From assembly GCA_042568205.1 (NCBI GenBank), contig JBHPJE010000004.1, positions 1,280 through 65,279 of the forward strand: a DNA stretch of 64,000 nt. The letters run 5' to 3'. A program made the translations under genes and the position numbers. The DNA comes from Patescibacteria group bacterium (GTDB lineage Bacteria > Patescibacteriota > Gracilibacteria > UBA1369 > PNNO01). The notes below the pieces were generated by a model, which saw nothing but the letters and a program-made list of their open reading frames with translations, was not told the DNA's origin and made no database searches. Within the stretch, counting starts at the first letter, position 1. Each line of letters starts with the position of its first letter. Shown one piece after another: positions 1-64,000 of the stretch.

Positions 1-68
1 TAAATATTGTTACTAAAGAAAGAGACGAATTACAAGGACAAGTAAATAAACAAAATCCTGAAATTTAA
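1..68 (+). CDS. 3' end of an upstream ORF (partial), Lys/Glu-rich
   Basis: Frame open from the window edge to TAA at 66-68 (..NIVTKERDELQGQVNKQNPEI*). Too short to classify. Confidence 0.3.
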   Translation, partial: NIVTKERDELQGQVNKQNPEI

Positions 69-81
69 CCTTATTATATAT

Positions 82-246
82 ATGGCAAAAGAAGACAAAG
101 TTAAAGAAATGAATAAATTAATCGATAAATATAACAAACTTTTAGCTAAAAAGAAGCTTTTAGAAGAAGAAAGAGATAATTTGGAGAAAAAAGCATTTAA
201 AATGCTATTAGAACAAACGGAAAAATTAAACAAAAACGAAGAATAG
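82..246 (+). CDS. small coiled-coil-like protein (54 aa, MAKEDKVKEMNKLIDKYNKLL...)
   Basis: ATG at 82, TAG at 244-246. Charged heptad-like composition and same strand as flanking genes. Preferred over the antisense 30..263 track ORF, which is low-complexity Phe/Ser/Leu. Confidence 0.4.
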   Translation: MAKEDKVKEMNKLIDKYNKLLAKKKLLEEERDNLEKKAFKMLLEQTEKLNKNEE

Positions 247-270
247 GCTGGAAAAAAAGCCATTTTTCGG

Positions 271-290
271 GTATAATATATAGATAAAAT
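271..290 (+). promoter_or_regulatory. candidate -10 promoter block GTATAATATATAGATAAAAT
   Basis: TATAAT at 272-277, 27 nt upstream of the ATG at 304. The identical 20-mer recurs at 26063-26082 upstream of another + strand gene. Confidence 0.4.
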
Positions 291-303
291 AAATAAAAAA
301 CGT

Positions 304-3264
304 ATGGCTAGTAGAGCTGCTACAACTAGGGCCCCTCGCAGTAGAGTAACTTCTGAACAGACTAAGGAAATACTTAAATTTACGCAGTCTCGTAAAGCAC
401 TTTATCCTGAAATTAATTCAGTAGATGATTTAAAGGATAAAAAGTATGGCGATTTAATGAGACCACTTAAGAAAAAACCTGAGGCAATGCCAAAATATGC
501 AAAGAAGTTTTTTGGAAGATTAACTAAACTTGAAGGATATTTGCAGAATGTGGCTTTAAATAACTTCACTTATGCCAGTGCTAAAAGCATTGCAAAACCT
601 GCTGAAAAACCTCTTTTTGCAAAACTAGAAAACTCAATAAATACAATTACAGCTGCTAATGTTACGAGAACTGGAGGAATAACTACTTATCTTCCTCGTC
701 CACAGTTAAATACTCTATTTTCAGCATTATCAATGAATGATTTTAAAAGAAATTTAAACAATGTGAATATTGTTAATGCAAAGTTTGCACTTGATCGGGA
801 CTTTAAAGCTGCTGCTACTGCAGTAATGCAACATATTATTAAATATAGAAGAGATCATGCTCAAAAACTGAAAGAAGAATCTGTTTATGCATATTTGGAT
901 GAAATCTTTAGTACAAGTGAAGATAAAATTGATGATACAATCGATAAATCAAAAATTATTAATATGGCTTTAATTACTCAAAGTACTAGAGCCAGAATTA
1001 ACAAAGGATGGCACGAATATCAAGCTTATAGAGACCAATTAGACAAAAGATTAAAATTAGAAGCAATTGTTAATAAAGAAAAACAAACAATCTTTTCAAA
1101 ACCAGTTGAATATGCAAGAAGTGGTGGTAGATTTATTGCACAACAAATTCAAAAATTTAGAGCAAACTGGGCTGGAATGGATGGAAAAGAAAGAGTTGTT
1201 GCAGGGGCTACTTTATTAGTAGGGCTTGCTTGGTTTTTAAATAGTGATAATGAAGAAGCAGGAAAGCTTCGTGAAGCACTTAAAAAAGCTGGAATGATTG
1301 GTATTGGATATATTGCCCTAAATACTACAGCTAAAGCATTTACTGGAAGAACTTTAACTGCATCATTAAGTAATAGACTTGATGATATGTCAGGTAAAAG
1401 AGACCTTTTAAAAGATTCATTTAATACAAACAGAGAAGGAGCGGAAATTTTAAGTTATTCAATCGCTTATATAGGTAATTATAATTTTTCTGAAGTAGGA
1501 AATATGTATATGGATCAGCAAAATCTTTATAATGATCCTTCAAATACAATCCCTGATAATCTAAAAGAACTTCCAATTGGTGGTGTTGCTCAGGATGAAA
1601 TGAATGCAAATCAACTGTATAGAGCAGTAAGACTTGTTGATAATAAATTAAAGAAACAAGGTAGTAGTATTGAGCAGGTTTTATGGGCTATTGAAGAAAT
1701 GAAAGCAAAAGCTAAAGCAGAAGGTAAATCATTTACTGAGCCTACTTTTGCAATGATTGTTGCTGCAATTCTAATGAACCAGGATGTTAAATTTAAAATT
1801 GATAAGGAAGGTAGAATCGAAATGGTTAAAACAACTCCATTTGATGTTAAATGGACTCCAACTGACAGAGATTATACTGAGAATTGGTGGACTTTTACTG
1901 GGAAACCACATGAATGGAAAGACCAGATAGATGGAAAATTTCCAGGGAAAAAGATAAAAGTAGATAATTTAAAAAGAATTTCAAAAGATATTATGGCTGA
2001 AAGCAGACCTTTGGATAAATATATTACAACTGAAAGATTTGGTAGATATACAAAAGGATTTAAGGATCTTAATAATTTAGAAATAAAAAATAAGCCTGGG
2101 CAAAATGTACATACTTTAGTAACTACTGAAGGTGTTGGTTACATGAGTTCTTTAGTAAATATAAATCCTAATCTGAAAAGTAAAAATATGGCTTATATTG
2201 CAGCATATAAAAGTGCATATGAAATAGGATTAAGAGCATTTGAACAAGATTTACTAAAAAACAATCCTTCATTACATACAAAACTTAAAGGTAGATTTAA
2301 AGAATTCTTCCATATTGTTGGGGCAGTTGCTCTTGCACCTTCTAAAAAGAAAAAAGGTGTAGCAACTCCAAGTAAAAAACCAAATAAATTAAGATTATTT
2401 TTCAGATATGTACTTCCTAATACAAAAAAAACATCTGGCTCTCAAGAATTTGCATTACGTTACAATAAAGAATGGCCTCAGGGAGATATGTTACAGCAAA
2501 TGAAGGAATCGATTCTTAAACCTGGTGAAACTTTAACTAGAGGTGATTTTAATACGATTGCAAGAGAAACAGTTGTAAGACAAAAATCATTATTCTCGTT
2601 ACCTATTTATGATGGATATGATTCAAAATTTGCAGGAGCTTATGAAAGTTTCTTATCGAGAGTAGGATTAAAAAAATCAGAAAATGCAAAAATTGATAAA
2701 GTACTTAAATTCTATAGTATAAAATTTGCAAATTCAGGATTAACTAAAAGAGGTTTAATTAGATATTTAGCTACACATAGATTCACTACTGCAGAGATTA
2801 AAGAGGCTTTAGGATTGGCTGCTACTGCACCTTTAATACATTTTGGTTATATAGTACCTTCAGTAAGAAAAAGAACTAAACAAGTTTTATCAATGGCTGC
2901 TATGGGTGGAGGCATACTACCTCCTAGAGTTAAAGATATTTTTAAAAATATTGATTTAAATAAGAGGAATTCAATTGAAAGAGATATTTATGCAAAATAT
3001 GGAACTATATTTATACTCGCTTGTTATGGAGATCTAGCAGCATTAAAAGTACTAGAAAAGAGTAATAAAAAAGCACACGACGCTATAGTTGCAGAATTTG
3101 GTATAAATAAATCAACCGGTCAGGTATCTAAGTCACCAAATAAGAATACTTTTGAAACAAAAGTATTAAATCATTATCTAATCGGTATCTTAGAAGCATT
3201 TGCAGATGATAAGAAGCGACCTCTAGCTGCAAAAGCAGTTGGCGCATATTTAGCTACTTACTAA
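304..3264 (+). CDS. large Lys-rich hypothetical protein (986 aa) with two central hydrophobic segments
   Basis: Uninterrupted 986-codon ORF. Hydrophobic stretches VVAGATLLVGLAWFL and GMIGIGYIALNTTAKAF. No catalytic motif recognised. Confidence 0.8.
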   Translation: MASRAATTRAPRSRVTSEQTKEILKFTQSRKALYPEINSVDDLKDKKYGDLMRPLKKKPEAMPKYAKKFFGRLTKLEGYLQNVALNNFTYASAKSIAKPAEKPLFAKLENSINTITAANVTRTGGITTYLPRPQLNTLFSALSMNDFKRNLNNVNIVNAKFALDRDFKAAATAVMQHIIKYRRDHAQKLKEESVYAYLDEIFSTSEDKIDDTIDKSKIINMALITQSTRARINKGWHEYQAYRDQLDKRLKLEAIVNKEKQTIFSKPVEYARSGGRFIAQQIQKFRANWAGMDGKERVVAGATLLVGLAWFLNSDNEEAGKLREALKKAGMIGIGYIALNTTAKAFTGRTLTASLSNRLDDMSGKRDLLKDSFNTNREGAEILSYSIAYIGNYNFSEVGNMYMDQQNLYNDPSNTIPDNLKELPIGGVAQDEMNANQLYRAVRLVDNKLKKQGSSIEQVLWAIEEMKAKAKAEGKSFTEPTFAMIVAAILMNQDVKFKIDKEGRIEMVKTTPFDVKWTPTDRDYTENWWTFTGKPHEWKDQIDGKFPGKKIKVDNLKRISKDIMAESRPLDKYITTERFGRYTKGFKDLNNLEIKNKPGQNVHTLVTTEGVGYMSSLVNINPNLKSKNMAYIAAYKSAYEIGLRAFEQDLLKNNPSLHTKLKGRFKEFFHIVGAVALAPSKKKKGVATPSKKPNKLRLFFRYVLPNTKKTSGSQEFALRYNKEWPQGDMLQQMKESILKPGETLTRGDFNTIARETVVRQKSLFSLPIYDGYDSKFAGAYESFLSRVGLKKSENAKIDKVLKFYSIKFANSGLTKRGLIRYLATHRFTTAEIKEALGLAATAPLIHFGYIVPSVRKRTKQVLSMAAMGGGILPPRVKDIFKNIDLNKRNSIERDIYAKYGTIFILACYGDLAALKVLEKSNKKAHDAIVAEFGINKSTGQVSKSPNKNTFETKVLNHYLIGILEAFADDKKRPLAAKAVGAYLATY

Positions 3265-3289
3265 TTTTCAACATAGGCAAACTTTAGTA

Positions 3290-3318
3290 TTGACAAGGAG
3301 TCAAGTATTTGATATGAT
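3290..3318 (+). promoter_or_regulatory. sigma70-type promoter TTGACA-17 nt-TATGAT
   Basis: TTGACA at 3290-3295, 17-nt spacer, TATGAT at 3313-3318, 34 nt upstream of the ATG at 3352. Confidence 0.5.
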
Positions 3319-3351
3319 TCCGTCCTTTCGTATTTAAATAATTTTTAAGTC

Positions 3352-4242
3352 ATGGGACGGCACATTGGAAAGATACTACAATTTTTTGGATTACTTTTGC
3401 TCTTTGTTATCAACCAGCAAAATATATCTGCTTTCTATCAAGAAGATTTTGAAAATCAGCTTGCTGAGCAGGTACCAGAAACGTATAATAATCACGCTGC
3501 TTCGAATGATGAGCACTACGCAAATCAACTAGATTCCCTTAATTTAAGGCTTTATCCGGGATCTACTTACAAGACAGAAAGTCGAAGCACACTAGGCTCT
3601 TTGAATCATTGCAAGTCTCTCGTGTTCCAGACGTTAACGTCTTTACCAGAAGAACATCGAGAGTATCTTCAGCACCTTACATTATATTTCGCTGAAGGAC
3701 GTCGCGGTTTAGGTGGCGGATCAACTATCATATTAAGATGCTCAAATATTGATGATATGGCACTCAGTTCAGTACTTGTACATGAAATGGGACATGTCGT
3801 TGATACAGGTCTTAAAACAGGTAACAGTTGGACAGGTAAAAGTGAATTTATGGATGGAAGCGTTCCAATCTATAATGACGATCCAAGCTTACGATTCTAT
3901 AGAATTAGTTGGCTGGATGAAAAAACTATTAAACCTGAAGCTGAAAGACAAGACTTTGTTACTGGATATGGTATGACTGATCCTTATGAAGACTTCGCTG
4001 AAAGCTATAATTACTATCTTTTACACGGAAAACAGTTTAAAGAGATGGCTAAATACGATAAAGAGTTAAGACGAAAATACCTATACCTAAAGTACTTTAT
4101 CTTCTCAGGACAAGAGTTTGATAACGATCAAAGTGAATTACCAAACTTTATCATGCGAAGATATGACTCGACAGTACTTGCTTACGATCACGAGAAGTTC
4201 CTGCGCTCAAACAATAATAGGCAGGAAATAGCTACACTCTAA
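3352..4242 (+). CDS. secreted or membrane-anchored zinc metallopeptidase-like protein (HExxH)
   Basis: N-terminal hydrophobic anchor ILQFFGLLLLFVI. Zincin motif VLVHEMGHVVD. Confidence 0.6.
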   Translation: MGRHIGKILQFFGLLLLFVINQQNISAFYQEDFENQLAEQVPETYNNHAASNDEHYANQLDSLNLRLYPGSTYKTESRSTLGSLNHCKSLVFQTLTSLPEEHREYLQHLTLYFAEGRRGLGGGSTIILRCSNIDDMALSSVLVHEMGHVVDTGLKTGNSWTGKSEFMDGSVPIYNDDPSLRFYRISWLDEKTIKPEAERQDFVTGYGMTDPYEDFAESYNYYLLHGKQFKEMAKYDKELRRKYLYLKYFIFSGQEFDNDQSELPNFIMRRYDSTVLAYDHEKFLRSNNNRQEIATL

Positions 4243-4323
4243 ACGGTCTTAACCGTTTAAGACATATGTTAGTTTAGGATATCGAGGCTTTTCTAGGGCG
4301 TTGGTACTCCTAAGTCTAAAAAG

Positions 4324-4356
4324 AAACAGCCCCCCAAGTGGGGGCTGTTTTTTTTG
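4324..4356 (+). terminator. rho-independent terminator
   Basis: Stem AAACAGCCCCC / GGGGGCTGTTT with a 5-nt loop, followed by a T-run ending at 4356. Confidence 0.7.
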
Positions 4357-4524
4357 TTTGATTTTGCGATGAGCACGACGGTGCGAATCGGAAAAGCAAA
4401 TACGACGAAGTCAGCGAGATAGCGAGTTGAAGGCTCGCTATCGCCTAAGACTGAGTGGCCAAACATATAAATTTACAAACAATACTAATTCCATTTAAAA
4501 AACGCCCTAAAAACTAAGAAAATC

Positions 4525-4553
4525 TTGCCAATAAGGGGCAAAGTATATAGAAT
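4525..4553 (+). promoter_or_regulatory. candidate promoter for tRNA-His (TTGCCA-17 nt-TAGAAT)
   Basis: TTGCCA at 4525-4530, 17-nt spacer, TAGAAT at 4548-4553, about 30 nt upstream of the tRNA 5' end. Confidence 0.45.
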
Positions 4554-4584
4554 AGCTTTTGCGTTTAGATACGCTTATTACTAT

Positions 4585-4662
4585 GGTGAGTGTAGCTCAG
4601 TTGGTTAGAGCACCTGGTTGTGGTCCAGGGGGTCGTGGGTTCGAGCCCCATCACTCACCCCA
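4585..4662 (+). tRNA. trnH: tRNA-His (anticodon GTG) with encoded G-1 and CCA
   Basis: Hand-folded cloverleaf: G-1, acceptor GTGAGTG/CACTCAC, D arm GCTC/GAGC, anticodon stem CCTGG/CCAGG with loop TTGTGGT, T arm GTGGG-TTCGAGC-CCCAT, discriminator C, CCA. Confidence 0.95.
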
Positions 4663-4756
4663 TTTATTTAGAGGCGCTGTTTTGGTTTATTTGAAGACGT
4701 TTACGGCGATTCGAGCGAGGAGTAATGAGTATATAGTGATTATATGATGTTCGAAC
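4663..4756 (+). repeat. 94-nt tRNA-His trailer segment X1 (copy 1 of 2), ending in palindrome GTTCGAAC
   Basis: Aligns without gaps to 10878-10971 with 85 of 94 identical positions (hand alignment). Confidence 0.85.
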
Positions 4757-4758
4757 TT

Positions 4759-4787
4759 TTGACATACCTGGATAAAAGCACTATAAT
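4759..4787 (+). promoter_or_regulatory. consensus sigma70 promoter TTGACA-17 nt-TATAAT
   Basis: TTGACA at 4759-4764 and TATAAT at 4782-4787 with a 17-nt spacer, 24 nt upstream of the ATG at 4812. Begins 3 nt after the end of X1. Confidence 0.6.
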
Positions 4788-4811
4788 TCGTCCTCTTTAT
4801 ACTATTATATT

Positions 4812-5819
4812 ATGCCAATAGAAGGATACAGTAAACACGATGAACCAACTTTACACACCGTTGAGCATAACCGAGAAGTTATGTTAATTGGTGAAGGTGA
4901 TTTAAGATTTGAATTTGCATTTATTGATCTTATAGCTAAATGTCAATTTGATTGTCGAGGTTGTTTTAATCAGGTTTTAAATGATACAGGTGTATCGCTT
5001 AGACAAGAAGAATTAAGAAGTATTGTTGATTTTCTTAAAGAAAGAGGTGGGAGGAATATTACTTTTGCAGGATCAGGTGAACCATTATTGGATCCTGAAT
5101 TATTACCGTTAATTGAATATGCTCACGATAAAGGTATCAATTCGATACTATTTTCCAGCTTAACTACTGTTAATGAAGCAAATGAAGTTGTTCCAGTAAG
5201 TTTAGAAATGGTAGAAGCGTTAAATAAGTTAGATGTACATATAGTTGCGAAAAGAAGTTGTATAGATAATGAAAAACAAGCAGAGATTCTGGGTGTTCCT
5301 AATACAGATGTTGGAGATAAAATGAATTTAGCATTACAAAGTCTTATTGATGCAGGCTTTGCTGAAGATGGAAGATTGTTTATGGATTGCCCAATTGATA
5401 GATATACAATTAATGAAATTCCACAATTACTTAGATTCTGTAGAGAAAGAGGCATACTTCCTTATTTTGAATCATATATTATTCACGGACAGGACAAAGA
5501 AACACAAAAAGAATATAGAATAAGTACCAAAGAGCTTGGTCTTTTATTTCAAGAACTTGCAAGGATCGATCAAGAGGAGTTTGGTATTGATATAGAACTC
5601 GGAAAAGGTATGAGAATTTATCACGCTGATGCTTGTTTAAAACCAGAGTATGGTTTTGCTGTTAAGGCTAATGGAGATGTTAGAAGTTGCCCAACAGATG
5701 CTACTAAAGCGGTTGGAAACATTAAAGAATCGGCTCTTGGAGTCATATTATCACCAAACAATGCTGAATATAGAGCAAAGTTTGGCAAATTTGGTTGTTG
5801 CGCAGTACTTAAAATCTAA
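4812..5819 (+). CDS. radical SAM enzyme with C-terminal SPASM/twitch-like region
   Basis: CX3CX2C motif (CQFDCRGC). Later GSGEPLL glycine-rich SAM-binding-like segment. C-terminal GDVRSCPTD...VGNIKE resembles the SPASM/twitch consensus. Confidence 0.8.
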   Translation: MPIEGYSKHDEPTLHTVEHNREVMLIGEGDLRFEFAFIDLIAKCQFDCRGCFNQVLNDTGVSLRQEELRSIVDFLKERGGRNITFAGSGEPLLDPELLPLIEYAHDKGINSILFSSLTTVNEANEVVPVSLEMVEALNKLDVHIVAKRSCIDNEKQAEILGVPNTDVGDKMNLALQSLIDAGFAEDGRLFMDCPIDRYTINEIPQLLRFCRERGILPYFESYIIHGQDKETQKEYRISTKELGLLFQELARIDQEEFGIDIELGKGMRIYHADACLKPEYGFAVKANGDVRSCPTDATKAVGNIKESALGVILSPNNAEYRAKFGKFGCCAVLKI

Positions 5820-5825
5820 ATAACC

Positions 5826-5862
5826 GTTCGAACAAACACTAAACACTCACCCCATTGAAATT
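5826..5862 (+). repeat. att-like repeat R1: GTTCGAACAAACACTAAACACTCACCCCATTGAAATT
   Basis: Identical (37/37) to 10316-10352. Contains CACTCACCCCA, which is the acceptor 3' strand + discriminator + CCA of tRNA-His. Starts 6 nt after the radical SAM stop codon. Confidence 0.85.
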
Positions 5863-6344
5863 TACCAAACCTTAGATAACGCTTTCCTCGTTGCCCTAGG
5901 CAATCCCCCACAAAAAATTAGGTCTCTTAAGTCATTAGTAGTAATTCTTGTAGGATCTAATCCTAAGAGCTTACAGGCGGCACAGTTATCGAAAAATTGA
6001 CTTGGCTGCTCAAGATCACCTAATGGTGCATCAAACGGGCTCATCCCAAGTTCTTCACACTTTTCGTAGAAATATAAATAATACATGCTAAGGTCGTCAT
6101 ATGGACCAAATCCAAGCGCTGCGCACCTTTTTTCATAATCATCCCAGCTTACCCCACAATCATCAACTTCTGAAGCTCTTTCAGCTTCTTCATAATCTCG
6201 TGGTGCTGTAAAATAGTGGTAACGAAATACTGTAGCGGTCTCTGGATCCCAGCCCCACTCTGCACATTTTTCCTCAAAGCCTTCAGGCCTTCGCATTTGT
6301 ACTGCGGTGCAATCTGGCTCATTTTTACAATTGTTTAAAGTCAT
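5862..6344 (-). CDS. hypothetical acidic protein with four C-x-x-[LW]-G-x-x-P repeats (160 aa)
   Basis: ORF with repeats KCAEWGWDP, RCAALGFGP, KCEELGMSP, ACKLLGLDP. Visibly more GC-rich than neighbours. 11 nt downstream of the 769-aa gene. Confidence 0.6.
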   Translation of the reverse strand: MTLNNCKNEPDCTAVQMRRPEGFEEKCAEWGWDPETATVFRYHYFTAPRDYEEAERASEVDDCGVSWDDYEKRCAALGFGPYDDLSMYYLYFYEKCEELGMSPFDAPLGDLEQPSQFFDNCAACKLLGLDPTRITTNDLRDLIFCGGLPRATRKALSKVW

Positions 6345-6355
6345 TATATATTTGG

Positions 6356-8665
6356 TTAATTTTTATCAGGATCGATTTCGCTATCTATTTCTTCTGGTTT
6401 GTAATCTTCTGGTAATTCACTAAGAATATCATCAAAACGCTGCTCGTTAATTATTATTTCTCTAATAACTGGATCTAAATCCATAATTCGTTCTAGCTCT
6501 TCAGTTTGATCAGCATCAAGATGTCCCTGCTGCAATGCTGTATAATAATAATATGCAACGGCTTTTTTTAAATTGATATCGATTTCCATGGCCCTCTCTA
6601 TCATTTCTTTCTCTTCTTCAGTTACAGTTTCTGAGCCATTGCCTGTATATGTCCAAAAAAGGTCTAACATTCTGGCACTCTCTTCCTCAAAACCATTTTC
6701 TCCATATCCTTCTAACATTTTAGTGTATTCATCGCTTAACATTTCACAGTTATACAGATAGGTTAAAAGTCTTATTCCAAGTATTTCTGCTGCACTAATA
6801 GCTTCATCTGAGGCGTTGAGTAAATCAGGATTTAGCAATAAATGAGATATAAAATCTGGACTATCCCCATGTATCTCTGAAGCTTTTATGAGTTTTTCAT
6901 TGCCAGACTTATTACTTCCGATTACAAAACCTCTAACAATTGGGTCTATTCTACATATACTCATTAATTCATCAATTTGGATTGCACTGAGAAGCCCTTT
7001 TTCCCGAGCTTCAAATAAGTATACACCAACAACCCTTTTAAAATCTGGATCGGCATCCATGGCCTTTTTAATAACGTCCTTCTCTATGTCAGCTAGAGTA
7101 GGATGTTCTGGATGGTTCCCTACATATTTTATCATTTGAGTCTTTAAATCTTCACACTCCATTACAAAAGCAACTTTCTCATCTACATCTATCTCATCCA
7201 ATGCTCTAAGTTTTACTCGGGCACCTAAAGTTTTACAAACTTCCATAAGCGCCATAGGGCTAACGTTGAGAAGTTTTGCCGCTTCTATTGCTTCTGGTGT
7301 AGGATTGAGTTTTTCGTCTTCTTCATTATCAACTGCTGATTTTTTACTACTAAATTCACCTTTTTCAGCTTTTTCTATTAATTCTAATGCATCTATTATT
7401 TCAGCTATTTCGTCACTTACGTCAACATCTAAGCTCTCTTCTAAATTTAAAATATCTTCTAAAGTGATTTCTGTTGTATCAAAATTTTGTAAGACCCATT
7501 CATGTAACGAGAGAGCATAGCACTCCTCAAGTGCAAATTTAAAGTCAGGGTCTACTTCCATGGCCTTTTTTAGCCTCTCCTGCTCTTCCTCAGACAATGG
7601 ATTATTGTTGAAGCCTTTGTACGAAAAAATTCTACTCTGAAATTTTCTTACTTCTCTTACAAACTCACAATCAACAGATTTGTCGATTAGCGTCTCTAAT
7701 TCATCCTGCAATTCTTGCCTTACTGTACCTTTTAAATACATTAGTACAAGAGGATTTACCTTAAGAATTTTTGCTGCTTCCAGGGTTTCTGGCTTTCCAT
7801 TTATAAGGCTAGGTTTTTCCATCAATCTCTGAGCACGGTTATTAACGCTTACATCTTCGAACTCAGCTCTTATTCTATTTCTGATATCTCCTGGCTGTCC
7901 TTTGAAAATTTCATTTAATTTTCTTTTCTGCTCTCGATTTGGATATTTATAACCTAAAAATTGAAAGCACCTTATAGTTATGCTTTGTTTAAATTCATAA
8001 CTAAGTTCCATGGCCCATTCAATTTTCACTACTTCCTCATCAGAAATTTTATCATGCATATGAGTCGTATATGCAATAATTGAAGTTGAAAATTTCTTGT
8101 ACTCCTTTGCAAAATCGCATTCAGAGATGTTTTTTATGTCCAAAAAAAGTTTCCCTGCTAATTCACCTTCAAGCTTTAATAAATAAAGTAAATATGTCAG
8201 AGGACTCACACCTAAAATTTCTGCAACTCTCAATTGTTCAGGTGTAGGTTTTAGTGCTTGGGGATCCTTTAATAATTCCTCTATATAGTCTGGATTGTTT
8301 GTTTTAATTGAAGTTCCCTCATTCATTTTTAATGCAAAAGCTGGATCAATCTCTAATGCTTTTTCTATCCTCTCTCTATCTTTATCTTTTAATATTCCTG
8401 GTGGATAAAAACCTCTATATTCTAATGTTTTTTCTGTAAATTCTTGATAATCTCTTACAAATTGACAATCAGGACTGTTGAAAATTTCATCTTCTAACTT
8501 ATCCCTTAAATCATGTGGTAGTAGATTTTCGAAATACATAAGTGCTAAAGTGCTTACTTTCAGCACATGAGCAGCTGCCACGGTTGGTAAAGGAGCGTTT
8601 AGTTTTGTAGAATCAATTAGTAGCTCCTCGATATAGTCAGGATTTGTTGTATCTTTTACTTCCAT
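6356..8665 (-). CDS. hypothetical protein made of five ~120-150 aa repeats, each with an HTH-like A-A-x-[IL]-L-x-V-x-P-[LM] core (769 aa)
   Basis: Internal repeats: NPDYIEELL..AAHVLKVSTLAL / VAEILGVSPLTY / AAKILKVNPLVL / AAKLLNVSPMAL / AAEILGIRLLTY. Each is followed by a C-[EQD]-F-[VA] segment and a KAME[VI]DP-type segment. Confidence 0.8.
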   Translation of the reverse strand: MEVKDTTNPDYIEELLIDSTKLNAPLPTVAAAHVLKVSTLALMYFENLLPHDLRDKLEDEIFNSPDCQFVRDYQEFTEKTLEYRGFYPPGILKDKDRERIEKALEIDPAFALKMNEGTSIKTNNPDYIEELLKDPQALKPTPEQLRVAEILGVSPLTYLLYLLKLEGELAGKLFLDIKNISECDFAKEYKKFSTSIIAYTTHMHDKISDEEVVKIEWAMELSYEFKQSITIRCFQFLGYKYPNREQKRKLNEIFKGQPGDIRNRIRAEFEDVSVNNRAQRLMEKPSLINGKPETLEAAKILKVNPLVLMYLKGTVRQELQDELETLIDKSVDCEFVREVRKFQSRIFSYKGFNNNPLSEEEQERLKKAMEVDPDFKFALEECYALSLHEWVLQNFDTTEITLEDILNLEESLDVDVSDEIAEIIDALELIEKAEKGEFSSKKSAVDNEEDEKLNPTPEAIEAAKLLNVSPMALMEVCKTLGARVKLRALDEIDVDEKVAFVMECEDLKTQMIKYVGNHPEHPTLADIEKDVIKKAMDADPDFKRVVGVYLFEAREKGLLSAIQIDELMSICRIDPIVRGFVIGSNKSGNEKLIKASEIHGDSPDFISHLLLNPDLLNASDEAISAAEILGIRLLTYLYNCEMLSDEYTKMLEGYGENGFEEESARMLDLFWTYTGNGSETVTEEEKEMIERAMEIDINLKKAVAYYYYTALQQGHLDADQTEELERIMDLDPVIREIIINEQRFDDILSELPEDYKPEEIDSEIDPDKN

Positions 8666-8680
8666 AATTTAAGCAGTTAC

Positions 8681-9295
8681 TTAATTATTATAAGCATCCT
8701 TAGTTCTAATATTATGATGATCTAAATACCAATTAAGATTATCTGTGATTGGTTGTTGTAAAATTATATCTTTTGCTCTTTTTCTCCATTGTGCTATTAA
8801 ATCTTTACTAGCCTCAGGAAATTCAGTCATAGCAGCAGAATAACCTACAGTAAAAGATAAAAGAAAACATCTTAATTGCTTTACTTGTGTTTCTCTAAAA
8901 TCTCCACTTTCAATAAGCCCATTTACAACAACTGTTAACTCCTGTTTAGCAATTTTTCGTTTGGTTTCAGCAACGATTTCGTCGATATCTGCTTTCAATT
9001 TTTCTTTTTCTCTTTCCTCTCTCCTTGCTTGAGCTTCTTTCTTTTTAATCTGATCAATAGCCCAATACTTCCATGTTCGGTATGCATAACCTTTAGGATT
9101 ATCCATTTCTCCACCTGATACTATTAAAATCTTCTTATAGAGCACCTCAAGGGTGTTCATATTATATGTAATTTGAGGATAATTAATTGCTATTTCTTCA
9201 ATCCCTTGCTGAATACAAGTAATGAGTAATTTCTTTCTTAAATCTGAAGATTCATCCTGAGTCTCAGTAGCCAAATTGTGTTTAGCGTTTTCCAT
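8681..9295 (-). CDS. hypothetical protein with remote sigma-70/ECF-like features (204 aa)
   Basis: NPKGYAYRTWKYWAIDQIKKK resembles sigma region 2. C-terminal QVKQLRCFLLSFTVGYSAAMTEFPEASKDLIAQWRKRAKDII resembles the region 4 HTH. Similarity judged by eye only. Confidence 0.3.
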   Translation of the reverse strand: MENAKHNLATETQDESSDLRKKLLITCIQQGIEEIAINYPQITYNMNTLEVLYKKILIVSGGEMDNPKGYAYRTWKYWAIDQIKKKEAQARREEREKEKLKADIDEIVAETKRKIAKQELTVVVNGLIESGDFRETQVKQLRCFLLSFTVGYSAAMTEFPEASKDLIAQWRKRAKDIILQQPITDNLNWYLDHHNIRTKDAYNN

Positions 9296-9437
9296 ATATA
9301 TTAGTTAAGTATAAATCTTCGATGAATTGTTGATTTATTCAAGATACAACTTTAATGCCATTCGACACATATGTCAATGAATATATGTCAAATGCTCAAC
9401 TATGACCACTTTTTATGCTTGAATATACAATTTATTC

Positions 9438-9478
9438 TGTCAACAAATTTTGACAACATGCGCATTTAATGATAGAAT
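9438..9478 (+). promoter_or_regulatory. promoter TTGACA-17 nt-TAGAAT overlapped by inverted repeat TGTCAA-N6-TTGACA
   Basis: TGTCAA at 9438-9443 and TTGACA at 9450-9455 (also the -35), TAGAAT at 9473-9478, ATG at 9507. Two further ATATGTCAA direct repeats at 9369-9377 and 9383-9391. Confidence 0.45.
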
Positions 9479-9506
9479 GTGTTCATATATATAATTTAAA
9501 TTACTA

Positions 9507-10310
9507 ATGATAGAGAATATCCTCAAAAACATTGGCCTAAAACGAAAGGAAATTAAAATTTACCTAGCTTTATTGCCTCTTGGTAGCGCTCCTGCCTCTG
9601 TATTAGGTAAACAAACCAACATTAGTAGAAGCACCGCTCATTACACCTGCAAACAACTTGAACAAAAGGGCCTTGTAAGTTCTACTTTTAAAAAAAATAC
9701 TGATTATTTTAATGCTGAGCCACCTGATAAATTACAATTAATTGTGGATAGAAAAATAAAAAAATTGGAGGTTGATAAAGAAGAACTACATCGGATGTCG
9801 AGTAATTTGATGAGGTTGATTAATCCTCAAGCAGTTTTGCCAAAAATGCGCTTCTACGAAGGTGTTGACGGATTAATATCATTATTTAATGATGAGTTAA
9901 CCTTAAAGGAAGATGAAATTTTATATGGGGCGCATAGATACTTTAGGGATTCCCCAAAAGAATTGGTAGATTACTTTCAAAATACTTATGATAAAAAGAG
10001 AGAAAAACAAAAATACCAGTCATATTCAATTAGGACAAATATACCAGAGGCTATTGAAAGAAGTAAGTTAGACAAGGTAATAAATCGGACATCACTTTTT
10101 ATTCCTGAAAAAGAATTCCCTTTCGAATCCTCTTTTCAAATCTATAAGAATAAAATTGTATTTTATTCTTTACAAAAATCAGATTTAACAGGAGTACTTA
10201 TAGAAAATGATCATATGAAAACAACAATGCTAAGTTTATTTCGCATGGCCTGGAATTATGCAAAAACCCTTAAAATCAACAAAGGTTTCAAGAATATTCC
10301 AACTTTATAA
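9507..10310 (+). CDS. TrmB-family transcriptional regulator
   Basis: N-terminus LKNIGLKRKEIKIYLALLPLGSAPASVLGKQTNISRSTAHYTCKQLEQKGLVS matches the TrmB winged-helix pattern. Length is typical of the family. Confidence 0.7.
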   Translation: MIENILKNIGLKRKEIKIYLALLPLGSAPASVLGKQTNISRSTAHYTCKQLEQKGLVSSTFKKNTDYFNAEPPDKLQLIVDRKIKKLEVDKEELHRMSSNLMRLINPQAVLPKMRFYEGVDGLISLFNDELTLKEDEILYGAHRYFRDSPKELVDYFQNTYDKKREKQKYQSYSIRTNIPEAIERSKLDKVINRTSLFIPEKEFPFESSFQIYKNKIVFYSLQKSDLTGVLIENDHMKTTMLSLFRMAWNYAKTLKINKGFKNIPTL

Positions 10311-10315
10311 TTCCT

Positions 10316-10352
10316 GTTCGAACAAACACTAAACACTCACCCCATTGAAATT
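10316..10352 (+). repeat. att-like repeat R2 (identical to R1)
   Basis: GTTCGAACAAACACTAAACACTCACCCCATTGAAATT, starting 5 nt after the TrmB-like stop codon. Confidence 0.85.
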
Positions 10353-10359
10353 GGCTTGT

Positions 10360-10803
10360 TTAAGCTGTTTTCGGTCTTTTCATTAACACTTTTGGACAAG
10401 TCCCCTCTCTATTATGACCAGTGATTTCAAAACCATGTTTTTTATAGAAAGATATTGCTCTATCGTTATTCTCATAAGTGTCTAAGTGTATTTCTTTACC
10501 TTTCTGAATTAAATCATTAAGAAGTTTTGAACCTATTCCAAGACTTTGATATTCAGGTAGGATATTGAGCAATCCTAGATGAATAATGTTGTTTTTTTCA
10601 GACCAACTAATTAAACCTATCTTTTTATTTTTATAAAAAACTATCTTATCTCTTTCATAATTGATCTTTTTGGGAATCTCTTTTTTTTCTTTTTCTTCAT
10701 CCCAAGGCTTATATTGTTCAATTATAGATTTAATTGTAGCTTTCCTAATTAAAAAATAGAATTCTGATTCATCTTTTTCGACATTTTTTAATTCAATATC
10801 CAT
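10360..10803 (-). CDS. GNAT-family N-acetyltransferase
   Basis: Acetyl-CoA binding-type motif YQSLGIGSKLLNDLIQKGK and C-terminal NDRAISFYKKHGFEITG. Confidence 0.8.
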   Translation of the reverse strand: MDIELKNVEKDESEFYFLIRKATIKSIIEQYKPWDEEKEKKEIPKKINYERDKIVFYKNKKIGLISWSEKNNIIHLGLLNILPEYQSLGIGSKLLNDLIQKGKEIHLDTYENNDRAISFYKKHGFEITGHNREGTCPKVLMKRPKTA

Positions 10804-10848
10804 ATATATTATTAAATGTATACAAATTTATATTAAATCATAAAACCA

Positions 10849-10971
10849 GTTCGAACAAATACTAAACACTCACCCCATTTATTTAGAGGCGCTGTTTTGG
10901 TTTATTTGAAGATGTTTGCGGCGGTTTGACCGAGGAGTGATGAGTATGTAGTGATTATGCGATGTTCGAAC
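10849..10971 (+). repeat. att-like repeat R3 (29 nt) fused to X2, the second copy of the 94-nt tRNA-His trailer
   Basis: GTTCGAACAAATACTAAACACTCACCCCA at 10849-10877 has 1 mismatch to R1. It continues exactly as the sequence after the tRNA does (TTTATTTAGAGGCGCTG...) through GTTCGAAC at 10964-10971. Confidence 0.85.
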
Positions 10972-11104
10972 TTTTTGCCATATCTCATAATTGATGTTAA
11001 ATTCAAATTGTTTGTTGGATAATGAACGTCACAACCAAAAAGTGTAGGCGTTCGTTCAATACAACGCCTGCTCTTTGAAGACTCACGCAGAAAGAGAAAA
11101 AAAT

Positions 11105-11395
11105 ATGCCTGCTAAACCGAACACACCTCCACCTAAGATTCAAGTTAACACTGGGCAGAATACATTAAAAACTAACTGCTTGGCTGGTGCTTGGGGTAGA
11201 AATGATGGTGAAGACTCCATCGAAGGTTGCAAAGGTGATGCTAGCCATGAAGCAGTTTACGATGAGCTGTGGTCATTGAGATGCTGTAGCAATCCTGCCT
11301 GCCAGGAGTGGGCCAAAGGATATGTCGTCCGCGAAAGGAACAGAAACACCGTTCCAACTCTTCGTGGCGCACTGCAAGGCAAAATCGAGCTTTGA
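11105..11395 (+). CDS. small Cys-rich hypothetical protein (96 aa) in a GC-rich patch
   Basis: ATG at 11105 preferred over the TTG at 11075. Six Cys (..NCLAGAW..EGCKGD..LRCCSNPACQEW..). Local G+C visibly higher than surrounding DNA. 6-bp hairpin ACGATG..CATCGT follows the stop. Confidence 0.5.
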   Translation: MPAKPNTPPPKIQVNTGQNTLKTNCLAGAWGRNDGEDSIEGCKGDASHEAVYDELWSLRCCSNPACQEWAKGYVVRERNRNTVPTLRGALQGKIEL

Positions 11396-11484
11396 GCAGG
11401 AGTCAACTTACGATGAAGCGTGAGCATCGTGAGTTTGACCTAAATCAGTTTATTTGTCATATTCCCAAACCTTAATTTAGTTTC

Positions 11485-11825
11485 ATGAAAGGTGTAAAAA
11501 TTTCGAATGCTTACAATGCGGTATTTGTTGTTATACTCCACGCATTGATTTTGGTAACGGTGTAGTGAAGCCTCCAATGACTCCATGTAATTTTCTTGAA
11601 GTAGAAGAAATTAAAGATAGAGCATTAAGTGCTGCAAATTGTACTATACATGATAAAAAGCGACCTGATATTTGTGAAGATTTCACAAACAGTCAGTTTG
11701 GAGGACCATGTACAAGAGGACTTTTCTTTTGGAAAGAACATGTAGATAGAAATTTAGTTGATCTTGATAAAATTCCAGAAAAAGTACGTTTAATACTAGA
11801 AGGCATTTATAGTAGGACATCTTAA
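11485..11825 (+). pseudogene. YkgJ/UPF0153-type CxxCxxCC Fe-S/zinc protein, interrupted by a frameshift in an A5 run
   Basis: ATG at 11485 reads MKGVK, then goes out of frame at the A-run 11496-11500. The frame of track ORF 11565..11825 is open back to 11481 and encodes ..CKNFECLQCGICCYTPR.., i.e. the family signature lies upstream of any in-frame start. One extra A would give an intact ORF. Confidence 0.6.
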
Positions 11826-11829
11826 AACT

Positions 11830-11866
11830 GTTCGAACAACGTGTAAACACTCACCCCATTGAAATT
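11830..11866 (+). repeat. att-like repeat R4 (33/37 identical to R1)
   Basis: GTTCGAACAACGTGTAAACACTCACCCCATTGAAATT, starting 4 nt after the stop at 11825. Confidence 0.8.
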
Positions 11867-11940
11867 CGCTTTTTTGAGCTGTAGTTGTACATTAAATTCA
11901 AAATGGTATAATTTTATAATGTTAATTAACAATTATCCAC

Positions 11941-12231
11941 ATGGAAACAAAAGTTGTAAAATTTGAAATCGGAAAAATCTTAGCAATAATCATTGTAGTA
12001 ATTGCAATTGCAGTGCTAGCAAGTTTTGTTGTTAAAAGTACGTTTTTCGGAGGTAACATTAAAACTGCACCTATTGAGCCTTTAATTGAAAAGATTGAGT
12101 TTGATCCAACAAAGCATGAGCTTGATAAAACCTTTATAATTGATGAAAGCATTAATGTGCCAATCAATTCTGGTGATGAATTATTAGATCAAGATGCTGA
12201 CTTTAAGCCAGAATTTGAATCGCCAAAGTAA
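11941..12231 (+). CDS. small single-pass membrane protein (96 aa)
   Basis: TM segment ILAIIIVVIAIAVLASFVV followed by an acidic tail. Preferred over antisense ORF 11922..12167. Confidence 0.5.
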   Translation: METKVVKFEIGKILAIIIVVIAIAVLASFVVKSTFFGGNIKTAPIEPLIEKIEFDPTKHELDKTFIIDESINVPINSGDELLDQDADFKPEFESPK

Positions 12232-12250
12232 GCTACGATGGCGCTCTTTT

Positions 12251-12817
12251 TTATTCTCCTTTTAATATTTTTCTAAGTGCTTTATATGCTTCTTTATATT
12301 GCTTAGCGAAAGCTTCGCCATCCTCTTTAGTAACGTGTGTGATATTTGGTATTTGATATTGTGGCTCAAAAGAACATGCGTCCCGAATCTCTTTTGGAAG
12401 TAATTTTGCAAATGTATTTAGTCTTTCACTGCCATAGCCACTACTTAATCCTGTTTCTGGGTCAACATACAAAATAGTTAGACATTCTCCTTGTTTTATT
12501 TCTTCAGGAGTGTACATAGTCCCATCATTCTCGCATGGAAACGCCCCTAGAAGTAATTTACAACCTTTAGGGTATTTTTCTCTTAAATTTCTAAAATTTT
12601 GTTTAAAATAATCTAATTTTGCTTCGAGTAATTCGTCAGACATAAAATCATCACCATATACCTCAAACACTTCTTGTAAATCCTCTAATGGTATTGATTC
12701 TGCTTGATCAACAGATATTGGGACTCCTGCATTATTGTATTCGACGAGGCGTTGCGACTCATTCAATATTGTCATTGCAACTATTGCATCACTTTGATTA
12801 AATTCTAATTTATTCAT
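12251..12817 (-). CDS. acidic hypothetical protein (188 aa), downstream partner of the giant kinase-domain gene
   Basis: ORF starting 24 nt downstream of the stop of the 1962-aa gene on the same strand. No motif recognised. Confidence 0.65.
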   Translation of the reverse strand: MNKLEFNQSDAIVAMTILNESQRLVEYNNAGVPISVDQAESIPLEDLQEVFEVYGDDFMSDELLEAKLDYFKQNFRNLREKYPKGCKLLLGAFPCENDGTMYTPEEIKQGECLTILYVDPETGLSSGYGSERLNTFAKLLPKEIRDACSFEPQYQIPNITHVTKEDGEAFAKQYKEAYKALRKILKGE

Positions 12818-12841
12818 ATGTTTTTATGTTATTTATATTAA

Positions 12842-15800
12842 TTAAAGTTGATCAACTACATTTTGTAAAGATATATAATCCGGATCTCTGCTGCCGTCAG
12901 GTTTAAATTCTGTAGGATGGTTTCTGACATCTCTTAGTTTATTAGCTAGATCATACAATTTTTTCGCACTTGCAGGCGCATCTTCATTCAAAGTATAACT
13001 ATGATCCCAATCATCATCGGGTTTTGTCTTTGTAACATGTCCTCTTGCTTTTAGTCTTTCTAAAATAGTAGATCCTACTCCATATTTATCTCCGGCATCA
13101 ACCGGCAATTTACCGCTAACAGAATCTGAAATTAATTGCGGATTATGATAAAGGGCAGTAAATCCCACATTATACATTTGACCATCCTTTCCTTTAAAGA
13201 ATGGAATTTCAACTAAATTCCCTTGGATTTCAACTTGAAATACTGTAAGCCCACCAGCTTTATCCAATTTCCCAAAATTAGATTGCCTTGTCATACTACC
13301 TATATCGATAAGCTCGCCTGTATTAACCAACTTCCCTTCAGCGTTTTTTATTTTACCAATAACAACATTTGCGGGTTTTAAATCATTATGCGCCATCCCT
13401 TTTACGTGTAAAGAAATAGCTCCCTTGCACATTCCTTTTAAAACTTGTGAAAATTCCTTATCACTCAATGTTCCTAATTTTGACTCTAATTCATGCGATT
13501 CTCCTTTAATATCAGACACCTTTTCGTAAAGAATAAATCCTTTTGTTCTAAAAACAGGTTTTGCTATATGTGCATCACCAGGATGAGGACCATGTTCTTG
13601 ACTAGCTTGTGAATAATCTCCAACATTAAAGTGTTCATAATCAAATTGGGGTTTTGCTTCAGTATTACCCGGAATTAATATCTTATATGCCCCTTCTTTT
13701 AATTTATTAGACGGTTTAATTACATACCATGTTTCAAAAGCTACACCTATTCCACCCTCTTCACCCAATTGCTTTCCTTTATACATTCTTATTGTTCGAC
13801 CGTTTTCGTCTGTATGCTCTGTTGCTCCTTTTAGCATTGCTCTTATCATTTTCTCGTTTGCAATTTCTGGATTTGCCTTAAGAATCGCTTTATCATCTGG
13901 TGTTAATTCATGTCTCTTTTTCCCAGTTTCTATTAATTTATTTATTTGATCAGGACTCATCCCCTCAAACAATTTTGCTAAATTTTCCTTCATCATTGAA
14001 TCAAGTTTCGGTCTGATTCTTTTACCATGAGGATTAAACTCAGTACCAACATAAGCAATTAACAATTGTTTAAAATCTTTACCATCTTTTGATGTTCCAT
14101 TTATCAAATCAGCTAAATCAACAGCATTTTCTGAATTGAACTCAACACCATTTGCTTTTAATTGTGTAAGAGCTCTAACAAAGGCCTTACCTTTCATTAA
14201 CCGTACATCTAATGATGGGAATTCAGAATTATCGGATAAGTTTCCAAATCTTCCTGCATGTTTTTCCAAACCAAAATCGCGTAATTTTCCAACAACATCA
14301 CTAACTTCATCAGCTACTTGTTGTAAACGATCAAGTTCAGCAACTCTTTCCTGCAAAGTTGTAAATCTTGATTTATCACTATAATTAGTAACTTGCTTAA
14401 CTTCAGCTCCTAAACTTCTTATTCTTAAACTATCAGCTTTAAATTGAATTTCTCCATGTAGTTGAATAAGCTCTTTGACTATTTTTTGCCTTTGTTTTAA
14501 TGACTTCATTTGCCGCCCGGTACTTGTCATGAAAGATAGTTCCTTATTTGATATTTCTTTTGCTAAATCGTGCAAACTAATTTTTTCTAATTCTACTCTT
14601 AGCTTATCTAATTCAATTTGTACCATTTTGTCAGGTGCCTCTGCTCTCTTTGGTTCATATTTAATACCTTTAATACTTGCGGCTTTTGGTTGTGCTTTAG
14701 GAAATAAATCTACATTTCCACCTGATGCTGGCTCTCCTTGAACAAGTGTTCCTGCGGCTCTTGCTTCAGGCGAACCTATAGCTGGAGGTTTAGATGAAGA
14801 AGGAGGAGAGGGTTGTGCAGTTGAACCAGCCCATTCAATATTTGTCTTTCCTCTGATTTGATTCACAGATTTAAATTCAGGGATAGGGCCACAACCCATA
14901 GCTCCAAGTTTTTGAGTTGGTATAATTTTTATATCTAGTAAAAGTTTTGGTATTTTTTTCGCGTATTTAGTCAAACCATACTTTTTGTTAAATTTAGACA
15001 TAGAACCACCACAATCTTGCACCAATAGCGCAAAGGCTTCTCTTATGGTTTTGTTTTTGAAGTATTTAACAATCCTTACTTTATTCTTTACGAAGAATCT
15101 TTCGGCTTTCCTTCTATCGGCTATTTGCTGTTCTGACATAATTGCTGTTCCTTTTGGAAGTTTTACTTTAATTTCAACTCCTCCTTTTCTAATACTTACT
15201 GTCCCATCTTGATTCTGTATTGCTAAAAATCCTCGTTCTCTTAACTCTAGAATTGTTTCCTGATAATCTTCTTTATTTTTGAATGTATATTCGCCTTTTT
15301 TATTCTTAGTAAGATTTGGGATTCTTGTAATTTCTGCCTGAGGTGTTAAATTCTCGCTTTGTTTAGCAGGTTTAACTTCAAAAGCAGAGATTTCCTTATC
15401 TATAACTTTGCCATCCTTCCCTCTAACTTTTGTTTTAAGATAAATAAATACATTTTTATTTTTATCAATTTTATAACTAAAGTGTTGATCAGGCTTACTT
15501 CCAAATTTTGCAGCTAAATTTTGTACAAACTGTTTAGGATTTGCAGTTGTATAAACGAAATTATTTCCTTCGGTTGCAAATCCTACATCTGTAGCACCAA
15601 TTCCGTGTAAAGCTAATTGTGTATGTGGACTTTTAGAACAACCTATTGCCGAAACTATCCATCCTACATACGGATTTGTTCTTTCAGCACCTTCTTCGAA
15701 ACCCTCCTGACCTAATTCTCTACTAAAATCTCTAAAAGTACTATTTTTACCCTGAATATAATTTTCAGGATCTAAAAATTTACCAATACTTTGAATTTTT

Positions 15801-18730
15801 TTAAGTCCAAACTTTCCAAAGCCTTTATAAAATCTATTTGGTGATTTTGCCAACCTAGTGAGACCAGACATGGCTCCTCTAGCTGCATAAACTGCACTCA
15901 TACTCATTGCAAAACCAATAGCAAAATCTTTAGCTAAACCTTTTGCTTCCCAAATTTTCTTAAATCCACCATAATCAATAGCTCCGGTAGCTTGAAATGC
16001 TGACATTGCAAGTCTTGATCCAACAGCTCCTCCTGCTGATGCTCCAGCCATACTAGTTGAAGTAACTAAGAATTGCTGTACCCCTGCACTCGCTACACGA
16101 GCAAATAACCTTTGGCCAAGTGCTGCAAAAGCAGATCCACCTACCATTGCAGTAGCAACAGCTGTAGTTAAAATTGCTACATTTGCAATACTAGTTGCAA
16201 ATTCAGTCATAACTTTTTTATCAAGTGCGTTTTTAAGCTCTAATCTTTGAAGTGAGAGCTTAGTATCAAATCCTGAACCATAAATCGCTTTTTCATCATT
16301 ATGCATCTTCATAATTTTATCTCGAGCGACTTTAATATTTTTCTTTATTTGATCTCTTAATTGTGGACTATTTTTGTATTTTTGATTCGCCGCAAGAGAT
16401 GTTTTCCCTAATTCTACCCATTTAGCAAATAAGAAATCGTTTGCTTTTTCACTATGATTCGCTGCTTCTCCATATAATTTAATTGCTTTTTCATATCCAA
16501 AAGTAAAAGGCGTTGTAGGATTCTTCATAACAATTGCAATTGCATTAACCTTCCTTACTGCTTCATTAACATGCCCATCTTTACTAAATAGCTTAGTTTC
16601 AATTTCATCGAAGGGTTTTGAAAGTTCAGCTTTAACGAACGGTTGAATCAATTCAGAACTAGCTAAATTTTCATATTTAGATAAATTCTGTGTGACATTT
16701 AAGAAAATATTTAAAGCCTTGAGCTTTTCACCGTAAATATCAGCTCCTTTTCCTACAGTATCAGCAGTCTCACCCAAACTTTCATCAAAACGTTTAATTC
16801 CATGTGTATGTACTACTTCTCCAACACCTTTTCCTGTTCTGTACGTCCTAACATTATTACCATTCTTTTTAAGTATCTCCTTGAATGTTTTTCCCTTAGG
16901 CTCATTAAGCATTGCTGCCATTTTAAAATCCTGACAAATTTTTAAATATTTTGAATCTAATTTCCTTAGTAAATGCAACATTGAACCATATCCGATCAAC
17001 CTTGCTTTAACTTGTTCTTGTTTCTCAACAGGTTTAATATCAAATATTGTTTTATTCTCAGGCGGAGATTTACTAACAGTTTTGAAAAAATCTTCATGTT
17101 CTTGCATAGTCATACTAATTTGGGACATAGCATTCCGAGTATTCACAGCTTTCCGCTGTATAAGTTCCAAGTTTGTTTTCTTATCCCATGAAGGTGTTGT
17201 TTCAAGTTTCCCTGTTTTATAAAAATCATTATGAAATTCACGATAGAGGTCCCCATGTTCTCCTTCAAAGAGTCCAGAGGGATTATCTAAACTAATTAAT
17301 TCTTTTTCAGCAAGTATTGCTTGGTAACTACTAAACAAAGGAGACATTGGAATTTTGTGCTCTTTTGAAAACTTCTTTAATCCATTTAAATTTTCGGTAT
17401 CATTAAATTTACGTTGGCCAAAATATCCCAACATAGCACTAATATTTGCTTTTGTATCTTCTGATTTAAGATTAGTTGATGGTTTAGCTATGTACTTTTT
17501 CGTCATATCTTTAGCCATGTCCAAAAAAATCCTTAATGAATCCAGAGATTTTAACTTTAGTTTCTGTTGAACAATACTTTTTTGATGTTTAAGAATTTTA
17601 TCATCAACCTCATCTTTAGCATCATATTCTCGATATATTTGAAGTTGTTCAATTTCTTTTTTTAACTTTGAAGCACGTTGATTTCTATCCTTCTCAAGAT
17701 TAGTTTTATTTCTTATGTATTCTTTTTCTATATACATTGATTTTTTTGTATATTCAGCTGAACCACCCTTCATTAATGAGTGGTCAAAGATAAATCGAAG
17801 TAATTGCTTTGGTGGCATTTCTTTTGCCATTATCGCAAATTCTTTAGGGTTGAGTTTTTTCAAATATGCAACTTTTGCAAGAATAAATTGAGTTACTTTT
17901 GACTTAGGTATCCCAATGGATTCATACGCTGCCATTAGTCTATTAACTTGATGTAGCTCTAATCTAATCCCCTGACCTTCAACAGAATTTCGAATTTTCA
18001 AAAATTTTTCCTGAAACTTTTGTTGTTTTTTGAATTCTTTGAATATTTTCTCACCTGCTGAAATATTCCCATTACAGTAATGGCCAAGCATACTAAATAC
18101 TTGTGCTCTCTCACCTTTAGAAAAGAGTTTAGTTTGTACCCTAAAATCACTCGAAATAATATCTGCATCTAATTTGTTTTGTATTGTTTTATGTTGAAAA
18201 AATATTTTTATAGTCTCTTTCATTCGACTTTTAATCGTTTTAAGAGGGACTCTTTTTGAACTAGGCGTTCGTACATAAGCTTCAGCATATTGAGCAAACA
18301 TTTTTTTACCAATATTGCTATTTAAGAAATCATAATTAGTAATTGATTCTCTTATTGCATTAAAATCAAGTCGCGCTTTATGTGTTTCTATTTTTTTTCT
18401 TAAAGTTACTGTTCTAACTTTCAATTTGCTTTCAAACACGGCCATCTTTAAATTACCAGATGCCAATTTCCTAATTGCAGCAACCATATCTTTCAAATAT
18501 GCTTGCTTTTGTGCATCAACTATCTTGCCATGCTTATCAAGACCTTTTGTTTCATTCCATGCTCCTTTTGCAGCATCAGCCCATTTAGAAACTTCTTTAT
18601 GATGTTTTGCTAAATACTTAATTGTTCTTCCACGAAACTTAGTCCATTCTGCCTTAGTTTTAACTCCTTCAGGCTTTTTTTCTGGATCTATAAAAAGTTT
18701 TACTGCTCCTGCTACATCGTCAAATGGCAT
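12842..18730 (-). CDS. giant multidomain protein (1962 aa) with C-terminal Hanks-type protein kinase-like domain
   Basis: Last ~318 aa (nt ~12845-13798) contain a G-loop-like LGEEGGIGVAF, AYKIL (Lys), the catalytic loop HNDLKPAN (nt 13367-13390) and LIDIGS in place of DFG. A central Gly/Ala-rich hydrophobic block lies at nt ~15880-16200. The N-terminal ~1000 aa are Lys-rich. Confidence 0.85.
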   Translation of the reverse strand: MPFDDVAGAVKLFIDPEKKPEGVKTKAEWTKFRGRTIKYLAKHHKEVSKWADAAKGAWNETKGLDKHGKIVDAQKQAYLKDMVAAIRKLASGNLKMAVFESKLKVRTVTLRKKIETHKARLDFNAIRESITNYDFLNSNIGKKMFAQYAEAYVRTPSSKRVPLKTIKSRMKETIKIFFQHKTIQNKLDADIISSDFRVQTKLFSKGERAQVFSMLGHYCNGNISAGEKIFKEFKKQQKFQEKFLKIRNSVEGQGIRLELHQVNRLMAAYESIGIPKSKVTQFILAKVAYLKKLNPKEFAIMAKEMPPKQLLRFIFDHSLMKGGSAEYTKKSMYIEKEYIRNKTNLEKDRNQRASKLKKEIEQLQIYREYDAKDEVDDKILKHQKSIVQQKLKLKSLDSLRIFLDMAKDMTKKYIAKPSTNLKSEDTKANISAMLGYFGQRKFNDTENLNGLKKFSKEHKIPMSPLFSSYQAILAEKELISLDNPSGLFEGEHGDLYREFHNDFYKTGKLETTPSWDKKTNLELIQRKAVNTRNAMSQISMTMQEHEDFFKTVSKSPPENKTIFDIKPVEKQEQVKARLIGYGSMLHLLRKLDSKYLKICQDFKMAAMLNEPKGKTFKEILKKNGNNVRTYRTGKGVGEVVHTHGIKRFDESLGETADTVGKGADIYGEKLKALNIFLNVTQNLSKYENLASSELIQPFVKAELSKPFDEIETKLFSKDGHVNEAVRKVNAIAIVMKNPTTPFTFGYEKAIKLYGEAANHSEKANDFLFAKWVELGKTSLAANQKYKNSPQLRDQIKKNIKVARDKIMKMHNDEKAIYGSGFDTKLSLQRLELKNALDKKVMTEFATSIANVAILTTAVATAMVGGSAFAALGQRLFARVASAGVQQFLVTSTSMAGASAGGAVGSRLAMSAFQATGAIDYGGFKKIWEAKGLAKDFAIGFAMSMSAVYAARGAMSGLTRLAKSPNRFYKGFGKFGLKKIQSIGKFLDPENYIQGKNSTFRDFSRELGQEGFEEGAERTNPYVGWIVSAIGCSKSPHTQLALHGIGATDVGFATEGNNFVYTTANPKQFVQNLAAKFGSKPDQHFSYKIDKNKNVFIYLKTKVRGKDGKVIDKEISAFEVKPAKQSENLTPQAEITRIPNLTKNKKGEYTFKNKEDYQETILELRERGFLAIQNQDGTVSIRKGGVEIKVKLPKGTAIMSEQQIADRRKAERFFVKNKVRIVKYFKNKTIREAFALLVQDCGGSMSKFNKKYGLTKYAKKIPKLLLDIKIIPTQKLGAMGCGPIPEFKSVNQIRGKTNIEWAGSTAQPSPPSSSKPPAIGSPEARAAGTLVQGEPASGGNVDLFPKAQPKAASIKGIKYEPKRAEAPDKMVQIELDKLRVELEKISLHDLAKEISNKELSFMTSTGRQMKSLKQRQKIVKELIQLHGEIQFKADSLRIRSLGAEVKQVTNYSDKSRFTTLQERVAELDRLQQVADEVSDVVGKLRDFGLEKHAGRFGNLSDNSEFPSLDVRLMKGKAFVRALTQLKANGVEFNSENAVDLADLINGTSKDGKDFKQLLIAYVGTEFNPHGKRIRPKLDSMMKENLAKLFEGMSPDQINKLIETGKKRHELTPDDKAILKANPEIANEKMIRAMLKGATEHTDENGRTIRMYKGKQLGEEGGIGVAFETWYVIKPSNKLKEGAYKILIPGNTEAKPQFDYEHFNVGDYSQASQEHGPHPGDAHIAKPVFRTKGFILYEKVSDIKGESHELESKLGTLSDKEFSQVLKGMCKGAISLHVKGMAHNDLKPANVVIGKIKNAEGKLVNTGELIDIGSMTRQSNFGKLDKAGGLTVFQVEIQGNLVEIPFFKGKDGQMYNVGFTALYHNPQLISDSVSGKLPVDAGDKYGVGSTILERLKARGHVTKTKPDDDWDHSYTLNEDAPASAKKLYDLANKLRDVRNHPTEFKPDGSRDPDYISLQNVVDQL

Positions 18731-18732
18731 TT

Positions 18733-18987
18733 TTATTTTTTAAATTTATTAATATATTTTTTTGTAATTTTATCAACTTCTTCATGTAAATCATCCTCTA
18801 AATCATCCTCAAATATAAGTGTTAATGCTGTATCTAAGTCTTTTTTTTGATTATTTTTAAAATAGGTGTAAATCTTTTTCATTTCTTCCTGGTTTAGATC
18901 ATCTAAAAGCTCAATCCATTTAGATTTTTCAGATTCATCAATAAAATCAACACTATTGATCAAATTTTTTAATTTTTGTTTTAACAA
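18733..18987 (-). CDS. small acidic hypothetical protein (84 aa), upstream partner of the giant gene
   Basis: TTG-initiated track ORF whose stop lies 2 nt before the ATG of the 1962-aa gene. Start codon is uncertain. Confidence 0.45.
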   Translation of the reverse strand: MLKQKLKNLINSVDFIDESEKSKWIELLDDLNQEEMKKIYTYFKNNQKKDLDTALTLIFEDDLEDDLHEEVDKITKKYINKFKK

Positions 18988-19175
18988 AGTTTATTTTGGT
19001 TACATTTTATCTAAATATTATAACAAAAATTACACAAATTTACAATGCTCAAACAGGCATTTATTGTTTATTTAAAAACACTTTTAGAGACTTGACCTAA
19101 TTTTGTAACGGCTAACATCGCATTTCGTTTTAATAGGTGTTAGAATAAGTCGAATATTTAATTAACCTTTTATAT

Positions 19176-21035
19176 ATGAATAACAAGATCGTAAAGGTGC
19201 TACTCCCCTTTCTAGCTGTGATTGGGCTGTTTATTGTAGCATCATCGACTGTTTCTGCTGCGTATCAGACCCTACACGTAGACGGAGAGCTGATTTGGGT
19301 GGATTATGGGACATATGCTCATGGCCCTGCTGATTCCCCTTATTTAACCATTACTGAAGCATTAAATGCCATGGATTCAGACGGAGGCGTTATTAAAGTT
19401 GCTGAAGGTACTTATACAGAAAATCTTGATTTGCATGATTTAGATGATATTAGTATCAATGGAGGGTACAATGGTGGTCCTGGAGATTCAAATCCCTTTA
19501 CTACTCAGGATACAGAAGGTCAACAATCTGTTTTAGATGGCCAAATCACAGGTACGAATATTTCTGGTGCAATCAGTGGAATGACTTTTTCAAACAATAT
19601 TGGTGGGAATTTCTTAATTTCTATTAATCTTGCTGGAGGTGGTTATAGTTTTGAGGTTAGTGATAACTTTTTCAGCTATAACAATCTTACTCAATTTTTT
19701 GTAAGAGTTACTGCAAACTCAGGAAGCAGTGCTGAAATTTCAAACAACCATTTTGGGAATGTTACTAGTTCACAATCTTTAGTTGATACAGGTGGAACTG
19801 GAGATACGCATGTTATGAAAAACTTTTTTGACTGGGCAACTTCATTAAATGGATCTTATGGAATCATAAGAGCTACTGATGGAGCAAAAGTTTACAATAA
19901 TTTAATTGTAAATTCTGGTCCTAATAACCGAGTTGCAATTAGAATTTCTGATGCTGCTGAGGTTTATAACAACACAATCGCTGATGGAACAGCTACAACA
20001 GCTTCAATCGCATCAAGCGGAACAGAAGAACACAATGTTTACAATAATTTAGTTGCAAATATGACTGGACCTGACTTTGTTTGGTCTACTGCTGCTGATG
20101 AATCAAACAATTTTTCAAATTGTGATCCTGATTTCACTGGAGGATCTGGTCCTGACGCTTATAAATTAGGCGCATTATCTACTTGTATTGATGTTGGAAC
20201 TGCTGTTTCTACTGCAAATCGCGATTATTTCGGCACTTCAAGACCTCAAGGAGAAGAATATGATGTTGGATTCCATGAATTTGAAATCACGCCTGCATGC
20301 GGAAATGGATATTTAGAATCAGGAGAACAATGTGATGACGGGAACACAACTGACGGAGATGGATGTGATTCTTCTTGTCATACTGAATCAACTCCTCAAC
20401 CTGCTGTTTGCGGTGATGGTACTGTAGATTTAGGTGAAGAATGTGATGATGGAAATAGTGTGAACGGAGATGGATGTAATGCAATGTGTGAAGATGAAGT
20501 TGTTGTTGATTGTGGAAACTGGCTAGATATCAACTCTTCTGATGACCATTATGCTATTGCGGTTTATCTTTGTGAAAATGGTGAAATCGTTAAAGGAGAT
20601 ACTTACGGAAATCTAAGAATTGACGACGATTTAACTCGTGCAGAACTTCTAGCAATGGCATTTAGAGCTCGTGAGTATGAAGGCTATGGCGTTGTAGATG
20701 TTAATGCTGAAGCATGTTTCAACGATGTAACTGATGATTGGTATGCAAAATACTTCTGTACTGCAAAGGACGAAGGGTTTGTTGAAGGATATGCTGGAAA
20801 TGTTGCTAAACCTGGAGCAATCGTTCTTTTAGGAGAAGGATTGAAAATGTTCTTAGGAGCTTTAGATAAGAACTACACAATCGATACTGATGATTGTTGG
20901 TATTGTTCAATGGTAACTTCAGCAGGTAATTTAAATTGGATTCCATTCCAATTTAATGATCCAACTGAGGTTGGGCCAATGGAATTAAGCAGAAGATATG
21001 CAATGGATATGCTTTATAGGATTTTAACTAACTAA
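19176..21035 (+). CDS. secreted protein: beta-helix-like N-terminal region, two Cys-rich CGxG..E[QE]CDDGN repeats, SLH-like C-terminus
   Basis: Signal peptide LLPFLAVIGLFIVASSTVSA. Repeated N-rich turns (NNxxxN). CGNGYLESGEQCDDGNTTDGDGCDSSC and CGDGTVDLGEECDDGNSVNGDGCNAMC. LTRAELLAMAF plus FNDVTDDWYAKYF. Confidence 0.8.
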   Translation: MNNKIVKVLLPFLAVIGLFIVASSTVSAAYQTLHVDGELIWVDYGTYAHGPADSPYLTITEALNAMDSDGGVIKVAEGTYTENLDLHDLDDISINGGYNGGPGDSNPFTTQDTEGQQSVLDGQITGTNISGAISGMTFSNNIGGNFLISINLAGGGYSFEVSDNFFSYNNLTQFFVRVTANSGSSAEISNNHFGNVTSSQSLVDTGGTGDTHVMKNFFDWATSLNGSYGIIRATDGAKVYNNLIVNSGPNNRVAIRISDAAEVYNNTIADGTATTASIASSGTEEHNVYNNLVANMTGPDFVWSTAADESNNFSNCDPDFTGGSGPDAYKLGALSTCIDVGTAVSTANRDYFGTSRPQGEEYDVGFHEFEITPACGNGYLESGEQCDDGNTTDGDGCDSSCHTESTPQPAVCGDGTVDLGEECDDGNSVNGDGCNAMCEDEVVVDCGNWLDINSSDDHYAIAVYLCENGEIVKGDTYGNLRIDDDLTRAELLAMAFRAREYEGYGVVDVNAEACFNDVTDDWYAKYFCTAKDEGFVEGYAGNVAKPGAIVLLGEGLKMFLGALDKNYTIDTDDCWYCSMVTSAGNLNWIPFQFNDPTEVGPMELSRRYAMDMLYRILTN

Positions 21036-21052
21036 AAATCGCAGGTATAAGC

Positions 21053-21088
21053 AAAGAGCGCTGTCATATAACTGATAGCGCTCTTTTT
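21053..21088. terminator. bidirectional hairpin terminator between convergent genes
   Basis: AAAGAGCGCT / AGCGCTCTTT stem with a 14-nt loop, T-run on the + strand and A-run on the other side. Confidence 0.65.
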
Positions 21089-21095
21089 AATTAAT

Positions 21096-21551
21096 TTAGC
21101 TTTGTCTGTCCCAAGTTTCTGTCATAGGTCCTGTAACTACTGTCATTACTTCAACATCGCGTTCTTCATCATATTTAATCTCATATGTGTAAGGAACTGT
21201 GATTCCTGTAGGAACATTTGGACAAGTTGTACTATCTAAAGTGATTGTAATCTTATTTCCACCTTCATTCATAACTTTTCCTGTATTAATACAAGTACCT
21301 GTAGAAGTGTAATTTGTATTGTTTAAAGTCCAAATAGCTGGATCTTCACTTTCTAATTCTCCATTAACATATGTTGCTGTTCGTTGCCAAACACCAACAT
21401 AATCTTCTGGGAATGGATCAACTGTTTCAAGCGCTTCATCAACTGTTATTGGAGGTTGTTCATTTAATTCTTCGAGTGTAGGTTGCGGTTCAGTACATCC
21501 TGCAGCAAAAATAACAACGAAAATTGCTAAGAGGCTTAATAGCTTTTTCAT
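21096..21551 (-). CDS. lipoprotein (151 aa)
   Basis: Lipobox-like LLAIFVVIFAAGC at the N-terminus. Confidence 0.7.
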   Translation of the reverse strand: MKKLLSLLAIFVVIFAAGCTEPQPTLEELNEQPPITVDEALETVDPFPEDYVGVWQRTATYVNGELESEDPAIWTLNNTNYTSTGTCINTGKVMNEGGNKITITLDSTTCPNVPTGITVPYTYEIKYDEERDVEVMTVVTGPMTETWDRQS

Positions 21552-21595
21552 GTTTTAGGGATTACGAATATCAACCCCATTTTACACCAACTTAA

Positions 21596-22897
21596 TTATG
21601 GTGCAACTGGTAATCCATAACCTGAAGCAGCATCATAACCAGGACCTGCTCCCCCACCATATGCATCAGTTATATCTTCAGCAATGCTTCGTAAGTATAA
21701 ACGGGTACTTTCAGCATCACCCTGCCAAACTTTTGCTGCTAATCCAGAAACAGTTGGGGCTGACATTGAGGTCCCGCTAGATCTTACATAACAACCATTT
21801 ATTGAAAATGCAGATTCTACACTTCTTCCTCCAGCAACTAATTCAACTTCTTTTTCAACAATAGTTGAATCATCTCCATCATCGATTCCTCTTGCTGAGA
21901 AACTAACAACTTGCTTATTTTGATCAATTGCTCCAACTGCAACAACTTCTTTATAGGCAGCAGGATAACCAATTAACACTCCGTTATATCCATAATTTCC
22001 TGATGATGCAATAAATAGAACATCAGGATTACTTAAAATCGCTTCTTCTATCAATGGAGCTGGGACATCACTACTAAAACTCATACTAACGATTTCTGCC
22101 CCTCTTTTTCCTGCATAATTAATTGCTTCTGCTATATCATCATCATTACAATATCTTGAATAACAAACCTTAATTGCCCAAATATTTGCATTAGGTGCAA
22201 CACCAAATATCCCTAATCCATCAGGACCTCCATTTGCACCAACAGTTCCAGCTGTGTGAGTGCCGTGATAAATTGTATCTTCACAACCATTACTCATGCC
22301 ATTGCTTGTTGTGTCTTTACAAACTTTAATATTATCTAAATCAATATGATCTAAAAATGCTCCTGTATCTAACACTGCTACATCAATTTTGTCTCCTGAA
22401 GGTATTTGCCCACCATTAACCTGAGTAACATTGTATGGTATTTGATCAATTGGCTCGCAAGTTCTTTCCTTTGCTTTGTTAGAATTCGGATTTTTACACT
22501 GACAATAGTTACATTCTTTTCCTTCAGAACATTGAGGTAACCCAGTTTCTCCACATTGCTCTGACGCCTGAATCAAGCCATCCCCACAATATTTGGGACT
22601 TTCAAAATTTGCTATTTCTAATACAACTACATCTTCAACTTCAGCATATTGATCTAAAGATAAATCTTCAGGTATATTTGCTGAAAATTTCCCATCAAAT
22701 TCATGCATTACTTCAACATCTTTATTTTGTCGGATTGTAAGCTCAGACTTAGCATCATTTGGTTTAATTAAAACACGTTTAACTTTGTCTGAATGTGTGT
22801 CATTTTTAGCAATTAAAGTTGAGCTGATTAGCACACCTAAAAGTACTGCTAAACAAACAGTAACAATTAGCACAGAAGTATGTTTTTTTGTAGACAT
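21596..22897 (-). CDS. subtilisin-like (S8) serine protease, secreted
   Basis: Catalytic triad motifs AVLDTGA (Asp), HGTHTAGTVGA (His), SGTSMSAPTVSG (Ser). N-terminal TM/signal. Confidence 0.9.
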   Translation of the reverse strand: MSTKKHTSVLIVTVCLAVLLGVLISSTLIAKNDTHSDKVKRVLIKPNDAKSELTIRQNKDVEVMHEFDGKFSANIPEDLSLDQYAEVEDVVVLEIANFESPKYCGDGLIQASEQCGETGLPQCSEGKECNYCQCKNPNSNKAKERTCEPIDQIPYNVTQVNGGQIPSGDKIDVAVLDTGAFLDHIDLDNIKVCKDTTSNGMSNGCEDTIYHGTHTAGTVGANGGPDGLGIFGVAPNANIWAIKVCYSRYCNDDDIAEAINYAGKRGAEIVSMSFSSDVPAPLIEEAILSNPDVLFIASSGNYGYNGVLIGYPAAYKEVVAVGAIDQNKQVVSFSARGIDDGDDSTIVEKEVELVAGGRSVESAFSINGCYVRSSGTSMSAPTVSGLAAKVWQGDAESTRLYLRSIAEDITDAYGGGAGPGYDAASGYGLPVAP

Positions 22898-23003
22898 TTT
22901 TGTTTTTTGTTTAAATTTTACTGTTTAAATTATACCATAAATCACCCATTTGATCAACTGGCGTAACTTAATATATGATTTTCTTGTTCTTAACTCTAAA
23001 ACA

Positions 23004-23561
23004 ATGAAAAAAATTGTCGCTATTTCTATGCTGGCTGTGCTTTTATTTACTTTTAATGCGTGTGTTAAGCCTGCTGCAACCTTTGATGATGCTGCAAATC
23101 AAACAATCACAACTCTTAAAAACAAAGATTTAGATACTTTGGAAACTCTAATTCACCCAGAAAAAGGTGTTAGACTCTCTCCTTATGCAACTGTTGATAC
23201 AAAAAAAGATGTAATTTTAAAACCATTTGAATTAAACGATGGTAGTTCAAGATTGTGGGGACAATATGATGGGACTGGTCTTCCAATCACCCTTACCTTA
23301 AATGAATATTTTGATAAATTTGTTTTTAGTGCTGATTTCGAAAATGCGCCGCAAATAAAGAAAAATGAGATAATTGGATCGGGAAATTCTTTAAATAATC
23401 TTGAAAAAGTCTATGGAGAAGCAAATTTTATTGAATATCACTTTCCTGAATTTGATCCAGAGATGTATGGCATGGACTGGCAAAGTTTAAGACTGGTTTT
23501 TGAGGAATATGAAGGTGAATTTAAACTTGTTGGGATCATTCACGATCAATGGACAATCTAA
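23004..23561 (+). CDS. lipoprotein (185 aa)
   Basis: Internal ATG at 23004 gives MKKIVAISMLAVLLFTFNAC (lipobox). The track start at 22950 adds an implausible 18-aa extension. Confidence 0.65.
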   Translation: MKKIVAISMLAVLLFTFNACVKPAATFDDAANQTITTLKNKDLDTLETLIHPEKGVRLSPYATVDTKKDVILKPFELNDGSSRLWGQYDGTGLPITLTLNEYFDKFVFSADFENAPQIKKNEIIGSGNSLNNLEKVYGEANFIEYHFPEFDPEMYGMDWQSLRLVFEEYEGEFKLVGIIHDQWTI

Positions 23562-23600
23562 AGAAAGTATGATATAATATATGTGAAATAAAAATAAATA

Positions 23601-23777
23601 ATGGCTGATAGTAAAGCAAAACAAGATGTACTCAAGAAGCTACAAATTGCTTCTAAATACAAAAAAATTAAAACCGTCCTTGCCAAAGAAACAGACAAGG
23701 TTGGAGAATTTAAAGTAAAACAAAAAGATCAAAAAGAAATAGATGAAATAAAACAAAAACTAAATGAGAAACGCTAA
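23601..23777 (+). CDS. small Lys-rich protein (58 aa, MADSKAKQDVLKKLQIASKYKK...)
   Basis: ATG at 23601 preceded by a TATAAT-containing block (GATATAATATATG). Stop at 23775-23777 overlaps the next ORF start by 14 nt. Confidence 0.35.
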   Translation: MADSKAKQDVLKKLQIASKYKKIKTVLAKETDKVGEFKVKQKDQKEIDEIKQKLNEKR

Positions 23778-24645
23778 TCAACCAGACAATTTAGAACAAG
23801 TACAAGCTCCAACTCCAGCAATGGATAATGTTGCAATGCAGCATATTAAAAATCATGAATACGAAAGTGCTTATGCACCTTTATCTAGAGCAGAATATGC
23901 GGATACGCAATGGAATAATTTAAGCAAAGGGATCGATAATGCTTCATTACCAGAAGATCCAAATAGAAAAGAACCCTTAAGTCCTGAAGAATATGAGGCA
24001 GCTCAAAAGGAGCAGATTAAAGAAGATGCTGATAATTTTGGTGCAGAAGCTAGTCCAGAAATGGAAATGAATAATGAATCTATAGTTTTAATCGAAGAGG
24101 TAAATGTTTTAATTGAAAAATTATTAGAGGAAGTTGCTGCAGCGCGAGAGCAAATTGGGAAGTTGAAAGAAAACGCTTCTACAACAACGTTATTTCCAAT
24201 AATTGGTGGAATTTCTAAGATTTTTAAACAACGGAAATATAAAAAAATAATGGCAAGAGTAAAGGAAGCTCAAGCAAAACTTCAGGATAAAACCGGAGAA
24301 TTACAACAACGGATAGAGATCGACAATTTAAGCCCAGATTTAAGCAACAAATCAATGACTACTTCAGGAATTGCAGATATTGGAGAATTAGCTAGTGCTG
24401 TAGGCTCATTAAGTAATTGTGCAATGATCTTTGGTGGAGTTTCAGGATTATTTGATATAATAGGCACTGATAATGCATTTAAAAATCATGAAAAGTTAAT
24501 TAGAACAGATGTTAAGCTTGAAGATATTGAAGGTCAATTACAAAATGCGCAGGTAGGAAATACCGAATCTTTAGCAAAATTAAAAGTTAGAAGAGATTAT
24601 TATAGAGATGGAGTAATTGAAAATGCTCAAAGATTAGCAGCCTAA
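23764..24645 (+). CDS. hypothetical protein (293 aa)
   Basis: Clean ORF with coiled-coil-like middle and Gly-rich hydrophobic patches. No motif recognised. Confidence 0.65.
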   Translation: MRNANQPDNLEQVQAPTPAMDNVAMQHIKNHEYESAYAPLSRAEYADTQWNNLSKGIDNASLPEDPNRKEPLSPEEYEAAQKEQIKEDADNFGAEASPEMEMNNESIVLIEEVNVLIEKLLEEVAAAREQIGKLKENASTTTLFPIIGGISKIFKQRKYKKIMARVKEAQAKLQDKTGELQQRIEIDNLSPDLSNKSMTTSGIADIGELASAVGSLSNCAMIFGGVSGLFDIIGTDNAFKNHEKLIRTDVKLEDIEGQLQNAQVGNTESLAKLKVRRDYYRDGVIENAQRLAA

Positions 24646-25331
24646 TCTTTTGCTTCAGGGTCCTCAATATCTTTCAACTCTTTTTGTTTTAAAACTTTAT
24701 CTGCTACTTTTTCCATAATTCCACTTAAAAAGAACTGGCTGAAATCCTTTAAATCTTCATAATTAGCTTCTTCTTTATGTTTTTCAAGATAATCTCTTAA
24801 TATAAAAGCACATAATTGAACTAAAGGTAAAATAACATGCTTATCTGAATCTAGTGCAGTCTGTAATAACTTATGTGGATTATCCAAAGCCGATGAAAGA
24901 ATGCTTTTAAGCCAATCGTCAATCCTAACTTTCAGCTTAACTGGAAGGAGTTGATCTTTATCCATTGTTGCAAGAGACATCTCTTCAATATCTTTAGATT
25001 TTTCAGGAGCTTTTAAAAGAGTCTTGCTTTCATCTTCATTCAAAACATCCTCATTTCCTAACAAAACAATACTTAGGATAAAAATTGAAGGTATATTTTG
25101 TTCTAAAAGACGCGCAATTAGTAACATGATATCCTTTTTTTGATGATTTTTAACAAATCTAAGAAGAATCTTTATAAGTTTTTCTTCCTTTTTACGTACT
25201 TTCTGCTCCCCTTTTTGAATAGCTTTAATCTGAGCTTGTGCAGCTTTTATTCGCTCTTTAAACTTTTCAAATGATGCTTCATCTACTCCACCAGAGTCAT
25301 CTACACCACCAAAAATTTCAAAATCACTCAT
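24642..25331 (-). CDS. hypothetical protein (229 aa)
   Basis: ORF co-directional with and 3 nt downstream of the 85-aa membrane gene. One hydrophobic segment IPSIFILSIVLLG. Confidence 0.65.
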   Translation of the reverse strand: MSDFEIFGGVDDSGGVDEASFEKFKERIKAAQAQIKAIQKGEQKVRKKEEKLIKILLRFVKNHQKKDIMLLIARLLEQNIPSIFILSIVLLGNEDVLNEDESKTLLKAPEKSKDIEEMSLATMDKDQLLPVKLKVRIDDWLKSILSSALDNPHKLLQTALDSDKHVILPLVQLCAFILRDYLEKHKEEANYEDLKDFSQFFLSGIMEKVADKVLKQKELKDIEDPEAKD

Positions 25332-25334
25332 ATA

Positions 25335-25592
25335 TTATGATGCACTACCTGGTGCAATTAAATTATATATCCATGCAAATAATAGACCACCAATTAATCC
25401 ATCAATAAATCCCCAAATTAAACCAGCAACAGCTCCCTGTAAACTAATTTCATAATAAGGATAAACACCGATCATAAGTTCAGCAATGTGAGTTAAATAA
25501 TTAGCATAAAGTGCTAATAGGGTCATAATTAAAAAACCTAGGCCTGATAGAATTCCCATTGCAAGCCCAACTGCTTTAGGTGAAAGCTTCAT
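25335..25592 (-). CDS. small integral membrane protein (85 aa)
   Basis: Three hydrophobic helices (GLAMGILSGLGFLIMTLLAL, GAVAGLIWGFIDGLIGGLLFAWIY). Downstream of rpmA on the same strand. Confidence 0.6.
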   Translation of the reverse strand: MKLSPKAVGLAMGILSGLGFLIMTLLALYANYLTHIAELMIGVYPYYEISLQGAVAGLIWGFIDGLIGGLLFAWIYNLIAPGSAS

Positions 25593-25610
25593 TTTGGAAA
25601 GGGTTAATTG

Positions 25611-25901
25611 TTATTTTGATGATTTTTTTTCAAGGATATTTATAAAAACATCTTTGAATTTTCTACCATCATATTTTGTAGTCTGTTTTTCAGTGAATTT
25701 AACTTCTCCTGTAGTTAATGCGAAAAGAGTGTGATCTTTCCCCATTCCAACTTTATCACCTGCATGAAATTTAGTCCCTCTTTGACGAACTAAAATGCTT
25801 CCTGCACTTACTACTTCACCACCAAATGCTTTTACTCCCAGCCGCTTCGCCACCGAATCACGACCGTTCTTGGTTGATCCTCCTGCTTTCTTCTTAGACA
25901 T
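25611..25901 (-). CDS. rpmA: 50S ribosomal protein L27
   Basis: [45 protein letters not shown] is the canonical L27 sequence pattern. Confidence 0.95.
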
Positions 25902-26062
25902 ATAAAAAAATTATTAATTTAAGCATGATGATTTTAGTTGAATTATAGCTGAAATGCAAGAGAAAATGAGTTTCTTAACCAAAGGACTTTGGTTAAGAAA
26001 GGACTTTGCTAGAAAAAGTCCTTTGCCTCTCCCAAACCCCTTTAAATAAGATTAAAAATAGT

Positions 26063-26082
26063 GTATAATATATAGATAAAAT
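26063..26082 (+). promoter_or_regulatory. candidate -10 promoter block GTATAATATATAGATAAAAT (second identical copy)
   Basis: TATAAT at 26064-26069, upstream of the ATG at 26104. Identical 20-mer at 271-290. Confidence 0.4.
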
Positions 26083-26103
26083 TGCGCTTAGATAAAACAA
26101 AAA

Positions 26104-27579
26104 ATGAAAAAAATCACAAACACGCTTAAAGGAAAAATTGGGATATTAACAATCTTTGTATTGGTGCTTCCGCTTGTAACTGTTTATGCAGAAGATGCTC
26201 CGGAAGATGAAAAAGTGCCAGTTGAAATTTCGCAAAATACTAAAAATCAGCAATTTTTACTACAATTAAAGCATCAGCTTCAAAATTCTAGAAATGATTA
26301 TTTTCAGATTGGTAAAAGCGTTGATGATGCAAAAGAACGATTGCTTGAAACCGCAGATTCAATAAGCCTTCTTAATAAGCAATTAGCAAATTTTGATTAT
26401 CTAATCGGGAATTCTCAAGCAAAAATTGTAAATGTCCAAAAGCAGATTGCTCAAAAAAGAAATCAAATTTCAGTAATAAAAGAAGATATTGATATTAAAA
26501 AAATCGAACTTGAAAATCAAAAACTCCTTCTTAAAGATTATCTTAAGCTGCTTTATTTACAAGAAAACGATTTCTTTGATAAAGCTGGAAATGCCGATAT
26601 TTCTGCTTCAAAACTTCTTTTAGGTGACGCATCAGTTGGAGACTCTTTTAAGAAAATTGAATACTTTAGCATCCTTGAACAAACAGGTCAGAATATTTTC
26701 ACTAAACTCGACACTATCAAAGAAGAATATCGAGTAAAAAGGACTGAGCTGCAACAAACAAGGCAAAAATTAACAAAGCTTGATGTTGATCTAAAAGAAG
26801 AGCAAAAAACTATGAAGCTTCAAAAAAATGCTAAATATCACCTGCTAAAACAAACAGAAGGTGAAGAGGAGATTTATAGAGAGCTAATCGCTCAATCAAA
26901 ACGTGAACAGCTAGAAATTATTCAGGAAATAAATGTTCTCAAGCAAAATCTTTTATTTGTTCAGGAAAAAATTGCAGAAGATGGTGAGAATTTCAATCCA
27001 GATAATTATCAGGATCTAATAAATCCAAATATCAGAGCGATTTATGATTTTGAAATGGCTGCTGAATTTGCAACGGGTGAAAAACTTAATTGGCCGGTTG
27101 AGCCGACTCGTGGTATTTCTGCATATTTCCGCGATTCTTCTTATAAGGCGGTGTTTGGAATTCCGCATAACGCAATTGACATTCCTATTCTTCAGGAATC
27201 TTCAGTTAGGGCTCCTGCTGCGGGTGTTGTTTATAAGGTTAAAGATAATGGTGATAACTCGTATGCATATGTGATTATTGCCCATAAAGGAGGCCTGCTT
27301 ACTGTTTATGGCCATTTAACTGAAATACTTGTTGATGAGCGTGATATTGTGCTTCCTGGCGAAGTTATAGGTCTTTCTGGTGGTATTCCTGGCACAAAAG
27401 GAGCAGGATATTTAACTACAGGGGCACACTTGCACTTTGAAGTTATTAAAAATGGTGTTCATATAAATCCATTATTCATGCTGGATTTAGAGAAACTGTC
27501 AGAAGATTATATTCCAGAATCAATGAAAGAAAAAGAGGATGAAGAGGAAGAAGTTGAAAGTGAAGAAGAAAAAGACTAA
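26104..27579 (+). CDS. M23-family murein endopeptidase with long N-terminal coiled coil (EnvC-like architecture)
   Basis: Signal/TM, ~280 aa coiled coil, then M23 motifs HNAIDI (HxxxD) and GAHLHFEV (HxH). Acidic C-terminal tail. Confidence 0.85.
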   Translation: MKKITNTLKGKIGILTIFVLVLPLVTVYAEDAPEDEKVPVEISQNTKNQQFLLQLKHQLQNSRNDYFQIGKSVDDAKERLLETADSISLLNKQLANFDYLIGNSQAKIVNVQKQIAQKRNQISVIKEDIDIKKIELENQKLLLKDYLKLLYLQENDFFDKAGNADISASKLLLGDASVGDSFKKIEYFSILEQTGQNIFTKLDTIKEEYRVKRTELQQTRQKLTKLDVDLKEEQKTMKLQKNAKYHLLKQTEGEEEIYRELIAQSKREQLEIIQEINVLKQNLLFVQEKIAEDGENFNPDNYQDLINPNIRAIYDFEMAAEFATGEKLNWPVEPTRGISAYFRDSSYKAVFGIPHNAIDIPILQESSVRAPAAGVVYKVKDNGDNSYAYVIIAHKGGLLTVYGHLTEILVDERDIVLPGEVIGLSGGIPGTKGAGYLTTGAHLHFEVIKNGVHINPLFMLDLEKLSEDYIPESMKEKEDEEEEVESEEEKD

Positions 27580-27606
27580 AGTTAGAGTAGTTCTTAACTT
27601 TATGTT

Positions 27607-28023
27607 ATGGCTACTCATACTGAGTATTTAATGTTCAATACTAAAGATCGTTACGACACAGTTCATATAACAAATGAAGTGGCGGATATTGTTGCAGAAA
27701 GTGGGATTGTCGAAGGGATGTGTCTTGTTTCTGCTATGCATATTACTGCTGGTGTTTATGTTAATGATTTAGAAAGTGGTTTGATTGAGGATATTCATGA
27801 ATGGCTTGAAAAGCTTGCTCCGTTTGGTGAAAACTATCGACATCATCAAACAGGTGAAGATAATGGAGATGCTCATTTAAAAAGAATTTTAATTGGTCAT
27901 CAGGTTATTATTCCAATAACTGAAGGTAAAATGGATTTAGGTAGATGGGAGCAGATATTTTATGCTGAATTTGATGGTCGTCGTAAAAAACGTGTAATTG
28001 TTAAAGTAATGGGAGAAAGATGA
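27607..28023 (+). CDS. YjbQ/UPF0047 family protein
   Basis: Family-typical [26 protein letters not shown]...[36 protein letters not shown]. Confidence 0.8.
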
Positions 28024-28652
28024 AAAAAAATGCATACGAATATTTCGATAGATTAAGCAAAATGTATCCAAATCCAAAATGTGCATTAAATTTTAGCAGT
28101 GCCTGGGAACTTTTGGTTGCAACTATTTTGAGTGCTCAATGTACGGATAAGAGAGTAAATTTAATTACTCCCCAATTGTTTAAAGAACTTCCAACAATGC
28201 AAGACTACATTGATGTTGAACAAGGGCATCTTGAACAATTAATTAGATCAAGTGGTTTCTTTAGAAATAAGGCAAAAAACATAAAGGCAGCTGCAAAAAC
28301 ACTGGTTGAACAATTTAATAGTACGGTCCCTGATGAAATGGATGATTTGTTAAAGATTCCTGGGATAGCCAGAAAATCTGCAAATGTGCTTTTATTTGTT
28401 TGGTTTGGTAAAAATGAAGGAGTAGTTGTGGATACACATGTAAAAAGGCTCTCAAATCGCTTAGGACTAACGAAAGAACAAAATCCAGTAAAGATAGAAA
28501 GAGACTTAATGAAACTTTTTAAACAAAAGGATTGGGGAATGTTTTCATACTATCTTGTAGATCATGGGAGAGCGCTTTGTAAAGCCCCTACTCCAAAATG
28601 CGCATTGTGTAAATTGAATGATATTTGCCCAAGCGCAAAAAAGTACCTTTAA
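28020..28652 (+). CDS. nth: endonuclease III (DNA glycosylase / AP lyase)
   Basis: [19 protein letters not shown], HhH region [17 protein letters not shown]-terminal Cys cluster [21 protein letters not shown] overlap with the upstream gene. Confidence 0.9.
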
Positions 28653-28717
28653 ATTGTAACGAAAGGCATCAAAACTGGTTAAATATTAGGAGAAAACAGT
28701 TAACCTTTATTTTTGTT

Positions 28718-30589
28718 ATGAGCTCACCAGAACAACAAACACATACAACCATTGAAGAGAGTATTTTTGAATCAATAATGCCAATAACTGATCGAGAGGT
28801 CAGAAAAGCCATTATTAGAAGAAAATGTGCTGAACTTGGTAAAAGTTTGGGCTTCGAAGAAGTGCAAGGTAAAGTATTAGCTCAGTATTATTTTAAAATG
28901 TTAGATATTGATCCTGAAAGAGCAGATAAATTTTGGGAAGCATTATACAACCTGCATTACCATGCTACTGACCCTGTTGCAACTAAACAAAATTTAACAA
29001 TACTTTCAGGTTTAACAACTGAGTCAGGTTTAACTTATTTGTGGAACTTAGCCCAAGGAATTATTAGAGGTGAATATGAAGTTTTACATGGTGATATAAT
29101 GCCTGGAACAAGATGCTATTTTCTTTATTACAGAGCAGATGCAGAGGATCAACGTAAAAATCCTAAAAGACATGCTTCATTAAAAACAGCTAGAGAACTA
29201 GTAGATGGAATAGTTCTTACTAAACCACCTCTTGGTCTTAGAAAACAAGATTTTGTTGGGCTTAGCAAATATGAAACCGATCAATTTAGAGGCATTTGCA
29301 AAACAATAGGTAAGCATATTGATGTACTTTTAAATGCAAAAGTAGAGATTGAAGATATATTTGAATATTTTGAATGGATTAAAAGTAAATTAAATTCAAT
29401 TATTAAAGAATTAGGTGTTTCTGAAGAAATCAAAGCAAGATATCAAATATTTGTTGATTCTGTTGTTGTTAATTATTTAAGTGAATTGTATGATTATGCA
29501 TCTGATATGAGTGAAAAAGAACAAGAGAATGAATTTGTAAGAGATATCATGAACGAATCTTTTGTGATCTTTAATGGAACAGTAGACGATGACCATATTG
29601 GGATTCCACCTGTTGAACGACTTCGAGCTGAATGGAGCAGTCTTAAAACTAACTTAACTGCTTTTCATCAGGATCCACAAAATGCAAATGATGCAATGTT
29701 TGGGACTTCAGCTAATAATAACGCTTTAGATCAAACAGTATTTTTTGTGGGAGGGGCAACACCAGTTCTGGGAGAACCTATTCCTACAAAATCTCAAGAG
29801 CAAGCTCCATCAGATCGTAAAAAAACACAGTTTGGTTTCCCAGCTTACAGGGGAGATATATTAGAATCCAAACATCATGACGAGCCTGTCCCAGAGAAAG
29901 TTAAAGCTGTTGCTCCACAAATGATAGGAACTCCAAATGCGCAACCAGAACCTACACCTCAGCCTAAACCTACACCTACTCCTCAGGTAGTTGCTGCATC
30001 TGTACAAGATTCACTTAAAGGAACAAAACTTGGCATGACTACTTTAACAGATGAAGTACCAATTATCACTAAATCTGAACAAGGTAGTGAACCTCTAGCA
30101 GCCCAAGTTGAAGAGAAGACTGTAGTTCCAGAAGAATCCCTACAATCTCCTACTGCTTTATTTGAAGAAATAAGGGGGAAGATGCCTTCATATAAAATAA
30201 AGAGTAAAATGCGTGCGTATATTGCAAAGCAGGGTATAATTCCTAGATTGGATAATTATGAGAAAGAGTTAAAAACATTTTTAAATGGAGTTGAAATTTC
30301 TCAAATATATTCAGATTTGGAAGAAGTTCTTAGAAGAGCAACAGATCCATTATATATAATCCAACAGAAAGCTGAAGAAATTAGAAATAGATTAGATGAG
30401 TTGAAAAAAAGGCGAAAAGAATTTACTGGTGGATGGTGGTCAATATCACTTAGAGGCCTAGGTAAGAAGGGAAAAGGCGTAAATCAAGAAATGACAGAAT
30501 ATTTTGATCAAATAGATTCGGTTATCGAAGAATTGTGGGAAAAGGAAATTACGACTACGTTAAACAAATTTGCTAAACAATATGCTTAG
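28718..30589 (+). CDS. hypothetical protein with Pro-rich linker (623 aa)
   Basis: ATG at 28718 (MSSPEQQTH) avoids overlap with nth. PEPTPQPKPTPTPQ linker. No catalytic motif. Confidence 0.65.
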   Translation: MSSPEQQTHTTIEESIFESIMPITDREVRKAIIRRKCAELGKSLGFEEVQGKVLAQYYFKMLDIDPERADKFWEALYNLHYHATDPVATKQNLTILSGLTTESGLTYLWNLAQGIIRGEYEVLHGDIMPGTRCYFLYYRADAEDQRKNPKRHASLKTARELVDGIVLTKPPLGLRKQDFVGLSKYETDQFRGICKTIGKHIDVLLNAKVEIEDIFEYFEWIKSKLNSIIKELGVSEEIKARYQIFVDSVVVNYLSELYDYASDMSEKEQENEFVRDIMNESFVIFNGTVDDDHIGIPPVERLRAEWSSLKTNLTAFHQDPQNANDAMFGTSANNNALDQTVFFVGGATPVLGEPIPTKSQEQAPSDRKKTQFGFPAYRGDILESKHHDEPVPEKVKAVAPQMIGTPNAQPEPTPQPKPTPTPQVVAASVQDSLKGTKLGMTTLTDEVPIITKSEQGSEPLAAQVEEKTVVPEESLQSPTALFEEIRGKMPSYKIKSKMRAYIAKQGIIPRLDNYEKELKTFLNGVEISQIYSDLEEVLRRATDPLYIIQQKAEEIRNRLDELKKRRKEFTGGWWSISLRGLGKKGKGVNQEMTEYFDQIDSVIEELWEKEITTTLNKFAKQYA

Positions 30590-31878
30590 TTAGCACTGCT
30601 TTTCTCAAAACTCAGAATAAACAAATAAACAACTATTCCGGTCAGAATCAATCCAAATCCTCCAAGAACTATCATTGTTTCTATTTGAGATAAAAAGAAT
30701 ATGCAAGTTAGAAATCCAAAAAATGCTAATATTGGCATTTTCCCTAAATTTAGAGGCATTTTGAATTTTCTCTCAACTTCTGGCTGTTTAAATCTTAATG
30801 CAATAACTACAAGATTGATAACTGCAAATGTTATAAATACAGTGAAATTAGTTAATTCTGCAATTAATCCAACATCACTAATAAAGCTGAATAAAATTGC
30901 TAATCCCATAACAGTCCAAATTGCAACATGTGGTGTTTTTCTTTTCTTATGTACCTTACGGAATGGTTTTAGAAGCTTGTAGTATCTCGATATTCCATAT
31001 AAAGTTCTTGAACCAGTAATTAAACCAATTAAAACAGTATTTCCAGTTGAAAATAATGCAATAACTGAAATTGCAATGAAAGCATTATTACCAAGAACCA
31101 TCTCTGCGACAGTCGCAAGAGGAGCGCTTGAAGCAGCTAAAACCTGCCAATCTAAAACACTAACAGCTGCAATAGCAACCATTAAATATAAAGCAGTAGT
31201 GATTCCAATAGAAAGTAATAAAGCCAAAGGGATTGTACGTCTTGGATTTTTTACTTCTTCAGTTAATTTAATCACACTTTCAAATCCTAAAAATGCAAAA
31301 AATACTAAAGCTGATGCTTTAAATACACCTTCAATTCCATGAGGCATATCAAGTAGTGCAACATCTTGTCCGTAAAAGATCCCTAATCCAATAATTACTA
31401 GTAATCCTATTACTTCTAAAGAAGTAAAAAGTACATTGGTCCAAGCTGATTCTTTTATACTTCTATAATTAAGTATTGAGAATAGAATTATAATAACAAT
31501 TGAAACAAGAATTGTATTATCAAAATTAAATAAAGCAGAAAAATAACCTGCAAAACCTGTTGCAACAGCTGCCGATGCAATAATGGCACCTAGTAAAACA
31601 AAATATCCTATAAAAAAGGCTAAACCACGGCCAAATGCTTCTTTGGTATATTTATATTCCCCTGCATCATCCGGAAACATTGATGAAAGTTCAGCATAGG
31701 CAAGCCCTGTCAATAAAGCAACAACAGCAGAAAGAATGAATGCAAACCATACAGCATTACCTGCTGTAGCAGTTGCTTCACCGATTAAAACATACACTCC
31801 AGCACCTAATATCAATCCTACTCCGATTGCAGTTGCATGAAATAATCCTAATTCACGTTTTAAAGTTGGTTGATTCAT
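30586..31878 (-). CDS. APC-superfamily amino acid permease
   Basis: About 12 hydrophobic helices. N-terminal GLFHATAIGVGLILGAGVYVLIG pattern is typical of amino acid/polyamine transporters. Confidence 0.8.
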   Translation of the reverse strand: MNQPTLKRELGLFHATAIGVGLILGAGVYVLIGEATATAGNAVWFAFILSAVVALLTGLAYAELSSMFPDDAGEYKYTKEAFGRGLAFFIGYFVLLGAIIASAAVATGFAGYFSALFNFDNTILVSIVIIILFSILNYRSIKESAWTNVLFTSLEVIGLLVIIGLGIFYGQDVALLDMPHGIEGVFKASALVFFAFLGFESVIKLTEEVKNPRRTIPLALLLSIGITTALYLMVAIAAVSVLDWQVLAASSAPLATVAEMVLGNNAFIAISVIALFSTGNTVLIGLITGSRTLYGISRYYKLLKPFRKVHKKRKTPHVAIWTVMGLAILFSFISDVGLIAELTNFTVFITFAVINLVVIALRFKQPEVERKFKMPLNLGKMPILAFFGFLTCIFFLSQIETMIVLGGFGLILTGIVVYLFILSFEKSSAN

Positions 31879-34800
31879 AAGTTATAGTTACGATATCCTA
31901 ATTCTGCAACAAATGCAGCTGTGTCTTTAATTCCAAATAAGAATTCGCTTCTTTCAGCATCTTGAAGAGTGTCGAAAATCAGTTCTAGAAGTTCAGAATT
32001 TACCATATTGAATCCTGAATATTGATTAATGTGATCTATTGCACTTGCAATATACAACATTCTTGCATCCAAGGCAAAAACTTCGGCTCGTACTGCCGGA
32101 TTATCTGCAAATGTGAATCTTGCAGGGTCATTTAATCCTTCACAAGTATAAGTTGCTGCTAAAGTTCTGACATTTAACTCATTGTTTTCGAAATCAGGTG
32201 AGTTAACAAGATCTTTTGGTAAACAAACATCAGCCACAATTCTGAAATTCACTACAAACGGGATATATGGTGTATACCAAGCGTCCGGTCTTGCATCATA
32301 ATAGTAAGCCAACGGATCATCAACTATATTTCCTGTATGCAATTCAGCTACTATCGCTTCTAAATCTGCAGCATTTACAAATACTTTAAGGATTTCAGCA
32401 CGAGTTATAAATGAGTTCCATTCAGCGTATCCGATACCATCAGTATGAATTCTTCCGTCAATAATTCCTTCATCATAAGCCTTATACATAACATTTAGAA
32501 TAAATTCTAAATCTTTGTCTTTAACCCATTCTCTATCCAAATGATCATCAGGCAATTCACGTGGGAAGTCAGGGAATTCAGGTCTTGCACCTGCAATATT
32601 ACCTGCATTAATTCTTTCTTCAGTCGTATAAATCGGTATACAGAAAGAAGTAAGAGCCATTTTTACAGTTTCGAACCTATTGGTAAAATCTAAAGGTCTA
32701 ATTGTTGTATTTTCAGTAGATTCATCACCATAATAAGAACCATCTCCACTTATAATATATTGTTTTGGCGAACCAATTCTATAAATCTTACTTAAGAAAT
32801 TCACATAATCTGCAGGCCAACCTTCATTATCTTTATAATTTATTGGTCTACGGTCGTTATATTGAAGACAAGCTTCCGGAGCAGCTTCCTGTAACTCTGG
32901 TTCAGGAGTTGGCTCAGGATCTCCTCCACCAGGACCATCATCATCGTCGTCATCATCATCGTCACCATGAGGCCTATCTTTATCAAAAAATACTGGGATA
33001 TTATTATTTATAATAATTGGATCTCCAGGTTCTAAATCAAATGTAGAGTAATAACCAGTACATGCATTTGAAGATAAGAATCCAGTGTTTCCTACTTCAC
33101 TATTTCCTAAATTAACAGGATTTGGACTTGCAGTAGGATCAAATGCTGGTGGATCTAACTTATTACAACTAGGATGTAAGAAATATCCTACTGGAGTAGT
33201 AACTGTCATTGTATAAGTTCCAGGAGTATCATCAGTTACCCATTTATAGTATCCTGCTGAACCATCTTCTAAAATCGTAACAACGCCAGGCCCAGTTACA
33301 CTTATCCCTCCACCTGCGATTATTTTTCCATCACTCAATTGATAGAAGTATCCCATTGGATTGTAATCTAAATATTCCGGATGAGTATCACCATCAACAT
33401 CATCATCAGTAGGATCATTATTTCCATTTAAATCTTCATCAATTGTATCAATTAAATCATCGTCATCATCATAATCACGCCAATCTCTTACATTATCAGA
33501 ATCAAAATCCTGTAAAGGTGCATTTGAACCGATTTCATTAAATGGATCTCCGATAGGTAATGTGTCATAAGCATCATCCAGCCCATCATTGTCACTATCA
33601 CTCCCTGTTGGAGTTGTATCTGCAATACCATCAAAATTTACATCATGACCTTCAATCAAATCAGGCACAGTATCATTATCAGTATCGAGATCTAAATAAT
33701 CAGGGATCAAATCTGCATCTCTATCAACCGGGAAGATTAAGAATCCTCCATTATCTGGGTCATAAGCATCATCAAGTTCATCACCATCGGCATCTAAACC
33801 AGTAGGAGGAATATATGAACCTTCTGATTGTCCTTCAATATTATCTACAATCCCATCATCATCAGCATCAATATCTAAATAATTTGGAAATCCGTCTGAA
33901 TCTGTATCTGGACATCCTATAAAAGGAGGCGCTCCAGGACACTCTACAATATCTCTTATTCCATCTCCATCATCATCAGAATGAGTATCAAAAAATCCGT
34001 AATCAGCATTGTTATAATCCTGGCCTATACCTAAAACTATTAGTTCAGGAGCAGGATTCCCACCTGTTTGTATAAAATTAGTTAAAATTCCACCAGTATC
34101 AGTAATATCTACCCAATAATTAGCAGGGCTTAATGTTAAAAAGTCATATGCACCTCCACCAGAGGTTGTTTGACTCAAAAGTGCAACTCCATCAGCACCA
34201 CCTGGTTGAAAAATGCTATCACCATTATCTAAATATAAATCAACAGTTACACCATCTAAACCAGGTTCTCCTCCATCCTGAACTCCATCACCGTCTACAT
34301 CATGCCAAATAAAATCTCCAAGACTCGAACTTGCAGTAATATCTACTAAATAATCTTCAACTTCACCGTCAGGAGCAGGCCCAATAAATGGCAATCCACC
34401 AAGTGTACTAAACCTAAATCTTGCATACGTAGCACCAGGAGTTGCTGTTAATGGTATTGGTGCAGGCAAAACAACTGAATTAAGTCCTGGAACAACCGGT
34501 GTATTTACCAATATTTGATCCCCAGGAGTTGCCCATGAACCATCTGCATTCATATCAATCCATGCATCTATTGCACCAGGAGCTGAAGCAACGATATCAA
34601 TTGTTGCAGGGCTTCCTGGAACTAAAGGAGTTACAAAAGTAACACCATCTTCATCATCAGTTCCATCAAAGAAATCATCTCCTGATGCTAACGGATCAGG
34701 TTGTCCATCAGGTTCAGAATCTATTAATGTTCCTAAGTACATACCAGGAACAATTGTATGAACAGCACCTGTACTTGCAATTAGGGTAGGATAGGTTGGA

Positions 34801-36215
34801 TCCGGTGCATCTCCGTAATCATCTGCAGAAATAGTAGCAACAGTCGGATCATCATTTCCTGTGTCTCCATCATTACAATTATTCCCTGATCCATCTGAAC
34901 ATTCTAAACCGTCGTCGTAAGAAGGGTCATCACTATATTGATTATTTGGAAGTTCGTTTGTTACACCATAACCTTGGTTATAATAAGTTCCACCACCTGG
35001 ATAAGTAACTTTATATTTTATTGTTGCAGAATCGTAAAGCGGAGTTGAAGAACCTGCAGGATAAAGCCAATCCAAATAAAAATTAACTGAGCCTGCAGAA
35101 TAATCTGCCTCACACCCTAAATAAGTACATCCTCCTGAATCCGGAGAATCTGCACTATTTGTCATATTATAAGTATTTCCATCAATTATAACTTGAATTC
35201 CTGATCCGCCAGCATATGCATTTGTTTCAAATGTACCACCTGCAGTTAAAGGATCAGTATAAACTAAACCACTTAAAGTATTTGATAAATTGTTAATATC
35301 CACTCTATATTCAACTGTATTCCCTACAATTCCATTTACTGTTTTCTCAATTTCATAAGCTGAATCTCCTAAAATAATAGGATCAGAAGGCAATAATAAA
35401 TCTAAGATATAATCTTTATGATAAGGATTATTGTGATTTGCTGAAGTAGAGATTTTAGAAACTTCAAGTGTAGAACCTTCACATAATTGTTGAACACTAC
35501 TATCATCATCAAATTCAGATAAAGGAAGTTGGAAATCTAAAAAAGATTCATCATAATCCCCTACTGTTCCATTATCCGGAGTCAAAAAAGCTCTAACTAA
35601 TCCACTATCTAAAGGATTAACATTATTTGATACAACTGGTTCTCCAGTTGGATCTGCATCACCACTTGTTTCCCAAATAATATCTAAATGTTCATCTACT
35701 TTTTTTCCATTTCCATTTAATCTGATATAAAAATCAGGAGCGTTATCTCCATCTATATCAAATAAATACCACCAATAATCATTTGTTAAACCATTAGTAG
35801 CATTTGATTGAAGAGGATCACCTACTAAACGAGTTCTAAAATATAAATAATCATCAGAAATATTGCTACAACCACTTGAATCACCAAGGGCATCTTCATA
35901 ATAAAGAGCAGCAGAATATGTATTTTGGTCTGTAGCTCCAGGCTGTCCATCATTACCAGGATTGTAATGAGGAGCAGGTCCCTGACAATCAGCTTGAGAA
36001 CCAATGTCATTAGCTCCAGAAATATTTGCATTTCGTGTTGCATCTAGACAACTTCCTCTTTCCTCTGCATCGACCAGAACCATTCCGTTATGCGTAAGTA
36101 GGTTCCAAGCGCCTTCAGCAGGCCAAGAAGATGGTGCTAGCAAAGCTACACCAAACAATGAGAATGCAACAAGCACGCCCAAGAAAATGAGTCCTAAGTG
36201 TATGTGTTTTTTCAT
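31875..36215 (-). CDS. giant secreted surface protein (1446 aa): SdrD-B-like and thrombospondin-type-3-like Asp repeats, poly-Asp tract, SLH-like C-terminus
   Basis: Signal peptide. [29 protein letters not shown]. Repeated DxDxDGxxDxxD calcium-binding-type motifs. [16 protein letters not shown]. C-terminal ..[17 protein letters not shown] overlap with the permease start. Confidence 0.85.
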   Translation of the reverse strand: [1446 protein letters not shown]

Positions 36216-36379
36216 TTTTATTTTTGTTATTTTTTACTTATATATTATAACAGAAAATGGCTTGTTTTTCAAGTAAAGAGCATGTCCAGGACTACCCACT
36301 GGACCGGGACAGGATTATTCATTGTTTAATTGTATTATTCCTGTTAAAATCACGTGGATTCGAATTTCTAACTAATATA

Positions 36380-38173
36380 ATGGATATATATAATATTGCC
36401 ATTGTCGCGCATGTAGATCATGGAAAAACAACTTTAGTAAATGCACTTTTAAAAGCAAGTGATAGTTTTGATACTCACAAGGGTATAGATGAGCGTGCAA
36501 TGGACAGTAATGACCAAGAAAAAGAGCGTGGAATTACTATTTATGCTAAAAATGCTGCGATTACTCACAATGGTAAAAAAATGAATATCGTTGATACTCC
36601 TGGGCATGCAGATTTTGGTTCAGAAGTTGAGCGAGTTTTAAAAACTGTGGATGCGGTTATTTTGGTTGTTGATGCCTATGAAGGGCCGATGCCACAAACA
36701 AAGTTTGTATTAAAAAAATCGCTTGAGTTAGGTCATAAAGTATTGGTTGTTATTAATAAAATTGATAAGCCAATGGCAAGACCAGATGAAGTCGTAGATT
36801 TAACTTTTGATTTATTTGCTACCTTAGGGGCAACTGAAGAACAATTAAACTTCCCATATATTTATGCTAATGCAAAAAAAGGTACAGCAATAAAAAAGCT
36901 TAAAGATGAACAAAAAGACATCACCCCTTTGATTGATTTTATTTTTGAAAATGTAAAACCAGCGGAAAGCAATACAGAAGTACCTTTTAGAATGCAGCCA
37001 GCAACTCTAAAATATGATAATTTTTTAGGGAGATTAGCTATTGGAAGAGTTTATGAAGGTATGCTTAAAGCTAATCAGCCGGTTACTGTTATTAAATCCG
37101 ACAACGAAAAATACACTGGAAAGGTTTCAAAACTTTTCACATTTGAAGGAATGGATAGAGTTGAAGTTCAGGAAGCCCAAGCTGGAGATATGGTTGCCAT
37201 AGCAGGTTTGCCTGAGATTTATGTAGGTGAAACAATTACTGATGATGCCAATGCAGAGCCTTTGCCTGCGATTAAAGTTGATCCTCCGGCATTAGCGATT
37301 GATTTTATGGTTAATGACTCCCCTTTTGCAGGCCGTGAAGGGAAATATGTAACTGGTCGTCATATTAAAGATAGGTTAGAAAAAGAATTAGAAACAAATG
37401 TTGGATTGAAAATTGAACCAGTTGAAGGAAGTGATTCATACAAGGTTTATGGACGTGGCGAAATGCATATTGCAGTTTTGATAGAGACAATGAGACGTGA
37501 AAGTTTTGAATTGCAGATTTCTCAGCCAGAAGTAATTATGCATGAAGTTGATGGTGAAAAGCACGAACCTATTGAAAATGCAGTAATTAATGTTCCGGAT
37601 GAGATGTCTGGTTCTGTAATTGAGGCTTTGGGTAAAAGAAAAGGGATATTAACTAATATGAAATCAGAAAATGGTAATACTTTGATGGAGTTTGAAGTCC
37701 CTACTCGTGGTCTTTTGGGATTCCGCTCAATCTTCTTACTTTTAACTCGTGGTGAAGGGACTCTTTATCATTCTTTTGATCATTTTGCTCCTTTTGTTGG
37801 AAGCATTGCAAAACGTACAGTAGGATCTCTAATCTCTGGCAACAAGGGTTCGACAATGGCTTATTCCCTTTGGAAACTGCAAGAAAGAGGCCCTCTGTTT
37901 ATTGGGCCAAGTACTGAGGTTTACGAAGGAATGATTATTGGAGAGCATAACCAGGGAACTGACTTGGTTGTAAATCCTATTAAAAATAAACAGCTTACAA
38001 ATGTTCGATCTTCTGGTGCTGATGAAGCACTAAATTTAACGCCAATCATACCAATGACTCTTGAAAGCGCGATTGAATACATCAAAGAAGACGAATATGC
38101 AGAAATCACTCCAACAAGGGTGCGTCTTCGCAAAAAAATTCTAAATGGGATGGAGAGGAAGAGGAGTAGGTAA
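36380..38173 (+). CDS. typA: translational GTPase TypA/BipA
   Basis: [24 protein letters not shown] (G1), DTPGHADF (G3), NKID (G4). Length and C-terminal domain fit BipA. The track start at 36257 adds a non-homologous extension. Confidence 0.9.
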
Positions 38174-38303
38174 AAAAGAGTCATAGGGTTTTAATGACTC
38201 TGTACTTGACTATCCGATTTGCTATGCTCATCGCATATTCAAGGGCTGCCAAGATCTTCGGCTTCGCTGCGTCGCGTTGCTCCTTACTCAGCTCGAATTC
38301 AAT

Positions 38304-38378
38304 TGGCTGGGGCGGAGGGATTCGAACCCCCGAATGCATGGACCAAAACCATGTGCCTTACCACTTGGCCACGCCCCA
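38304..38378 (-). tRNA. trnQ: tRNA-Gln (anticodon TTG)
   Basis: Reverse complement folds as acceptor TGGGGCG/CGCCCCA, anticodon stem CATGG/CCATG with loop TTTTGGT, T arm GGGGG-TTCGAAT-CCCTC, discriminator G, CCA. Confidence 0.9.
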
Positions 38379-38494
38379 GTGTTTGATTTGCAAAAATAAC
38401 TTTAAGTAAATTGCCTCACAAAGTCAATGTTTCTCTTGAATTCATTTGCCAATTAGCGTAAATTGTTTAGAGGTAAATTTATTAACCATAAATT

Positions 38495-40837
38495 ATGAAA
38501 ACACTCAAGAAAAACCTCGCTCTTTTTGCAGGCGGTGCGCTTTTAGCTGCGCTCGTTATTGCAAATAGTGTTGGAGTTTTTGCAGCTGAGGCCCCGGTAC
38601 AGCCGGACCCAACAGAATGTACTGACTGTCAGTTAATTCAGGATGATCTCGATGCAGCTTATGCTGATTACGATGCTCTTGTTGCAGATGCAGGAGAATA
38701 CAGTACTCAAATGGAAGGACTTCTGGATCAAGCAACTACAAATGTATATGCAGGAGATGCTGGCTTAATGGTAGATAATCTTGAAAGTGAATTTTTATCT
38801 GGACATTTATTAAGAGGTACAAGTTGTACTACCCCTGCTGACACATTTGCATACTTTTCTTCATTTAGTTATGAAGGGGTTGAATATTGTTTTGAAAATG
38901 AAGATATGTGGTATGGAGTTGAACCAAGCTATTTCAACTTTTATGATCACATGATGTATTTGAGTGAAACATGGGATCCAGGCGCATTACCTCAATGGCA
39001 AGCACTTTGGGATGATTGGATTGAAGTCCTTTACGATCATGATGGAGGCGGAGAGCCAGGATTAACAGAAATAATTGATTTAATTAATTCATTAATCGGA
39101 GATATTGGTGATTGTGAAGACACTAATTGTCCTGAAGTAATTTGTCCTGATTGTGAATCTGTTGCTGCAGAGTTAGATGTAGCTCTTGATGATTTAGCTC
39201 TTTTAGAAGTAGATGCTGATATTTTAGATGCAGAATTAGCTGCACTAGAAGCTGAAATTGATACTGTTCTTGATCAACTTCTTGAATGGGAAACTCTTAA
39301 AGCAGATTTTGAAGCTATGGTAGAAGATGCAGGAGGACAACATGGTGCTGATTGTGATGATTTTGAACCAGCTTCAGGCCAAGCTTGGGGAATTGCACAT
39401 AACTTCGGAGATACTCAATGGTGTTTTACTAATGAAGGTCAAATCGAAGATATGATTCAAAATCTTGATGAATACTGGCAAACTCATAGCAGTACTCACT
39501 TACCAAGTGAAACTGCATTAAACGAGCAATTAGATACTTTAATGAATGACTATTTTACTGCATTAGATGATTATCTTGCAGTACTTGATGACATTGAAGC
39601 TCAACATGACCTTATTGATATTCTAAGTGTTGAACTTGAAGATTGTCTTGCTGAATTACAAGCACTTCAAGATATTGGTGAATGTTTAGATCAAGATATC
39701 GCAGCTATGCAGGCAATTTTAGATGAAGCAAATGGTGTTGTACCATTTGCACCAGAACCTGCTCCAGCAGATACGCCTGAAGATACACCAGAGGACACTC
39801 CTGAAGATGAAGGTCCTGGAGATATTGGAGGTCATTGGGCAGAAGATTTTTTAAAGGGATTATTCGATAATTTAGTTATGACTGGTGACGGAGATACTGG
39901 AGATATGAGACCAAATGATCCTTTAAATAGAGCTGAAGCTGCAAAACTTCTTGTACTTGCACATGAAGATGTTGTGATAGATTCATTTTTTGATGTTTTC
40001 TTTGATGTAACTGAAGATGACTGGTTTTGGTCATTTGTAAATACTGCTGCAGATCTTTTATATTTTGAAGGATATGAAGATGGAAGTTTTGGTCCTTCAA
40101 ATTCTATTTTAAGAGCTGAAGCAATTGCTATTGTTTTAAGAGCTCTTGGATTTGATGTCCCTGAATATGACACTTATTCGTTTACTGACTTAACTGGAGA
40201 TGAATGGTTTGCTGATCCAGCTGAAAAAGCTTTCCAATGCGGATTAGTTCAAGGTCGTGATGGTGATTTTGCTGGTGGTGAAACTATTACAAGAGCAGAA
40301 ATTGCTAAGATTTTATGGTTAGCATTCTTTGAAGATTTAGATGAAACAGATTGTGCTGACTTTGAATGTCCTGATTGCGATGCAGTATGGGCTGAAGTAG
40401 AAACACTTAGTGCCGAATTAGATGCACTTGGTTTAGAAGTTGAAGCTATATTTGATCAAATGTTAGAACTTGAAGACTTAAGACAAGCATTTAGAGATAT
40501 GGTTGAAGCTGCAGGTGGTATGACTGATGCTGATTGTGATGGATTCGAAGTTGGTTCAGGCCAGGCTTGGGGTGTTGCACATGCATTTGGAGATGTTCAA
40601 TATTGTTTAACTGCTGAATCTCAAATTCCAGCACTTACTGATCAATTAAATGAATATTGGCAAAACAATAGCTCATCTCATTTACCTTCAGAAACTGAAT
40701 TAAATGAAGCAATGGATGGAGCTACACAAGCATATAGTGATAAATTAGATGAATATTTAGATAAACTTACTGAATACGACGAATGCCTTGAAGAACTTGA
40801 AGATTTACAAGCTCAAGGTTTGTGTTTAGATGAGTAA
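38495..40837 (+). CDS. highly acidic secreted protein with three central SLH-like domains and a duplicated Cys-containing module (780 aa)
   Basis: Signal peptide. SLH-like ..NRAEAAKLLVLA, ..ILRAEAIAIVLRALG, ..ITRAEIAKILWLAF. The module CPDC..ADCD.FE..SGQAWG.AH.FGD.Q.C.T....I......L.EYWQ..SS.HLPSET.LNE occurs twice. Confidence 0.85.
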   Translation: MKTLKKNLALFAGGALLAALVIANSVGVFAAEAPVQPDPTECTDCQLIQDDLDAAYADYDALVADAGEYSTQMEGLLDQATTNVYAGDAGLMVDNLESEFLSGHLLRGTSCTTPADTFAYFSSFSYEGVEYCFENEDMWYGVEPSYFNFYDHMMYLSETWDPGALPQWQALWDDWIEVLYDHDGGGEPGLTEIIDLINSLIGDIGDCEDTNCPEVICPDCESVAAELDVALDDLALLEVDADILDAELAALEAEIDTVLDQLLEWETLKADFEAMVEDAGGQHGADCDDFEPASGQAWGIAHNFGDTQWCFTNEGQIEDMIQNLDEYWQTHSSTHLPSETALNEQLDTLMNDYFTALDDYLAVLDDIEAQHDLIDILSVELEDCLAELQALQDIGECLDQDIAAMQAILDEANGVVPFAPEPAPADTPEDTPEDTPEDEGPGDIGGHWAEDFLKGLFDNLVMTGDGDTGDMRPNDPLNRAEAAKLLVLAHEDVVIDSFFDVFFDVTEDDWFWSFVNTAADLLYFEGYEDGSFGPSNSILRAEAIAIVLRALGFDVPEYDTYSFTDLTGDEWFADPAEKAFQCGLVQGRDGDFAGGETITRAEIAKILWLAFFEDLDETDCADFECPDCDAVWAEVETLSAELDALGLEVEAIFDQMLELEDLRQAFRDMVEAAGGMTDADCDGFEVGSGQAWGVAHAFGDVQYCLTAESQIPALTDQLNEYWQNNSSSHLPSETELNEAMDGATQAYSDKLDEYLDKLTEYDECLEELEDLQAQGLCLDE

Positions 40838-40856
40838 TTTAGTCAACATGTAATTA

Positions 40857-40890
40857 AGGCCGCCTCTTGCATATGGGGCGGCTTTTTTTT
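40857..40890 (+). terminator. rho-independent terminator
   Basis: GCCGCCTC / GGGGCGGC stem (one G-T pair) followed by T8. Confidence 0.75.
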
Positions 40891-40904
40891 AGGATGAATA
40901 AGCT

Positions 40905-42482
40905 ATGAGTAATATAAATTATGACATTGTAATTATCGGAGGTGGCACTGCTGGCCTTAAAGCAGCTCTTGAAGCAATTAAATCTGAAGATTTATCTGTT
41001 TGTGTTATTTCAAAGGTTCATCCTTTAAGGAGCCAATCATGTATGGCTCAGGGTGGTATGAATGCTGCAACTCAAGGTTCTATTGATGCACATATAAGTG
41101 ACACAATTAAAGGTGGTGATAATTTAAGTGATAAAAAGGCTGTTGAGTATTTTTGTGAAGAAGCTCCTAAGGCAATTGAAGAATTAGAAGAAATGGGAAT
41201 GATCTATAGTCGAAATGAAGATGGGACTGTTGCTCAAAGAGCTTTTGGAGGTCAAACAGAAGTTCGTACTTGTTATTCACGTGATTACACGGGGCATAAT
41301 TTAATTACTACACTTTTCACAGAGTGCCTAAGATATAACGTTGATTTTTTAAATGAATGGTATGTTCATTCAATAATTGTTGAAGATGGAAATTTGAAAG
41401 GTTTAAATGCTTTTGAAATGAAAAATGGTGAGCTTCATGAAATTCAAGCTAAATCAGTAATTTTAGCTACAGGAGGAGCAGGTCAAATTTACAAGAATAA
41501 TGTAAATGCCAGTATTTCAACAGGAGATGGCATGGCACTCGCCTATCGTGCGGGTTGTGCTTTAAAAGATATTGAATTTGTGCAATTTCATCCAACAACA
41601 CTTCATCATAAAGCGCTTTTAATTTCAGAAGGAACGCGAGGAGAAGGAGCTCATTTGATAAATAAAGATGGGAAACGTTTTATTGATGAATTAGCTCCTA
41701 GAGATATCGTTGCAAGAGCAATTGAAACAGAGATTGAAGAAGGTAGAGGTATTGATGGTGCTGTCCATCTGGATTTAAGACACTTAGGTGAAGATATTGT
41801 ATTAGGAAAATTGGCTCAAATCCATAAACTTGCTTTAGATTTTGCGGGTATTGATTGTTTAAAGGATCCAATTTCTGTAAAACCAGGTGCTCATTATTTT
41901 ATGGGAGGTGTTGCTGCCAATCATAAATGCGAAACTGAAATTAAAGGATTATTTGCATGCGGTGAATGTGCTTGTGTTGGAATCCATGGAGGCAATAGAC
42001 TTGGAGGGAATTCTTTAATGGAAACAGTTGTATTTGGAAAAAAGGCAGGTGAAATGGCATCCAAATATGCTAAAACAATTGAATTCAAGAAAATTAAATC
42101 TTCAAAAAGGATAGAGATATTAGCCGATGTTGAAAATTTAATGAAGGAAGGTTCAGAAAACCAATTTGAGATTAAAAATAAAATGAAAACTGAAATGCTA
42201 TTAAGTGCAGGAATTTTTAGAAATAAAGGATCTCTATCAAATGGATTAAGTTGTATAAAAAATTTATACAAGAAGGCTCAAAACATTAGTATTGGAAACG
42301 ACTCAAAACACTTTAATATGGCTTTATACAATGCATTTGAGCTTAAAAATATGCTGGACATTTCTAAAGCAATTTTAACAACAGGACTTGATCGTAAAGA
42401 AAGCCGAGGTGCTCATTATCGAACTGACTTCCCTGACAAATTAGAACCAAAACATTCCTTAATTTATTATGGCAAAGATTAA
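40905..42482 (+). CDS. fumarate reductase/succinate dehydrogenase-type flavoprotein subunit (short form, non-covalent FAD predicted)
   Basis: FAD fold VIIGGGTAGLKAAL. RSQSCMAQGG, where classical SdhA/FrdA has R-S-H (Gln at nt 41034-41036). HPT, EGTRGEG, GGNRLGGNSL, active-site ESRGAHYR. Confidence 0.85.
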   Translation: MSNINYDIVIIGGGTAGLKAALEAIKSEDLSVCVISKVHPLRSQSCMAQGGMNAATQGSIDAHISDTIKGGDNLSDKKAVEYFCEEAPKAIEELEEMGMIYSRNEDGTVAQRAFGGQTEVRTCYSRDYTGHNLITTLFTECLRYNVDFLNEWYVHSIIVEDGNLKGLNAFEMKNGELHEIQAKSVILATGGAGQIYKNNVNASISTGDGMALAYRAGCALKDIEFVQFHPTTLHHKALLISEGTRGEGAHLINKDGKRFIDELAPRDIVARAIETEIEEGRGIDGAVHLDLRHLGEDIVLGKLAQIHKLALDFAGIDCLKDPISVKPGAHYFMGGVAANHKCETEIKGLFACGECACVGIHGGNRLGGNSLMETVVFGKKAGEMASKYAKTIEFKKIKSSKRIEILADVENLMKEGSENQFEIKNKMKTEMLLSAGIFRNKGSLSNGLSCIKNLYKKAQNISIGNDSKHFNMALYNAFELKNMLDISKAILTTGLDRKESRGAHYRTDFPDKLEPKHSLIYYGKD

Positions 42483-43359
42483 AATTCAAAAATTTGATCC
42501 TGCAAAAGATGAAAAACCATACTTTGAAGAGTATGAGTTTGATTGTGCGCAAAATCAAACAGTTTTAGAACTCTTAAATTGTATAAAAGAAGAAAAAGAT
42601 CCAACTTTGGGATTTAGGCATTCCTGTAAGGCTGGAATTTGCGGTTCTTGTTCAATGCGAATTAATGGACGTGCAAGATTAACATGTAAATTAATGGCTG
42701 CAGATGAAGTTGAAAAATTTGGAGAGATTGTTATACAGCCAATTGGGAATCTTAAAGTTGAAAAAGATTTAATTGTTGATATGGAACCATTTTATAACGA
42801 AATGCGAGCAGTTAAACCTTGGTTTGATAGAGTTACAGGGTCAAAAGTTTTGCCAGAAGATGTTAAAAAAATTGAAAAATCATCTGAGTGTATTTGGTGT
42901 GCTGCATGTTTTTCAGATTGTCCTTCTAGGGACGTTTCAAAAGGTTATTTAGGACCAGCTGCATCAGTTTTAGCCCATAGATATATTGATGATGTTAGAG
43001 ATGATTCAAAAAGAGAAAGATTGTTAAATGTTATTAGAAGGCAACTTTGGGCATGTGCACATTGTGAAAAATCTTCAGAAAACTGCCCGCAAGACATTGA
43101 GCCTCAGGAAGTTATCTCCAAATTAAGAGAAGAATCAATTAAAGAAGATTTAATTTATAATACTGGTGCTCGGCATGCAAAAACTATAAAAAGACATGTT
43201 GAGAAGTATGGTGAAATAGTCGAATCAAGATTACCATTGGGTGCTTTAGGTCCAATTAAAATATTTAAATTGATGCCTGTTTTGATACGAATGTTATTAA
43301 AAGGCATGATCCCTCCCCTATTCATTAAAAAAGTTAAAGGATGGAAGAAAAGAAAATAA
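42469..43359 (+). CDS. Fe-S subunit of fumarate reductase/succinate dehydrogenase type
   Basis: 2Fe-2S motif CKAGICGSC..11 aa..C. Ferredoxin-type CIWCAACFSDCP and CAHCEKSSENCP. 14-nt overlap with the flavoprotein gene. Confidence 0.85.
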   Translation: MAKIKIQKFDPAKDEKPYFEEYEFDCAQNQTVLELLNCIKEEKDPTLGFRHSCKAGICGSCSMRINGRARLTCKLMAADEVEKFGEIVIQPIGNLKVEKDLIVDMEPFYNEMRAVKPWFDRVTGSKVLPEDVKKIEKSSECIWCAACFSDCPSRDVSKGYLGPAASVLAHRYIDDVRDDSKRERLLNVIRRQLWACAHCEKSSENCPQDIEPQEVISKLREESIKEDLIYNTGARHAKTIKRHVEKYGEIVESRLPLGALGPIKIFKLMPVLIRMLLKGMIPPLFIKKVKGWKKRK

Positions 43360-44108
43360 AATATGCTTATTTTCCTGGATGTGCATCCAAGCAAATGGCT
43401 AAAAAATATAATAATTCAACACGTAAAGCATGCGAGGCGCTAGGTATTGAGCTTGTTGATGTCCCTGAATTTAGTTGTTGTGGGGCCGGCGTTGTAAAAG
43501 AAGCAGATCATGAGCTAAATGAATATATGAATGAGCGTAATTTTAAAGTTGCTGATGGATTGGATATTATGACTATTTGTTCTACATGCGTAATTAATCT
43601 ACGCAAAGACTTATTTAGATTAAAAGGTGTTGGTAAATATGAAAATTTTAATGTGAAACATTGGCTTTGGGTGTTAAGTGAGGATTTAGGGATAGACAGG
43701 CTGCGTGCCTCAATTAAAAAACCTCTGACAGGGATTAAAATTGCTACTTACTATGGTTGCCATATAGTTAGACCTTCAAAATTTGTAAAAGATCATCAAA
43801 AAACAGATAATCCAAATAATTTTGAAGAGTTTGTTAAAGCTTTAGGTGCTATTCCGGTTGATCTTCCAACTAAAATGGATTGTTGTGGATTTCATTCAAA
43901 TCTCGTCGACCCTAAAGGTTCACAAAAAATGAGTGAAAAATACTTAAGCGATGCTAATAATCAAAAAGCAGATATAATTATTACGAACTGCCCTTTCTGT
44001 CATATGCAATTTGATATTTTCCAAAAGAAATACAAAATCCCTGTGCTTCATATGAGCGAAGTTCTTTGCATGGCACTTGGGATTCAAAAAACAGCGCCCT
44101 ATTTCTAG
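43341..44108 (+). CDS. CCG-domain (HdrB/SdhE/GlpC-like) cysteine-rich subunit
   Basis: Two CCG-type modules: PGC..FSCCGAG..CSTC and YGC..MDCCGFH..CPFC. Overlaps the Fe-S subunit gene by 19 nt. Confidence 0.8.
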   Translation: MEEKKIKYAYFPGCASKQMAKKYNNSTRKACEALGIELVDVPEFSCCGAGVVKEADHELNEYMNERNFKVADGLDIMTICSTCVINLRKDLFRLKGVGKYENFNVKHWLWVLSEDLGIDRLRASIKKPLTGIKIATYYGCHIVRPSKFVKDHQKTDNPNNFEEFVKALGAIPVDLPTKMDCCGFHSNLVDPKGSQKMSEKYLSDANNQKADIIITNCPFCHMQFDIFQKKYKIPVLHMSEVLCMALGIQKTAPYF

Positions 44109-44127
44109 AGCGCTGCTATATAGGTCA

Positions 44128-44158
44128 CCAATCGACATAGGTCACCAAAGTCGATTGG
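44128..44158. other. 9-bp hairpin between convergent genes (possible terminator without U-tract)
   Basis: CCAATCGAC (44128-44136) / GTCGATTGG (44150-44158). Embedded direct repeat ATAGGTCACCAA occurs twice. Confidence 0.3.
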
Positions 44159-44164
44159 GGTAGG

Positions 44165-46879
44165 TTATTTACGTTTTCTTCTCATCCAAGCACCACCTAA
44201 TGCTACTCCAATTAATGGAATAATCAGTCCAGGACCAGTTTGAGGTGTAGCAGGTGCAGCGTGTAATGGATCACCAGCAGCTACATAAGTTGGAGCTGGC
44301 TCACTTGGCTCATCAGGTGCAGCGCCATGTACAGGGGCTGGAACATCTGGATCAGCTGGTTCAACTCGCGTTCCACCACCAGGTCCATTTCGATCTCTAT
44401 CATCTGGTGGAGTATAAGCTATTGAAGGTGGAGGCTCTTCTTCTTCCGGAGGGGTATAAGATAAAGAAGGTGGAGCGTCCTCTTCTTCAGGAGGTGTATA
44501 AGATAAAGAAGGTGGAGCGTCCTCTTCTTCAGGAGGTATATAAGATAAAGAAGGAGGAGTGTCATTATCTACAGTAACTGTGAATGTATCTAAACAATCT
44601 GTAAGTGGTTGTTGAGTTTCTGGATCTAAAGCAACTACTTCAATTGTCTCAGAATCATTAGTAGTTGGTCTTCCATTCATTAAGACTGTTAAAGCATCTA
44701 TTGTTAAAGGATTTGCAGAATCAAAAGTAATATCTGCATTTCCTGTAGTTGTTGAATAAGTTAAATTTGCCCAAGATCCTTGATCACCATCTATTTCAAC
44801 AGTTAAAGGTTGATCAACAAATCCACCAGCAGGAATAACAAACGCTGCTGATCCTTCTTGATCTGCTTCTGCAGGAGAAACAATACTTAATGATCTACAA
44901 ACTGGATCTGAAGGTTCCGGAGCTCTTGAAATTACTATTGAATCAATACATTCTGTCATTGGACGTCCTGTTACTTCCATAGCCTGAACCGTAAGCGTTA
45001 CAGGATCATCTACATATGGATTACCTGATAAACTTACCGTTTTATAATCTGAATAAATATTTGAGTCCTGCCCATCAAATACAAGTGAATCATTTGAAGC
45101 AAATATATGATAATTTGCAACATTGTCTGTTCCGGTAACTGTAAATTCTACTTTATCAGTTGTAGGATCAAAATCTTCTGTAATCTCCATATCATCATTA
45201 GAAGGCAACGTTATTTCTAAAAGTGAGCAATTTTCCGGTTCCGGTGCTTTTCTTGTAACTGTAATTTGATCTTTACACTCACCTATTTGATTACCACTGT
45301 CATCTACAGCTTGTACAAAAACAGTAACTGGTTTATCAAGTTCCGGACCACCACTTAATGATACTGAATTTTGATAAGAAATTACATCAGCGTCTTTACC
45401 ATCAAATACAAGTGAATCATTTGAAGCAGAAATTCTATACGCAGTACTTTCGTCTGTCCCGGTTGAAGTAAATTCTACTTTGTCAGTTGCAGGATCAAAA
45501 TCTTCAGAAATTTCCATACTATCTGTTGTAGGTTGGAGAATATCTATAGTTGAGCAATTTGGTTCTGGCTCTGGTGCACAAACTGGGTGAGTATTAAGTA
45601 CATCTTGCAATATTGAAAGTATTGTTGGAGATAGAGTAGTTGATTGTGCATAAGCTATTGTCAAAACACCTTCATTAAAATATACAACAGGGCTGGTAAT
45701 TGCTGATGCTGATGTTGCACCTGTAGCGCCAGTTGCATTTCTAATAGCTGTACTTGCTGGAAATAATGATAAAATATCAAAACTTGGATTATTTACAAAA
45801 GCTTCAAGTTCTACACATTGACAACCAGTAACGTATTCTCCTGCTAAATCCTTTAAATATGCAGTATATTCAGATTCAAGGGTCCCTCCTGCTTCTTGTG
45901 TTGATTTATCTATATCACTCATAACCTGAGCAACTAATGCTAATAAATTAAATTGGTTATCACATCCAGTACATTCTGCTTGATATTCGACAGCAACTTG
46001 CTTTGCTGCTACTAAATTATTTGTCTGTAAATAAAAGATCTCCTTATAAAGCTTTTCCTTACAAGTTGAAATACAACCCTCTTCAACCATCTTTAACAAT
46101 ACTTCGTTGAATTTGTCCCAATTTTTAGCCGTATATGCAGTTTTAAAATCATTAATATAATTATTACATCTTTCTTCTTGTGTTAATGGAGCTTTTTCAC
46201 AATTTTGAGCATACCAAATGTTAATACCTGTTGCCATTATTACATCCAATTGTGTCCTAACAGTTGGATGATTCAAATTATTCGCTGCTCCTGCTTTAAC
46301 TACATCTTGTGTTAAAGCACAATAATTTACAGGTTTACAAGATCCTGTTGCACCAACAATATTAGTGAAGATACTCGTATCATTACATGTACATGGTATT
46401 GGAATACGTAAAGGATTTTGGTCCTGACCATAAGTTGGTGTAAGTCCTAAACTTGCATCACAAACGCAAGAGGTTCCGTCAGATACAAGACCCCTGTCTG
46501 TAGGACATACCAAAGTGTCTTTATCACCAGTAACTAAGATTAAACCATCAGCTCCGATACTCTCACCTGAAGTTGTAACACCACTTAAAGTCCTTTCTGC
46601 AGGTTTTTCAACGTGTGTAAGAGTAAACCCTTGAAATCTTTCAGAAGTCTGAGAGTAAATAATCGCACCTACAATGGCAGCAATTACTACTAACACAGCA
46701 AAAAATGCAATTATTTTACCAGTAGTAAAAAATGGCTTTTTTTCTTTTGGAGCTTTTTTAGCCTCGACAGGCTTAGCAACTTCTGCCTTTGGAGCTTCAG
46801 GTACAGCAGGAGTAGGTTGAGTTGTTTCAGCAGGCTTCTTCTCTTCAGGAGAAGAGCTTGAAAGTAAAGGATTTTCCAT
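44165..46879 (-). CDS. surface protein with N-terminal TM anchor, duplicated ~110-aa modules, Pro/Glu tandem repeats and LPXTG-like C-terminal sorting signal (904 aa)
   Basis: C-terminus ..ATPQTGPGLIIPLIGVALGGAWMRRKRK (motif + hydrophobic segment + basic tail). Repeated modules ..DFDP.TDKVEFT.TGTD......ASNDSLVFDG.D... PPSLSY[IT]PPEEEDA repeats. Confidence 0.8.
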   Translation of the reverse strand: MENPLLSSSSPEEKKPAETTQPTPAVPEAPKAEVAKPVEAKKAPKEKKPFFTTGKIIAFFAVLVVIAAIVGAIIYSQTSERFQGFTLTHVEKPAERTLSGVTTSGESIGADGLILVTGDKDTLVCPTDRGLVSDGTSCVCDASLGLTPTYGQDQNPLRIPIPCTCNDTSIFTNIVGATGSCKPVNYCALTQDVVKAGAANNLNHPTVRTQLDVIMATGINIWYAQNCEKAPLTQEERCNNYINDFKTAYTAKNWDKFNEVLLKMVEEGCISTCKEKLYKEIFYLQTNNLVAAKQVAVEYQAECTGCDNQFNLLALVAQVMSDIDKSTQEAGGTLESEYTAYLKDLAGEYVTGCQCVELEAFVNNPSFDILSLFPASTAIRNATGATGATSASAITSPVVYFNEGVLTIAYAQSTTLSPTILSILQDVLNTHPVCAPEPEPNCSTIDILQPTTDSMEISEDFDPATDKVEFTSTGTDESTAYRISASNDSLVFDGKDADVISYQNSVSLSGGPELDKPVTVFVQAVDDSGNQIGECKDQITVTRKAPEPENCSLLEITLPSNDDMEITEDFDPTTDKVEFTVTGTDNVANYHIFASNDSLVFDGQDSNIYSDYKTVSLSGNPYVDDPVTLTVQAMEVTGRPMTECIDSIVISRAPEPSDPVCRSLSIVSPAEADQEGSAAFVIPAGGFVDQPLTVEIDGDQGSWANLTYSTTTGNADITFDSANPLTIDALTVLMNGRPTTNDSETIEVVALDPETQQPLTDCLDTFTVTVDNDTPPSLSYIPPEEEDAPPSLSYTPPEEEDAPPSLSYTPPEEEEPPPSIAYTPPDDRDRNGPGGGTRVEPADPDVPAPVHGAAPDEPSEPAPTYVAAGDPLHAAPATPQTGPGLIIPLIGVALGGAWMRRKRK
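44406..44573. repeat. four tandem copies of a 42-bp repeat inside the 904-aa gene
   Basis: Copies at 44406-44447, 44448-44489, 44490-44531 and 44532-44573. The two middle copies differ at one position. Encodes the PPSLSY-PPEEEDA units. Confidence 0.85.
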
Positions 46880-46974
46880 GTTTATATTTGTTATTTATTT
46901 AATTAAAAATGGCACAATACCATTAGTATATTATACCATCTTAGTTGCGTTGCGTCAAATTTATTGACTAGTTC

Positions 46975-47088
46975 TTATTGTTGGAATAGAACCGAGATTG
47001 CAGGTGCAAAACTTGTAAGCATTAGCGAAATAATTGCTAATAATCCCACAATTCGCACTACTTTCTTTTGTCCTTTATTTAAAGCCAT
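46975..47088 (-). CDS. possible 37-aa membrane peptide (MALNKGQKKVVRIVGLLAIISLMLTSFAPAISVLFQQ)
   Basis: ATG at 47088 and TAA at 46975-46977, in the gap between two co-directional surface genes. Basic N-terminus plus one TM helix. Below the ORF-track length cut-off. Confidence 0.3.
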   Translation of the reverse strand: MALNKGQKKVVRIVGLLAIISLMLTSFAPAISVLFQQ

Positions 47089-47094
47089 AATGTA

Positions 47095-49347
47095 TTAGTT
47101 AGTTAATTCTCCGGAAACTGTAATAAATTGAGATGTCACATCAACAACATTTTGTGCATCAGCTATCTCAAGCACTACTTCATATGAACCTGGTGCTTTA
47201 AATATATGATTAGGTTTATGCTGTGTAGATGTTTCTCCATCACCGAAATCCCACTTATACCTTGCTATTGTACCAGTAGAACAAGAAGGATTAAATGTTA
47301 TATTTAAAGGAGCATCTCCTTCAGATTTAGAAGGTTCAAAACATGATTTTAATGGCACCTGTCTTACACTAATTAAAATATCAGTAGTTTCCTCAACATT
47401 ATCATTGGTTCTTACTTTAACTTTTGCAGTAAAATTACCTATTTTCCTATATTGATAAGTAACCTGCCCAGTATCACTTCTTTTTGGAGATCCATCTCCA
47501 AAGTCCCATTCATAACTAACAATTTGACCATCAGCATAAGTCGAGCTGGTTGCGTCAAATTCAACAGTTAAAGGCACTACACCAGAAACTGGTTCTGCTA
47601 ATAATGTAGCTTGTAAACCAGGTGATTCTGCTTTAACAAGTAAAGTTTCTTTTCCTTCAAATCCTGCTGAATCTACAACTACTAATGTAACATTATAGCT
47701 TCCAACAGTATTGAATGCATAAGAAGTTGTTTCACCAACAGAATCATAGGCTCCATCACCATCAAAATCCCATTTATAATCAACTATATCATCATCAGGA
47801 TCTGTACTTGAAGTTGCATCAAAATTCACTTCAAATGGAACAGTTCCTGTAATGAAATTATCATCTTTATTTGCTTTTTCTGGATTTGTAATCATTACTG
47901 CTTCAGGCGAAGAAGGCGCTAATTCAACATCAAGCACCATTTCTGATGTAGCAGTTTTATTTTCTTCATCAACAATCGTTAATACTACTTTATATGTACC
48001 GGCAGCACTAAATGAATGCTGAGCAGTTCTTGTTCTAGCTTTTGAAGTACCATCACCAAAATCCCATTCATAATTAGTGATTGTACCAGCAGGGCTTGTA
48101 GATTTAGAAGCATCAAAAGTATAAGTTTTATCTACATAGAATTTACTTGAATCATCATTTAATATTTCAATTTCTGCATTTGGTAAATTGCTTCCAGAAA
48201 CTTCAATTTTCTGTTCAGCAATTGCATATTCACCTTTTTGATTAGTAACCCGAAGAGTAACATTATATGTACCTAATTGATCGAATGTATGACTAAATAC
48301 TGGTCCGCCCTCTTCAAATCCCTGACCATCAATTTCCCAAGCATATGTACTAATTTGACCATCTGGATCCATTGAATCAGATCCATCAAACGTTACCCTT
48401 AATGGGGCTTCACCCTCAACAACATCTGCAATAATTATTGCAGTAACTGCTTCATCACCAATTGTAACTGTATGTTCAATTGTTTCACTTGATTCAGAAC
48501 CATCATTTTTATTCTTAAATGTAAGGATTAATTTAACATCATATCTGCCATCACCTTTTCTTTCGTAAATGTGAGTTTCAAGGCTTGTCCCAGGCCCAGA
48601 TTGACCATCACCAAAATCCCAAAAATACGAAATAACATCAAATGCTCGTGAATCATAAGGAAGATTTGAAGCATCAAATGTTACTTCAACCGGAGCAATT
48701 AAATTTATTGTTTCTTCAGGGATTGTAACAAGGCCTGAAGGTTTTGGTTCTGAAGGAATTTGCTGATTACTAAGATAGAACCAAGCTCCAATCCAAAGTC
48801 CAATAATAATTACTAATACTCCAAATGCACTACCTGCAAGCATGTATCCTCTTTTCTTTGCAAACTTATCCTCTTTTCTAGCCATTAAAGCTTTGAAAAT
48901 TCCACCAATCGACATAATAAATGCTACAAATGCACCAATTCCAAAGAATAAGTTAACAATTGTGATTAATGTGTTAATCAATTGTTGTTGATTGATTCCC
49001 AAAGATTGAGCAAGTGCACTTGATCCTGTTCCAGCTGTTCCAACAAAAACAAAGATTAATACAAGTAGCAGAATTGTTCCGCATCCAAATGTTCCTCCAC
49101 ATCCAATTATCACTTTCTTATTTCTAGCTCTTTCTTTTTGAATCATTTCTTCTTTTGTAAGAACTTTTTTTACACCTGGTTTTTGTAGAGGCTGTGGCGC
49201 TGGCTTCGCAGGTATTTGTTGTTGCGGCGCTGGAGCTGGTGGGGGCGTAGGTACCTGCGCTGGTTGCTGAGCTGGTTGCTGCGGTGCAGCTGCTGGCTCA
49301 GTGCCAAAATTTGCAGGCTGATTATTAGGTTGATTTGTTTCTTCCAT
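47095..49347 (-). CDS. membrane-anchored protein with Pro/Gln-rich N-terminus, pilin-like two-helix hairpin and six PKD-type domains (750 aa)
   Basis: Six WDFGDG-type motifs (YFWDFGDG, YAWEIDGQG, YEWDFGDG, YKWDFDGDG, YEWDFGDG, YKWDFGDG). Hairpin LINTLITIVNLFFGIGAFVAFIMSIGGIFKALMARKEDKFAKKRGYMLAGSAFGVLVIIIGLW. Confidence 0.85.
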   Translation of the reverse strand: MEETNQPNNQPANFGTEPAAAPQQPAQQPAQVPTPPPAPAPQQQIPAKPAPQPLQKPGVKKVLTKEEMIQKERARNKKVIIGCGGTFGCGTILLLVLIFVFVGTAGTGSSALAQSLGINQQQLINTLITIVNLFFGIGAFVAFIMSIGGIFKALMARKEDKFAKKRGYMLAGSAFGVLVIIIGLWIGAWFYLSNQQIPSEPKPSGLVTIPEETINLIAPVEVTFDASNLPYDSRAFDVISYFWDFGDGQSGPGTSLETHIYERKGDGRYDVKLILTFKNKNDGSESSETIEHTVTIGDEAVTAIIIADVVEGEAPLRVTFDGSDSMDPDGQISTYAWEIDGQGFEEGGPVFSHTFDQLGTYNVTLRVTNQKGEYAIAEQKIEVSGSNLPNAEIEILNDDSSKFYVDKTYTFDASKSTSPAGTITNYEWDFGDGTSKARTRTAQHSFSAAGTYKVVLTIVDEENKTATSEMVLDVELAPSSPEAVMITNPEKANKDDNFITGTVPFEVNFDATSSTDPDDDIVDYKWDFDGDGAYDSVGETTSYAFNTVGSYNVTLVVVDSAGFEGKETLLVKAESPGLQATLLAEPVSGVVPLTVEFDATSSTYADGQIVSYEWDFGDGSPKRSDTGQVTYQYRKIGNFTAKVKVRTNDNVEETTDILISVRQVPLKSCFEPSKSEGDAPLNITFNPSCSTGTIARYKWDFGDGETSTQHKPNHIFKAPGSYEVVLEIADAQNVVDVTSQFITVSGELTN

Positions 49348-49361
49348 ATTATTTAAATTAT

Positions 49362-52300
49362 TTATTCATTTAGAGAAAGTTTATAAAGACTTAAGCTTAT
49401 AATACCAAATAAAAGTATGCTTACAAGGATTGTTGAAATTTGTCCACTTGCAGAACCTAATAAATTTACCTGCATATTGCTTAGTCCTTGGTCAATATTG
49501 TTATCAAAAATAACATTAACTTCCTTCATATCGATTCCACCATCTTTACCATAAACTGTTAATCTTACTTTAATTTTTTCAGCTTCAGGATTAAAAGTTG
49601 TTGTATAAATACCTGCTTTTGATGTTACATAATCTTCATCATCAGCTTTTCTACCATTATTATTAGAATCTACATAAACATTATTATCAAAAACATATTT
49701 TTTAATACTTCCTTCTGAATTTGCAAAGTTAAAACTTGCCTCATCAAAACTGCCTTGTAGATGAATTGCCCCATCTTCAGGACTCAAAGCTGGATCTGTA
49801 AGGAAATCTGCCTTTAGATCCCCTACTGCTTCCTCGACTTCACCAGAATCTTTCACATTAACAAATTTAACAACTTCAGATTCACTATTGTAATTATCTG
49901 TAACAATTAATCTAGTTCTATAAATTCCAGGTTGTTCATAAGTCCAAATAGGATTTTTTTCAAATGAATCAATATCATTATCCAAAATACCATCTGCATC
50001 ACTATCAGCACTTGGTAAATTACTACTTAAATCGAAATCCCATTTAAATGTATCAAGAACAGTTCCTGCTACTTCATCAGCAACAGAATTATTAATGAAT
50101 CCTATTTTATTAGTTCCGATTTGAACAAATCTATAATCAGCAATTGGCTCACCAGCGCTTACATCAACATAAATTTTAACTGGCAATGAAATTGATTCTG
50201 CAAAGTTATCATCTATTACTTTAAGTCTTACATTAATACCTTCATCATCAGGTTGTGTATAAATGTGTGAAATTGTAGATTTAGTAACTTCTTCATTATT
50301 TCCAAATCCATCACCTTCAAAATCCCAGATATAACTTACTATTTTGCCATCAGGATCATACGAACTACTGGTAAAGTTAACTGTATCTCCTGCCATAACA
50401 CTTGATCGATCAACATTAAAGTTAGCAACAGGAATGTCATTTGGCCCGTTAATAACTGTAACTGATGGAAGTACATTTTCTTTAAGAATTTCTCGTGCAC
50501 TTATTGTAAAGTTTTCCTGATCAGTCATTTGAAGACCAAATTTATAAGTAACTGGATCACCTTCAGCCCCTCTTGTACCAAGAGTAACTACGGCTTGTGG
50601 ATCCTGAGTTATTGTATGCCCCATAGACATGCTTGAATCTTTTTCGTTGTAATACCACCATAGATATTTAACGATTTGTCCGTCTGGATCCTTTGCCCCA
50701 ACAGCTTCAAGCTTAACTCTCACTGGAGTAGTTAAATCGCTTTGCTGAGGAACTGCAGTAAATGCCTGCATAGTTGGAAGCTCTCCAACTACTTTAATAT
50801 TAATACCTGCAACTGAAGTTCTAGTTAAGTCATCTTTATCCAGCACTTTTAATGAAGCATAGTAATGACCAGGATCTTCTGGACTTAAATCAGTATAAGT
50901 ATGAGTTATTTTTTTCTCTGTTGATCTTTGAGTATCTCCAAAATCCCATTGATAACCAAGTCTTCTACTTGTTCCATCAACATTTAAAGATCTTTCTGCA
51001 TTAAATACAATTACAGATTTTCGATTCACTTCAATTGGCTCAGTAAAGTCATATATTTCATTCCCATCTACTTCAACTGCGATAACAGCAACAGGGCTAT
51101 TAGCATCACCTATAACAATTCTACGTTTAATTGTATTTTCATTATCTTCTCTATCAAATACAGTCAAACGAACATCGTAAGATCCTGCTAAATCGTAAAT
51201 ATGCTTAACATCAGTTCTACCACCAACCATATCACCTGAAACATCGGTAGTTTCATCTCCAAAATTCCATTCATATGCAACAGCGTTTTCAGAAATTCCC
51301 ATAAAATCAATAGTTGTCTCACCATTTTCATCAAGAATTCCTGCAGCCTGTTCTACATTTCCAAAAGCAACATCTAAGATACTACTAACTTGAATAATTT
51401 GTTCATGAATTATTCCTGGATTTTCAGGTTCATTCAAATCATCAACTTGAAGTGAAACTTTGTAGTCTCCAGTTCTAAAAAATTTTAAATACATTGATTC
51501 TTTATTAGCACCTTCTGTATCAACTTCTCCAGTTAAAGGATCAATAAAATCATAATCTTCATCAATTGCATGCACTTTCCATTTATAAATATACTGTCCA
51601 GTTTGTATATTTCCATCAGGATCCAAGCTTTGCGAACCATCTAGATAGTAAATATGAGGCTTACTGTTGTCTGGATTAGTAAAAATAAACTTAGCTTCAG
51701 GGGGCTGAGATTCAATTGTTAAAACAGATGAATCTGTAGCAACGTTCCCTAAATTGTCAGTCACTCTTAAATTAACTGCGTAAACTCCTGGGCTATCAAA
51801 AGATTTTATAAAACTTTGGTCGGTTTCCTCAGCAGCATATCTTAACTGCGTATTATTAATTTTCCAATTATATCCAGTAATCTGACCTCCATCTGTAGAT
51901 GAATTACTTGCATCAAAAGTAATATCTTCGTTTATTCGTGCAACATTACTAGGTAACACATCAACTCTAGCAGCAGGAGAATCAACGACTACTTCAAATA
52001 CTTTTCTATCTTTAATTCCTCTTGAATCTTCAACTTCAATTACAACAGGATATGTTCCTTCTTCACCGTAATAATGTGTTTGAATATCCTGAGCAACCAT
52101 TTCTCCAAAGATTCTATCGCTTCCATCTCCAAATGCCCAACCAATTGTTTGAACATATGTTTCACCTGCTTCCTGAGCTTGTTCTGTTTGGAATCCTCCA
52201 CGAGTTTCAGAAGCATCAAAAGTAATACCAATGTCTCTTGCTTCTGTTAAAGTTACATTTAATCTATTTTTATCAATTACAAGGAATCCATCTTTGTAGA

Positions 52301-53804
52301 AACTCATGTAACCAAGATATCTTTCCCCTACTGCAACCTGTAAATTTATTTGAGATGCAGGTGGTTTAATTGTGATGTCCTTATATGCAATGCCTGAGGC
52401 AATTGCATTAGTTGAATCACCTTTAATTTTTAATTTGATAATATATGAACCAACTTTTCTATATACATGTGAAGTAGCGAATTTCCCTTCAACTAATGTT
52501 CCGTCACCAAAATCCCATTCAATATCTCCTTCATTAATACTTTGGAAATCCGGTCTTGCAGACTTCAATGCATCAACATTCACTATTAATGGTGCATTAC
52601 CTTCATCAACATCAGCTGAAATAACCGCTGCAACAAACTGAATATTCATCACAACCTGATGGAGTTCGTTTAATGCTTCTAATGCATCAACTACTTTTAC
52701 ATTTGAAGGAATATCAAATGCTGTTGGGATTAATAATTCTAGTGCATCAACAGCCCTATCATAAGCAACTCCAAAATCAGTTTCAGCAGTTGTAACTAAT
52801 CCTGATTCATCAATTAAAGCTTTTAAATCTTCTAGATTATTCAGAATTTCGTCGATTTTATCTGCAAAGTCTAACAAGTTTGCTCTCCAAATACTTTCAC
52901 CTTCTGGACCAGCTTGTGTTAGATAATTATCAATATTTAATTGTAGTTCAGCACTTTCATCAACCCACCAAAAAGTCCAATCGTCTTCTAATTGTTGTTG
53001 AGATTGTCTTAAGAAAATATCCACATAATCTTCTGCATCACTTGATACTTCAGAAACTCTACTTAACTCTCCAGATGCATTTTTAACTCTTTGAAGTGCT
53101 CTTTTAATATCACTTAAGAAAACATGTAGTTGTTCTGCTCGATCAACATAAGGCACTGATTCAAGATCACCAAGTGCATCATTCACATCAACATAATGTG
53201 CGTAATTAGTTGCAAGATCACGTGCAGCCTTTTCAACTTGATTTGCTGCAGCAAAGAATAACCTTCTTACACTTTGAGTTTGATCACCTGTTAATTCACT
53301 TGGAGCAGAACTTGAAAGTGTAGTTTCAGTATCTGGGCCAAGATCAGTTCCTTTTCCTACTCCTTTTATTACTGTGTTGACTAAAGCATAAGAAACTAAA
53401 ATTATCACAATTCCAATAACTGCGTACATTACAGATTTTTTTCCTTTTGTTGTTTGTTCTTCAGCTCCTCCTGCAATTACATACATAAATCCTCCGTAAA
53501 TCACCATTATAACTGCAACAAGCCCAAGGAATCCAAGAACAAAGTTAACTGCATTAACAATAAAATCTCTTAAATTTGTTTGCTGAGTTAATGTAGGATC
53601 ATATCCTTCTGAACTTGGTGCTTGCAGTCCTCCCTGAAATTGAGTAAAGCTTGTTGCTTCCTCGCCTCCACAAGAGAAAAATCCACCAGTAGATTTTGCC
53701 AAATCTCCACAAAGATCCGCACTTGCGGTTTGTACAGATACAAAGAATGTCGCAATTAATGCGATAATAAATGTAAGTAATATGTATTTGTTTAGTTTCT
53801 TCAT
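49362..53804 (-). CDS. giant surface protein (1480 aa): N-terminal VirB2/TrbC-like pilin hairpin, helical region, about nine PKD-type domains, C-terminal TM
   Basis: Signal peptide. NLRDFIVNAVNFVLGFLGLVAVIMVIYGGFMYVIAGGAEEQTTKGKKSVMYAVIGIVIILVSYALVNTVI (nt ~53350-53590). Repeated [WF]xFGD-type PKD motifs. C-terminal ISTILVSILLFGIISLSLY. Confidence 0.85.
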   Translation of the reverse strand: MKKLNKYILLTFIIALIATFFVSVQTASADLCGDLAKSTGGFFSCGGEEATSFTQFQGGLQAPSSEGYDPTLTQQTNLRDFIVNAVNFVLGFLGLVAVIMVIYGGFMYVIAGGAEEQTTKGKKSVMYAVIGIVIILVSYALVNTVIKGVGKGTDLGPDTETTLSSSAPSELTGDQTQSVRRLFFAAANQVEKAARDLATNYAHYVDVNDALGDLESVPYVDRAEQLHVFLSDIKRALQRVKNASGELSRVSEVSSDAEDYVDIFLRQSQQQLEDDWTFWWVDESAELQLNIDNYLTQAGPEGESIWRANLLDFADKIDEILNNLEDLKALIDESGLVTTAETDFGVAYDRAVDALELLIPTAFDIPSNVKVVDALEALNELHQVVMNIQFVAAVISADVDEGNAPLIVNVDALKSARPDFQSINEGDIEWDFGDGTLVEGKFATSHVYRKVGSYIIKLKIKGDSTNAIASGIAYKDITIKPPASQINLQVAVGERYLGYMSFYKDGFLVIDKNRLNVTLTEARDIGITFDASETRGGFQTEQAQEAGETYVQTIGWAFGDGSDRIFGEMVAQDIQTHYYGEEGTYPVVIEVEDSRGIKDRKVFEVVVDSPAARVDVLPSNVARINEDITFDASNSSTDGGQITGYNWKINNTQLRYAAEETDQSFIKSFDSPGVYAVNLRVTDNLGNVATDSSVLTIESQPPEAKFIFTNPDNSKPHIYYLDGSQSLDPDGNIQTGQYIYKWKVHAIDEDYDFIDPLTGEVDTEGANKESMYLKFFRTGDYKVSLQVDDLNEPENPGIIHEQIIQVSSILDVAFGNVEQAAGILDENGETTIDFMGISENAVAYEWNFGDETTDVSGDMVGGRTDVKHIYDLAGSYDVRLTVFDREDNENTIKRRIVIGDANSPVAVIAVEVDGNEIYDFTEPIEVNRKSVIVFNAERSLNVDGTSRRLGYQWDFGDTQRSTEKKITHTYTDLSPEDPGHYYASLKVLDKDDLTRTSVAGINIKVVGELPTMQAFTAVPQQSDLTTPVRVKLEAVGAKDPDGQIVKYLWWYYNEKDSSMSMGHTITQDPQAVVTLGTRGAEGDPVTYKFGLQMTDQENFTISAREILKENVLPSVTVINGPNDIPVANFNVDRSSVMAGDTVNFTSSSYDPDGKIVSYIWDFEGDGFGNNEEVTKSTISHIYTQPDDEGINVRLKVIDDNFAESISLPVKIYVDVSAGEPIADYRFVQIGTNKIGFINNSVADEVAGTVLDTFKWDFDLSSNLPSADSDADGILDNDIDSFEKNPIWTYEQPGIYRTRLIVTDNYNSESEVVKFVNVKDSGEVEEAVGDLKADFLTDPALSPEDGAIHLQGSFDEASFNFANSEGSIKKYVFDNNVYVDSNNNGRKADDEDYVTSKAGIYTTTFNPEAEKIKVRLTVYGKDGGIDMKEVNVIFDNNIDQGLSNMQVNLLGSASGQISTILVSILLFGIISLSLYKLSLNE

Positions 53805-53866
53805 TATTTTATTTTAATTTTTCCTTATATTATAGCAGAAAATTAAGGTTTTTTCAATTGTAAATG

Positions 53867-54811
53867 TTAAGTTCCTGGTTCAAGCTGAATAACTGTATTT
53901 ACCAGTGCAAAAGCGCCTAAACCGAGCACCATTGCAATAACAGCACCAATCAATACTTTTTTAGCATTTTGCGTCTTTTCTTCGTTTCCTGTAGCTGTTA
54001 CATAAAGGAAACCTCCATACATTGAAGCAATAAATGCTGATATTGAAATAAATGCTGATGTAAAGTTGGTAAATCTAACAATCATTAATATTCCCTGCCT
54101 TGCTTCTGGAATCTTTGAACCCTTATCCGGGAATAAGAAATCCTGAACAACAAATTCAGCAAGTCCAATAATAAATAAACCTACAACAAGCCAAGTAATT
54201 TGCTTTTTCACCTTTGTTTGAGCTTCTTCATTACCTGCACTTACAAGAAGTCTAAATCCTGCAACAACCATCATAAATATTGCTAAAGCACCTGCAACAA
54301 GCATGGCAATATTATAAAATCCTTTAATTTGTCTTGTACCTTCAGTTGCTGCTATCTGAGCAGTAGCTTCACTATCATAAACCTCTCCTTCAAGCCCAAA
54401 AAACACATTTTTGACTAACACATCGGCAACTATTATCATAACAACACCAGTAGCAAGCATTATCATTTGCTCTTTCATCTTTGGCATAACTTCGTCAATC
54501 TTCTTTCTGGCTAAGATAAGCCTTCCGCCAGTGATTATAATCATAATAACCGCAATTGAAGCTATTAAAAATTTAAAGAAATCCAAAGTGAAATATATTG
54601 CTGTAGTTATATTAGAAACTCCTTGCTTTTTAATTGCATCACCATGAGTCAAAGTGTCGTATGTCGGTAGTTCAGTTGCCCCTTCAATTATTTCAAGATA
54701 TCCATCAAATTTTGCATTAACCTGTTCATTCATAACAATATTAACTGATAAAACCAGTGTAGTTATTGCCATGACTAAGGCCAATGATGTTAGGAATTTA
54801 TTAATTTTCAT
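53867..54811 (-). CDS. membrane protein composed of three tandem VirB2/TrbC-like pilin hairpins (314 aa)
   Basis: Signal/TM, then three units of hydrophobic helix - G-G/[AS]-x-x-[LY] turn with N/G-E-E-x-x-T/K-K - hydrophobic helix. Example: FISISAFIASMYGGFLYVTATGNEEKTQNAKKVLIGAVIAMVLGLGAFALVNTVI. Confidence 0.75.
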   Translation of the reverse strand: MKINKFLTSLALVMAITTLVLSVNIVMNEQVNAKFDGYLEIIEGATELPTYDTLTHGDAIKKQGVSNITTAIYFTLDFFKFLIASIAVIMIIITGGRLILARKKIDEVMPKMKEQMIMLATGVVMIIVADVLVKNVFFGLEGEVYDSEATAQIAATEGTRQIKGFYNIAMLVAGALAIFMMVVAGFRLLVSAGNEEAQTKVKKQITWLVVGLFIIGLAEFVVQDFLFPDKGSKIPEARQGILMIVRFTNFTSAFISISAFIASMYGGFLYVTATGNEEKTQNAKKVLIGAVIAMVLGLGAFALVNTVIQLEPGT

Positions 54812-54818
54812 ATTTGAT

Positions 54819-55952
54819 TTATGGGCTAAATTGACCAGCTACAATCGTACTTACTATTGCAAATGAACCGTAAATAAGCACCATCCCGGCAATTGAAAGG
54901 AATATAATTTTCTTTGCTTTATTTGTTTGTTCTTCCTTTCCTCCAGCTGTTGCATACATAATTGCACCCACAATAAGCATTAGAATTGCAAGCGGAGCTA
55001 CAAATGTAACAGCCATATTAGTAAATCCAATCATTTCCTGAACTGCTCGTGTTGGATTAATAGCAGGATCCAATCCCATAGAAGAGTATTTTGAAGGATC
55101 AACAATATATAAAACTTTATCAATTAAAGTAGTAGCTAAAATTATGGCAACTAAACCAACTGAAGTATAAATAAGATTTTTCTTATCTAAAGCTATACTC
55201 TCTTCACTTCCTGCCAGACCAATAAGCCTGATCCCATTTCTAATAAACATAAATATCGCAACTCCTCCAATCAAATATTTAATAAATGTAATTATAACTC
55301 TGGTTTCCTGTTTAAATAATGCTGCCTGTCGAATAATATTATTCGGATCTTTTAAAAATCCACCTCTGGCACATTCAGTCTCCCCCGGAGCACAGGCAAC
55401 TGATAAAACTTTTGCAAATTCATCACCAAATCCAATTATTAATAAACCAATTATTCCGTATGTTATGGCATTTTTTTGCTTTGTAATCGTATCATCATTA
55501 CCCTGTGAAATAATTAATTTAAGTGCAGAAAGCATTATAAATAGCACAGCAACTGCACCCAGAATAAACTTTGCATTTCTAATAAGACCATTAGCAAATT
55601 CACTAAGCATTCCAGTAGGCGTAGTACTTGATAATTTAGGGAAATCCGGATACGCCGCAGGATTTAAAGGAATATAAATATAATCATCTTTGTATGCACC
55701 AGGTTCGGTTACAGGTGTTGAAGTAGTTGTTGGTGAAGTTTTAGCAGGAGCTACTGCGCTTGGAGCAGACCCTGCACCACTTCCCCCAGTCCCTTGAGCA
55801 GCAGTTCCACCTGAGCTACCACCACCAGTACCAGATGTAACATCCTGCGCACTAGTAATTGGTGCAAGCATCGCTAAAACTATTCCTAAAACAAAAAGAA
55901 ATGCTACGAATTCTTTTAAAAATCTACTAATTGTTTTTTGTTTTTGGGCCAT
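54819..55952 (-). CDS. membrane protein with Gly/Ser/Thr-rich N-terminal region and three tandem VirB2/TrbC-like pilin hairpins (377 aa)
   Basis: Same unit three times. Example: MAVTFVAPLAILMLIVGAIMYATAGGKEEQTNKAKKIIFLSIAGMVLIYGSFAIVSTIV. 7-nt gap to the next gene. Confidence 0.75.
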   Translation of the reverse strand: MAQKQKTISRFLKEFVAFLFVLGIVLAMLAPITSAQDVTSGTGGGSSGGTAAQGTGGSGAGSAPSAVAPAKTSPTTTSTPVTEPGAYKDDYIYIPLNPAAYPDFPKLSSTTPTGMLSEFANGLIRNAKFILGAVAVLFIMLSALKLIISQGNDDTITKQKNAITYGIIGLLIIGFGDEFAKVLSVACAPGETECARGGFLKDPNNIIRQAALFKQETRVIITFIKYLIGGVAIFMFIRNGIRLIGLAGSEESIALDKKNLIYTSVGLVAIILATTLIDKVLYIVDPSKYSSMGLDPAINPTRAVQEMIGFTNMAVTFVAPLAILMLIVGAIMYATAGGKEEQTNKAKKIIFLSIAGMVLIYGSFAIVSTIVAGQFSP

Positions 55953-55963
55953 TTATTTAATTT

Positions 55964-58357
55964 TTAGGCTTTTGCTTTTTTTGGTTGTTTCTTCTTTTTG
56001 ATTGCTTCTTCGAAAACTGGGATGAGAGCATCGGTATGTTTTATTAATTGTTTTCTTAATTTATCTGATCTGACTATATCTCTTGAACTTCCATTATTTT
56101 TTTTAAATCTAATAAATTTTATTATTTTAGGTTGGTCCTTCTTGTTGAAATCTTCCAACTTCCCATTTAATTTTTTTTGTAAACTTTTAAGTTTATCAAA
56201 TTTAGTTAAAGCCGTCATTCGCTCATTTATTGTTCTTTGTAATTTTGAAGGAAGCTTCTTAATATCATTTGCATCAGGCTTTTTAAATGTAACTTTAATT
56301 GTATCTTTGTTATAAAATGGAACTCTTTTGCTGGTCATTTTATTTCCCTTCAACAGATAAGCTGTCTTTTCACCTGGAACATACAATGCTTCTCTTTTTC
56401 CTTTTGGGCCATCGATTGTGATATATGCAAACTTATCTCTTACGTTATTAAAATTCATTAATTGATGGATTTTTCTATTTAATAATTTTCTTTCATTCCT
56501 ATTAGGCTTTTCTTTTCCAACAGTAAATTTATAAGGATCTTTTGCATCGTAATTAATCAAACCTTTAAAATCAGGATTTAAATGGGCTTCCATATTTGCT
56601 CTATCCTTCTTAAATTTCTCTTTTGCTTTTTGAGCCTCAGTTTTCTCTGACGCTGCTTTTTGTTCTTCTTTGGTCAATACTCCAAGTTCTTTTGAACCGC
56701 TTCTATCAATCTTTCCTTTCTTATCCTGCTTTGCTACCAATAATTTATTTGTTCTTGTATGAAATAAATATGTACGTCCTCCTGCTGTGATTTTAAATTC
56801 ACCCTGACCACCACCTTCATTTCTAAAATACACTTTTGTTCCTCCTTCATTGATTACGAGTCCATAGCCACCACGTGTACTTCCAGGCAATCTTGCATTC
56901 TTGGCATAATCTCTTAATGATTGCTTTACTTGATTCAATTCTCCCATATTTTTCATTTTCAATTGACTCAAATTCTTTTGAAAACTAGCCATTACTGAAT
57001 GAGCTTTTATTACATGAAGTGCTTTTAAATGATCTGGATGTCCACCTTCCTGAGGAGTACTTAAATCAAAACCACCGCCTGCTTCAGTCCCATCTCCTGT
57101 CATATAACATACTACTTTACCTTGTCTATAAATAACCATTGTAGGATATCCCCTGTATGATTTATTCGGATCTTTTGGTTTTGGCCAGTTTATTGCTGCA
57201 GCTTCATAGCCATCAGGTAATGATGTTGTTTTTACTTTTCCAGGACTGCCATTATGTAAAAGACCTTTCACATTGTTGAGAACTTTATTTTTTGCTTCAC
57301 TAAAATTAGGTGCAGTCCCATTTTCAAGATGATTTAGATTCTCAACCATAGTTCTTTGACTTTCACTTAATTTTTTCAATTCTTCTTTGCTCATTCTCCC
57401 AGGAGCTTTTATTGGAGTGCCTGGCTTTGGAGCTGGTCCAATACTTTCATAAAGAGGATCTGATGGTGGCATCTCATTAGGCTTTGTAGCATTAGCAGGA
57501 TTTGGCGGAATTGTTATTTTTTGTTTTTTTGCTTCTTTATCAATTTCTGTATTTAAATCTGTTAAGAGTTCGTTTCTTTTTTTAGGATCTGTTTTTGCAT
57601 CAGCTAATTTTTTTATTTTTTTAATTGTTTGTAAACTCTCATAAGCCTGCTTATATTGTTTTGATCCTTTCATTGCCTGATTATGTGTATATTTGCCTCT
57701 TTTTTTCTCTAATACTCCTTCAAGGAATTTAATTTTATAGGCAATATCTGCACTTAATTTTTCATTTTTTTGTTCAATGGTTTGCGGTTTTTCATTTTGC
57801 GCCTCTGGTTTTCCTGCGGCAGCTTTTGGAGGTGCAGCTGGTGTTCGAGAAGGTTGTGCAGTAGCTTGAGTTGCAGGTTTTCTTTTAGAAATATTGATAA
57901 ATTTCTTTTTCTTACCTCTACGTTTTCCGCTTCTTAAATATGCTTGCTCATTATGATAATCAATTCTACTTTGAAGATGCTGATCAATCCCTTTTAATGT
58001 TTGTTTTTTTACTTCCCCTTTTAATTTTTTGGCTTTTTCTAATTTTTCTTTCAATAATTTCACAGTATCTTTCATCACACTTGCTCTCTCTTTAATTTTT
58101 TCTGCTTGCCTTCTTCTTCTTTTACTTTTACTTTTTGACAATTTATTTCCCTTCTCCTCAAGATTAGTTGCGACTTCATCAAATTGATTCAACTTATGTT
58201 CAACATCTTTTTGTAGTTCATCAGCACTTTTTGGTTTTTGAGAAGGCCCTTTTGGCGCTCCTCCAGGCGTAGCCGGAGGTTTCCCTCCGGGACCCATATA
58301 CAAAAACTTACTTTCAAATAGGAAATTATTAATATATTTTTGAAACAAATTTTTCAT
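55964..58357 (-). CDS. very basic Lys-rich hypothetical protein (797 aa), first gene of the surface cluster
   Basis: Long ORF with no TM segment. Lys/Arg runs (KSKSKRRRRQ, GKRRGKKKK), Pro-rich linkers and a Gly-rich central beta-like region. Confidence 0.75.
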   Translation of the reverse strand: MKNLFQKYINNFLFESKFLYMGPGGKPPATPGGAPKGPSQKPKSADELQKDVEHKLNQFDEVATNLEEKGNKLSKSKSKRRRRQAEKIKERASVMKDTVKLLKEKLEKAKKLKGEVKKQTLKGIDQHLQSRIDYHNEQAYLRSGKRRGKKKKFINISKRKPATQATAQPSRTPAAPPKAAAGKPEAQNEKPQTIEQKNEKLSADIAYKIKFLEGVLEKKRGKYTHNQAMKGSKQYKQAYESLQTIKKIKKLADAKTDPKKRNELLTDLNTEIDKEAKKQKITIPPNPANATKPNEMPPSDPLYESIGPAPKPGTPIKAPGRMSKEELKKLSESQRTMVENLNHLENGTAPNFSEAKNKVLNNVKGLLHNGSPGKVKTTSLPDGYEAAAINWPKPKDPNKSYRGYPTMVIYRQGKVVCYMTGDGTEAGGGFDLSTPQEGGHPDHLKALHVIKAHSVMASFQKNLSQLKMKNMGELNQVKQSLRDYAKNARLPGSTRGGYGLVINEGGTKVYFRNEGGGQGEFKITAGGRTYLFHTRTNKLLVAKQDKKGKIDRSGSKELGVLTKEEQKAASEKTEAQKAKEKFKKDRANMEAHLNPDFKGLINYDAKDPYKFTVGKEKPNRNERKLLNRKIHQLMNFNNVRDKFAYITIDGPKGKREALYVPGEKTAYLLKGNKMTSKRVPFYNKDTIKVTFKKPDANDIKKLPSKLQRTINERMTALTKFDKLKSLQKKLNGKLEDFNKKDQPKIIKFIRFKKNNGSSRDIVRSDKLRKQLIKHTDALIPVFEEAIKKKKQPKKAKA

Positions 58358-58558
58358 TTTGTTTTTTTTTATTTATTTTCTTCTTATTATTTTAACATAA
58401 AATGCCCTAAAAATAAAGGGATTATGGCCTCTTAAGTGGTCGTGTCGGTTGAGGCACAAAATTTTGCTAATTTTCGCTTGCATAAAATAAAATTTAATAA
58501 TATAATCTTTTTCGAACAGGGGGCTTTTTAAGAGTGTTCCCGTTAAACAATAATTATC

Positions 58559-58753
58559 ATGGCAAAAAAAGCATTATTTGGATACTTCACAGATAGTTGG
58601 CAGGAGCTTAAAAAAGTAACCTGGCCAACAAAAAATCAGGCTATAAAACTAACTGGAATTGTACTAGGATTCTGTTTTGTTTCAGCAGTAGTTTTAGGAC
58701 TGGTAGATGGAATATTCAGTTACGTTTATAAATTATTACTTACACTAGCATAA
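58559..58753 (+). CDS. secE: preprotein translocase subunit SecE
   Basis: WQELKKVTWPTKNQAIKLTGIVLGFCFVSAVVLGLVD is the canonical SecE pattern. Immediately upstream of nusG. Confidence 0.9.
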   Translation: MAKKALFGYFTDSWQELKKVTWPTKNQAIKLTGIVLGFCFVSAVVLGLVDGIFSYVYKLLLTLA

Positions 58754-58754
58754 T

Positions 58755-59300
58755 ATGGCTAAACAAGCTGCAGGTACAGGTCGACATTGGTATGTGGTTC
58801 ACACATATTCAGGATATGAAGATGCTGTACGCGAAGCTTTACAACAAAGAATTGAAACAATGAATATGCAGGATTATATATTCGATGTTGTTGTGCCAAA
58901 AGAAACTCAAATTGTTATTAAAAAAGGTGAACCTACTACAGAAGAAAAAAGAATTTTCCCAGGTTATGTTCTTGTTGATATGACAGTAACTGATGAATCA
59001 TGGTATGTGGTTCGAAATACTCCAAATGTAACTGGATTTGTAGGATCTGGAACTACTCCGGTTCCTGTTTCTGAAGATGAATGGAAGGTTATTGAAAAAC
59101 ATATGGGTAAGGAAGAACCAAGATTTAAAATCGACTTCAGCATTAGTGATACTGTTACAGTTCTTGATGGACCTTTTGCAAATTATGAAGGTATCATCAA
59201 TAAAATCGACGAAGAAAAAGGTAAAGTTACTGTTATGATCACTATCTTCGAACGTGAAACTCCTGTTGAACTCGACTTTACACAAGTTAAGAAGAAATAA
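58755..59300 (+). CDS. nusG: transcription termination/antitermination factor NusG
   Basis: HWYVVHTYSGYEDAV, FPGYVLVDM, NTPNVTGFVG, and KOW region DTVTVLDGPFANYEGII. Confidence 0.95.
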   Translation: MAKQAAGTGRHWYVVHTYSGYEDAVREALQQRIETMNMQDYIFDVVVPKETQIVIKKGEPTTEEKRIFPGYVLVDMTVTDESWYVVRNTPNVTGFVGSGTTPVPVSEDEWKVIEKHMGKEEPRFKIDFSISDTVTVLDGPFANYEGIINKIDEEKGKVTVMITIFERETPVELDFTQVKKK

Positions 59301-60004
59301 TGAATAAGCTTACAACAATTTTTATCATTGTGACGGTTTTGATTGTCAGTGTCGTTGGCACTCTTCTTGGTATTAGATATTTTTCAGGAGACAATCAAGA
59401 GTCTGAACAACCGCTGTATGTAGCAGAAGAAGAGCCTGAAGACACTTCACCTCCTCCGACAATAGCATTACCTTTTGATGAGCCAGAAGGACCACCAGAA
59501 CCAATAACAACTCCGTCTTCCCCTCCTCCATCAATACCTTCTCCTTTTGATTTTATGGAAGAAGAGGAATTAAAAGCACCAATTATGGCTGGCATTGATT
59601 TAAAAATGATTAATGATGCTGGTTTTAAAGATAATACTTTAGATATTTCGGAATTTGATGGAATCGTTTTTAATGATTTCAACATGGCTGAGTACAATGA
59701 CGACGATCACATTTTATATATTTTATTGTCTGGTGAAGAAGAATCTGCAAAAATTACTGAACTCTTCTTTCCGTCTTTAGAAATCTCTAACGAGGTTTAC
59801 GCTTCTCTAAAGGCAAAAATGGCAGATAGTGGGTACTTTGAATTAAATGAAACGAATCAATATGGAGACCACTCATATTTTGCCAATCATGCTACAGAAA
59901 AGAACTCTGTATTTTTAGTTGTAAAGATAAGAGAGCGCTTGTATACTCTTCACTACCCAGCTAAGAACCACAATAAAATTAAGAATTTAATTAACCAATT
60001 ATAG
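59300..60004 (+). CDS. hypothetical membrane-anchored protein with Pro-rich linker (234 aa), inserted between nusG and rplK
   Basis: ATG shares one base with the nusG stop (TAATG). TM IFIIVTVLIVSVVGTLLGI. Stop lies 3 nt before rplK. Confidence 0.7.
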   Translation: MNKLTTIFIIVTVLIVSVVGTLLGIRYFSGDNQESEQPLYVAEEEPEDTSPPPTIALPFDEPEGPPEPITTPSSPPPSIPSPFDFMEEEELKAPIMAGIDLKMINDAGFKDNTLDISEFDGIVFNDFNMAEYNDDDHILYILLSGEEESAKITELFFPSLEISNEVYASLKAKMADSGYFELNETNQYGDHSYFANHATEKNSVFLVVKIRERLYTLHYPAKNHNKIKNLINQL

Positions 60005-60007
60005 AAA

Positions 60008-60433
60008 ATGGCTAAAACAATAATGACTGTTATAAAACTTCAGATTCCAGCAGGTAAAGCTAATCCAGCGCCTCCTGTAGGACCTGCTCTAGGTCAGCAT
60101 GGAATTGCAATTCAGGAGTTCTGTACACAGTTCAACAATCAAACTAATCAAATGGGCGATACAATCGTTCCAGTTGAAATTACAGTTTATGAGGACAGAT
60201 CTTTCACGTTTATTAAGAAAACTGCGCCTGCTGCTGTACTAATTAAGAAAGCTATCAATCTTAAAAAAGGATCAGGTGAACCAAATAAGGATAAAGTAGG
60301 AACTATTACAAGAGATCAATTAAAGAAAATTGCAGAAGAAAAAATGGAAGATTTAAATGCAAATGATGTAGAAGCAGCAGCTAATATTATCGCTGGTACT
60401 GCCCGAAGTATGGGAGTTGAAGTAAAAGGATAA
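60008..60433 (+). CDS. rplK: 50S ribosomal protein L11
   Basis: [35 protein letters not shown] is the canonical L11 N-terminus. Confidence 0.95.
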
Positions 60434-60444
60434 CCAATTAATTT

Positions 60445-60855
60445 ATGCCTCCAAAACCTCACAAAAGAAGCAAAATCTCAATTGTTAGATTCATTTATTT
60501 GTATCTGATCAGCGCAATAACATTTATTGTTTTTCTCATTGGAGCAGTGACAATCGTTGATCAAGGTTTAAAATCTTTTGTATTTGGAGTTGAAGAATAT
60601 GACTACAACAGACCAGTTCCGGTAATGATCGATTGTGAAAGATATGTTAGTCTTGATGATGAATCATATGAAAATTGTTTAAAAAAAGTTGAATTAATAG
60701 ACGAAATAGGAGAACCAGAAAAATCAATATTCACAAACGAAGCAAGAAAAAGACTTTCAATCGGAGTTGCACAAGTATTAGTTGCATTCCCTTTATGGAT
60801 TTTCCACTGGGGAATAATTGAAAGAGATCGAAAGAAAAAATATCCTAAAAAATAA
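60445..60855 (+). CDS. hypothetical two-TM membrane protein (136 aa), inserted between rplK and rplA
   Basis: TM segments FIYLYLISAITFIVFLIGAVTIV and VAQVLVAFPLWIFHWGII. 11 nt after the rplK stop. Confidence 0.6.
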   Translation: MPPKPHKRSKISIVRFIYLYLISAITFIVFLIGAVTIVDQGLKSFVFGVEEYDYNRPVPVMIDCERYVSLDDESYENCLKKVELIDEIGEPEKSIFTNEARKRLSIGVAQVLVAFPLWIFHWGIIERDRKKKYPKK

Positions 60856-60911
60856 TTTATTTCTAGTGGGAGAGCATTTTACTGCTCGTTTACCACTTAA
60901 CCACATACACT

Positions 60912-61604
60912 ATGAGACGTAGCAAAAACTACAAAGCAGCAAAGGAACTGCTAAAAGACAAAGAGTTTTACACACTCGATGAAGCTTTAAAAATCCTTTT
61001 AGAATCAGCGAAAACCAAGTTCGATGGTTCTTGTGAAATTCATATGAATCTTGGAATTGATCCAAAACAAGCTGAACAAGCTTTAAGAGGAACTATGAAT
61101 TTACCTCATGGAACAGGTAAGACTGTAAAAGTTGCAGCTTTTGTTCCAGATGACAAAGTAAAAGAATGTAAAGATGCAGGTGCAGTTGAGGCTGGTGCTG
61201 AAGATTTAATTGAAAAAGTAAGTAAAGGATGGCTAGATTTTGACATTGCTGTTGCTACTCCAGAAATGATGAAACAAATTGGTAAAGTTGCTAAAACACT
61301 TGGTCAAAAAGGGCTTATGCCTAATCCAAAATCAGGCACAGTTACTCCAGAACCAGGTAAAATTATTGGAGAATTAATGAAAGGTAAGATCGAATACAGA
61401 AACGACAAACTTTCAAATCTTCACAATACTTTTGGTAAAGTTTCTTTTGGAGAAGCAAAGCTAAAAGAAAATCTTGATGCATACATTAAAGCAATTGTTG
61501 ATGTAAAACCATCTGGATTAAAAGGAGCTTATATCAAATCAGTTACTCTAACTTCAACAATGGGTCCTGGAATTCATATTGATTTAGCAGAGGTAACTAG
61601 ATAG
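60912..61604 (+). CDS. rplA: 50S ribosomal protein L1
   Basis: LRGTMNLPHGTGKTVKVAAF and overall L1 pattern. Confidence 0.95.
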   Translation: MRRSKNYKAAKELLKDKEFYTLDEALKILLESAKTKFDGSCEIHMNLGIDPKQAEQALRGTMNLPHGTGKTVKVAAFVPDDKVKECKDAGAVEAGAEDLIEKVSKGWLDFDIAVATPEMMKQIGKVAKTLGQKGLMPNPKSGTVTPEPGKIIGELMKGKIEYRNDKLSNLHNTFGKVSFGEAKLKENLDAYIKAIVDVKPSGLKGAYIKSVTLTSTMGPGIHIDLAEVTR

Positions 61605-61633
61605 TTGTCAAATTTTAGAAATTTTCAAATTTT

Positions 61634-61662
61634 GAAAAGTCGCGAAATGCGGCTTTTCTTTT
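61634..61662. terminator. bidirectional rho-independent terminator
   Basis: GAAAAGTCGC / GCGGCTTTTC stem (one G-T pair) with a 5-nt loop, T-run on + and A-run upstream. Lies between convergent rplA and the DUF1385 gene. Confidence 0.65.
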
Positions 61663-61746
61663 GCTTAAATATGCGATGAGCGAAGCAAATCGGATAGTTA
61701 AGTACGACGGAGTGTTACTTCTAGCCACCCTAGCCGAATAACTTTT

Positions 61747-62709
61747 TTATACAACTACTGCCTGAGAAGGCTTATTCTCCTCCTCCAATTCCAATGCCTT
61801 ATCTAAAGCTTTTAAAGCAACTTCTAACTGCTTATCATCAGGTTCTTTTGTAGTGAGTTTTTGAAACCAAAGGCCTGGAGCAATCGCCCAATTAATAAAT
61901 TTATTGTCAGTATGCTTTGCACTCCACTTAAGAAATTCGTAAGAAATCCCTGCAATTAAAGGTAAAAATGCGAGCCTACGAGCAAAGTGCATTAAAAAGT
62001 CAGGATCTCGAGGTAGCATTGTGTATGTAAGAATACTGATCATAAATACAATAAGAATAAAACTTGTTCCACATCGTGGGTGGAATCTAGATTGTTTTTT
62101 AGCATGTTCAACTTCTAAAGGAAGCCCTTTTTCATATGTATAAATCGACTTATGTTCTGCTCCGTGATATTCAAATACTCTTCTAATGCTTGGCATGAGA
62201 GTTAAAATTGCAATATAAGCAATGAAAAATGAAGTTTTTAAAACACCATCAATAACATTGTAGTAAAAAGATTGCCTTAATGGTTCATACATTCCTGAAA
62301 TCCAGTCTGTTATCCATAAAGGTAAAAATTTAAATAAAAATAAACTAAGTCCAATGGCAAAAACAAAGGAAAAACCGAACATCAATTTCTCAGCAAATTG
62401 TGCTTTTTTTGATTTATCTTCTCTTTTGATTCCTTCTTCTTCCTCAATCATTACATTTGCAGAGTAATTCAAAGCTTTCATTCCAACAATCATCATCTCA
62501 AAAAGCCCTACCACTCCCCTAACCAAAGGCCATCCTAATACTTTAATTTTCTTAGTAATAGACTTAAAAGGATCATCTTTAAGCTCAATTCCACCGCTTT
62601 CTTTACGTACAGCAACAGTAATAAAATCATTTGATCTCATCATTACACCTTCGATCACAGCTTGACCTCCAACAGCGAAATCGATTTTCTTCCCGTCTTT
62701 TGTTTCCAT
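61747..62709 (-). CDS. DUF1385-family membrane protein
   Basis: N-terminal VGGQAVIEGVMMR signature followed by multiple TM helices and EYHGAEHK. Confidence 0.75.
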   Translation of the reverse strand: METKDGKKIDFAVGGQAVIEGVMMRSNDFITVAVRKESGGIELKDDPFKSITKKIKVLGWPLVRGVVGLFEMMIVGMKALNYSANVMIEEEEGIKREDKSKKAQFAEKLMFGFSFVFAIGLSLFLFKFLPLWITDWISGMYEPLRQSFYYNVIDGVLKTSFFIAYIAILTLMPSIRRVFEYHGAEHKSIYTYEKGLPLEVEHAKKQSRFHPRCGTSFILIVFMISILTYTMLPRDPDFLMHFARRLAFLPLIAGISYEFLKWSAKHTDNKFINWAIAPGLWFQKLTTKEPDDKQLEVALKALDKALELEEENKPSQAVVV

Positions 62710-62781
62710 ATATATTTTATTATTTGACTACAAACAGTGTTTTATTATACCGTAAACACATCATTAAATCAATCATGGATT

Positions 62782-63222
62782 ATGAACGATAAAGCTAAGA
62801 TAAAGCGTATAGATACAAACTTACCGTTGCCAGTTTATGAAACTGGAGGAAGTGTAGGATTTGATATTATTGCTCGTGAAAAAGCCGAAATCCCCCCTAA
62901 AGAAATAAAACTTATACCTGGCAATATAATTGTAGAGGTTCCTAAAGGATATATGCTAATGGTGGCTTCCAGAAGCAGTACTCCTAAGAAAAAAGGGCTT
63001 ACTCCTCCGCATGGATTAGGTATAATTGACCATGATTATTGTGGAAATGAAGATGAAATTAAGATCCAGGTATATAATTTCACTGATGAACCTGTTATAG
63101 TTGAGCGCGGTGAAAAAATCGCTCAAGGAGTATTTATAAGAATAGATAAGCTGGAATGGGAAGAAGTTGATGATATGACTAGTGATTCAAGAGGCGGCTT
63201 TGGTTCAACAGATAACAAATAA
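62782..63222 (+). CDS. dut: dUTP diphosphatase
   Basis: GLGIIDHDYCGNEDEI (motif 3) and RGGFGSTD (motif 5). ATG at 62782 (MNDKAKIKRID) preferred over the GTG at 62737. Confidence 0.85.
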   Translation: MNDKAKIKRIDTNLPLPVYETGGSVGFDIIAREKAEIPPKEIKLIPGNIIVEVPKGYMLMVASRSSTPKKKGLTPPHGLGIIDHDYCGNEDEIKIQVYNFTDEPVIVERGEKIAQGVFIRIDKLEWEEVDDMTSDSRGGFGSTDNK

Positions 63223-63225
63223 TAC

Positions 63226-63816
63226 ATGTTTAAAGGCAAATTTATTACATTTTACGGCATCAATAACATTGGCAAGTCCACTCATGCCAGAATCCTTGTT
63301 GATAAGCTTAAAAAGGAAGGTTTTGACCCTGTTTATATAAAATATCCTATATATGACCTTGAACCTACTGGTCCATATTTAAATAAGATACTTAGAGATG
63401 GCTCTCAAGCGGTTTCTGAAGAGGAATTACAGCTTTGGTTCACTATAAATAGGCATCAATTTGAAGCTGAACTCAAAAAAATGCTTATGAAAGGCAAAAC
63501 AGTGATTGCTGAGGACTATATTGGCACTGGTTTAGCCTGGGGAATGACTAAAGGATGCGACGAAGAGTGGCTTGAGCAGATAAACAGGTACTTAATAAGA
63601 TCGGATATGGCTATTTTAATTGATGGTGAACGCACGAAACAGGCTATAGAGAAGGGACATATCCACGAAACTAATGATAATTTGATGCGAAAAGCGCGTG
63701 AATCGCACATGCATATCGCAAAAAAGTATGCTTGGTACATAATAAAACTTCAGGAAAAGAAGGAAGATACCGCAAAATTAGTTTGGGAAGGTGTCAAAGA
63801 GTATTTTGAATACTAA
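63226..63816 (+). CDS. tmk: thymidylate kinase-like P-loop kinase
   Basis: FITFYGINNIGKSTHARILVDKLKKEGF resembles the dTMP kinase P-loop region. Adjacent to dut. Confidence 0.6.
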   Translation: MFKGKFITFYGINNIGKSTHARILVDKLKKEGFDPVYIKYPIYDLEPTGPYLNKILRDGSQAVSEEELQLWFTINRHQFEAELKKMLMKGKTVIAEDYIGTGLAWGMTKGCDEEWLEQINRYLIRSDMAILIDGERTKQAIEKGHIHETNDNLMRKARESHMHIAKKYAWYIIKLQEKKEDTAKLVWEGVKEYFEY

Positions 63817-64000
63817 TCTATGAAGCAAAATAAAGCGTTATAAGCCCCATTGTCCATAGTAGGGCTATTCCACACAAGGTAATAGAAATAGCTGAAACAA
63901 GCCAAGACTGGCTATTTAGAAAGTCTACAATTCTGTATCGAGTTTTTGATTTACATTGAATTTTCATTTGTATTTTTGTTTTCTTCTGCATATATAATAC

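Follow-up and report, generated by a model that had tools for sequence, protein, structure and literature searches.

The 64-kb window, i.e., the whole stretch of 64,000 nucleotides that was analysed, derives from an uncultivated Peregrinibacteria-type bacterium and carries a cassette of four genes, designated A, B, C, and D, on its minus strand. The triple-hairpin genes A and B are followed on the same strand by the neighbouring giant genes C and D, with gaps of 62 nt between B and C and 14 nt between C and D. An earlier note on this DNA had reported two giant ORFs directly downstream of triple-hairpin genes, and both the ORFs and their position were found to be as it described.

54819..55952, minus strand: gene A, the first gene of the cassette, 377 aa, signal peptide and three fused PF18895 hairpins
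53867..54811, minus strand: gene B, 314 aa, signal peptide and three fused PF18895 hairpins
53829..53857, minus strand: promoter-like site in the B-C gap (TTGAAA, 17 nt, TGc TATAAT)
49362..53804, minus strand: gene C, 1480 aa
47095..49347, minus strand: gene D, 750 aa

Pfam family PF18895 was found in three stretches in both A (E = 8e-22) and B (E = 2e-22). A purpose-built hairpin HMM also placed three domains in A, while B passed the cut-off of NCBIfam NF045849 (45.3 bits, cut-off 40). The promoter-like site agrees with the consensus at 11 of 12 positions and has an extended -10 element, albeit as a consensus match only. Upon annotation of the genes of the cassette, no dedicated protease gene and no ATPase or transporter gene was seen. 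The architecture of C is common to more than 110 protein clusters and that of D to 23, so neither is a chance ORF. Elsewhere in the window lie further large surface proteins, including SLH, SdrD-like, and sortase-signal proteins.

C consists of the following parts:

53718..53804, minus strand: Sec-type signal peptide, aa 1-29, from sequence reading, ending ...TASA ahead of DL
53580..53717, minus strand: conserved N-terminal extracellular peptide, aa 30-75, with two Cys (DLC...GGFFSC)
53364..53579, minus strand: VirB2-like pilin hairpin, aa 76-147, helix, loop GGAEEQTTKGKK, helix
53280..53363, minus strand: linker, aa 148-175, disordered and poorly conserved
52647..53279, minus strand: helical bundle, aa 176-386, predicted extracellular, seven helices, pLDDT about 80-93
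49497..52640, minus strand: PKD array, aa 389-1436, ten consecutive PKD-like domains
49395..49469, minus strand: C-terminal hydrophobic anchor, aa about 1446-1470, with a short tail; hydrophobic 19-mer at aa 1448

The signal peptide is a helix (2-21) in the AlphaFold model, and an N-terminal hydrophobic segment is present in 106 of the 109 C orthologue clusters. The peptide that follows it is 43 % identical to distant homologues; its Cys motif recurs in 38 of the 109 clusters. The hairpin scores 36.7 bits against Pfam PF18895 (T4SS_pilin; cut-off 26.6) over aa 76-144 and forms two long helices (78-110 and 115-148) in the model of aa 1-480. It also matches TrbC/VirB2 (PF04956; 23.2 bits, cut-off 27.9) and NF045849, a Mycoplasma ICE pilin-like family, both below cut-off. 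The linker (19 % identity) is modelled with a pLDDT below 50 over aa 148-171. The confidently modelled bundle, which precedes the first PKD domain, had no Pfam hit, and Foldseek found nothing significant for it in the PDB; only the PKD part of the model was matched, the first PKD domain resembling collagenase PKD domains. Pfam finds the array with PKD_4 (E = 1e-62) and PKD (E = 5e-47). The signal peptide with a single pilin-like hairpin, the helical region, and the C-terminal membrane segment had all been read correctly from the sequence; so had the array, although iterated HMM searches count ten PKD domains in place of "about nine". At the threshold used, the C-terminal anchor occurs in 73 of the 109 orthologue clusters and is clearly missing in several; most C orthologues end with a C-terminal hydrophobic segment or a basic tail.

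D differs at its N-terminus:

49156..49347, minus strand: Pro/Gln-rich tail, aa 1-64, disordered, predicted cytoplasmic
49018..49089, minus strand: first membrane helix, aa about 87-110, signal-anchor type, N-terminal to the hairpin
48763..48990, minus strand: probable divergent pilin-like hairpin, aa 120-195, helix, loop MARKEDKFAKKRG, helix
47107..48741, minus strand: PKD array, aa 203-747, six consecutive PKD domains

The tail, the Pro/Gln-rich N-terminus of the earlier note, has a pLDDT below 50 over aa 1-59; a basic stretch lies ahead of the first membrane helix. That helix (hydrophobic segment at aa 87, within modelled helix 65-105) had been overlooked; three hydrophobic segments are present in every D orthologue. 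The proposed two-helix hairpin was modelled as helices 120-155 and 161-195, but is not recognised by Pfam at E ≤ 0.01. A profile-profile comparison of 26 D-type hairpins with 127 canonical hairpins gave a probability of 85-86 %, E = 5e-6, and a score of 33.4, against 18.0 for the reversed profile and a mean of 10.0 (sd 2.4, maximum 18.6) for 60 column shuffles; the match spans helix 1 and the loop only (55 columns). Judged from these profiles, the D hairpin is a probable divergent member of the pilin hairpin family. The six PKD repeats reported for D were recovered both by Pfam (PKD_4, six stretches, E = 9e-86) and by iterated HMM searches. On the basis of the positive-inside rule and the models, the PKD arrays of C and D are predicted to lie outside the cell.

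The order A-B-C-D on one strand is kept in 18 of 18 related loci, gene A being found in every one; these include 15 sampled genomes of the order. The co-occurrence of hairpin-PKD fusions with triple-hairpin genes, which the earlier note had proposed as a check, is thus the rule among them. In 15 of the 18 loci, nusG lies within 2 kb of the cassette on the opposite strand. In four of five loci from other orders of the class, a giant hairpin protein is retained, and after it comes a D-like partner that has three membrane helices. VirB4 is encoded in nearly every genome of the order and adjoins the cassette in none: here VirB4 and the coupling protein are on contigs other than that of the cassette, and in three relatives with both on one contig VirB4 is distant. 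No T4SS machinery genes were found near the cassette. A sequence-profile search matched no solved conjugative pilin, so the tie to true pili rests on family annotation.

Comparison of C with 28 distant homologues revealed that the hairpin is its best conserved region (62 % identity); the PKD regions reach 33-42 %, the helical region 19 %, and the C-terminal anchor 16 %. Eleven residues of the hairpin are invariant; they lie at the start and end of each helix and within the basic cytoplasmic loop. Its closest relative is S, a free-standing pilin of 134 aa encoded outside the cassette in the same genome, beside a likely murB that adjoins S in 13 of 13 genomes. The C hairpin and S are 67 % identical (E = 1e-30), while the nearest hairpin in A or B, the third of B, shows 37 % identity. 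With a hairpin that is both its best conserved part and this close to S, C has the appearance of a modular VirB2-like pilin, as does D, each consisting of a hairpin carrier that bears a PKD arm. The hairpins might instead be simple membrane anchors, with C and D acting on their own at the surface or in a coat, as adhesins or as PKD proteins of S-layer-like type, and not assembling with their pilin-like neighbours. The second, ordinary C-terminal anchor usually present in C, the failure of Pfam to recognise the D hairpin, the absence of secretion machinery nearby, and the other large surface proteins of the window would agree with this. A passive anchor is, however, expected to be least conserved, as the C-terminal anchor is, whereas the hairpin is most conserved and has an invariant cytoplasmic loop motif; its identity to a free-standing pilin and the fixed gene order with A and B also argue against such independence, which is considered unlikely. 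The C hairpin thus exceeds a generic membrane anchor, and the genes are syntenic with pilin-like genes in related genomes; the earlier proposal of adhesin-bearing subunits of one filament or pore is in part supported.

The similarity between C and S stops exactly where S ends (...GTDAGV in S, ...GTDLG in C), and C can be read as an extended S. This boundary would agree with a reading in which the hairpin is a transient export or insertion module and C is cut in the linker, yielding a small pilin and a PKD protein that is secreted or C-terminally anchored. Known VirB2-type pilins (TrbC, VirB2) are processed at their ends, and the disorder and poor conservation of the linker would suit a cleavage site. 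The linker shows no conserved cleavage motif, however, and the cassette has no dedicated protease gene; moreover, in the one case examined of a small pilin gene directly upstream (locus L053), the giant protein keeps its own hairpin. Cleavage is regarded as distinctly unlikely.

A FastTree phylogeny of the hairpins recovered a separate clade for each of A1, A2, A3, and C (support 0.95-0.99) but none for B1, B2, or S; C was placed with S (0.86). No within-genome mixing of hairpins was seen; together with these clades, this suggests that these hairpin positions are old lineages, retained in every genome, and not interchangeable copies. Public data contain many fused multi-hairpin proteins, with between 3 and 17 hairpins each, in keeping with side-by-side packing of hairpins. 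Separate, universally kept lineages at several positions suggest a fixed stoichiometry, and the 16 helices contributed by the eight hairpins of the cassette could accordingly be envisaged as a ring or channel in the membrane, constant in composition and serving exchange with the host (uptake or delivery), with the PKD arms as tethers. VirB2-type hairpins line the lumen in known pili, and fused chains, of up to 17 hairpins, resemble the fused proteolipid hairpins in the rotor rings of archaeal ATPases. Against this, neither a lumen nor a substrate is in evidence, the cassette lacks an ATPase or transporter gene, and the helices carry no polar pore-lining residues, the conserved ones being mostly Gly, Ala, Tyr, and hydrophobic. 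A channel is considered quite improbable.

The reading of C and D as modular members of the T4SS_pilin family is preferred. The conserved two-helix membrane hairpin would serve as the carrier, with the extracellular arm on its outward-facing C-terminus. In C this arm comprises the helical bundle, ten PKD domains, and in most cases another anchor, in D six PKD domains. Most probably, the hairpins of the four cassette proteins, and likely that of S as well, would be packed next to one another, either within the cytoplasmic membrane or in a short polymer drawn from it, and the PKD arms would thereby be fastened to a single hairpin-based assembly. This presumed co-assembly fits the data. A place for C at the tip of a long pilus is disfavoured because most orthologues have a C-terminal hydrophobic segment or basic tail, and extraction into a long pilus fits poorly because most are anchored at both ends. 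If each Ig-like domain adds about 4 nm, a rule-of-thumb value, the arm of C would extend roughly 40-50 nm and that of D roughly 25 nm, far enough to span the wall and attach to a host cell or particle. The cassette is probably a cell-surface attachment device, and surface display, adhesion, and dependence on the VirB4 machinery may be presumed; host or particle binding is suggested by the PKD arrays, although such arrays by themselves do not prove adhesion. The explanation as a whole, with co-packed hairpins and fastened arms, is given an even chance of being right.

No description of this cassette was found in the literature searched, but several known systems resemble it in part. Diderm conjugative pili combine a VirB2/TraA/TrbC pilin (PF04956) with a separate tip protein, VirB5. 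Their pilin, like the hairpins of the cassette, is a helix-loop-helix whose loop is basic and whose two ends lie outside, and adhesion, presumed for the cassette, is likewise tied to the pilin polymer. Here, however, PF04956 stays below cut-off, no solved pilin is matched by sequence, the putative adhesin is fused to the pilin, and the helical bundle of C matches no solved structure. PrgB-type adhesins of Gram-positive conjugation are likewise large surface proteins and putative cell contacts for a monoderm-type T4SS, but are wall-anchored, lack a pilin module, and are encoded within the transfer operon; a sequence relation to them was not found.

PilB and PilC of Streptococcus sanguinis are modular type IV pilins (Raynaud et al. 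2021, PMC8179133). As in C, a small pilin carrier bears an adhesive module behind a linker, alongside a plain major pilin (here S). Type IV pilins belong to a different superfamily: their signal peptide is of class III, their N-terminus forms a single helix, and PilB/PilC-type machines assemble them, whereas C has a Sec signal peptide, a two-helix hairpin, a far longer arm, and usually a second anchor. Pam pili, a CPR-specific surface filament of Ig-like domains, have been implicated in host contact (Troman et al. 2026 preprint, PMC13278184). The cassette would likewise form a CPR surface structure of Ig-like domains, but Pam pilins use donor-strand exchange and have no membrane hairpin; C matches NCBIfam PamR only locally, over 46 residues within a PKD-like domain (42.6 bits, cut-off 300).

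Arrays of VirB2-like pilins are known in Patescibacteria, for which it is reported that a T4SS adhesin was not detected (Quinonero-Coronel et al. 2025, PMC12102498), and a pilin series is essential in Ca. Southlakia epibionticum (Wang et al. 2023, PMC10633639). The described arrays consist of small variable pilins, often near virB4, and have been read as host-range variants (PMC12102498, PMC10633639). The cassette shares with them the PF18895 hairpin family, several hairpin genes in a row, and a genome with a monoderm-type VirB4. It differs in having three fused hairpins per chain (A, B) or arms of 550-1300 aa, in never lying near virB4, and in that several of its hairpin positions are fixed orthologues.

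The genome is a 1.16-Mb assembly of 42 contigs (88 % complete, ~34 % G+C), in which the window corresponds to C34:1280-65279 (contig C34). Close relatives of the proteins studied have been deposited as Candidatus Peregrinibacteria, Peribacteria or 'Patescibacteria group'. Two genes for triple-hairpin proteins (A and B) and two for hairpin-PKD proteins (C and D) form a cassette, A-B-C-D, which is flanked by one further gene on either side:

55964-58357, minus strand: gene for a Lys-rich protein of 797 aa
54819-55952, minus strand: gene A, 377 aa, triple-hairpin protein
53867-54811, minus strand: gene B, 314 aa, triple-hairpin protein
53829-53857, in the gap between B and C: near-consensus sigma-70-type promoter-like site with extended -10 (11/12 consensus positions; consensus match only)
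49362-53804, minus strand: gene C, 1480 aa, hairpin-PKD protein
47095-49347, minus strand: gene D, 750 aa, hairpin-PKD protein
46930-46958, in the gap before the 904-aa gene: near-consensus sigma-70-type promoter-like site with extended -10 (11/12 positions; consensus match only)
44165-46879, minus strand: gene for a protein of 904 aa ending in PQTG, a hydrophobic stretch and RRKRK (sortase signal)

From the 797-aa gene to the 904-aa gene, successive gaps measure 11, 7, 62, 14, and 215 nt. The genes nusG, rplK, and rplA are located on the opposite strand, just past the minus-strand run. Given the two promoter-like sites and a terminator-like hairpin downstream of the 904-aa gene (a consensus match only), C and D may also be transcribed separately. 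The 797-aa and 904-aa genes were considered as members of the cassette. Homologues were found only at the other two loci belonging to the same family as the window; the two genes are therefore not core members but lineage-specific additions. Between nusG and rplK lies a 234-aa gene (59300-60004), the product of which has one N-terminal membrane helix with a weak match (E = 0.005) to the pilin family PF18895. In the related loci inspected, the same slot is taken by a counterpart (200-290 aa) whose N-terminus is similar (MNKFT.FT...).

Proteins of the PF18895 (T4SS_pilin) family have a signal peptide and two membrane helices; the two ends lie outside the cell and the short loop between the helices, which is charged, in the cytoplasm. 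Protein C fits this layout with a signal peptide at aa 1-29, helices at 78-110 and 115-148, and the loop GGAEEQTTKGKK. Pfam detects PF18895 in one stretch of C (aa 76-144; 36.7 bits with a cut-off of 26.6) and in three stretches each of A and B, and the family is listed in all precomputed annotations of C orthologues. Scores of C were below threshold for TrbC/VirB2 (PF04956; 23.2 bits, E = 8e-5, cut-off 27.9) and for the Mycoplasma ICE pilin-like model NF045849 (30.6 bits, cut-off 40), the latter being passed by B with 45.3 bits. None of the solved conjugative pilins among the PDB sequences was matched by a profile of 28 hairpins. A place for C in the CPR Pam pilus system was rejected, as NF058578 (PamR) gave 42.6 bits against a cut-off of 300, on a local stretch (aa 843-888) inside a PKD-like domain.

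An AlphaFold model of aa 1-480 of C, made from a 39-row alignment (mean pLDDT 75), contains, in order, the signal-peptide helix, the two hairpin helices, a disordered linker (148-171), a helical bundle (176-386), and the first PKD domain. The latter superposes on collagenase PKD domains (Foldseek TM-score 0.8-0.84, normalised to the target). Both C and D belong to the PKD families (PF18911/PF00801), with PKD_4 scores of 208.6 and 282.5 bits, respectively. Using an iterated HMM built from the repeats, ten PKD-like domains were found in C (aa 389-1436) and six in D (aa 203-747). The earlier note had the array in C right but counted about nine repeats; its count of six for D is the one obtained here. 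The bundle (window 52647-53279) consists of seven confidently modelled, extracellular helices for which no Pfam match and no significant Foldseek match in the PDB was obtained. A VirB5-like or other known fold was rejected for it: PDB matches were significant for the PKD part only, and the helical ones, with an rmsd of 17-27 Å, were meaningless. The sequence of the bundle is poorly conserved (19 %), yet it is found across the family. The C-terminus of C is formed by a hydrophobic segment (about aa 1448-1470). At the threshold used, this C-terminal anchor is present in 73 of the 109 clusters of C orthologues; others carry a weaker hydrophobic segment with a basic tail, and several are clearly devoid of it. 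In C, a VirB2-like pilin hairpin and a PKD array are genuinely fused.

When the C protein of the window was compared by region with 28 distant homologues (25-40 % overall identity), the hairpin proved the most conserved part (62 %), followed by the extracellular N-terminal peptide (43 %), the PKD regions (33-42 %), the signal peptide (22 %), the linker and the helical bundle (19 % each), and the C-terminal anchor (16 %). The top-scoring 40-residue stretch for conservation of the whole protein begins at residue 84. Residues that do not vary, or hardly do, are located at the outer (N87, L90-G94) and inner ends (I102-G105, Y108) of helix 1, in the loop (G113, K120-K123), in helix 2 (Y127, A128, G131, I134, S138, A140), and where this helix has its outer end (V142-T144). 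A passive anchor would be expected to resemble the C-terminal segment; this pattern of residues argues that the hairpin of C is more than that. The objection named in the earlier note, that the hairpins might score as generic membrane anchors only, is contradicted for C both by the PF18895 score and by the 62 % identity as opposed to 16 % for the C-terminal anchor. That C and D are nevertheless plainly anchored by their hairpins and do not co-assemble with other proteins is quite unlikely, as the conservation pattern, the likeness of C to a free-standing pilin, and the fixed gene order speak against it.

The free-standing pilin, S, is a 134-aa protein encoded outside the window (C39:49843-50247, on another contig of the genome) and comprises a signal peptide, a short N-terminal peptide, and a hairpin that is 67 % identical to that of C over 78 residues (E = 1e-30). 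The similarity extends to the last residues of S and, therefore, C reads as S with a C-terminal extension. This boundary, at which the similarity stops exactly where S ends, and the disordered linker behind it would also suit a cleavable carrier, in which a cut in the linker would divide C into a pilin resembling S and a PKD protein of its own. Such processing is improbable, however, as neither a motif nor a protease gene supports it. In all 13 genomes of the order fetched for this purpose, the S orthologue (128-146 aa) adjoins a gene of about 180 aa and a likely murB, the latter called by its FRVGGPAD motif alone.

The N-terminus of D is made up of a disordered Pro/Gln-rich tail, a basic stretch, and a first membrane helix that looks uncleaved and replaces the signal peptide. 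It is followed by a hairpin of the same layout as in C, with helices modelled at 120-155 and 161-195 and the loop MARKEDKFAKKRG; the PKD array begins at ~aa 205. Although the Pro/Gln-rich N-terminus and the hairpin had been recognized in the earlier note, the extra first membrane helix had been missed, and Pfam is blind to the hairpin: PF18895 does not match D at E <= 0.01 and is absent from the precomputed Pfam annotations of 23 orthologues. All D orthologues gathered, from 22 loci plus six database proteins, have the N-terminal layout of three membrane helices. Using hhalign, a profile of 26 distinct D hairpins was aligned with a profile of 127 canonical hairpins at a probability of 85-86 % (E = 5e-6, score 33.4) over 55 columns covering helix 1 and the loop. 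The reversed alignment scored 18.0 (probability 4.8 %), and 60 column shuffles gave a mean of 10.0 (sd 2.4, maximum 18.6). A common pattern is seen in the hairpins of C (VNFVLGFLGLVAVIMVIYGGF...EE...KGKK...YAVIG) and D (VNLFFGIGAFVAFIMSIGGIF...KED...AKKRG...LAGSAFG). Judged by these sequence comparisons, the D hairpin is probably a divergent relative of the canonical family and not an established member. Cleavage of D by signal peptidase after ...SALA|Q was considered and rejected: only close relatives share the Ala-x-Ala motif, in place of which distant orthologues have (D/S)NP(L/I)F..LG, and the first helix is therefore treated as retained. Domain annotation and the models of both proteins thus bear out that the two hairpin-PKD genes are real, with PF18895 and PKD domains in C and PKD domains without PF18895 in D.

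The N-terminal 420 residues of C match 115 protein clusters, nearly all of 1400-1700 aa with PF18895 and PKD domains, the database names of which say at most 'PKD domain-containing protein'. At three distant loci (33-37 % identity in the N-terminal region), the four genes are present in unchanged order on the strand opposite to secE-nusG-(unknown)-rplK-rplA. Fifteen genomes of the order, from eight families, were fetched; all 15 carry two triple-hairpin genes, the giant gene, and a D-type gene on one strand, one D being cut by a contig end. The co-occurrence of hairpin-PKD and triple-hairpin genes, proposed as a check in the earlier note, thus holds, in the order A-B-C-D, at all 18 related loci. 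In 15 of these, nusG lies within 0.2-2.0 kb on the opposite strand; it is 2.8 kb away in the window because the extra 797-aa gene intervenes. All five loci examined from other orders of the class encode a giant protein (1229-2885 aa) with a fused hairpin; wherever upstream sequence existed, one or two genes for single hairpins come before it. In four of these loci, the next gene is for a D-like protein (577-755 aa, three membrane helices), and the pairing of the giant and D-like proteins therefore predates the order. The cassette is strictly conserved and appears to be undescribed: no description of hairpin-PKD fusions or of A-B-C-D was found in the literature searched, including the Peribacteria genome and Vampirococcus papers, the latter of which notes giant membrane proteins with PKD domains in general terms only.

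An HMM of the C hairpin scored S orthologues at 95-113 bits and the hairpins of A and B at about 15-75 bits. The mean within-genome identity to the C hairpin was 53 % for S, 37 % and 32 % for the third hairpins of B (B3) and A (A3), respectively, and 21-25 % for the other A and B hairpins. Concerted evolution of the C and S hairpins is not supported: their identity is 53 % within a genome versus 48 % across genomes, and C and S of one genome are not paired in the tree. In this FastTree phylogeny of 110 hairpins, A1, A2, A3, and C form one clade each (support 0.95-0.99), with B1, B2, and S not in resolved clades; C and S group together at 0.86, and C, S, A3, and B3 at 0.99. The hairpin positions with a clade of their own thus look like old lineages that have been separately retained, for which reason a fixed hetero-oligomer would fit better than a set of interchangeable variants. 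The fixed set of eight hairpins would also be compatible with a channel of constant composition; nothing observed points to a lumen, however, and this option is distinctly improbable. The occurrence of fused chains of 3 to 17 hairpins per protein (8, 11, and 17 were seen, e.g., in P0147, P0139, and P0161, with 17 in the 1775 aa of P0147) suggests that hairpins pack side by side, so that fusion would be harmless. The hairpin family as a whole comprises 75,471 representative clusters at E <= 0.001 in a public protein library.

According to the positive-inside rule and the models, the loops of both hairpins are predicted to be cytoplasmic and both PKD arrays extracellular. In the best-supported reading, which is that of the earlier note and to which we would give an even chance, C and D would be co-assembling, adhesin-carrying subunits. 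Most simply, the hairpin would then serve as a carrier module through which C and D could enter an assembly with A, B, and probably S, and the PKD arms would project through the wall. Such an assembly might take the form of a platform in the membrane, of a short pilus, or of a ring. As most C orthologues are double-anchored, C is unlikely to be positioned far out on a long filament; its arm of about 45 nm could tolerate a short structure despite the double anchoring.

VirB2-like pilins of Patescibacteria are encoded in arrays of 2-11 small, variable genes, often near virB4, and in the main survey of patescibacterial type IV secretion genes, pilin-like genes turned up everywhere but an adhesin such as PrgB was undetected (PMC12102498). 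Essentiality of the pilin series has been reported for Ca. Southlakia epibionticum (PMC10633639). The cassette is not situated within about 20 genes of virB4, nor are C (1480 aa) and D (750 aa), both of them fusions, stand-alone small pilins of about 100-150 aa, the two features by which patescibacterial pilin arrays are recognized (PMC12102498). The single virB4 gene (C23:64216-66777) adjoins gyrA, and its product matches P-loop_TraG, AAA_10, and CagE_TrbE_VirB; one coupling-protein homologue is present, on contig C18, the cassette being on C34. A single copy of VirB4, with 62-78 % identity, is present in 59 of the 61 genomes of the order; on the three relatives' contigs that carry both, it is about 50 kb to 1 Mb away from the cassette. 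Co-occurrence is uninformative as a test of dependence because both are universal, VirB4 being present in 59/61 genomes and the cassette in all those sampled. The VirB4 protein of this genome ends in a long run of VEAPP repeats, and its conservation is unusually high for this genome set. Elsewhere in the genome (C9:5691-9938, outside the window), each of five consecutive genes (180, 294, 256, 195, and 488 aa) encodes an extracellular N-terminal part and, at the end, a single PF18895-type hairpin. They adjoin genes that, by motifs only, are type IV pilus-like, encoding a 348-aa PilT-like protein and pseudopilins with GFTLIE-type N-termini.

What is known of how the ultra-small Patescibacteria recognize and hold their hosts comes largely from the Saccharibacteria. 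The cassette provides named candidates for an entire order: a pilin-type carrier with PKD arms, two triple-hairpin partners, and a matching small pilin. It also shows the VirB2-like fold in use in fixed multi-gene, probably hetero-oligomeric sets, besides the variable arrays. A bolder proposal, which we regard as unlikely, is that, in Peregrinibacteria and related Gracilibacteria, A, B, C, D, and S together would form an unprecedented organelle of the envelope, namely a fixed hetero-oligomer of VirB2-like hairpins (3 + 3 + 1 + 1, with S as repeating unit). Genetically separate from the VirB4 cluster, it would bear two kinds of long PKD 'tentacles' for catching and holding the host. If true, the organelle would either supply the adhesin that the patescibacterial T4SS has been missing or put the pilin fold to a use independent of any T4SS.

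In modular type IV pilins, a pilin module bears a grafted adhesive module and the resulting protein co-polymerises with the plain major pilin (PMC8179133). Neither the type IV pilin module (IPR012902) nor a class III signal peptide was matched in C by Pfam or NCBIfam; unlike those pilins, C starts with a signal peptide of the Sec type, behind which lies a two-helix hairpin. The likeness to modular type IV pilins (PMC8179133) is in design only, C and D consisting of a carrier hairpin with a grafted arm, as the pilin fold differs. The 'modular pilin' idea, known from type IV pili, would thereby be extended to pilins of the VirB2-like fold.

Follow-up and report, generated by a model that had tools for sequence, protein, structure and literature searches.

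Structures of the F-pilus and the T-pilus place both ends of the VirB2 hairpin on the same side of the membrane, and proteolytic processing is known for the pilins VirB2, TrbC and TraA. In Patescibacteria, pilin arrays of 2–11 genes were surveyed by Quinonero-Coronel et al. (2025). The T4SS cluster of Southlakia epibionticum contains six divergent pilins (PMC12857230), and the pilin series of this cluster was found to be essential (PMC10633639). VirB4 has been documented in 2,417 of 3,035 Patescibacteria genomes, the T4SS parts of Gracilibacteria being scattered and not clustered (PMC12102498). It has been proposed that the arrays serve variation or host range. The papers dealing with the hairpin family T4SS_pilin (PF18895) describe one hairpin per small protein, and the two proteins reported here deviate from them with three hairpins per chain. 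No description of fused multi-hairpin chains was found in the searchable literature, where only arrays of separate pilin genes are reported.

The two genes, A and B, come from a bacterium that is uncultivated and has a small genome, and they lie on the minus strand of the window, by which we mean the whole 64-kb stretch of DNA that was analysed. They are followed by two genes for PKD proteins, C and D. The features are listed below by window position.

55964–58357, minus strand: upstream gene, 797 aa, lysine-rich, with neither membrane helix nor family match, 11 nt before A.
54819–55952, minus strand: gene A, 377 aa, signal peptide ending ...ITSA before Q, then an extracellular Gly/Ser/Thr/Pro-rich segment and three VirB2-like hairpins.
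55383–55616, 55092–55328 and 54822–55055, minus strand: hairpins A1, A2 and A3.
53867–54811, minus strand: gene B, 314 aa, signal peptide ending ...VNA before K, and three VirB2-like hairpins.
54374–54616, 54113–54346 and 53870–54091, minus strand: hairpins B1, B2 and B3.
53829–53857, minus strand: promoter-like site, TTGAAA and a TG-extended TATAAT at a spacing of 17 nt, 11 of 12 matches, by consensus only.
49362–53804, minus strand: gene C, 1480 aa, signal peptide, one hairpin, PKD domains (about 7) and a hydrophobic anchor at the C-terminus.
53349–53585 (aa 74–152), minus strand: hairpin C1 of gene C, terminal type, T4SS_pilin 44.5 bits.
47095–49347, minus strand: gene D, 750 aa, N-terminus rich in Pro/Gln, then a first membrane helix, a probable hairpin of divergent sequence and 6 PKD domains.
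48760–48996 (about aa 128–189), minus strand: the probable hairpin of gene D, with the motif MARKEDKFAKKRG.
44165–46879, minus strand: downstream gene, 904 aa, a single membrane helix at the N-terminus and a Cys-rich exterior.
44090–44117, minus strand: terminator-like hairpin with a T-run, 3' of the 904-aa gene, a consensus match only.

A and B are separated by 7 nt (54812–54818). The original prediction had described two such reading frames, each repeating one unit three times, and this was borne out by the ORF coordinates, hydropathy and Pfam; of the peptides quoted in it, MYGGFLYVTATGNEEKTQNAKKVLIGAVIAMVLGL belongs to the third unit of B and IVGAIMYATAGGKEEQTNKAKKIIFLSIAGMVLIY to the third unit of A. 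A hydropathy scan revealed in each protein an N-terminal hydrophobic signal segment and six hydrophobic helices, in line with the six membrane helices expected per chain. The chain of B ends 6 residues past the last helix. Both N-termini are ordinary Sec signals, MKINKFLTSLALVMAITTLVLSVNIVMNEQVNA followed by K in B and ...LAPITSA followed by Q in A. Type IV pilus (PilA-type) pilins were dismissed, as the class III signal peptide (cut between G and F/M-xxxE) is absent and the window has no PilB, PilT or PilD. Homologues number 112 for A and 73 for B. Since Pfam, hydropathy, the scans of each third and AlphaFold2 agree, the repeat is real and far beyond chance.

The identity of the unit was examined with Pfam, which is independent of our own alignments. 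Each protein contains three separately significant stretches of T4SS_pilin (PF18895, cut-off 26.6 bits), with totals of 79.3 bits for B and 77.5 bits for A (E about 1e-22). When each unit was scanned alone, five of the six exceeded the cut-off, A1 with 35.6, A2 with 40.8, A3 with 27.1, B1 with 30.1 and B2 with 51.9 bits, while B3 fell just below it with 24.8 bits (E 2.3e-5). By hydropathy and in the AlphaFold2 models, the unit has the make-up of the PF18895 type, about 70 residues downstream of a Sec signal, with two hydrophobic helices joined through a short polar loop. The Pfam family TrbC/VirB2 (PF04956, cut-off 27.9 bits) was matched by 32 of 45 B orthologues at E ≤ 0.01, the best at 4.8e-11; the window proteins themselves lie below the cut-off, with 16.8 bits for B, 23.2 bits for C and 27.7 bits for unit C1 alone (E 3.3e-6). 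NF045849 of NCBIfam, an 80-position model of a "pilin-like conjugal transfer protein" of Mycoplasma ICEs with a cut-off of 40 bits, is exceeded by B with 45.3 bits and not by A with 23.4 bits; the model describes an 80-aa mobile-element protein, which makes an equivalent function doubtful. Among single units, C1, B3 and B2 score 30–38 bits against it. No usable literature was found on NF045849 or Mbov_0395. The VirB2/TrbC-like superfamily assigned to the unit in the original prediction is therefore upheld, as every unit matches PF18895, and within the B family TrbC/VirB2 and NF045849 are matched as well.

The giant PKD protein C carries a hairpin of the same family, matched at aa 76–144, and D probably contains a divergent member, for which the support is marginal. 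The D hairpin was detected by a unit HMM trained without D (E 3.5e-4) and aligned with the B3 class at an hhalign probability of 83%, and three membrane helices are kept across 29 D proteins; neither Pfam nor NCBIfam recognises it. These two extra hairpins, in C and D, had been overlooked in the original prediction.

The locus was compared across Peregrinibacteria, Peribacteria and Gracilibacteria (40 species genomes), only the homologues of window genes being labelled in these loci. The survey revealed a recurrent cassette of four genes, two for 3-hairpin chains followed by one for a giant PKD protein with a single hairpin as its anchor and one for another PKD protein. Complete A and B, with three hairpins each, are present in 36 of the 40 loci, the other 4 being truncated at contig ends or mis-called. 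Single-hairpin C follows B in all 39 loci that extend beyond B, and nusG adjoins the cassette in all 31 with enough upstream flank, in the neighbourhood nusG-rplK-rplA. Complete chromosomes with the cassette include OZ246407.1, OZ246396.1 and contig_62969 of ERZ25039495. A gene-calling or frameshift artefact was rejected, since 36 of 40 species loci keep the fusions without any stop codon and no signal peptides are present in the linkers. The 797-aa upstream gene occurs in the closest relatives only and is therefore outside the conserved core, and the 904-aa downstream gene was found in a subset of the related loci. The promoter-like site falls within the 62-nt gap between B and C, and the terminator-like hairpin is likely to mark the end of the same-strand gene block.

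Fused hairpins are also found outside this cassette. A one-hairpin profile matched 56,116 cluster representatives, and among the best 150 of these, 149 have 3 to 15 hairpins per chain. In another lineage a 6-hairpin chain sits within an ordinary array of single-hairpin pilin genes, another cassette has the order 8-hairpin chain, single pilin, pilin-PKD protein and PKD protein, and in a lineage using genetic code 25 two 6-hairpin genes lie next to each other. That triplication is not a described architecture, as had been stated originally, therefore stands for the searchable literature but not in the sense of a one-off, since A and B form a conserved orthologous pair throughout the lineage and chains of 3–15 units are common.

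The six hairpin positions, A1–A3 and B1–B3, each form a conserved class of their own. Position-specific HMMs score 103–133 bits on their own position against 17–80 bits on the others. Two types can be told apart, a terminal type (A3, B3 and C1) and an internal type (A1, A2, B1 and B2). The proposal that the internal type occurs only inside chains was dropped, as the last homologue search gave 5 matches only and standalone pilins of other lineages score about equally on the terminal and internal models; the split is a specialisation inside these cassettes and not a global classification. The linkers between hairpins rank among the most conserved segments, and of the 14 columns that are invariant in the B family, 7 (G139, G142, G164, G231, T248, N249 and F250) lie in linkers or just before a helix. 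Since order and count are fixed across 40 species, and in 4-, 6- and 8-hairpin chains, linkage itself appears to be under selection. A role beyond anchoring is suggested by the conservation of the charged loop motif and of the linkers on the exterior.

AlphaFold2, run on B with a 45-sequence alignment, gave three long helical hairpins after a signal helix (H65–100/H105–137, H148–190/H195–226 and H237–272/H277–307) at a pLDDT of 69, and the pTM of 0.47 leaves the mutual placement of the three hairpins uncertain. The model of a single hairpin reached a pLDDT of 84. Foldseek of the whole protein against the PDB returned generic helical repeats only, the top being a 14-3-3 protein (E 0.28, TM about 0.2). 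For the single hairpin, the top match was ATP synthase subunit c (E 1.5, TM 0.65), with alpha-pore-forming toxin hairpins also among the top matches; no conjugative pilin appeared among the top 50 matches and none of these had E<1, a helical hairpin being too generic to discriminate pilins. In the PDB, profile searches found no sequence relative, whether the unit or the full-length alignment was used. Homology to ATPase c subunits was rejected, with neither a supporting profile match nor Pfam ATP-synt_C. An ordinary six-helix transporter or channel, the outcome named beforehand as the one that would speak against a pilin-like protein, found no fold match in Foldseek and no family match, Pfam giving noise only (e.g. 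Cyt_bd_oxida_II, E 0.051).

The reading that we favour, tentatively and at a little less than even confidence, is that A and B are stable, unprocessed six-helix proteins whose links set the hairpin order and the hairpin ratio in a mixed VirB2-like assembly with host-attachment PKD adhesins. Starting from the domain identity, hairpin architecture, position classes and four-gene cassette described above, we infer the membrane topology, a co-assembly with C and D and a role in attachment. The Sec system would insert each of A and B, and the signal peptide would be removed. Each hairpin is proposed to run out-in-out, with the short charged loop (GNEE..K.KK) in the cytoplasm and the conserved linkers outside the cell, an orientation weakly supported by the loop charges. 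A and B would contribute six non-equivalent hairpins, which pack laterally with those of C and D, one in each, to make up a single mixed VirB2-like lattice; this lattice may be a pilus repeating unit, or else a ring or short stalk. It could form the core of an organelle for permanent attachment, with PKD arms that bind the host cell. In the rotor rings of V-type and A-type ATPases, c/K subunits occur doubled, tripled and 13-fold fused, and the covalent links of A and B would, as fusion does there, fix the hairpin order and a 1:1:1 ratio. The idea of a pre-assembled protomer, raised in the original prediction, is plausible for A and B. An interaction between hairpins is suggested by the fused chains in the arrays and cassettes of other lineages described above, and the published idea of variation or host range for the arrays fits poorly with fusions of fixed order. 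A bolder version, to which we attach low confidence, takes the fused chains as a "Rosetta stone": the divergent VirB2-like pilins of Patescibacteria would be obligate ordered partners in one mixed assembly and not interchangeable or antigenic variants, and in the Peregrinibacteria-Gracilibacteria lineage the cassette, located at the nusG-ribosomal protein operon and away from VirB4, would encode a new 3+3+1+1, PKD-armed, constitutive and T4SS-independent cell-surface organelle, a stalk or conduit with hairpin walls, for host attachment or feeding.

A true T4SS pilus, a long extracellular filament of conjugative type with A and B as major subunits which a VirB4 machine encoded elsewhere extracts and polymerises, three positions per chain, for DNA or protein transfer, is in our estimation unlikely. 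The hairpins do belong to the VirB2/TrbC superfamily, VirB4 is widespread in Patescibacteria and the T4SS parts of Gracilibacteria are scattered as cited above, and extracellular linkers are compatible with a pilus lattice, as the ends of a VirB2 hairpin share one membrane side. However, the 64-kb window contains no VirB4, VirB3, VirB6 or VirD4 by Pfam and NCBIfam. Among its non-nested ORFs of at least 100 aa, the Pfam scan recognised no VirB4, VirD4, VirB6 or PilB/PilT, as had been noted from the first inspection of the sequence, and no T4SS gene was seen in two related cassette loci whose gene calls were inspected, flanks of 10 kb included. Neither Pfam nor NCBIfam gave a VirB6/TrbL match for A or B. 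The neighbourhood is a housekeeping one and neither a mobile element nor a T4SS cluster, and the six positions are strongly non-equivalent, unlike those of a major pilin. Extraction of six helices at a time would also be at odds with the known assembly, which adds one pilin at a time in five-fold symmetry. The link of the cassette to any assembly machine is thus putative.

It is rather improbable that the hairpin is a generic anchor or oligomerisation element, that A and B are a small channel, a scaffold or an envelope-integrity protein, and that the label "pilin" is misleading. In favour of this are the missing assembly ATPase nearby, the generic fold of the single hairpin, with subunit c and toxin hairpins as its best structural matches, the position of the hairpin in C and D exactly where a membrane anchor would be, and the automatic names "cytochrome bd subunit 2" and "Ca2+/Na+ antiporter" given to some orthologues. 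Nevertheless, the profile matches are pilin-specific, including NF045849 from a conjugative element and TrbC in the orthologues, neither a transporter family nor a transporter fold was matched, and the conserved loop motif and exterior linkers suggest more than an anchor.

That the chains are polyproteins, each cut between hairpins into three single-hairpin pilins, as the original prediction had also offered, is very improbable: the second helix runs from inside to outside after a basic loop and so resembles a signal sequence, the VirB2, TrbC and TraA pilins are processed, and the conserved linker motifs are conceivable cleavage sites, but the hydrophobic stretches of 20–23 residues are too long for typical substrates of signal peptidase I, their ends are bulky (..NVFFGLEGE, ..DFLFPDKGS, ..KVLSVACAP and ..KVLYIVDPS) with no small residues at -1/-3, unlike the VNA and TSA ends of the true N-terminal signals, and the apparent selection on linkage, with half of the invariant B columns in or near the linkers, points to chains that stay whole.

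VirB2-type pilins are single hairpins in the textbooks, and chains of 3–15 hairpins with position identities constrain both packing and extraction from the membrane. The fusions provide a testable reading of the unexplained, essential pilin arrays of Patescibacteria, as ordered mixed assemblies and not as variants. The cassette is a conserved candidate module for host attachment in a class of uncultivated host-dependent bacteria, and it is small enough for expression and structural study.

Taken together with known systems, the rotor subunits of V/A-ATPases offer an analogy and not a homology: hairpins of separate chains are likewise fused in tandem, which fixes stoichiometry, while A and B are unrelated to them in sequence, lack an ion-binding carboxylate motif and have no ATPase genes in their neighbourhood. 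For Mbov_0395/MMCAP2_0565 (NF045849) of Mycoplasma ICEs, B scores above the cut-off, Mycoplasma and this lineage both have a single membrane, and the Patescibacteria system is related to this T4SS class; the Mbov_0395 family consists of small mobile-element proteins, whereas B is chromosomal and has three hairpins. VirB2/TrbC/TraA (PF04956), the pilins of the T-pilus and the F-pilus, share with the cassette the helix-loop-helix membrane hairpin with a polar charged loop and same-side termini, at weak to moderate profile similarity. Unlike A and B, they have one hairpin per chain and are encoded in T4SS operons; cyclisation or acetylation is frequent among them, and they polymerise with phospholipid into extracellular filaments. 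The PF18895 arrays of Patescibacteria, e.g., in Southlakia epibionticum ML1, have the same hairpin domain and side-by-side diverged paralogues (about 25% identity), and they too are Sec-exported, come from the same phylum and have a presumed role in host contact. In contrast to these arrays, the paralogues of the present cassette are fused 3+3 and do not lie beside virB4, and the cassette is always accompanied by hairpin-anchored PKD giants and situated beside nusG-rplK-rplA lineage-wide.

Genes A and B lie 7 nt apart on the minus strand, and in both of them hydropathy indicates an N-terminal hydrophobic signal segment followed by six hydrophobic helices.

54819-55952, minus: ORF A, 377 aa, three T4SS_pilin hairpins
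53867-54811, minus: ORF B, 314 aa, three T4SS_pilin hairpins

Alignment of the thirds revealed the same unit three times in A and three times in B, namely a long helix, the turn G-G/N-E-E-x-T-x-x-K-K-K and a second long helix. The Pfam profile T4SS_pilin (PF18895, cut-off 26.6 bits) finds three separately significant stretches per protein (79.3 bits for B, 77.5 bits for A); when each third was scanned alone, five of the six units exceeded the cut-off and the sixth scored 24.8 bits (E 2.3e-5). The AlphaFold2 model of B, obtained with an alignment of 45 homologues, begins with a signal helix, after which come three helical hairpins of ~35 + 32 residues (pLDDT 69, pTM 0.47), and one hairpin modelled alone reached a pLDDT of 84. 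The three tandem hairpins proposed for both ORFs in the original prediction are thereby confirmed by unit alignment, Pfam and the model of B, and both peptides quoted there occur in the proteins. The N-terminal signals end in signal-peptidase sites of ordinary type (VNA|K in B, TSA|Q in A).

Two features of A are missing in B.

within 54978-55952, minus: low-complexity stretch and Cys pair of A (A residues 36-85 and 185-199)

The first, directly after the signal peptide, is a 50-residue Gly/Ser/Thr/Pro-rich stretch (residues 36-85), judged by its composition a kind of segment typically found outside the cell. The second is a Cys-x7-Cys pair (SVACAPGETECA, A residues 185-199) in the first linker, which is predicted to lie outside.

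Hairpins of this type extend into the next gene and probably into the one after it, both of which encode PKD proteins.

49362-53804, minus: gene C, 1480 aa, signal peptide, one hairpin (aa 76-144), ~7 PKD domains, C-terminal hydrophobic anchor
47095-49347, minus: gene D, 750 aa, three N-terminal membrane helices, then six PKD domains

The hairpin of C (C1) scores 36.7 bits against PF18895 in the whole protein, 44.5 bits as an isolated unit and 27.7 bits against TrbC. In D, the second and third membrane helices look like a divergent hairpin (MARKEDKFAKKRG), which was matched at E 3.5e-4 by our HMM of the single hairpin, which had been trained without D; the same HMM matched nothing in the remaining window ORFs beyond A-D. 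An alignment of 29 D-family proteins gave an hhalign probability of 83% to the class of B3, the third hairpin of B. As Pfam and NCBIfam both miss it, the D hairpin is graded only as a probable divergent pilin-type hairpin, and the tally over the four consecutive genes would be 3+3+1(+1), the last one probable.

The same four genes recur across the lineage. Clustered homologues number ~70 to 110 each for A and B, with near-constant length, identity down to ~30% and the names Peregrinibacteria, Gracilibacteria and Altimarinota. A scan of species-representative genomes, annotated by our own ORF calls, the single-hairpin HMM and a BLAST comparison to the proteins of the window, returned 40 loci, all of Peregrinibacteria/Gracilibacteria/Altimarinota-type lineage. 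A complete A (3 hairpins) is followed by a complete B (3 hairpins) in 36 of them, the other four being mis-called or truncated where a contig ends. C (one hairpin, 1,400 to 2,000 aa) follows B in all 39 loci extending past B, D comes after C, and nusG lies divergent and upstream wherever the flank suffices (31/31); two other genes, a lysine-rich one of 797 aa upstream of A and one of 904 aa downstream of D, occur in subsets of loci only. Independent gene calls on a 1.37-Mb and a 267-kb contig give the same order and list no T4SS gene within 10 kb of the cassette. The A-B-C-D cassette belongs to the core chromosome and is no mobile module for conjugation. Three of the 40 loci carry Nitrospirota labels (cassette contigs so filed: L025, L027, L033 and L035, from metagenome assemblies) and one homologue, P0130, is filed under 'Pseudomonadota bacterium'; these labels most likely reflect binning contamination by Patescibacteria contigs.

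The window itself is Patescibacteria chromosome, with nusG, rplK, DUF5671, rplA, dUTPase, tmk, bipA, SLH-domain proteins and two tRNAs. Database entries identical to its proteins are filed as 'Patescibacteria group bacterium'. Further genes in it are as follows.

59300-60004, plus: 234-aa protein without family match, in the nusG/rplK gap
60445-60855, plus: DUF5671 membrane protein, in the rplK/rplA gap
55964-58357, minus: very lysine-rich 797-aa protein, no membrane helix, no family match, 11 nt upstream of A
40905-44108, plus: three genes, for a fumarate reductase/succinate dehydrogenase-like flavoprotein, an iron-sulfur subunit and a CCG (HdrB-like) cysteine-rich protein
38495-40837 and 19176-21035, plus: two large SLH-domain proteins, one also with DUF4215 repeats
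12842-18730 and 31875-36215, minus: giant proteins of 1962 aa (weak protein-kinase-like match only) and 1446 aa (SdrD_B, GEVED)

The 234-aa and DUF5671 genes are both additions to the nusG-rplK-rplA operon; the former was found in the majority of the 40 loci, and BLAST detected the latter in about one third. Homologues of the lysine-rich protein (340-936 aa) were found in the closest relatives only. The flavoprotein/iron-sulfur/CCG trio is respiratory-type equipment, unusual in a small-genome Patescibacterium, and the CCG gene adjoins the cassette in related loci too. The SLH domains point to a surface layer anchored by SLH in the source organism. Neither giant protein contains a pilin hairpin.

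Could A and B belong to a classical long T4SS pilus? Such a pilus requires VirB4, and none is seen nearby: Pfam detected no VirB4, VirD4, VirB6 or PilB/PilT in window ORFs of at least 100 aa (nested ORFs excluded), in agreement with the original prediction, and NCBIfam added nothing for the large unannotated proteins. We consider this assignment unlikely.

A second alternative, that A and B form a generic membrane module to which the name pilin is misapplied, is opposed by matches specific to pilin families and appears decidedly improbable. TrbC/VirB2 (Pfam) matches at E<=0.01 were obtained in 32 of 45 orthologues of B (best 4.8e-11), and B scores 45.3 bits against NF045849 (NCBIfam, cut-off 40), the profile for the 'Mbov_0395 family pilin-like conjugal transfer protein' found on conjugative elements of Mycoplasma; C1, B3 and B2 alone score 30-38 bits. 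Together with PF18895, these matches bear out the predicted VirB2/TrbC-like family, and neither a lack of profile matches nor a transporter-like bundle was found. The kinship with conjugative pilins is suggested by profiles alone. A profile search of PDB sequences gave no relative, whole-protein fold comparison gave no match (best E 0.28, TM ~0.2), and a single hairpin retrieved generic hairpins, ATP synthase subunit c first (E 1.5, TM 0.65), with conjugative pilins missing from the top 50; for the modelled structures, fold comparison is uninformative about pilin identity.

The six hairpins of A and B are, by sequence, non-equivalent. When each position was given its own HMM (38-40 species), scores were 103-133 bits on the position itself and 17-80 bits on others, and unit-to-unit identity in the window is 11-45%. 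A 'terminal' type comprises A3, B3 and C1 (59-80 bits to one another), and an 'internal' type A1, A2, B1 and B2 (41-60 bits). Since the two models give equal scores to standalone pilins from elsewhere, this split is a specialisation inside these cassettes and no universal rule. In the B family, 7 of 14 invariant columns sit in linkers or directly before a helix (FFG-x-EGEVY, FP-xx-G, TNF), so that the linkers are structured elements maintained by selection rather than loose tethers. The earlier suggestion of a processed polyprotein is very improbable given the conserved linkage, the long hydrophobic stretches and the bulky residues where cleavage would fall.

Fused hairpins are not unique to the window. 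A profile of the single unit, built from the seven units of the window and searched against 1.84 billion cluster representatives, matched 56,116 proteins at E<=1e-3, of which 250 reach E<=1e-30; among the best 150 of the 56,116, 149 contain at least three matched stretches, mostly 3 hairpins per chain, many 4, and some 5, 6, 7, 8 (P0186), 11 (P0257) or 15 (P0293). Rescoring of 142 multi-hairpin proteins with the terminal and internal models separated old diverged chains, with 22-35% identity between hairpins and the order internal-internal-terminal, from recently amplified chains whose hairpins are nearly the same (45-91% identity). Chains of 4, 6 and 8 hairpins follow the former pattern, with a single terminal-type hairpin, always last. 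In one context a 6-hairpin chain is embedded in a usual pilin array whose other genes encode one hairpin each; in another, an 8-hairpin chain precedes, in this order, a single terminal-type pilin, a terminal-type hairpin-PKD fusion and a PKD protein.

L051, 111-3799: two adjacent six-hairpin genes (619 and 599 aa), stop-free under genetic code 25 only
L047, 10001-15328: 15-hairpin protein P0293, on an archaeon-like contig (ribosomal protein L39e, Csa1/Cas4)

The former means that a lineage reading UGA as glycine has a 6+6 version of the pair. The flank of the P0293 gene contains no T4SS genes. In both P0293 and the 11-hairpin P0257 the hairpins are TrbC/T4SS_pilin-like, with cysteines in the linkers and loops of the form SDDP-x-x-R. 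The window pair is one instance of a broad multi-hairpin VirB2-like class.

VirB2-type pilins before assembly form out-in-out hairpins with the loop in the cytoplasm. By helix alternation, the hairpins described here would likewise lie out-in-out in the membrane, the charged loop cytoplasmic and the linkers outside. We propose lateral packing of the hairpins from all four proteins into a single mixed lattice of VirB2-like type, because the lineage keeps the six hairpins of A and B constant in order, number and identity, matching hairpins are present in C and D, and other lineages divide the same hairpin set differently among genes. This lattice may be the core of an attachment structure on which the PKD arms are mounted. 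As our HMM found no standalone major pilin in the cassette and the positions are very unequal, we incline to a structure that is finite or short (ring or stalk) rather than a filament repeat driven by a distant VirB4.

In a survey of Patescibacteria, 441 VirB2-like pilin arrays of 2-11 genes with ~25% identity were reported and a role in variation or host range was suggested; in Gracilibacteria, T4SS parts are scattered and VirB6 is undetectable (PMC12102498). The T4SS cluster of Southlakia epibionticum contains an essential pilin series (PMC10633639), reviewed as six divergent pilins (PMC12857230). The searchable literature gives Patescibacteria VirB2-like pilins as separate genes only, and no paper on covalently fused hairpins was found in it. 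To that extent the triplication is, as originally stated, not described, but the architecture is common in databases, under the labels 'pilin' or 'hypothetical', and lineage-wide. The main interest lies in what the fusions imply for the Patescibacteria arrays; the published ones consist of separate pilin genes, whereas A and B each fuse three hairpins in one chain. The covalent links may set hairpin order and stoichiometry, by analogy with the rotors of V-type and A-type ATPases, in which c-subunit hairpins are likewise fused in tandem and the fusion sets both.
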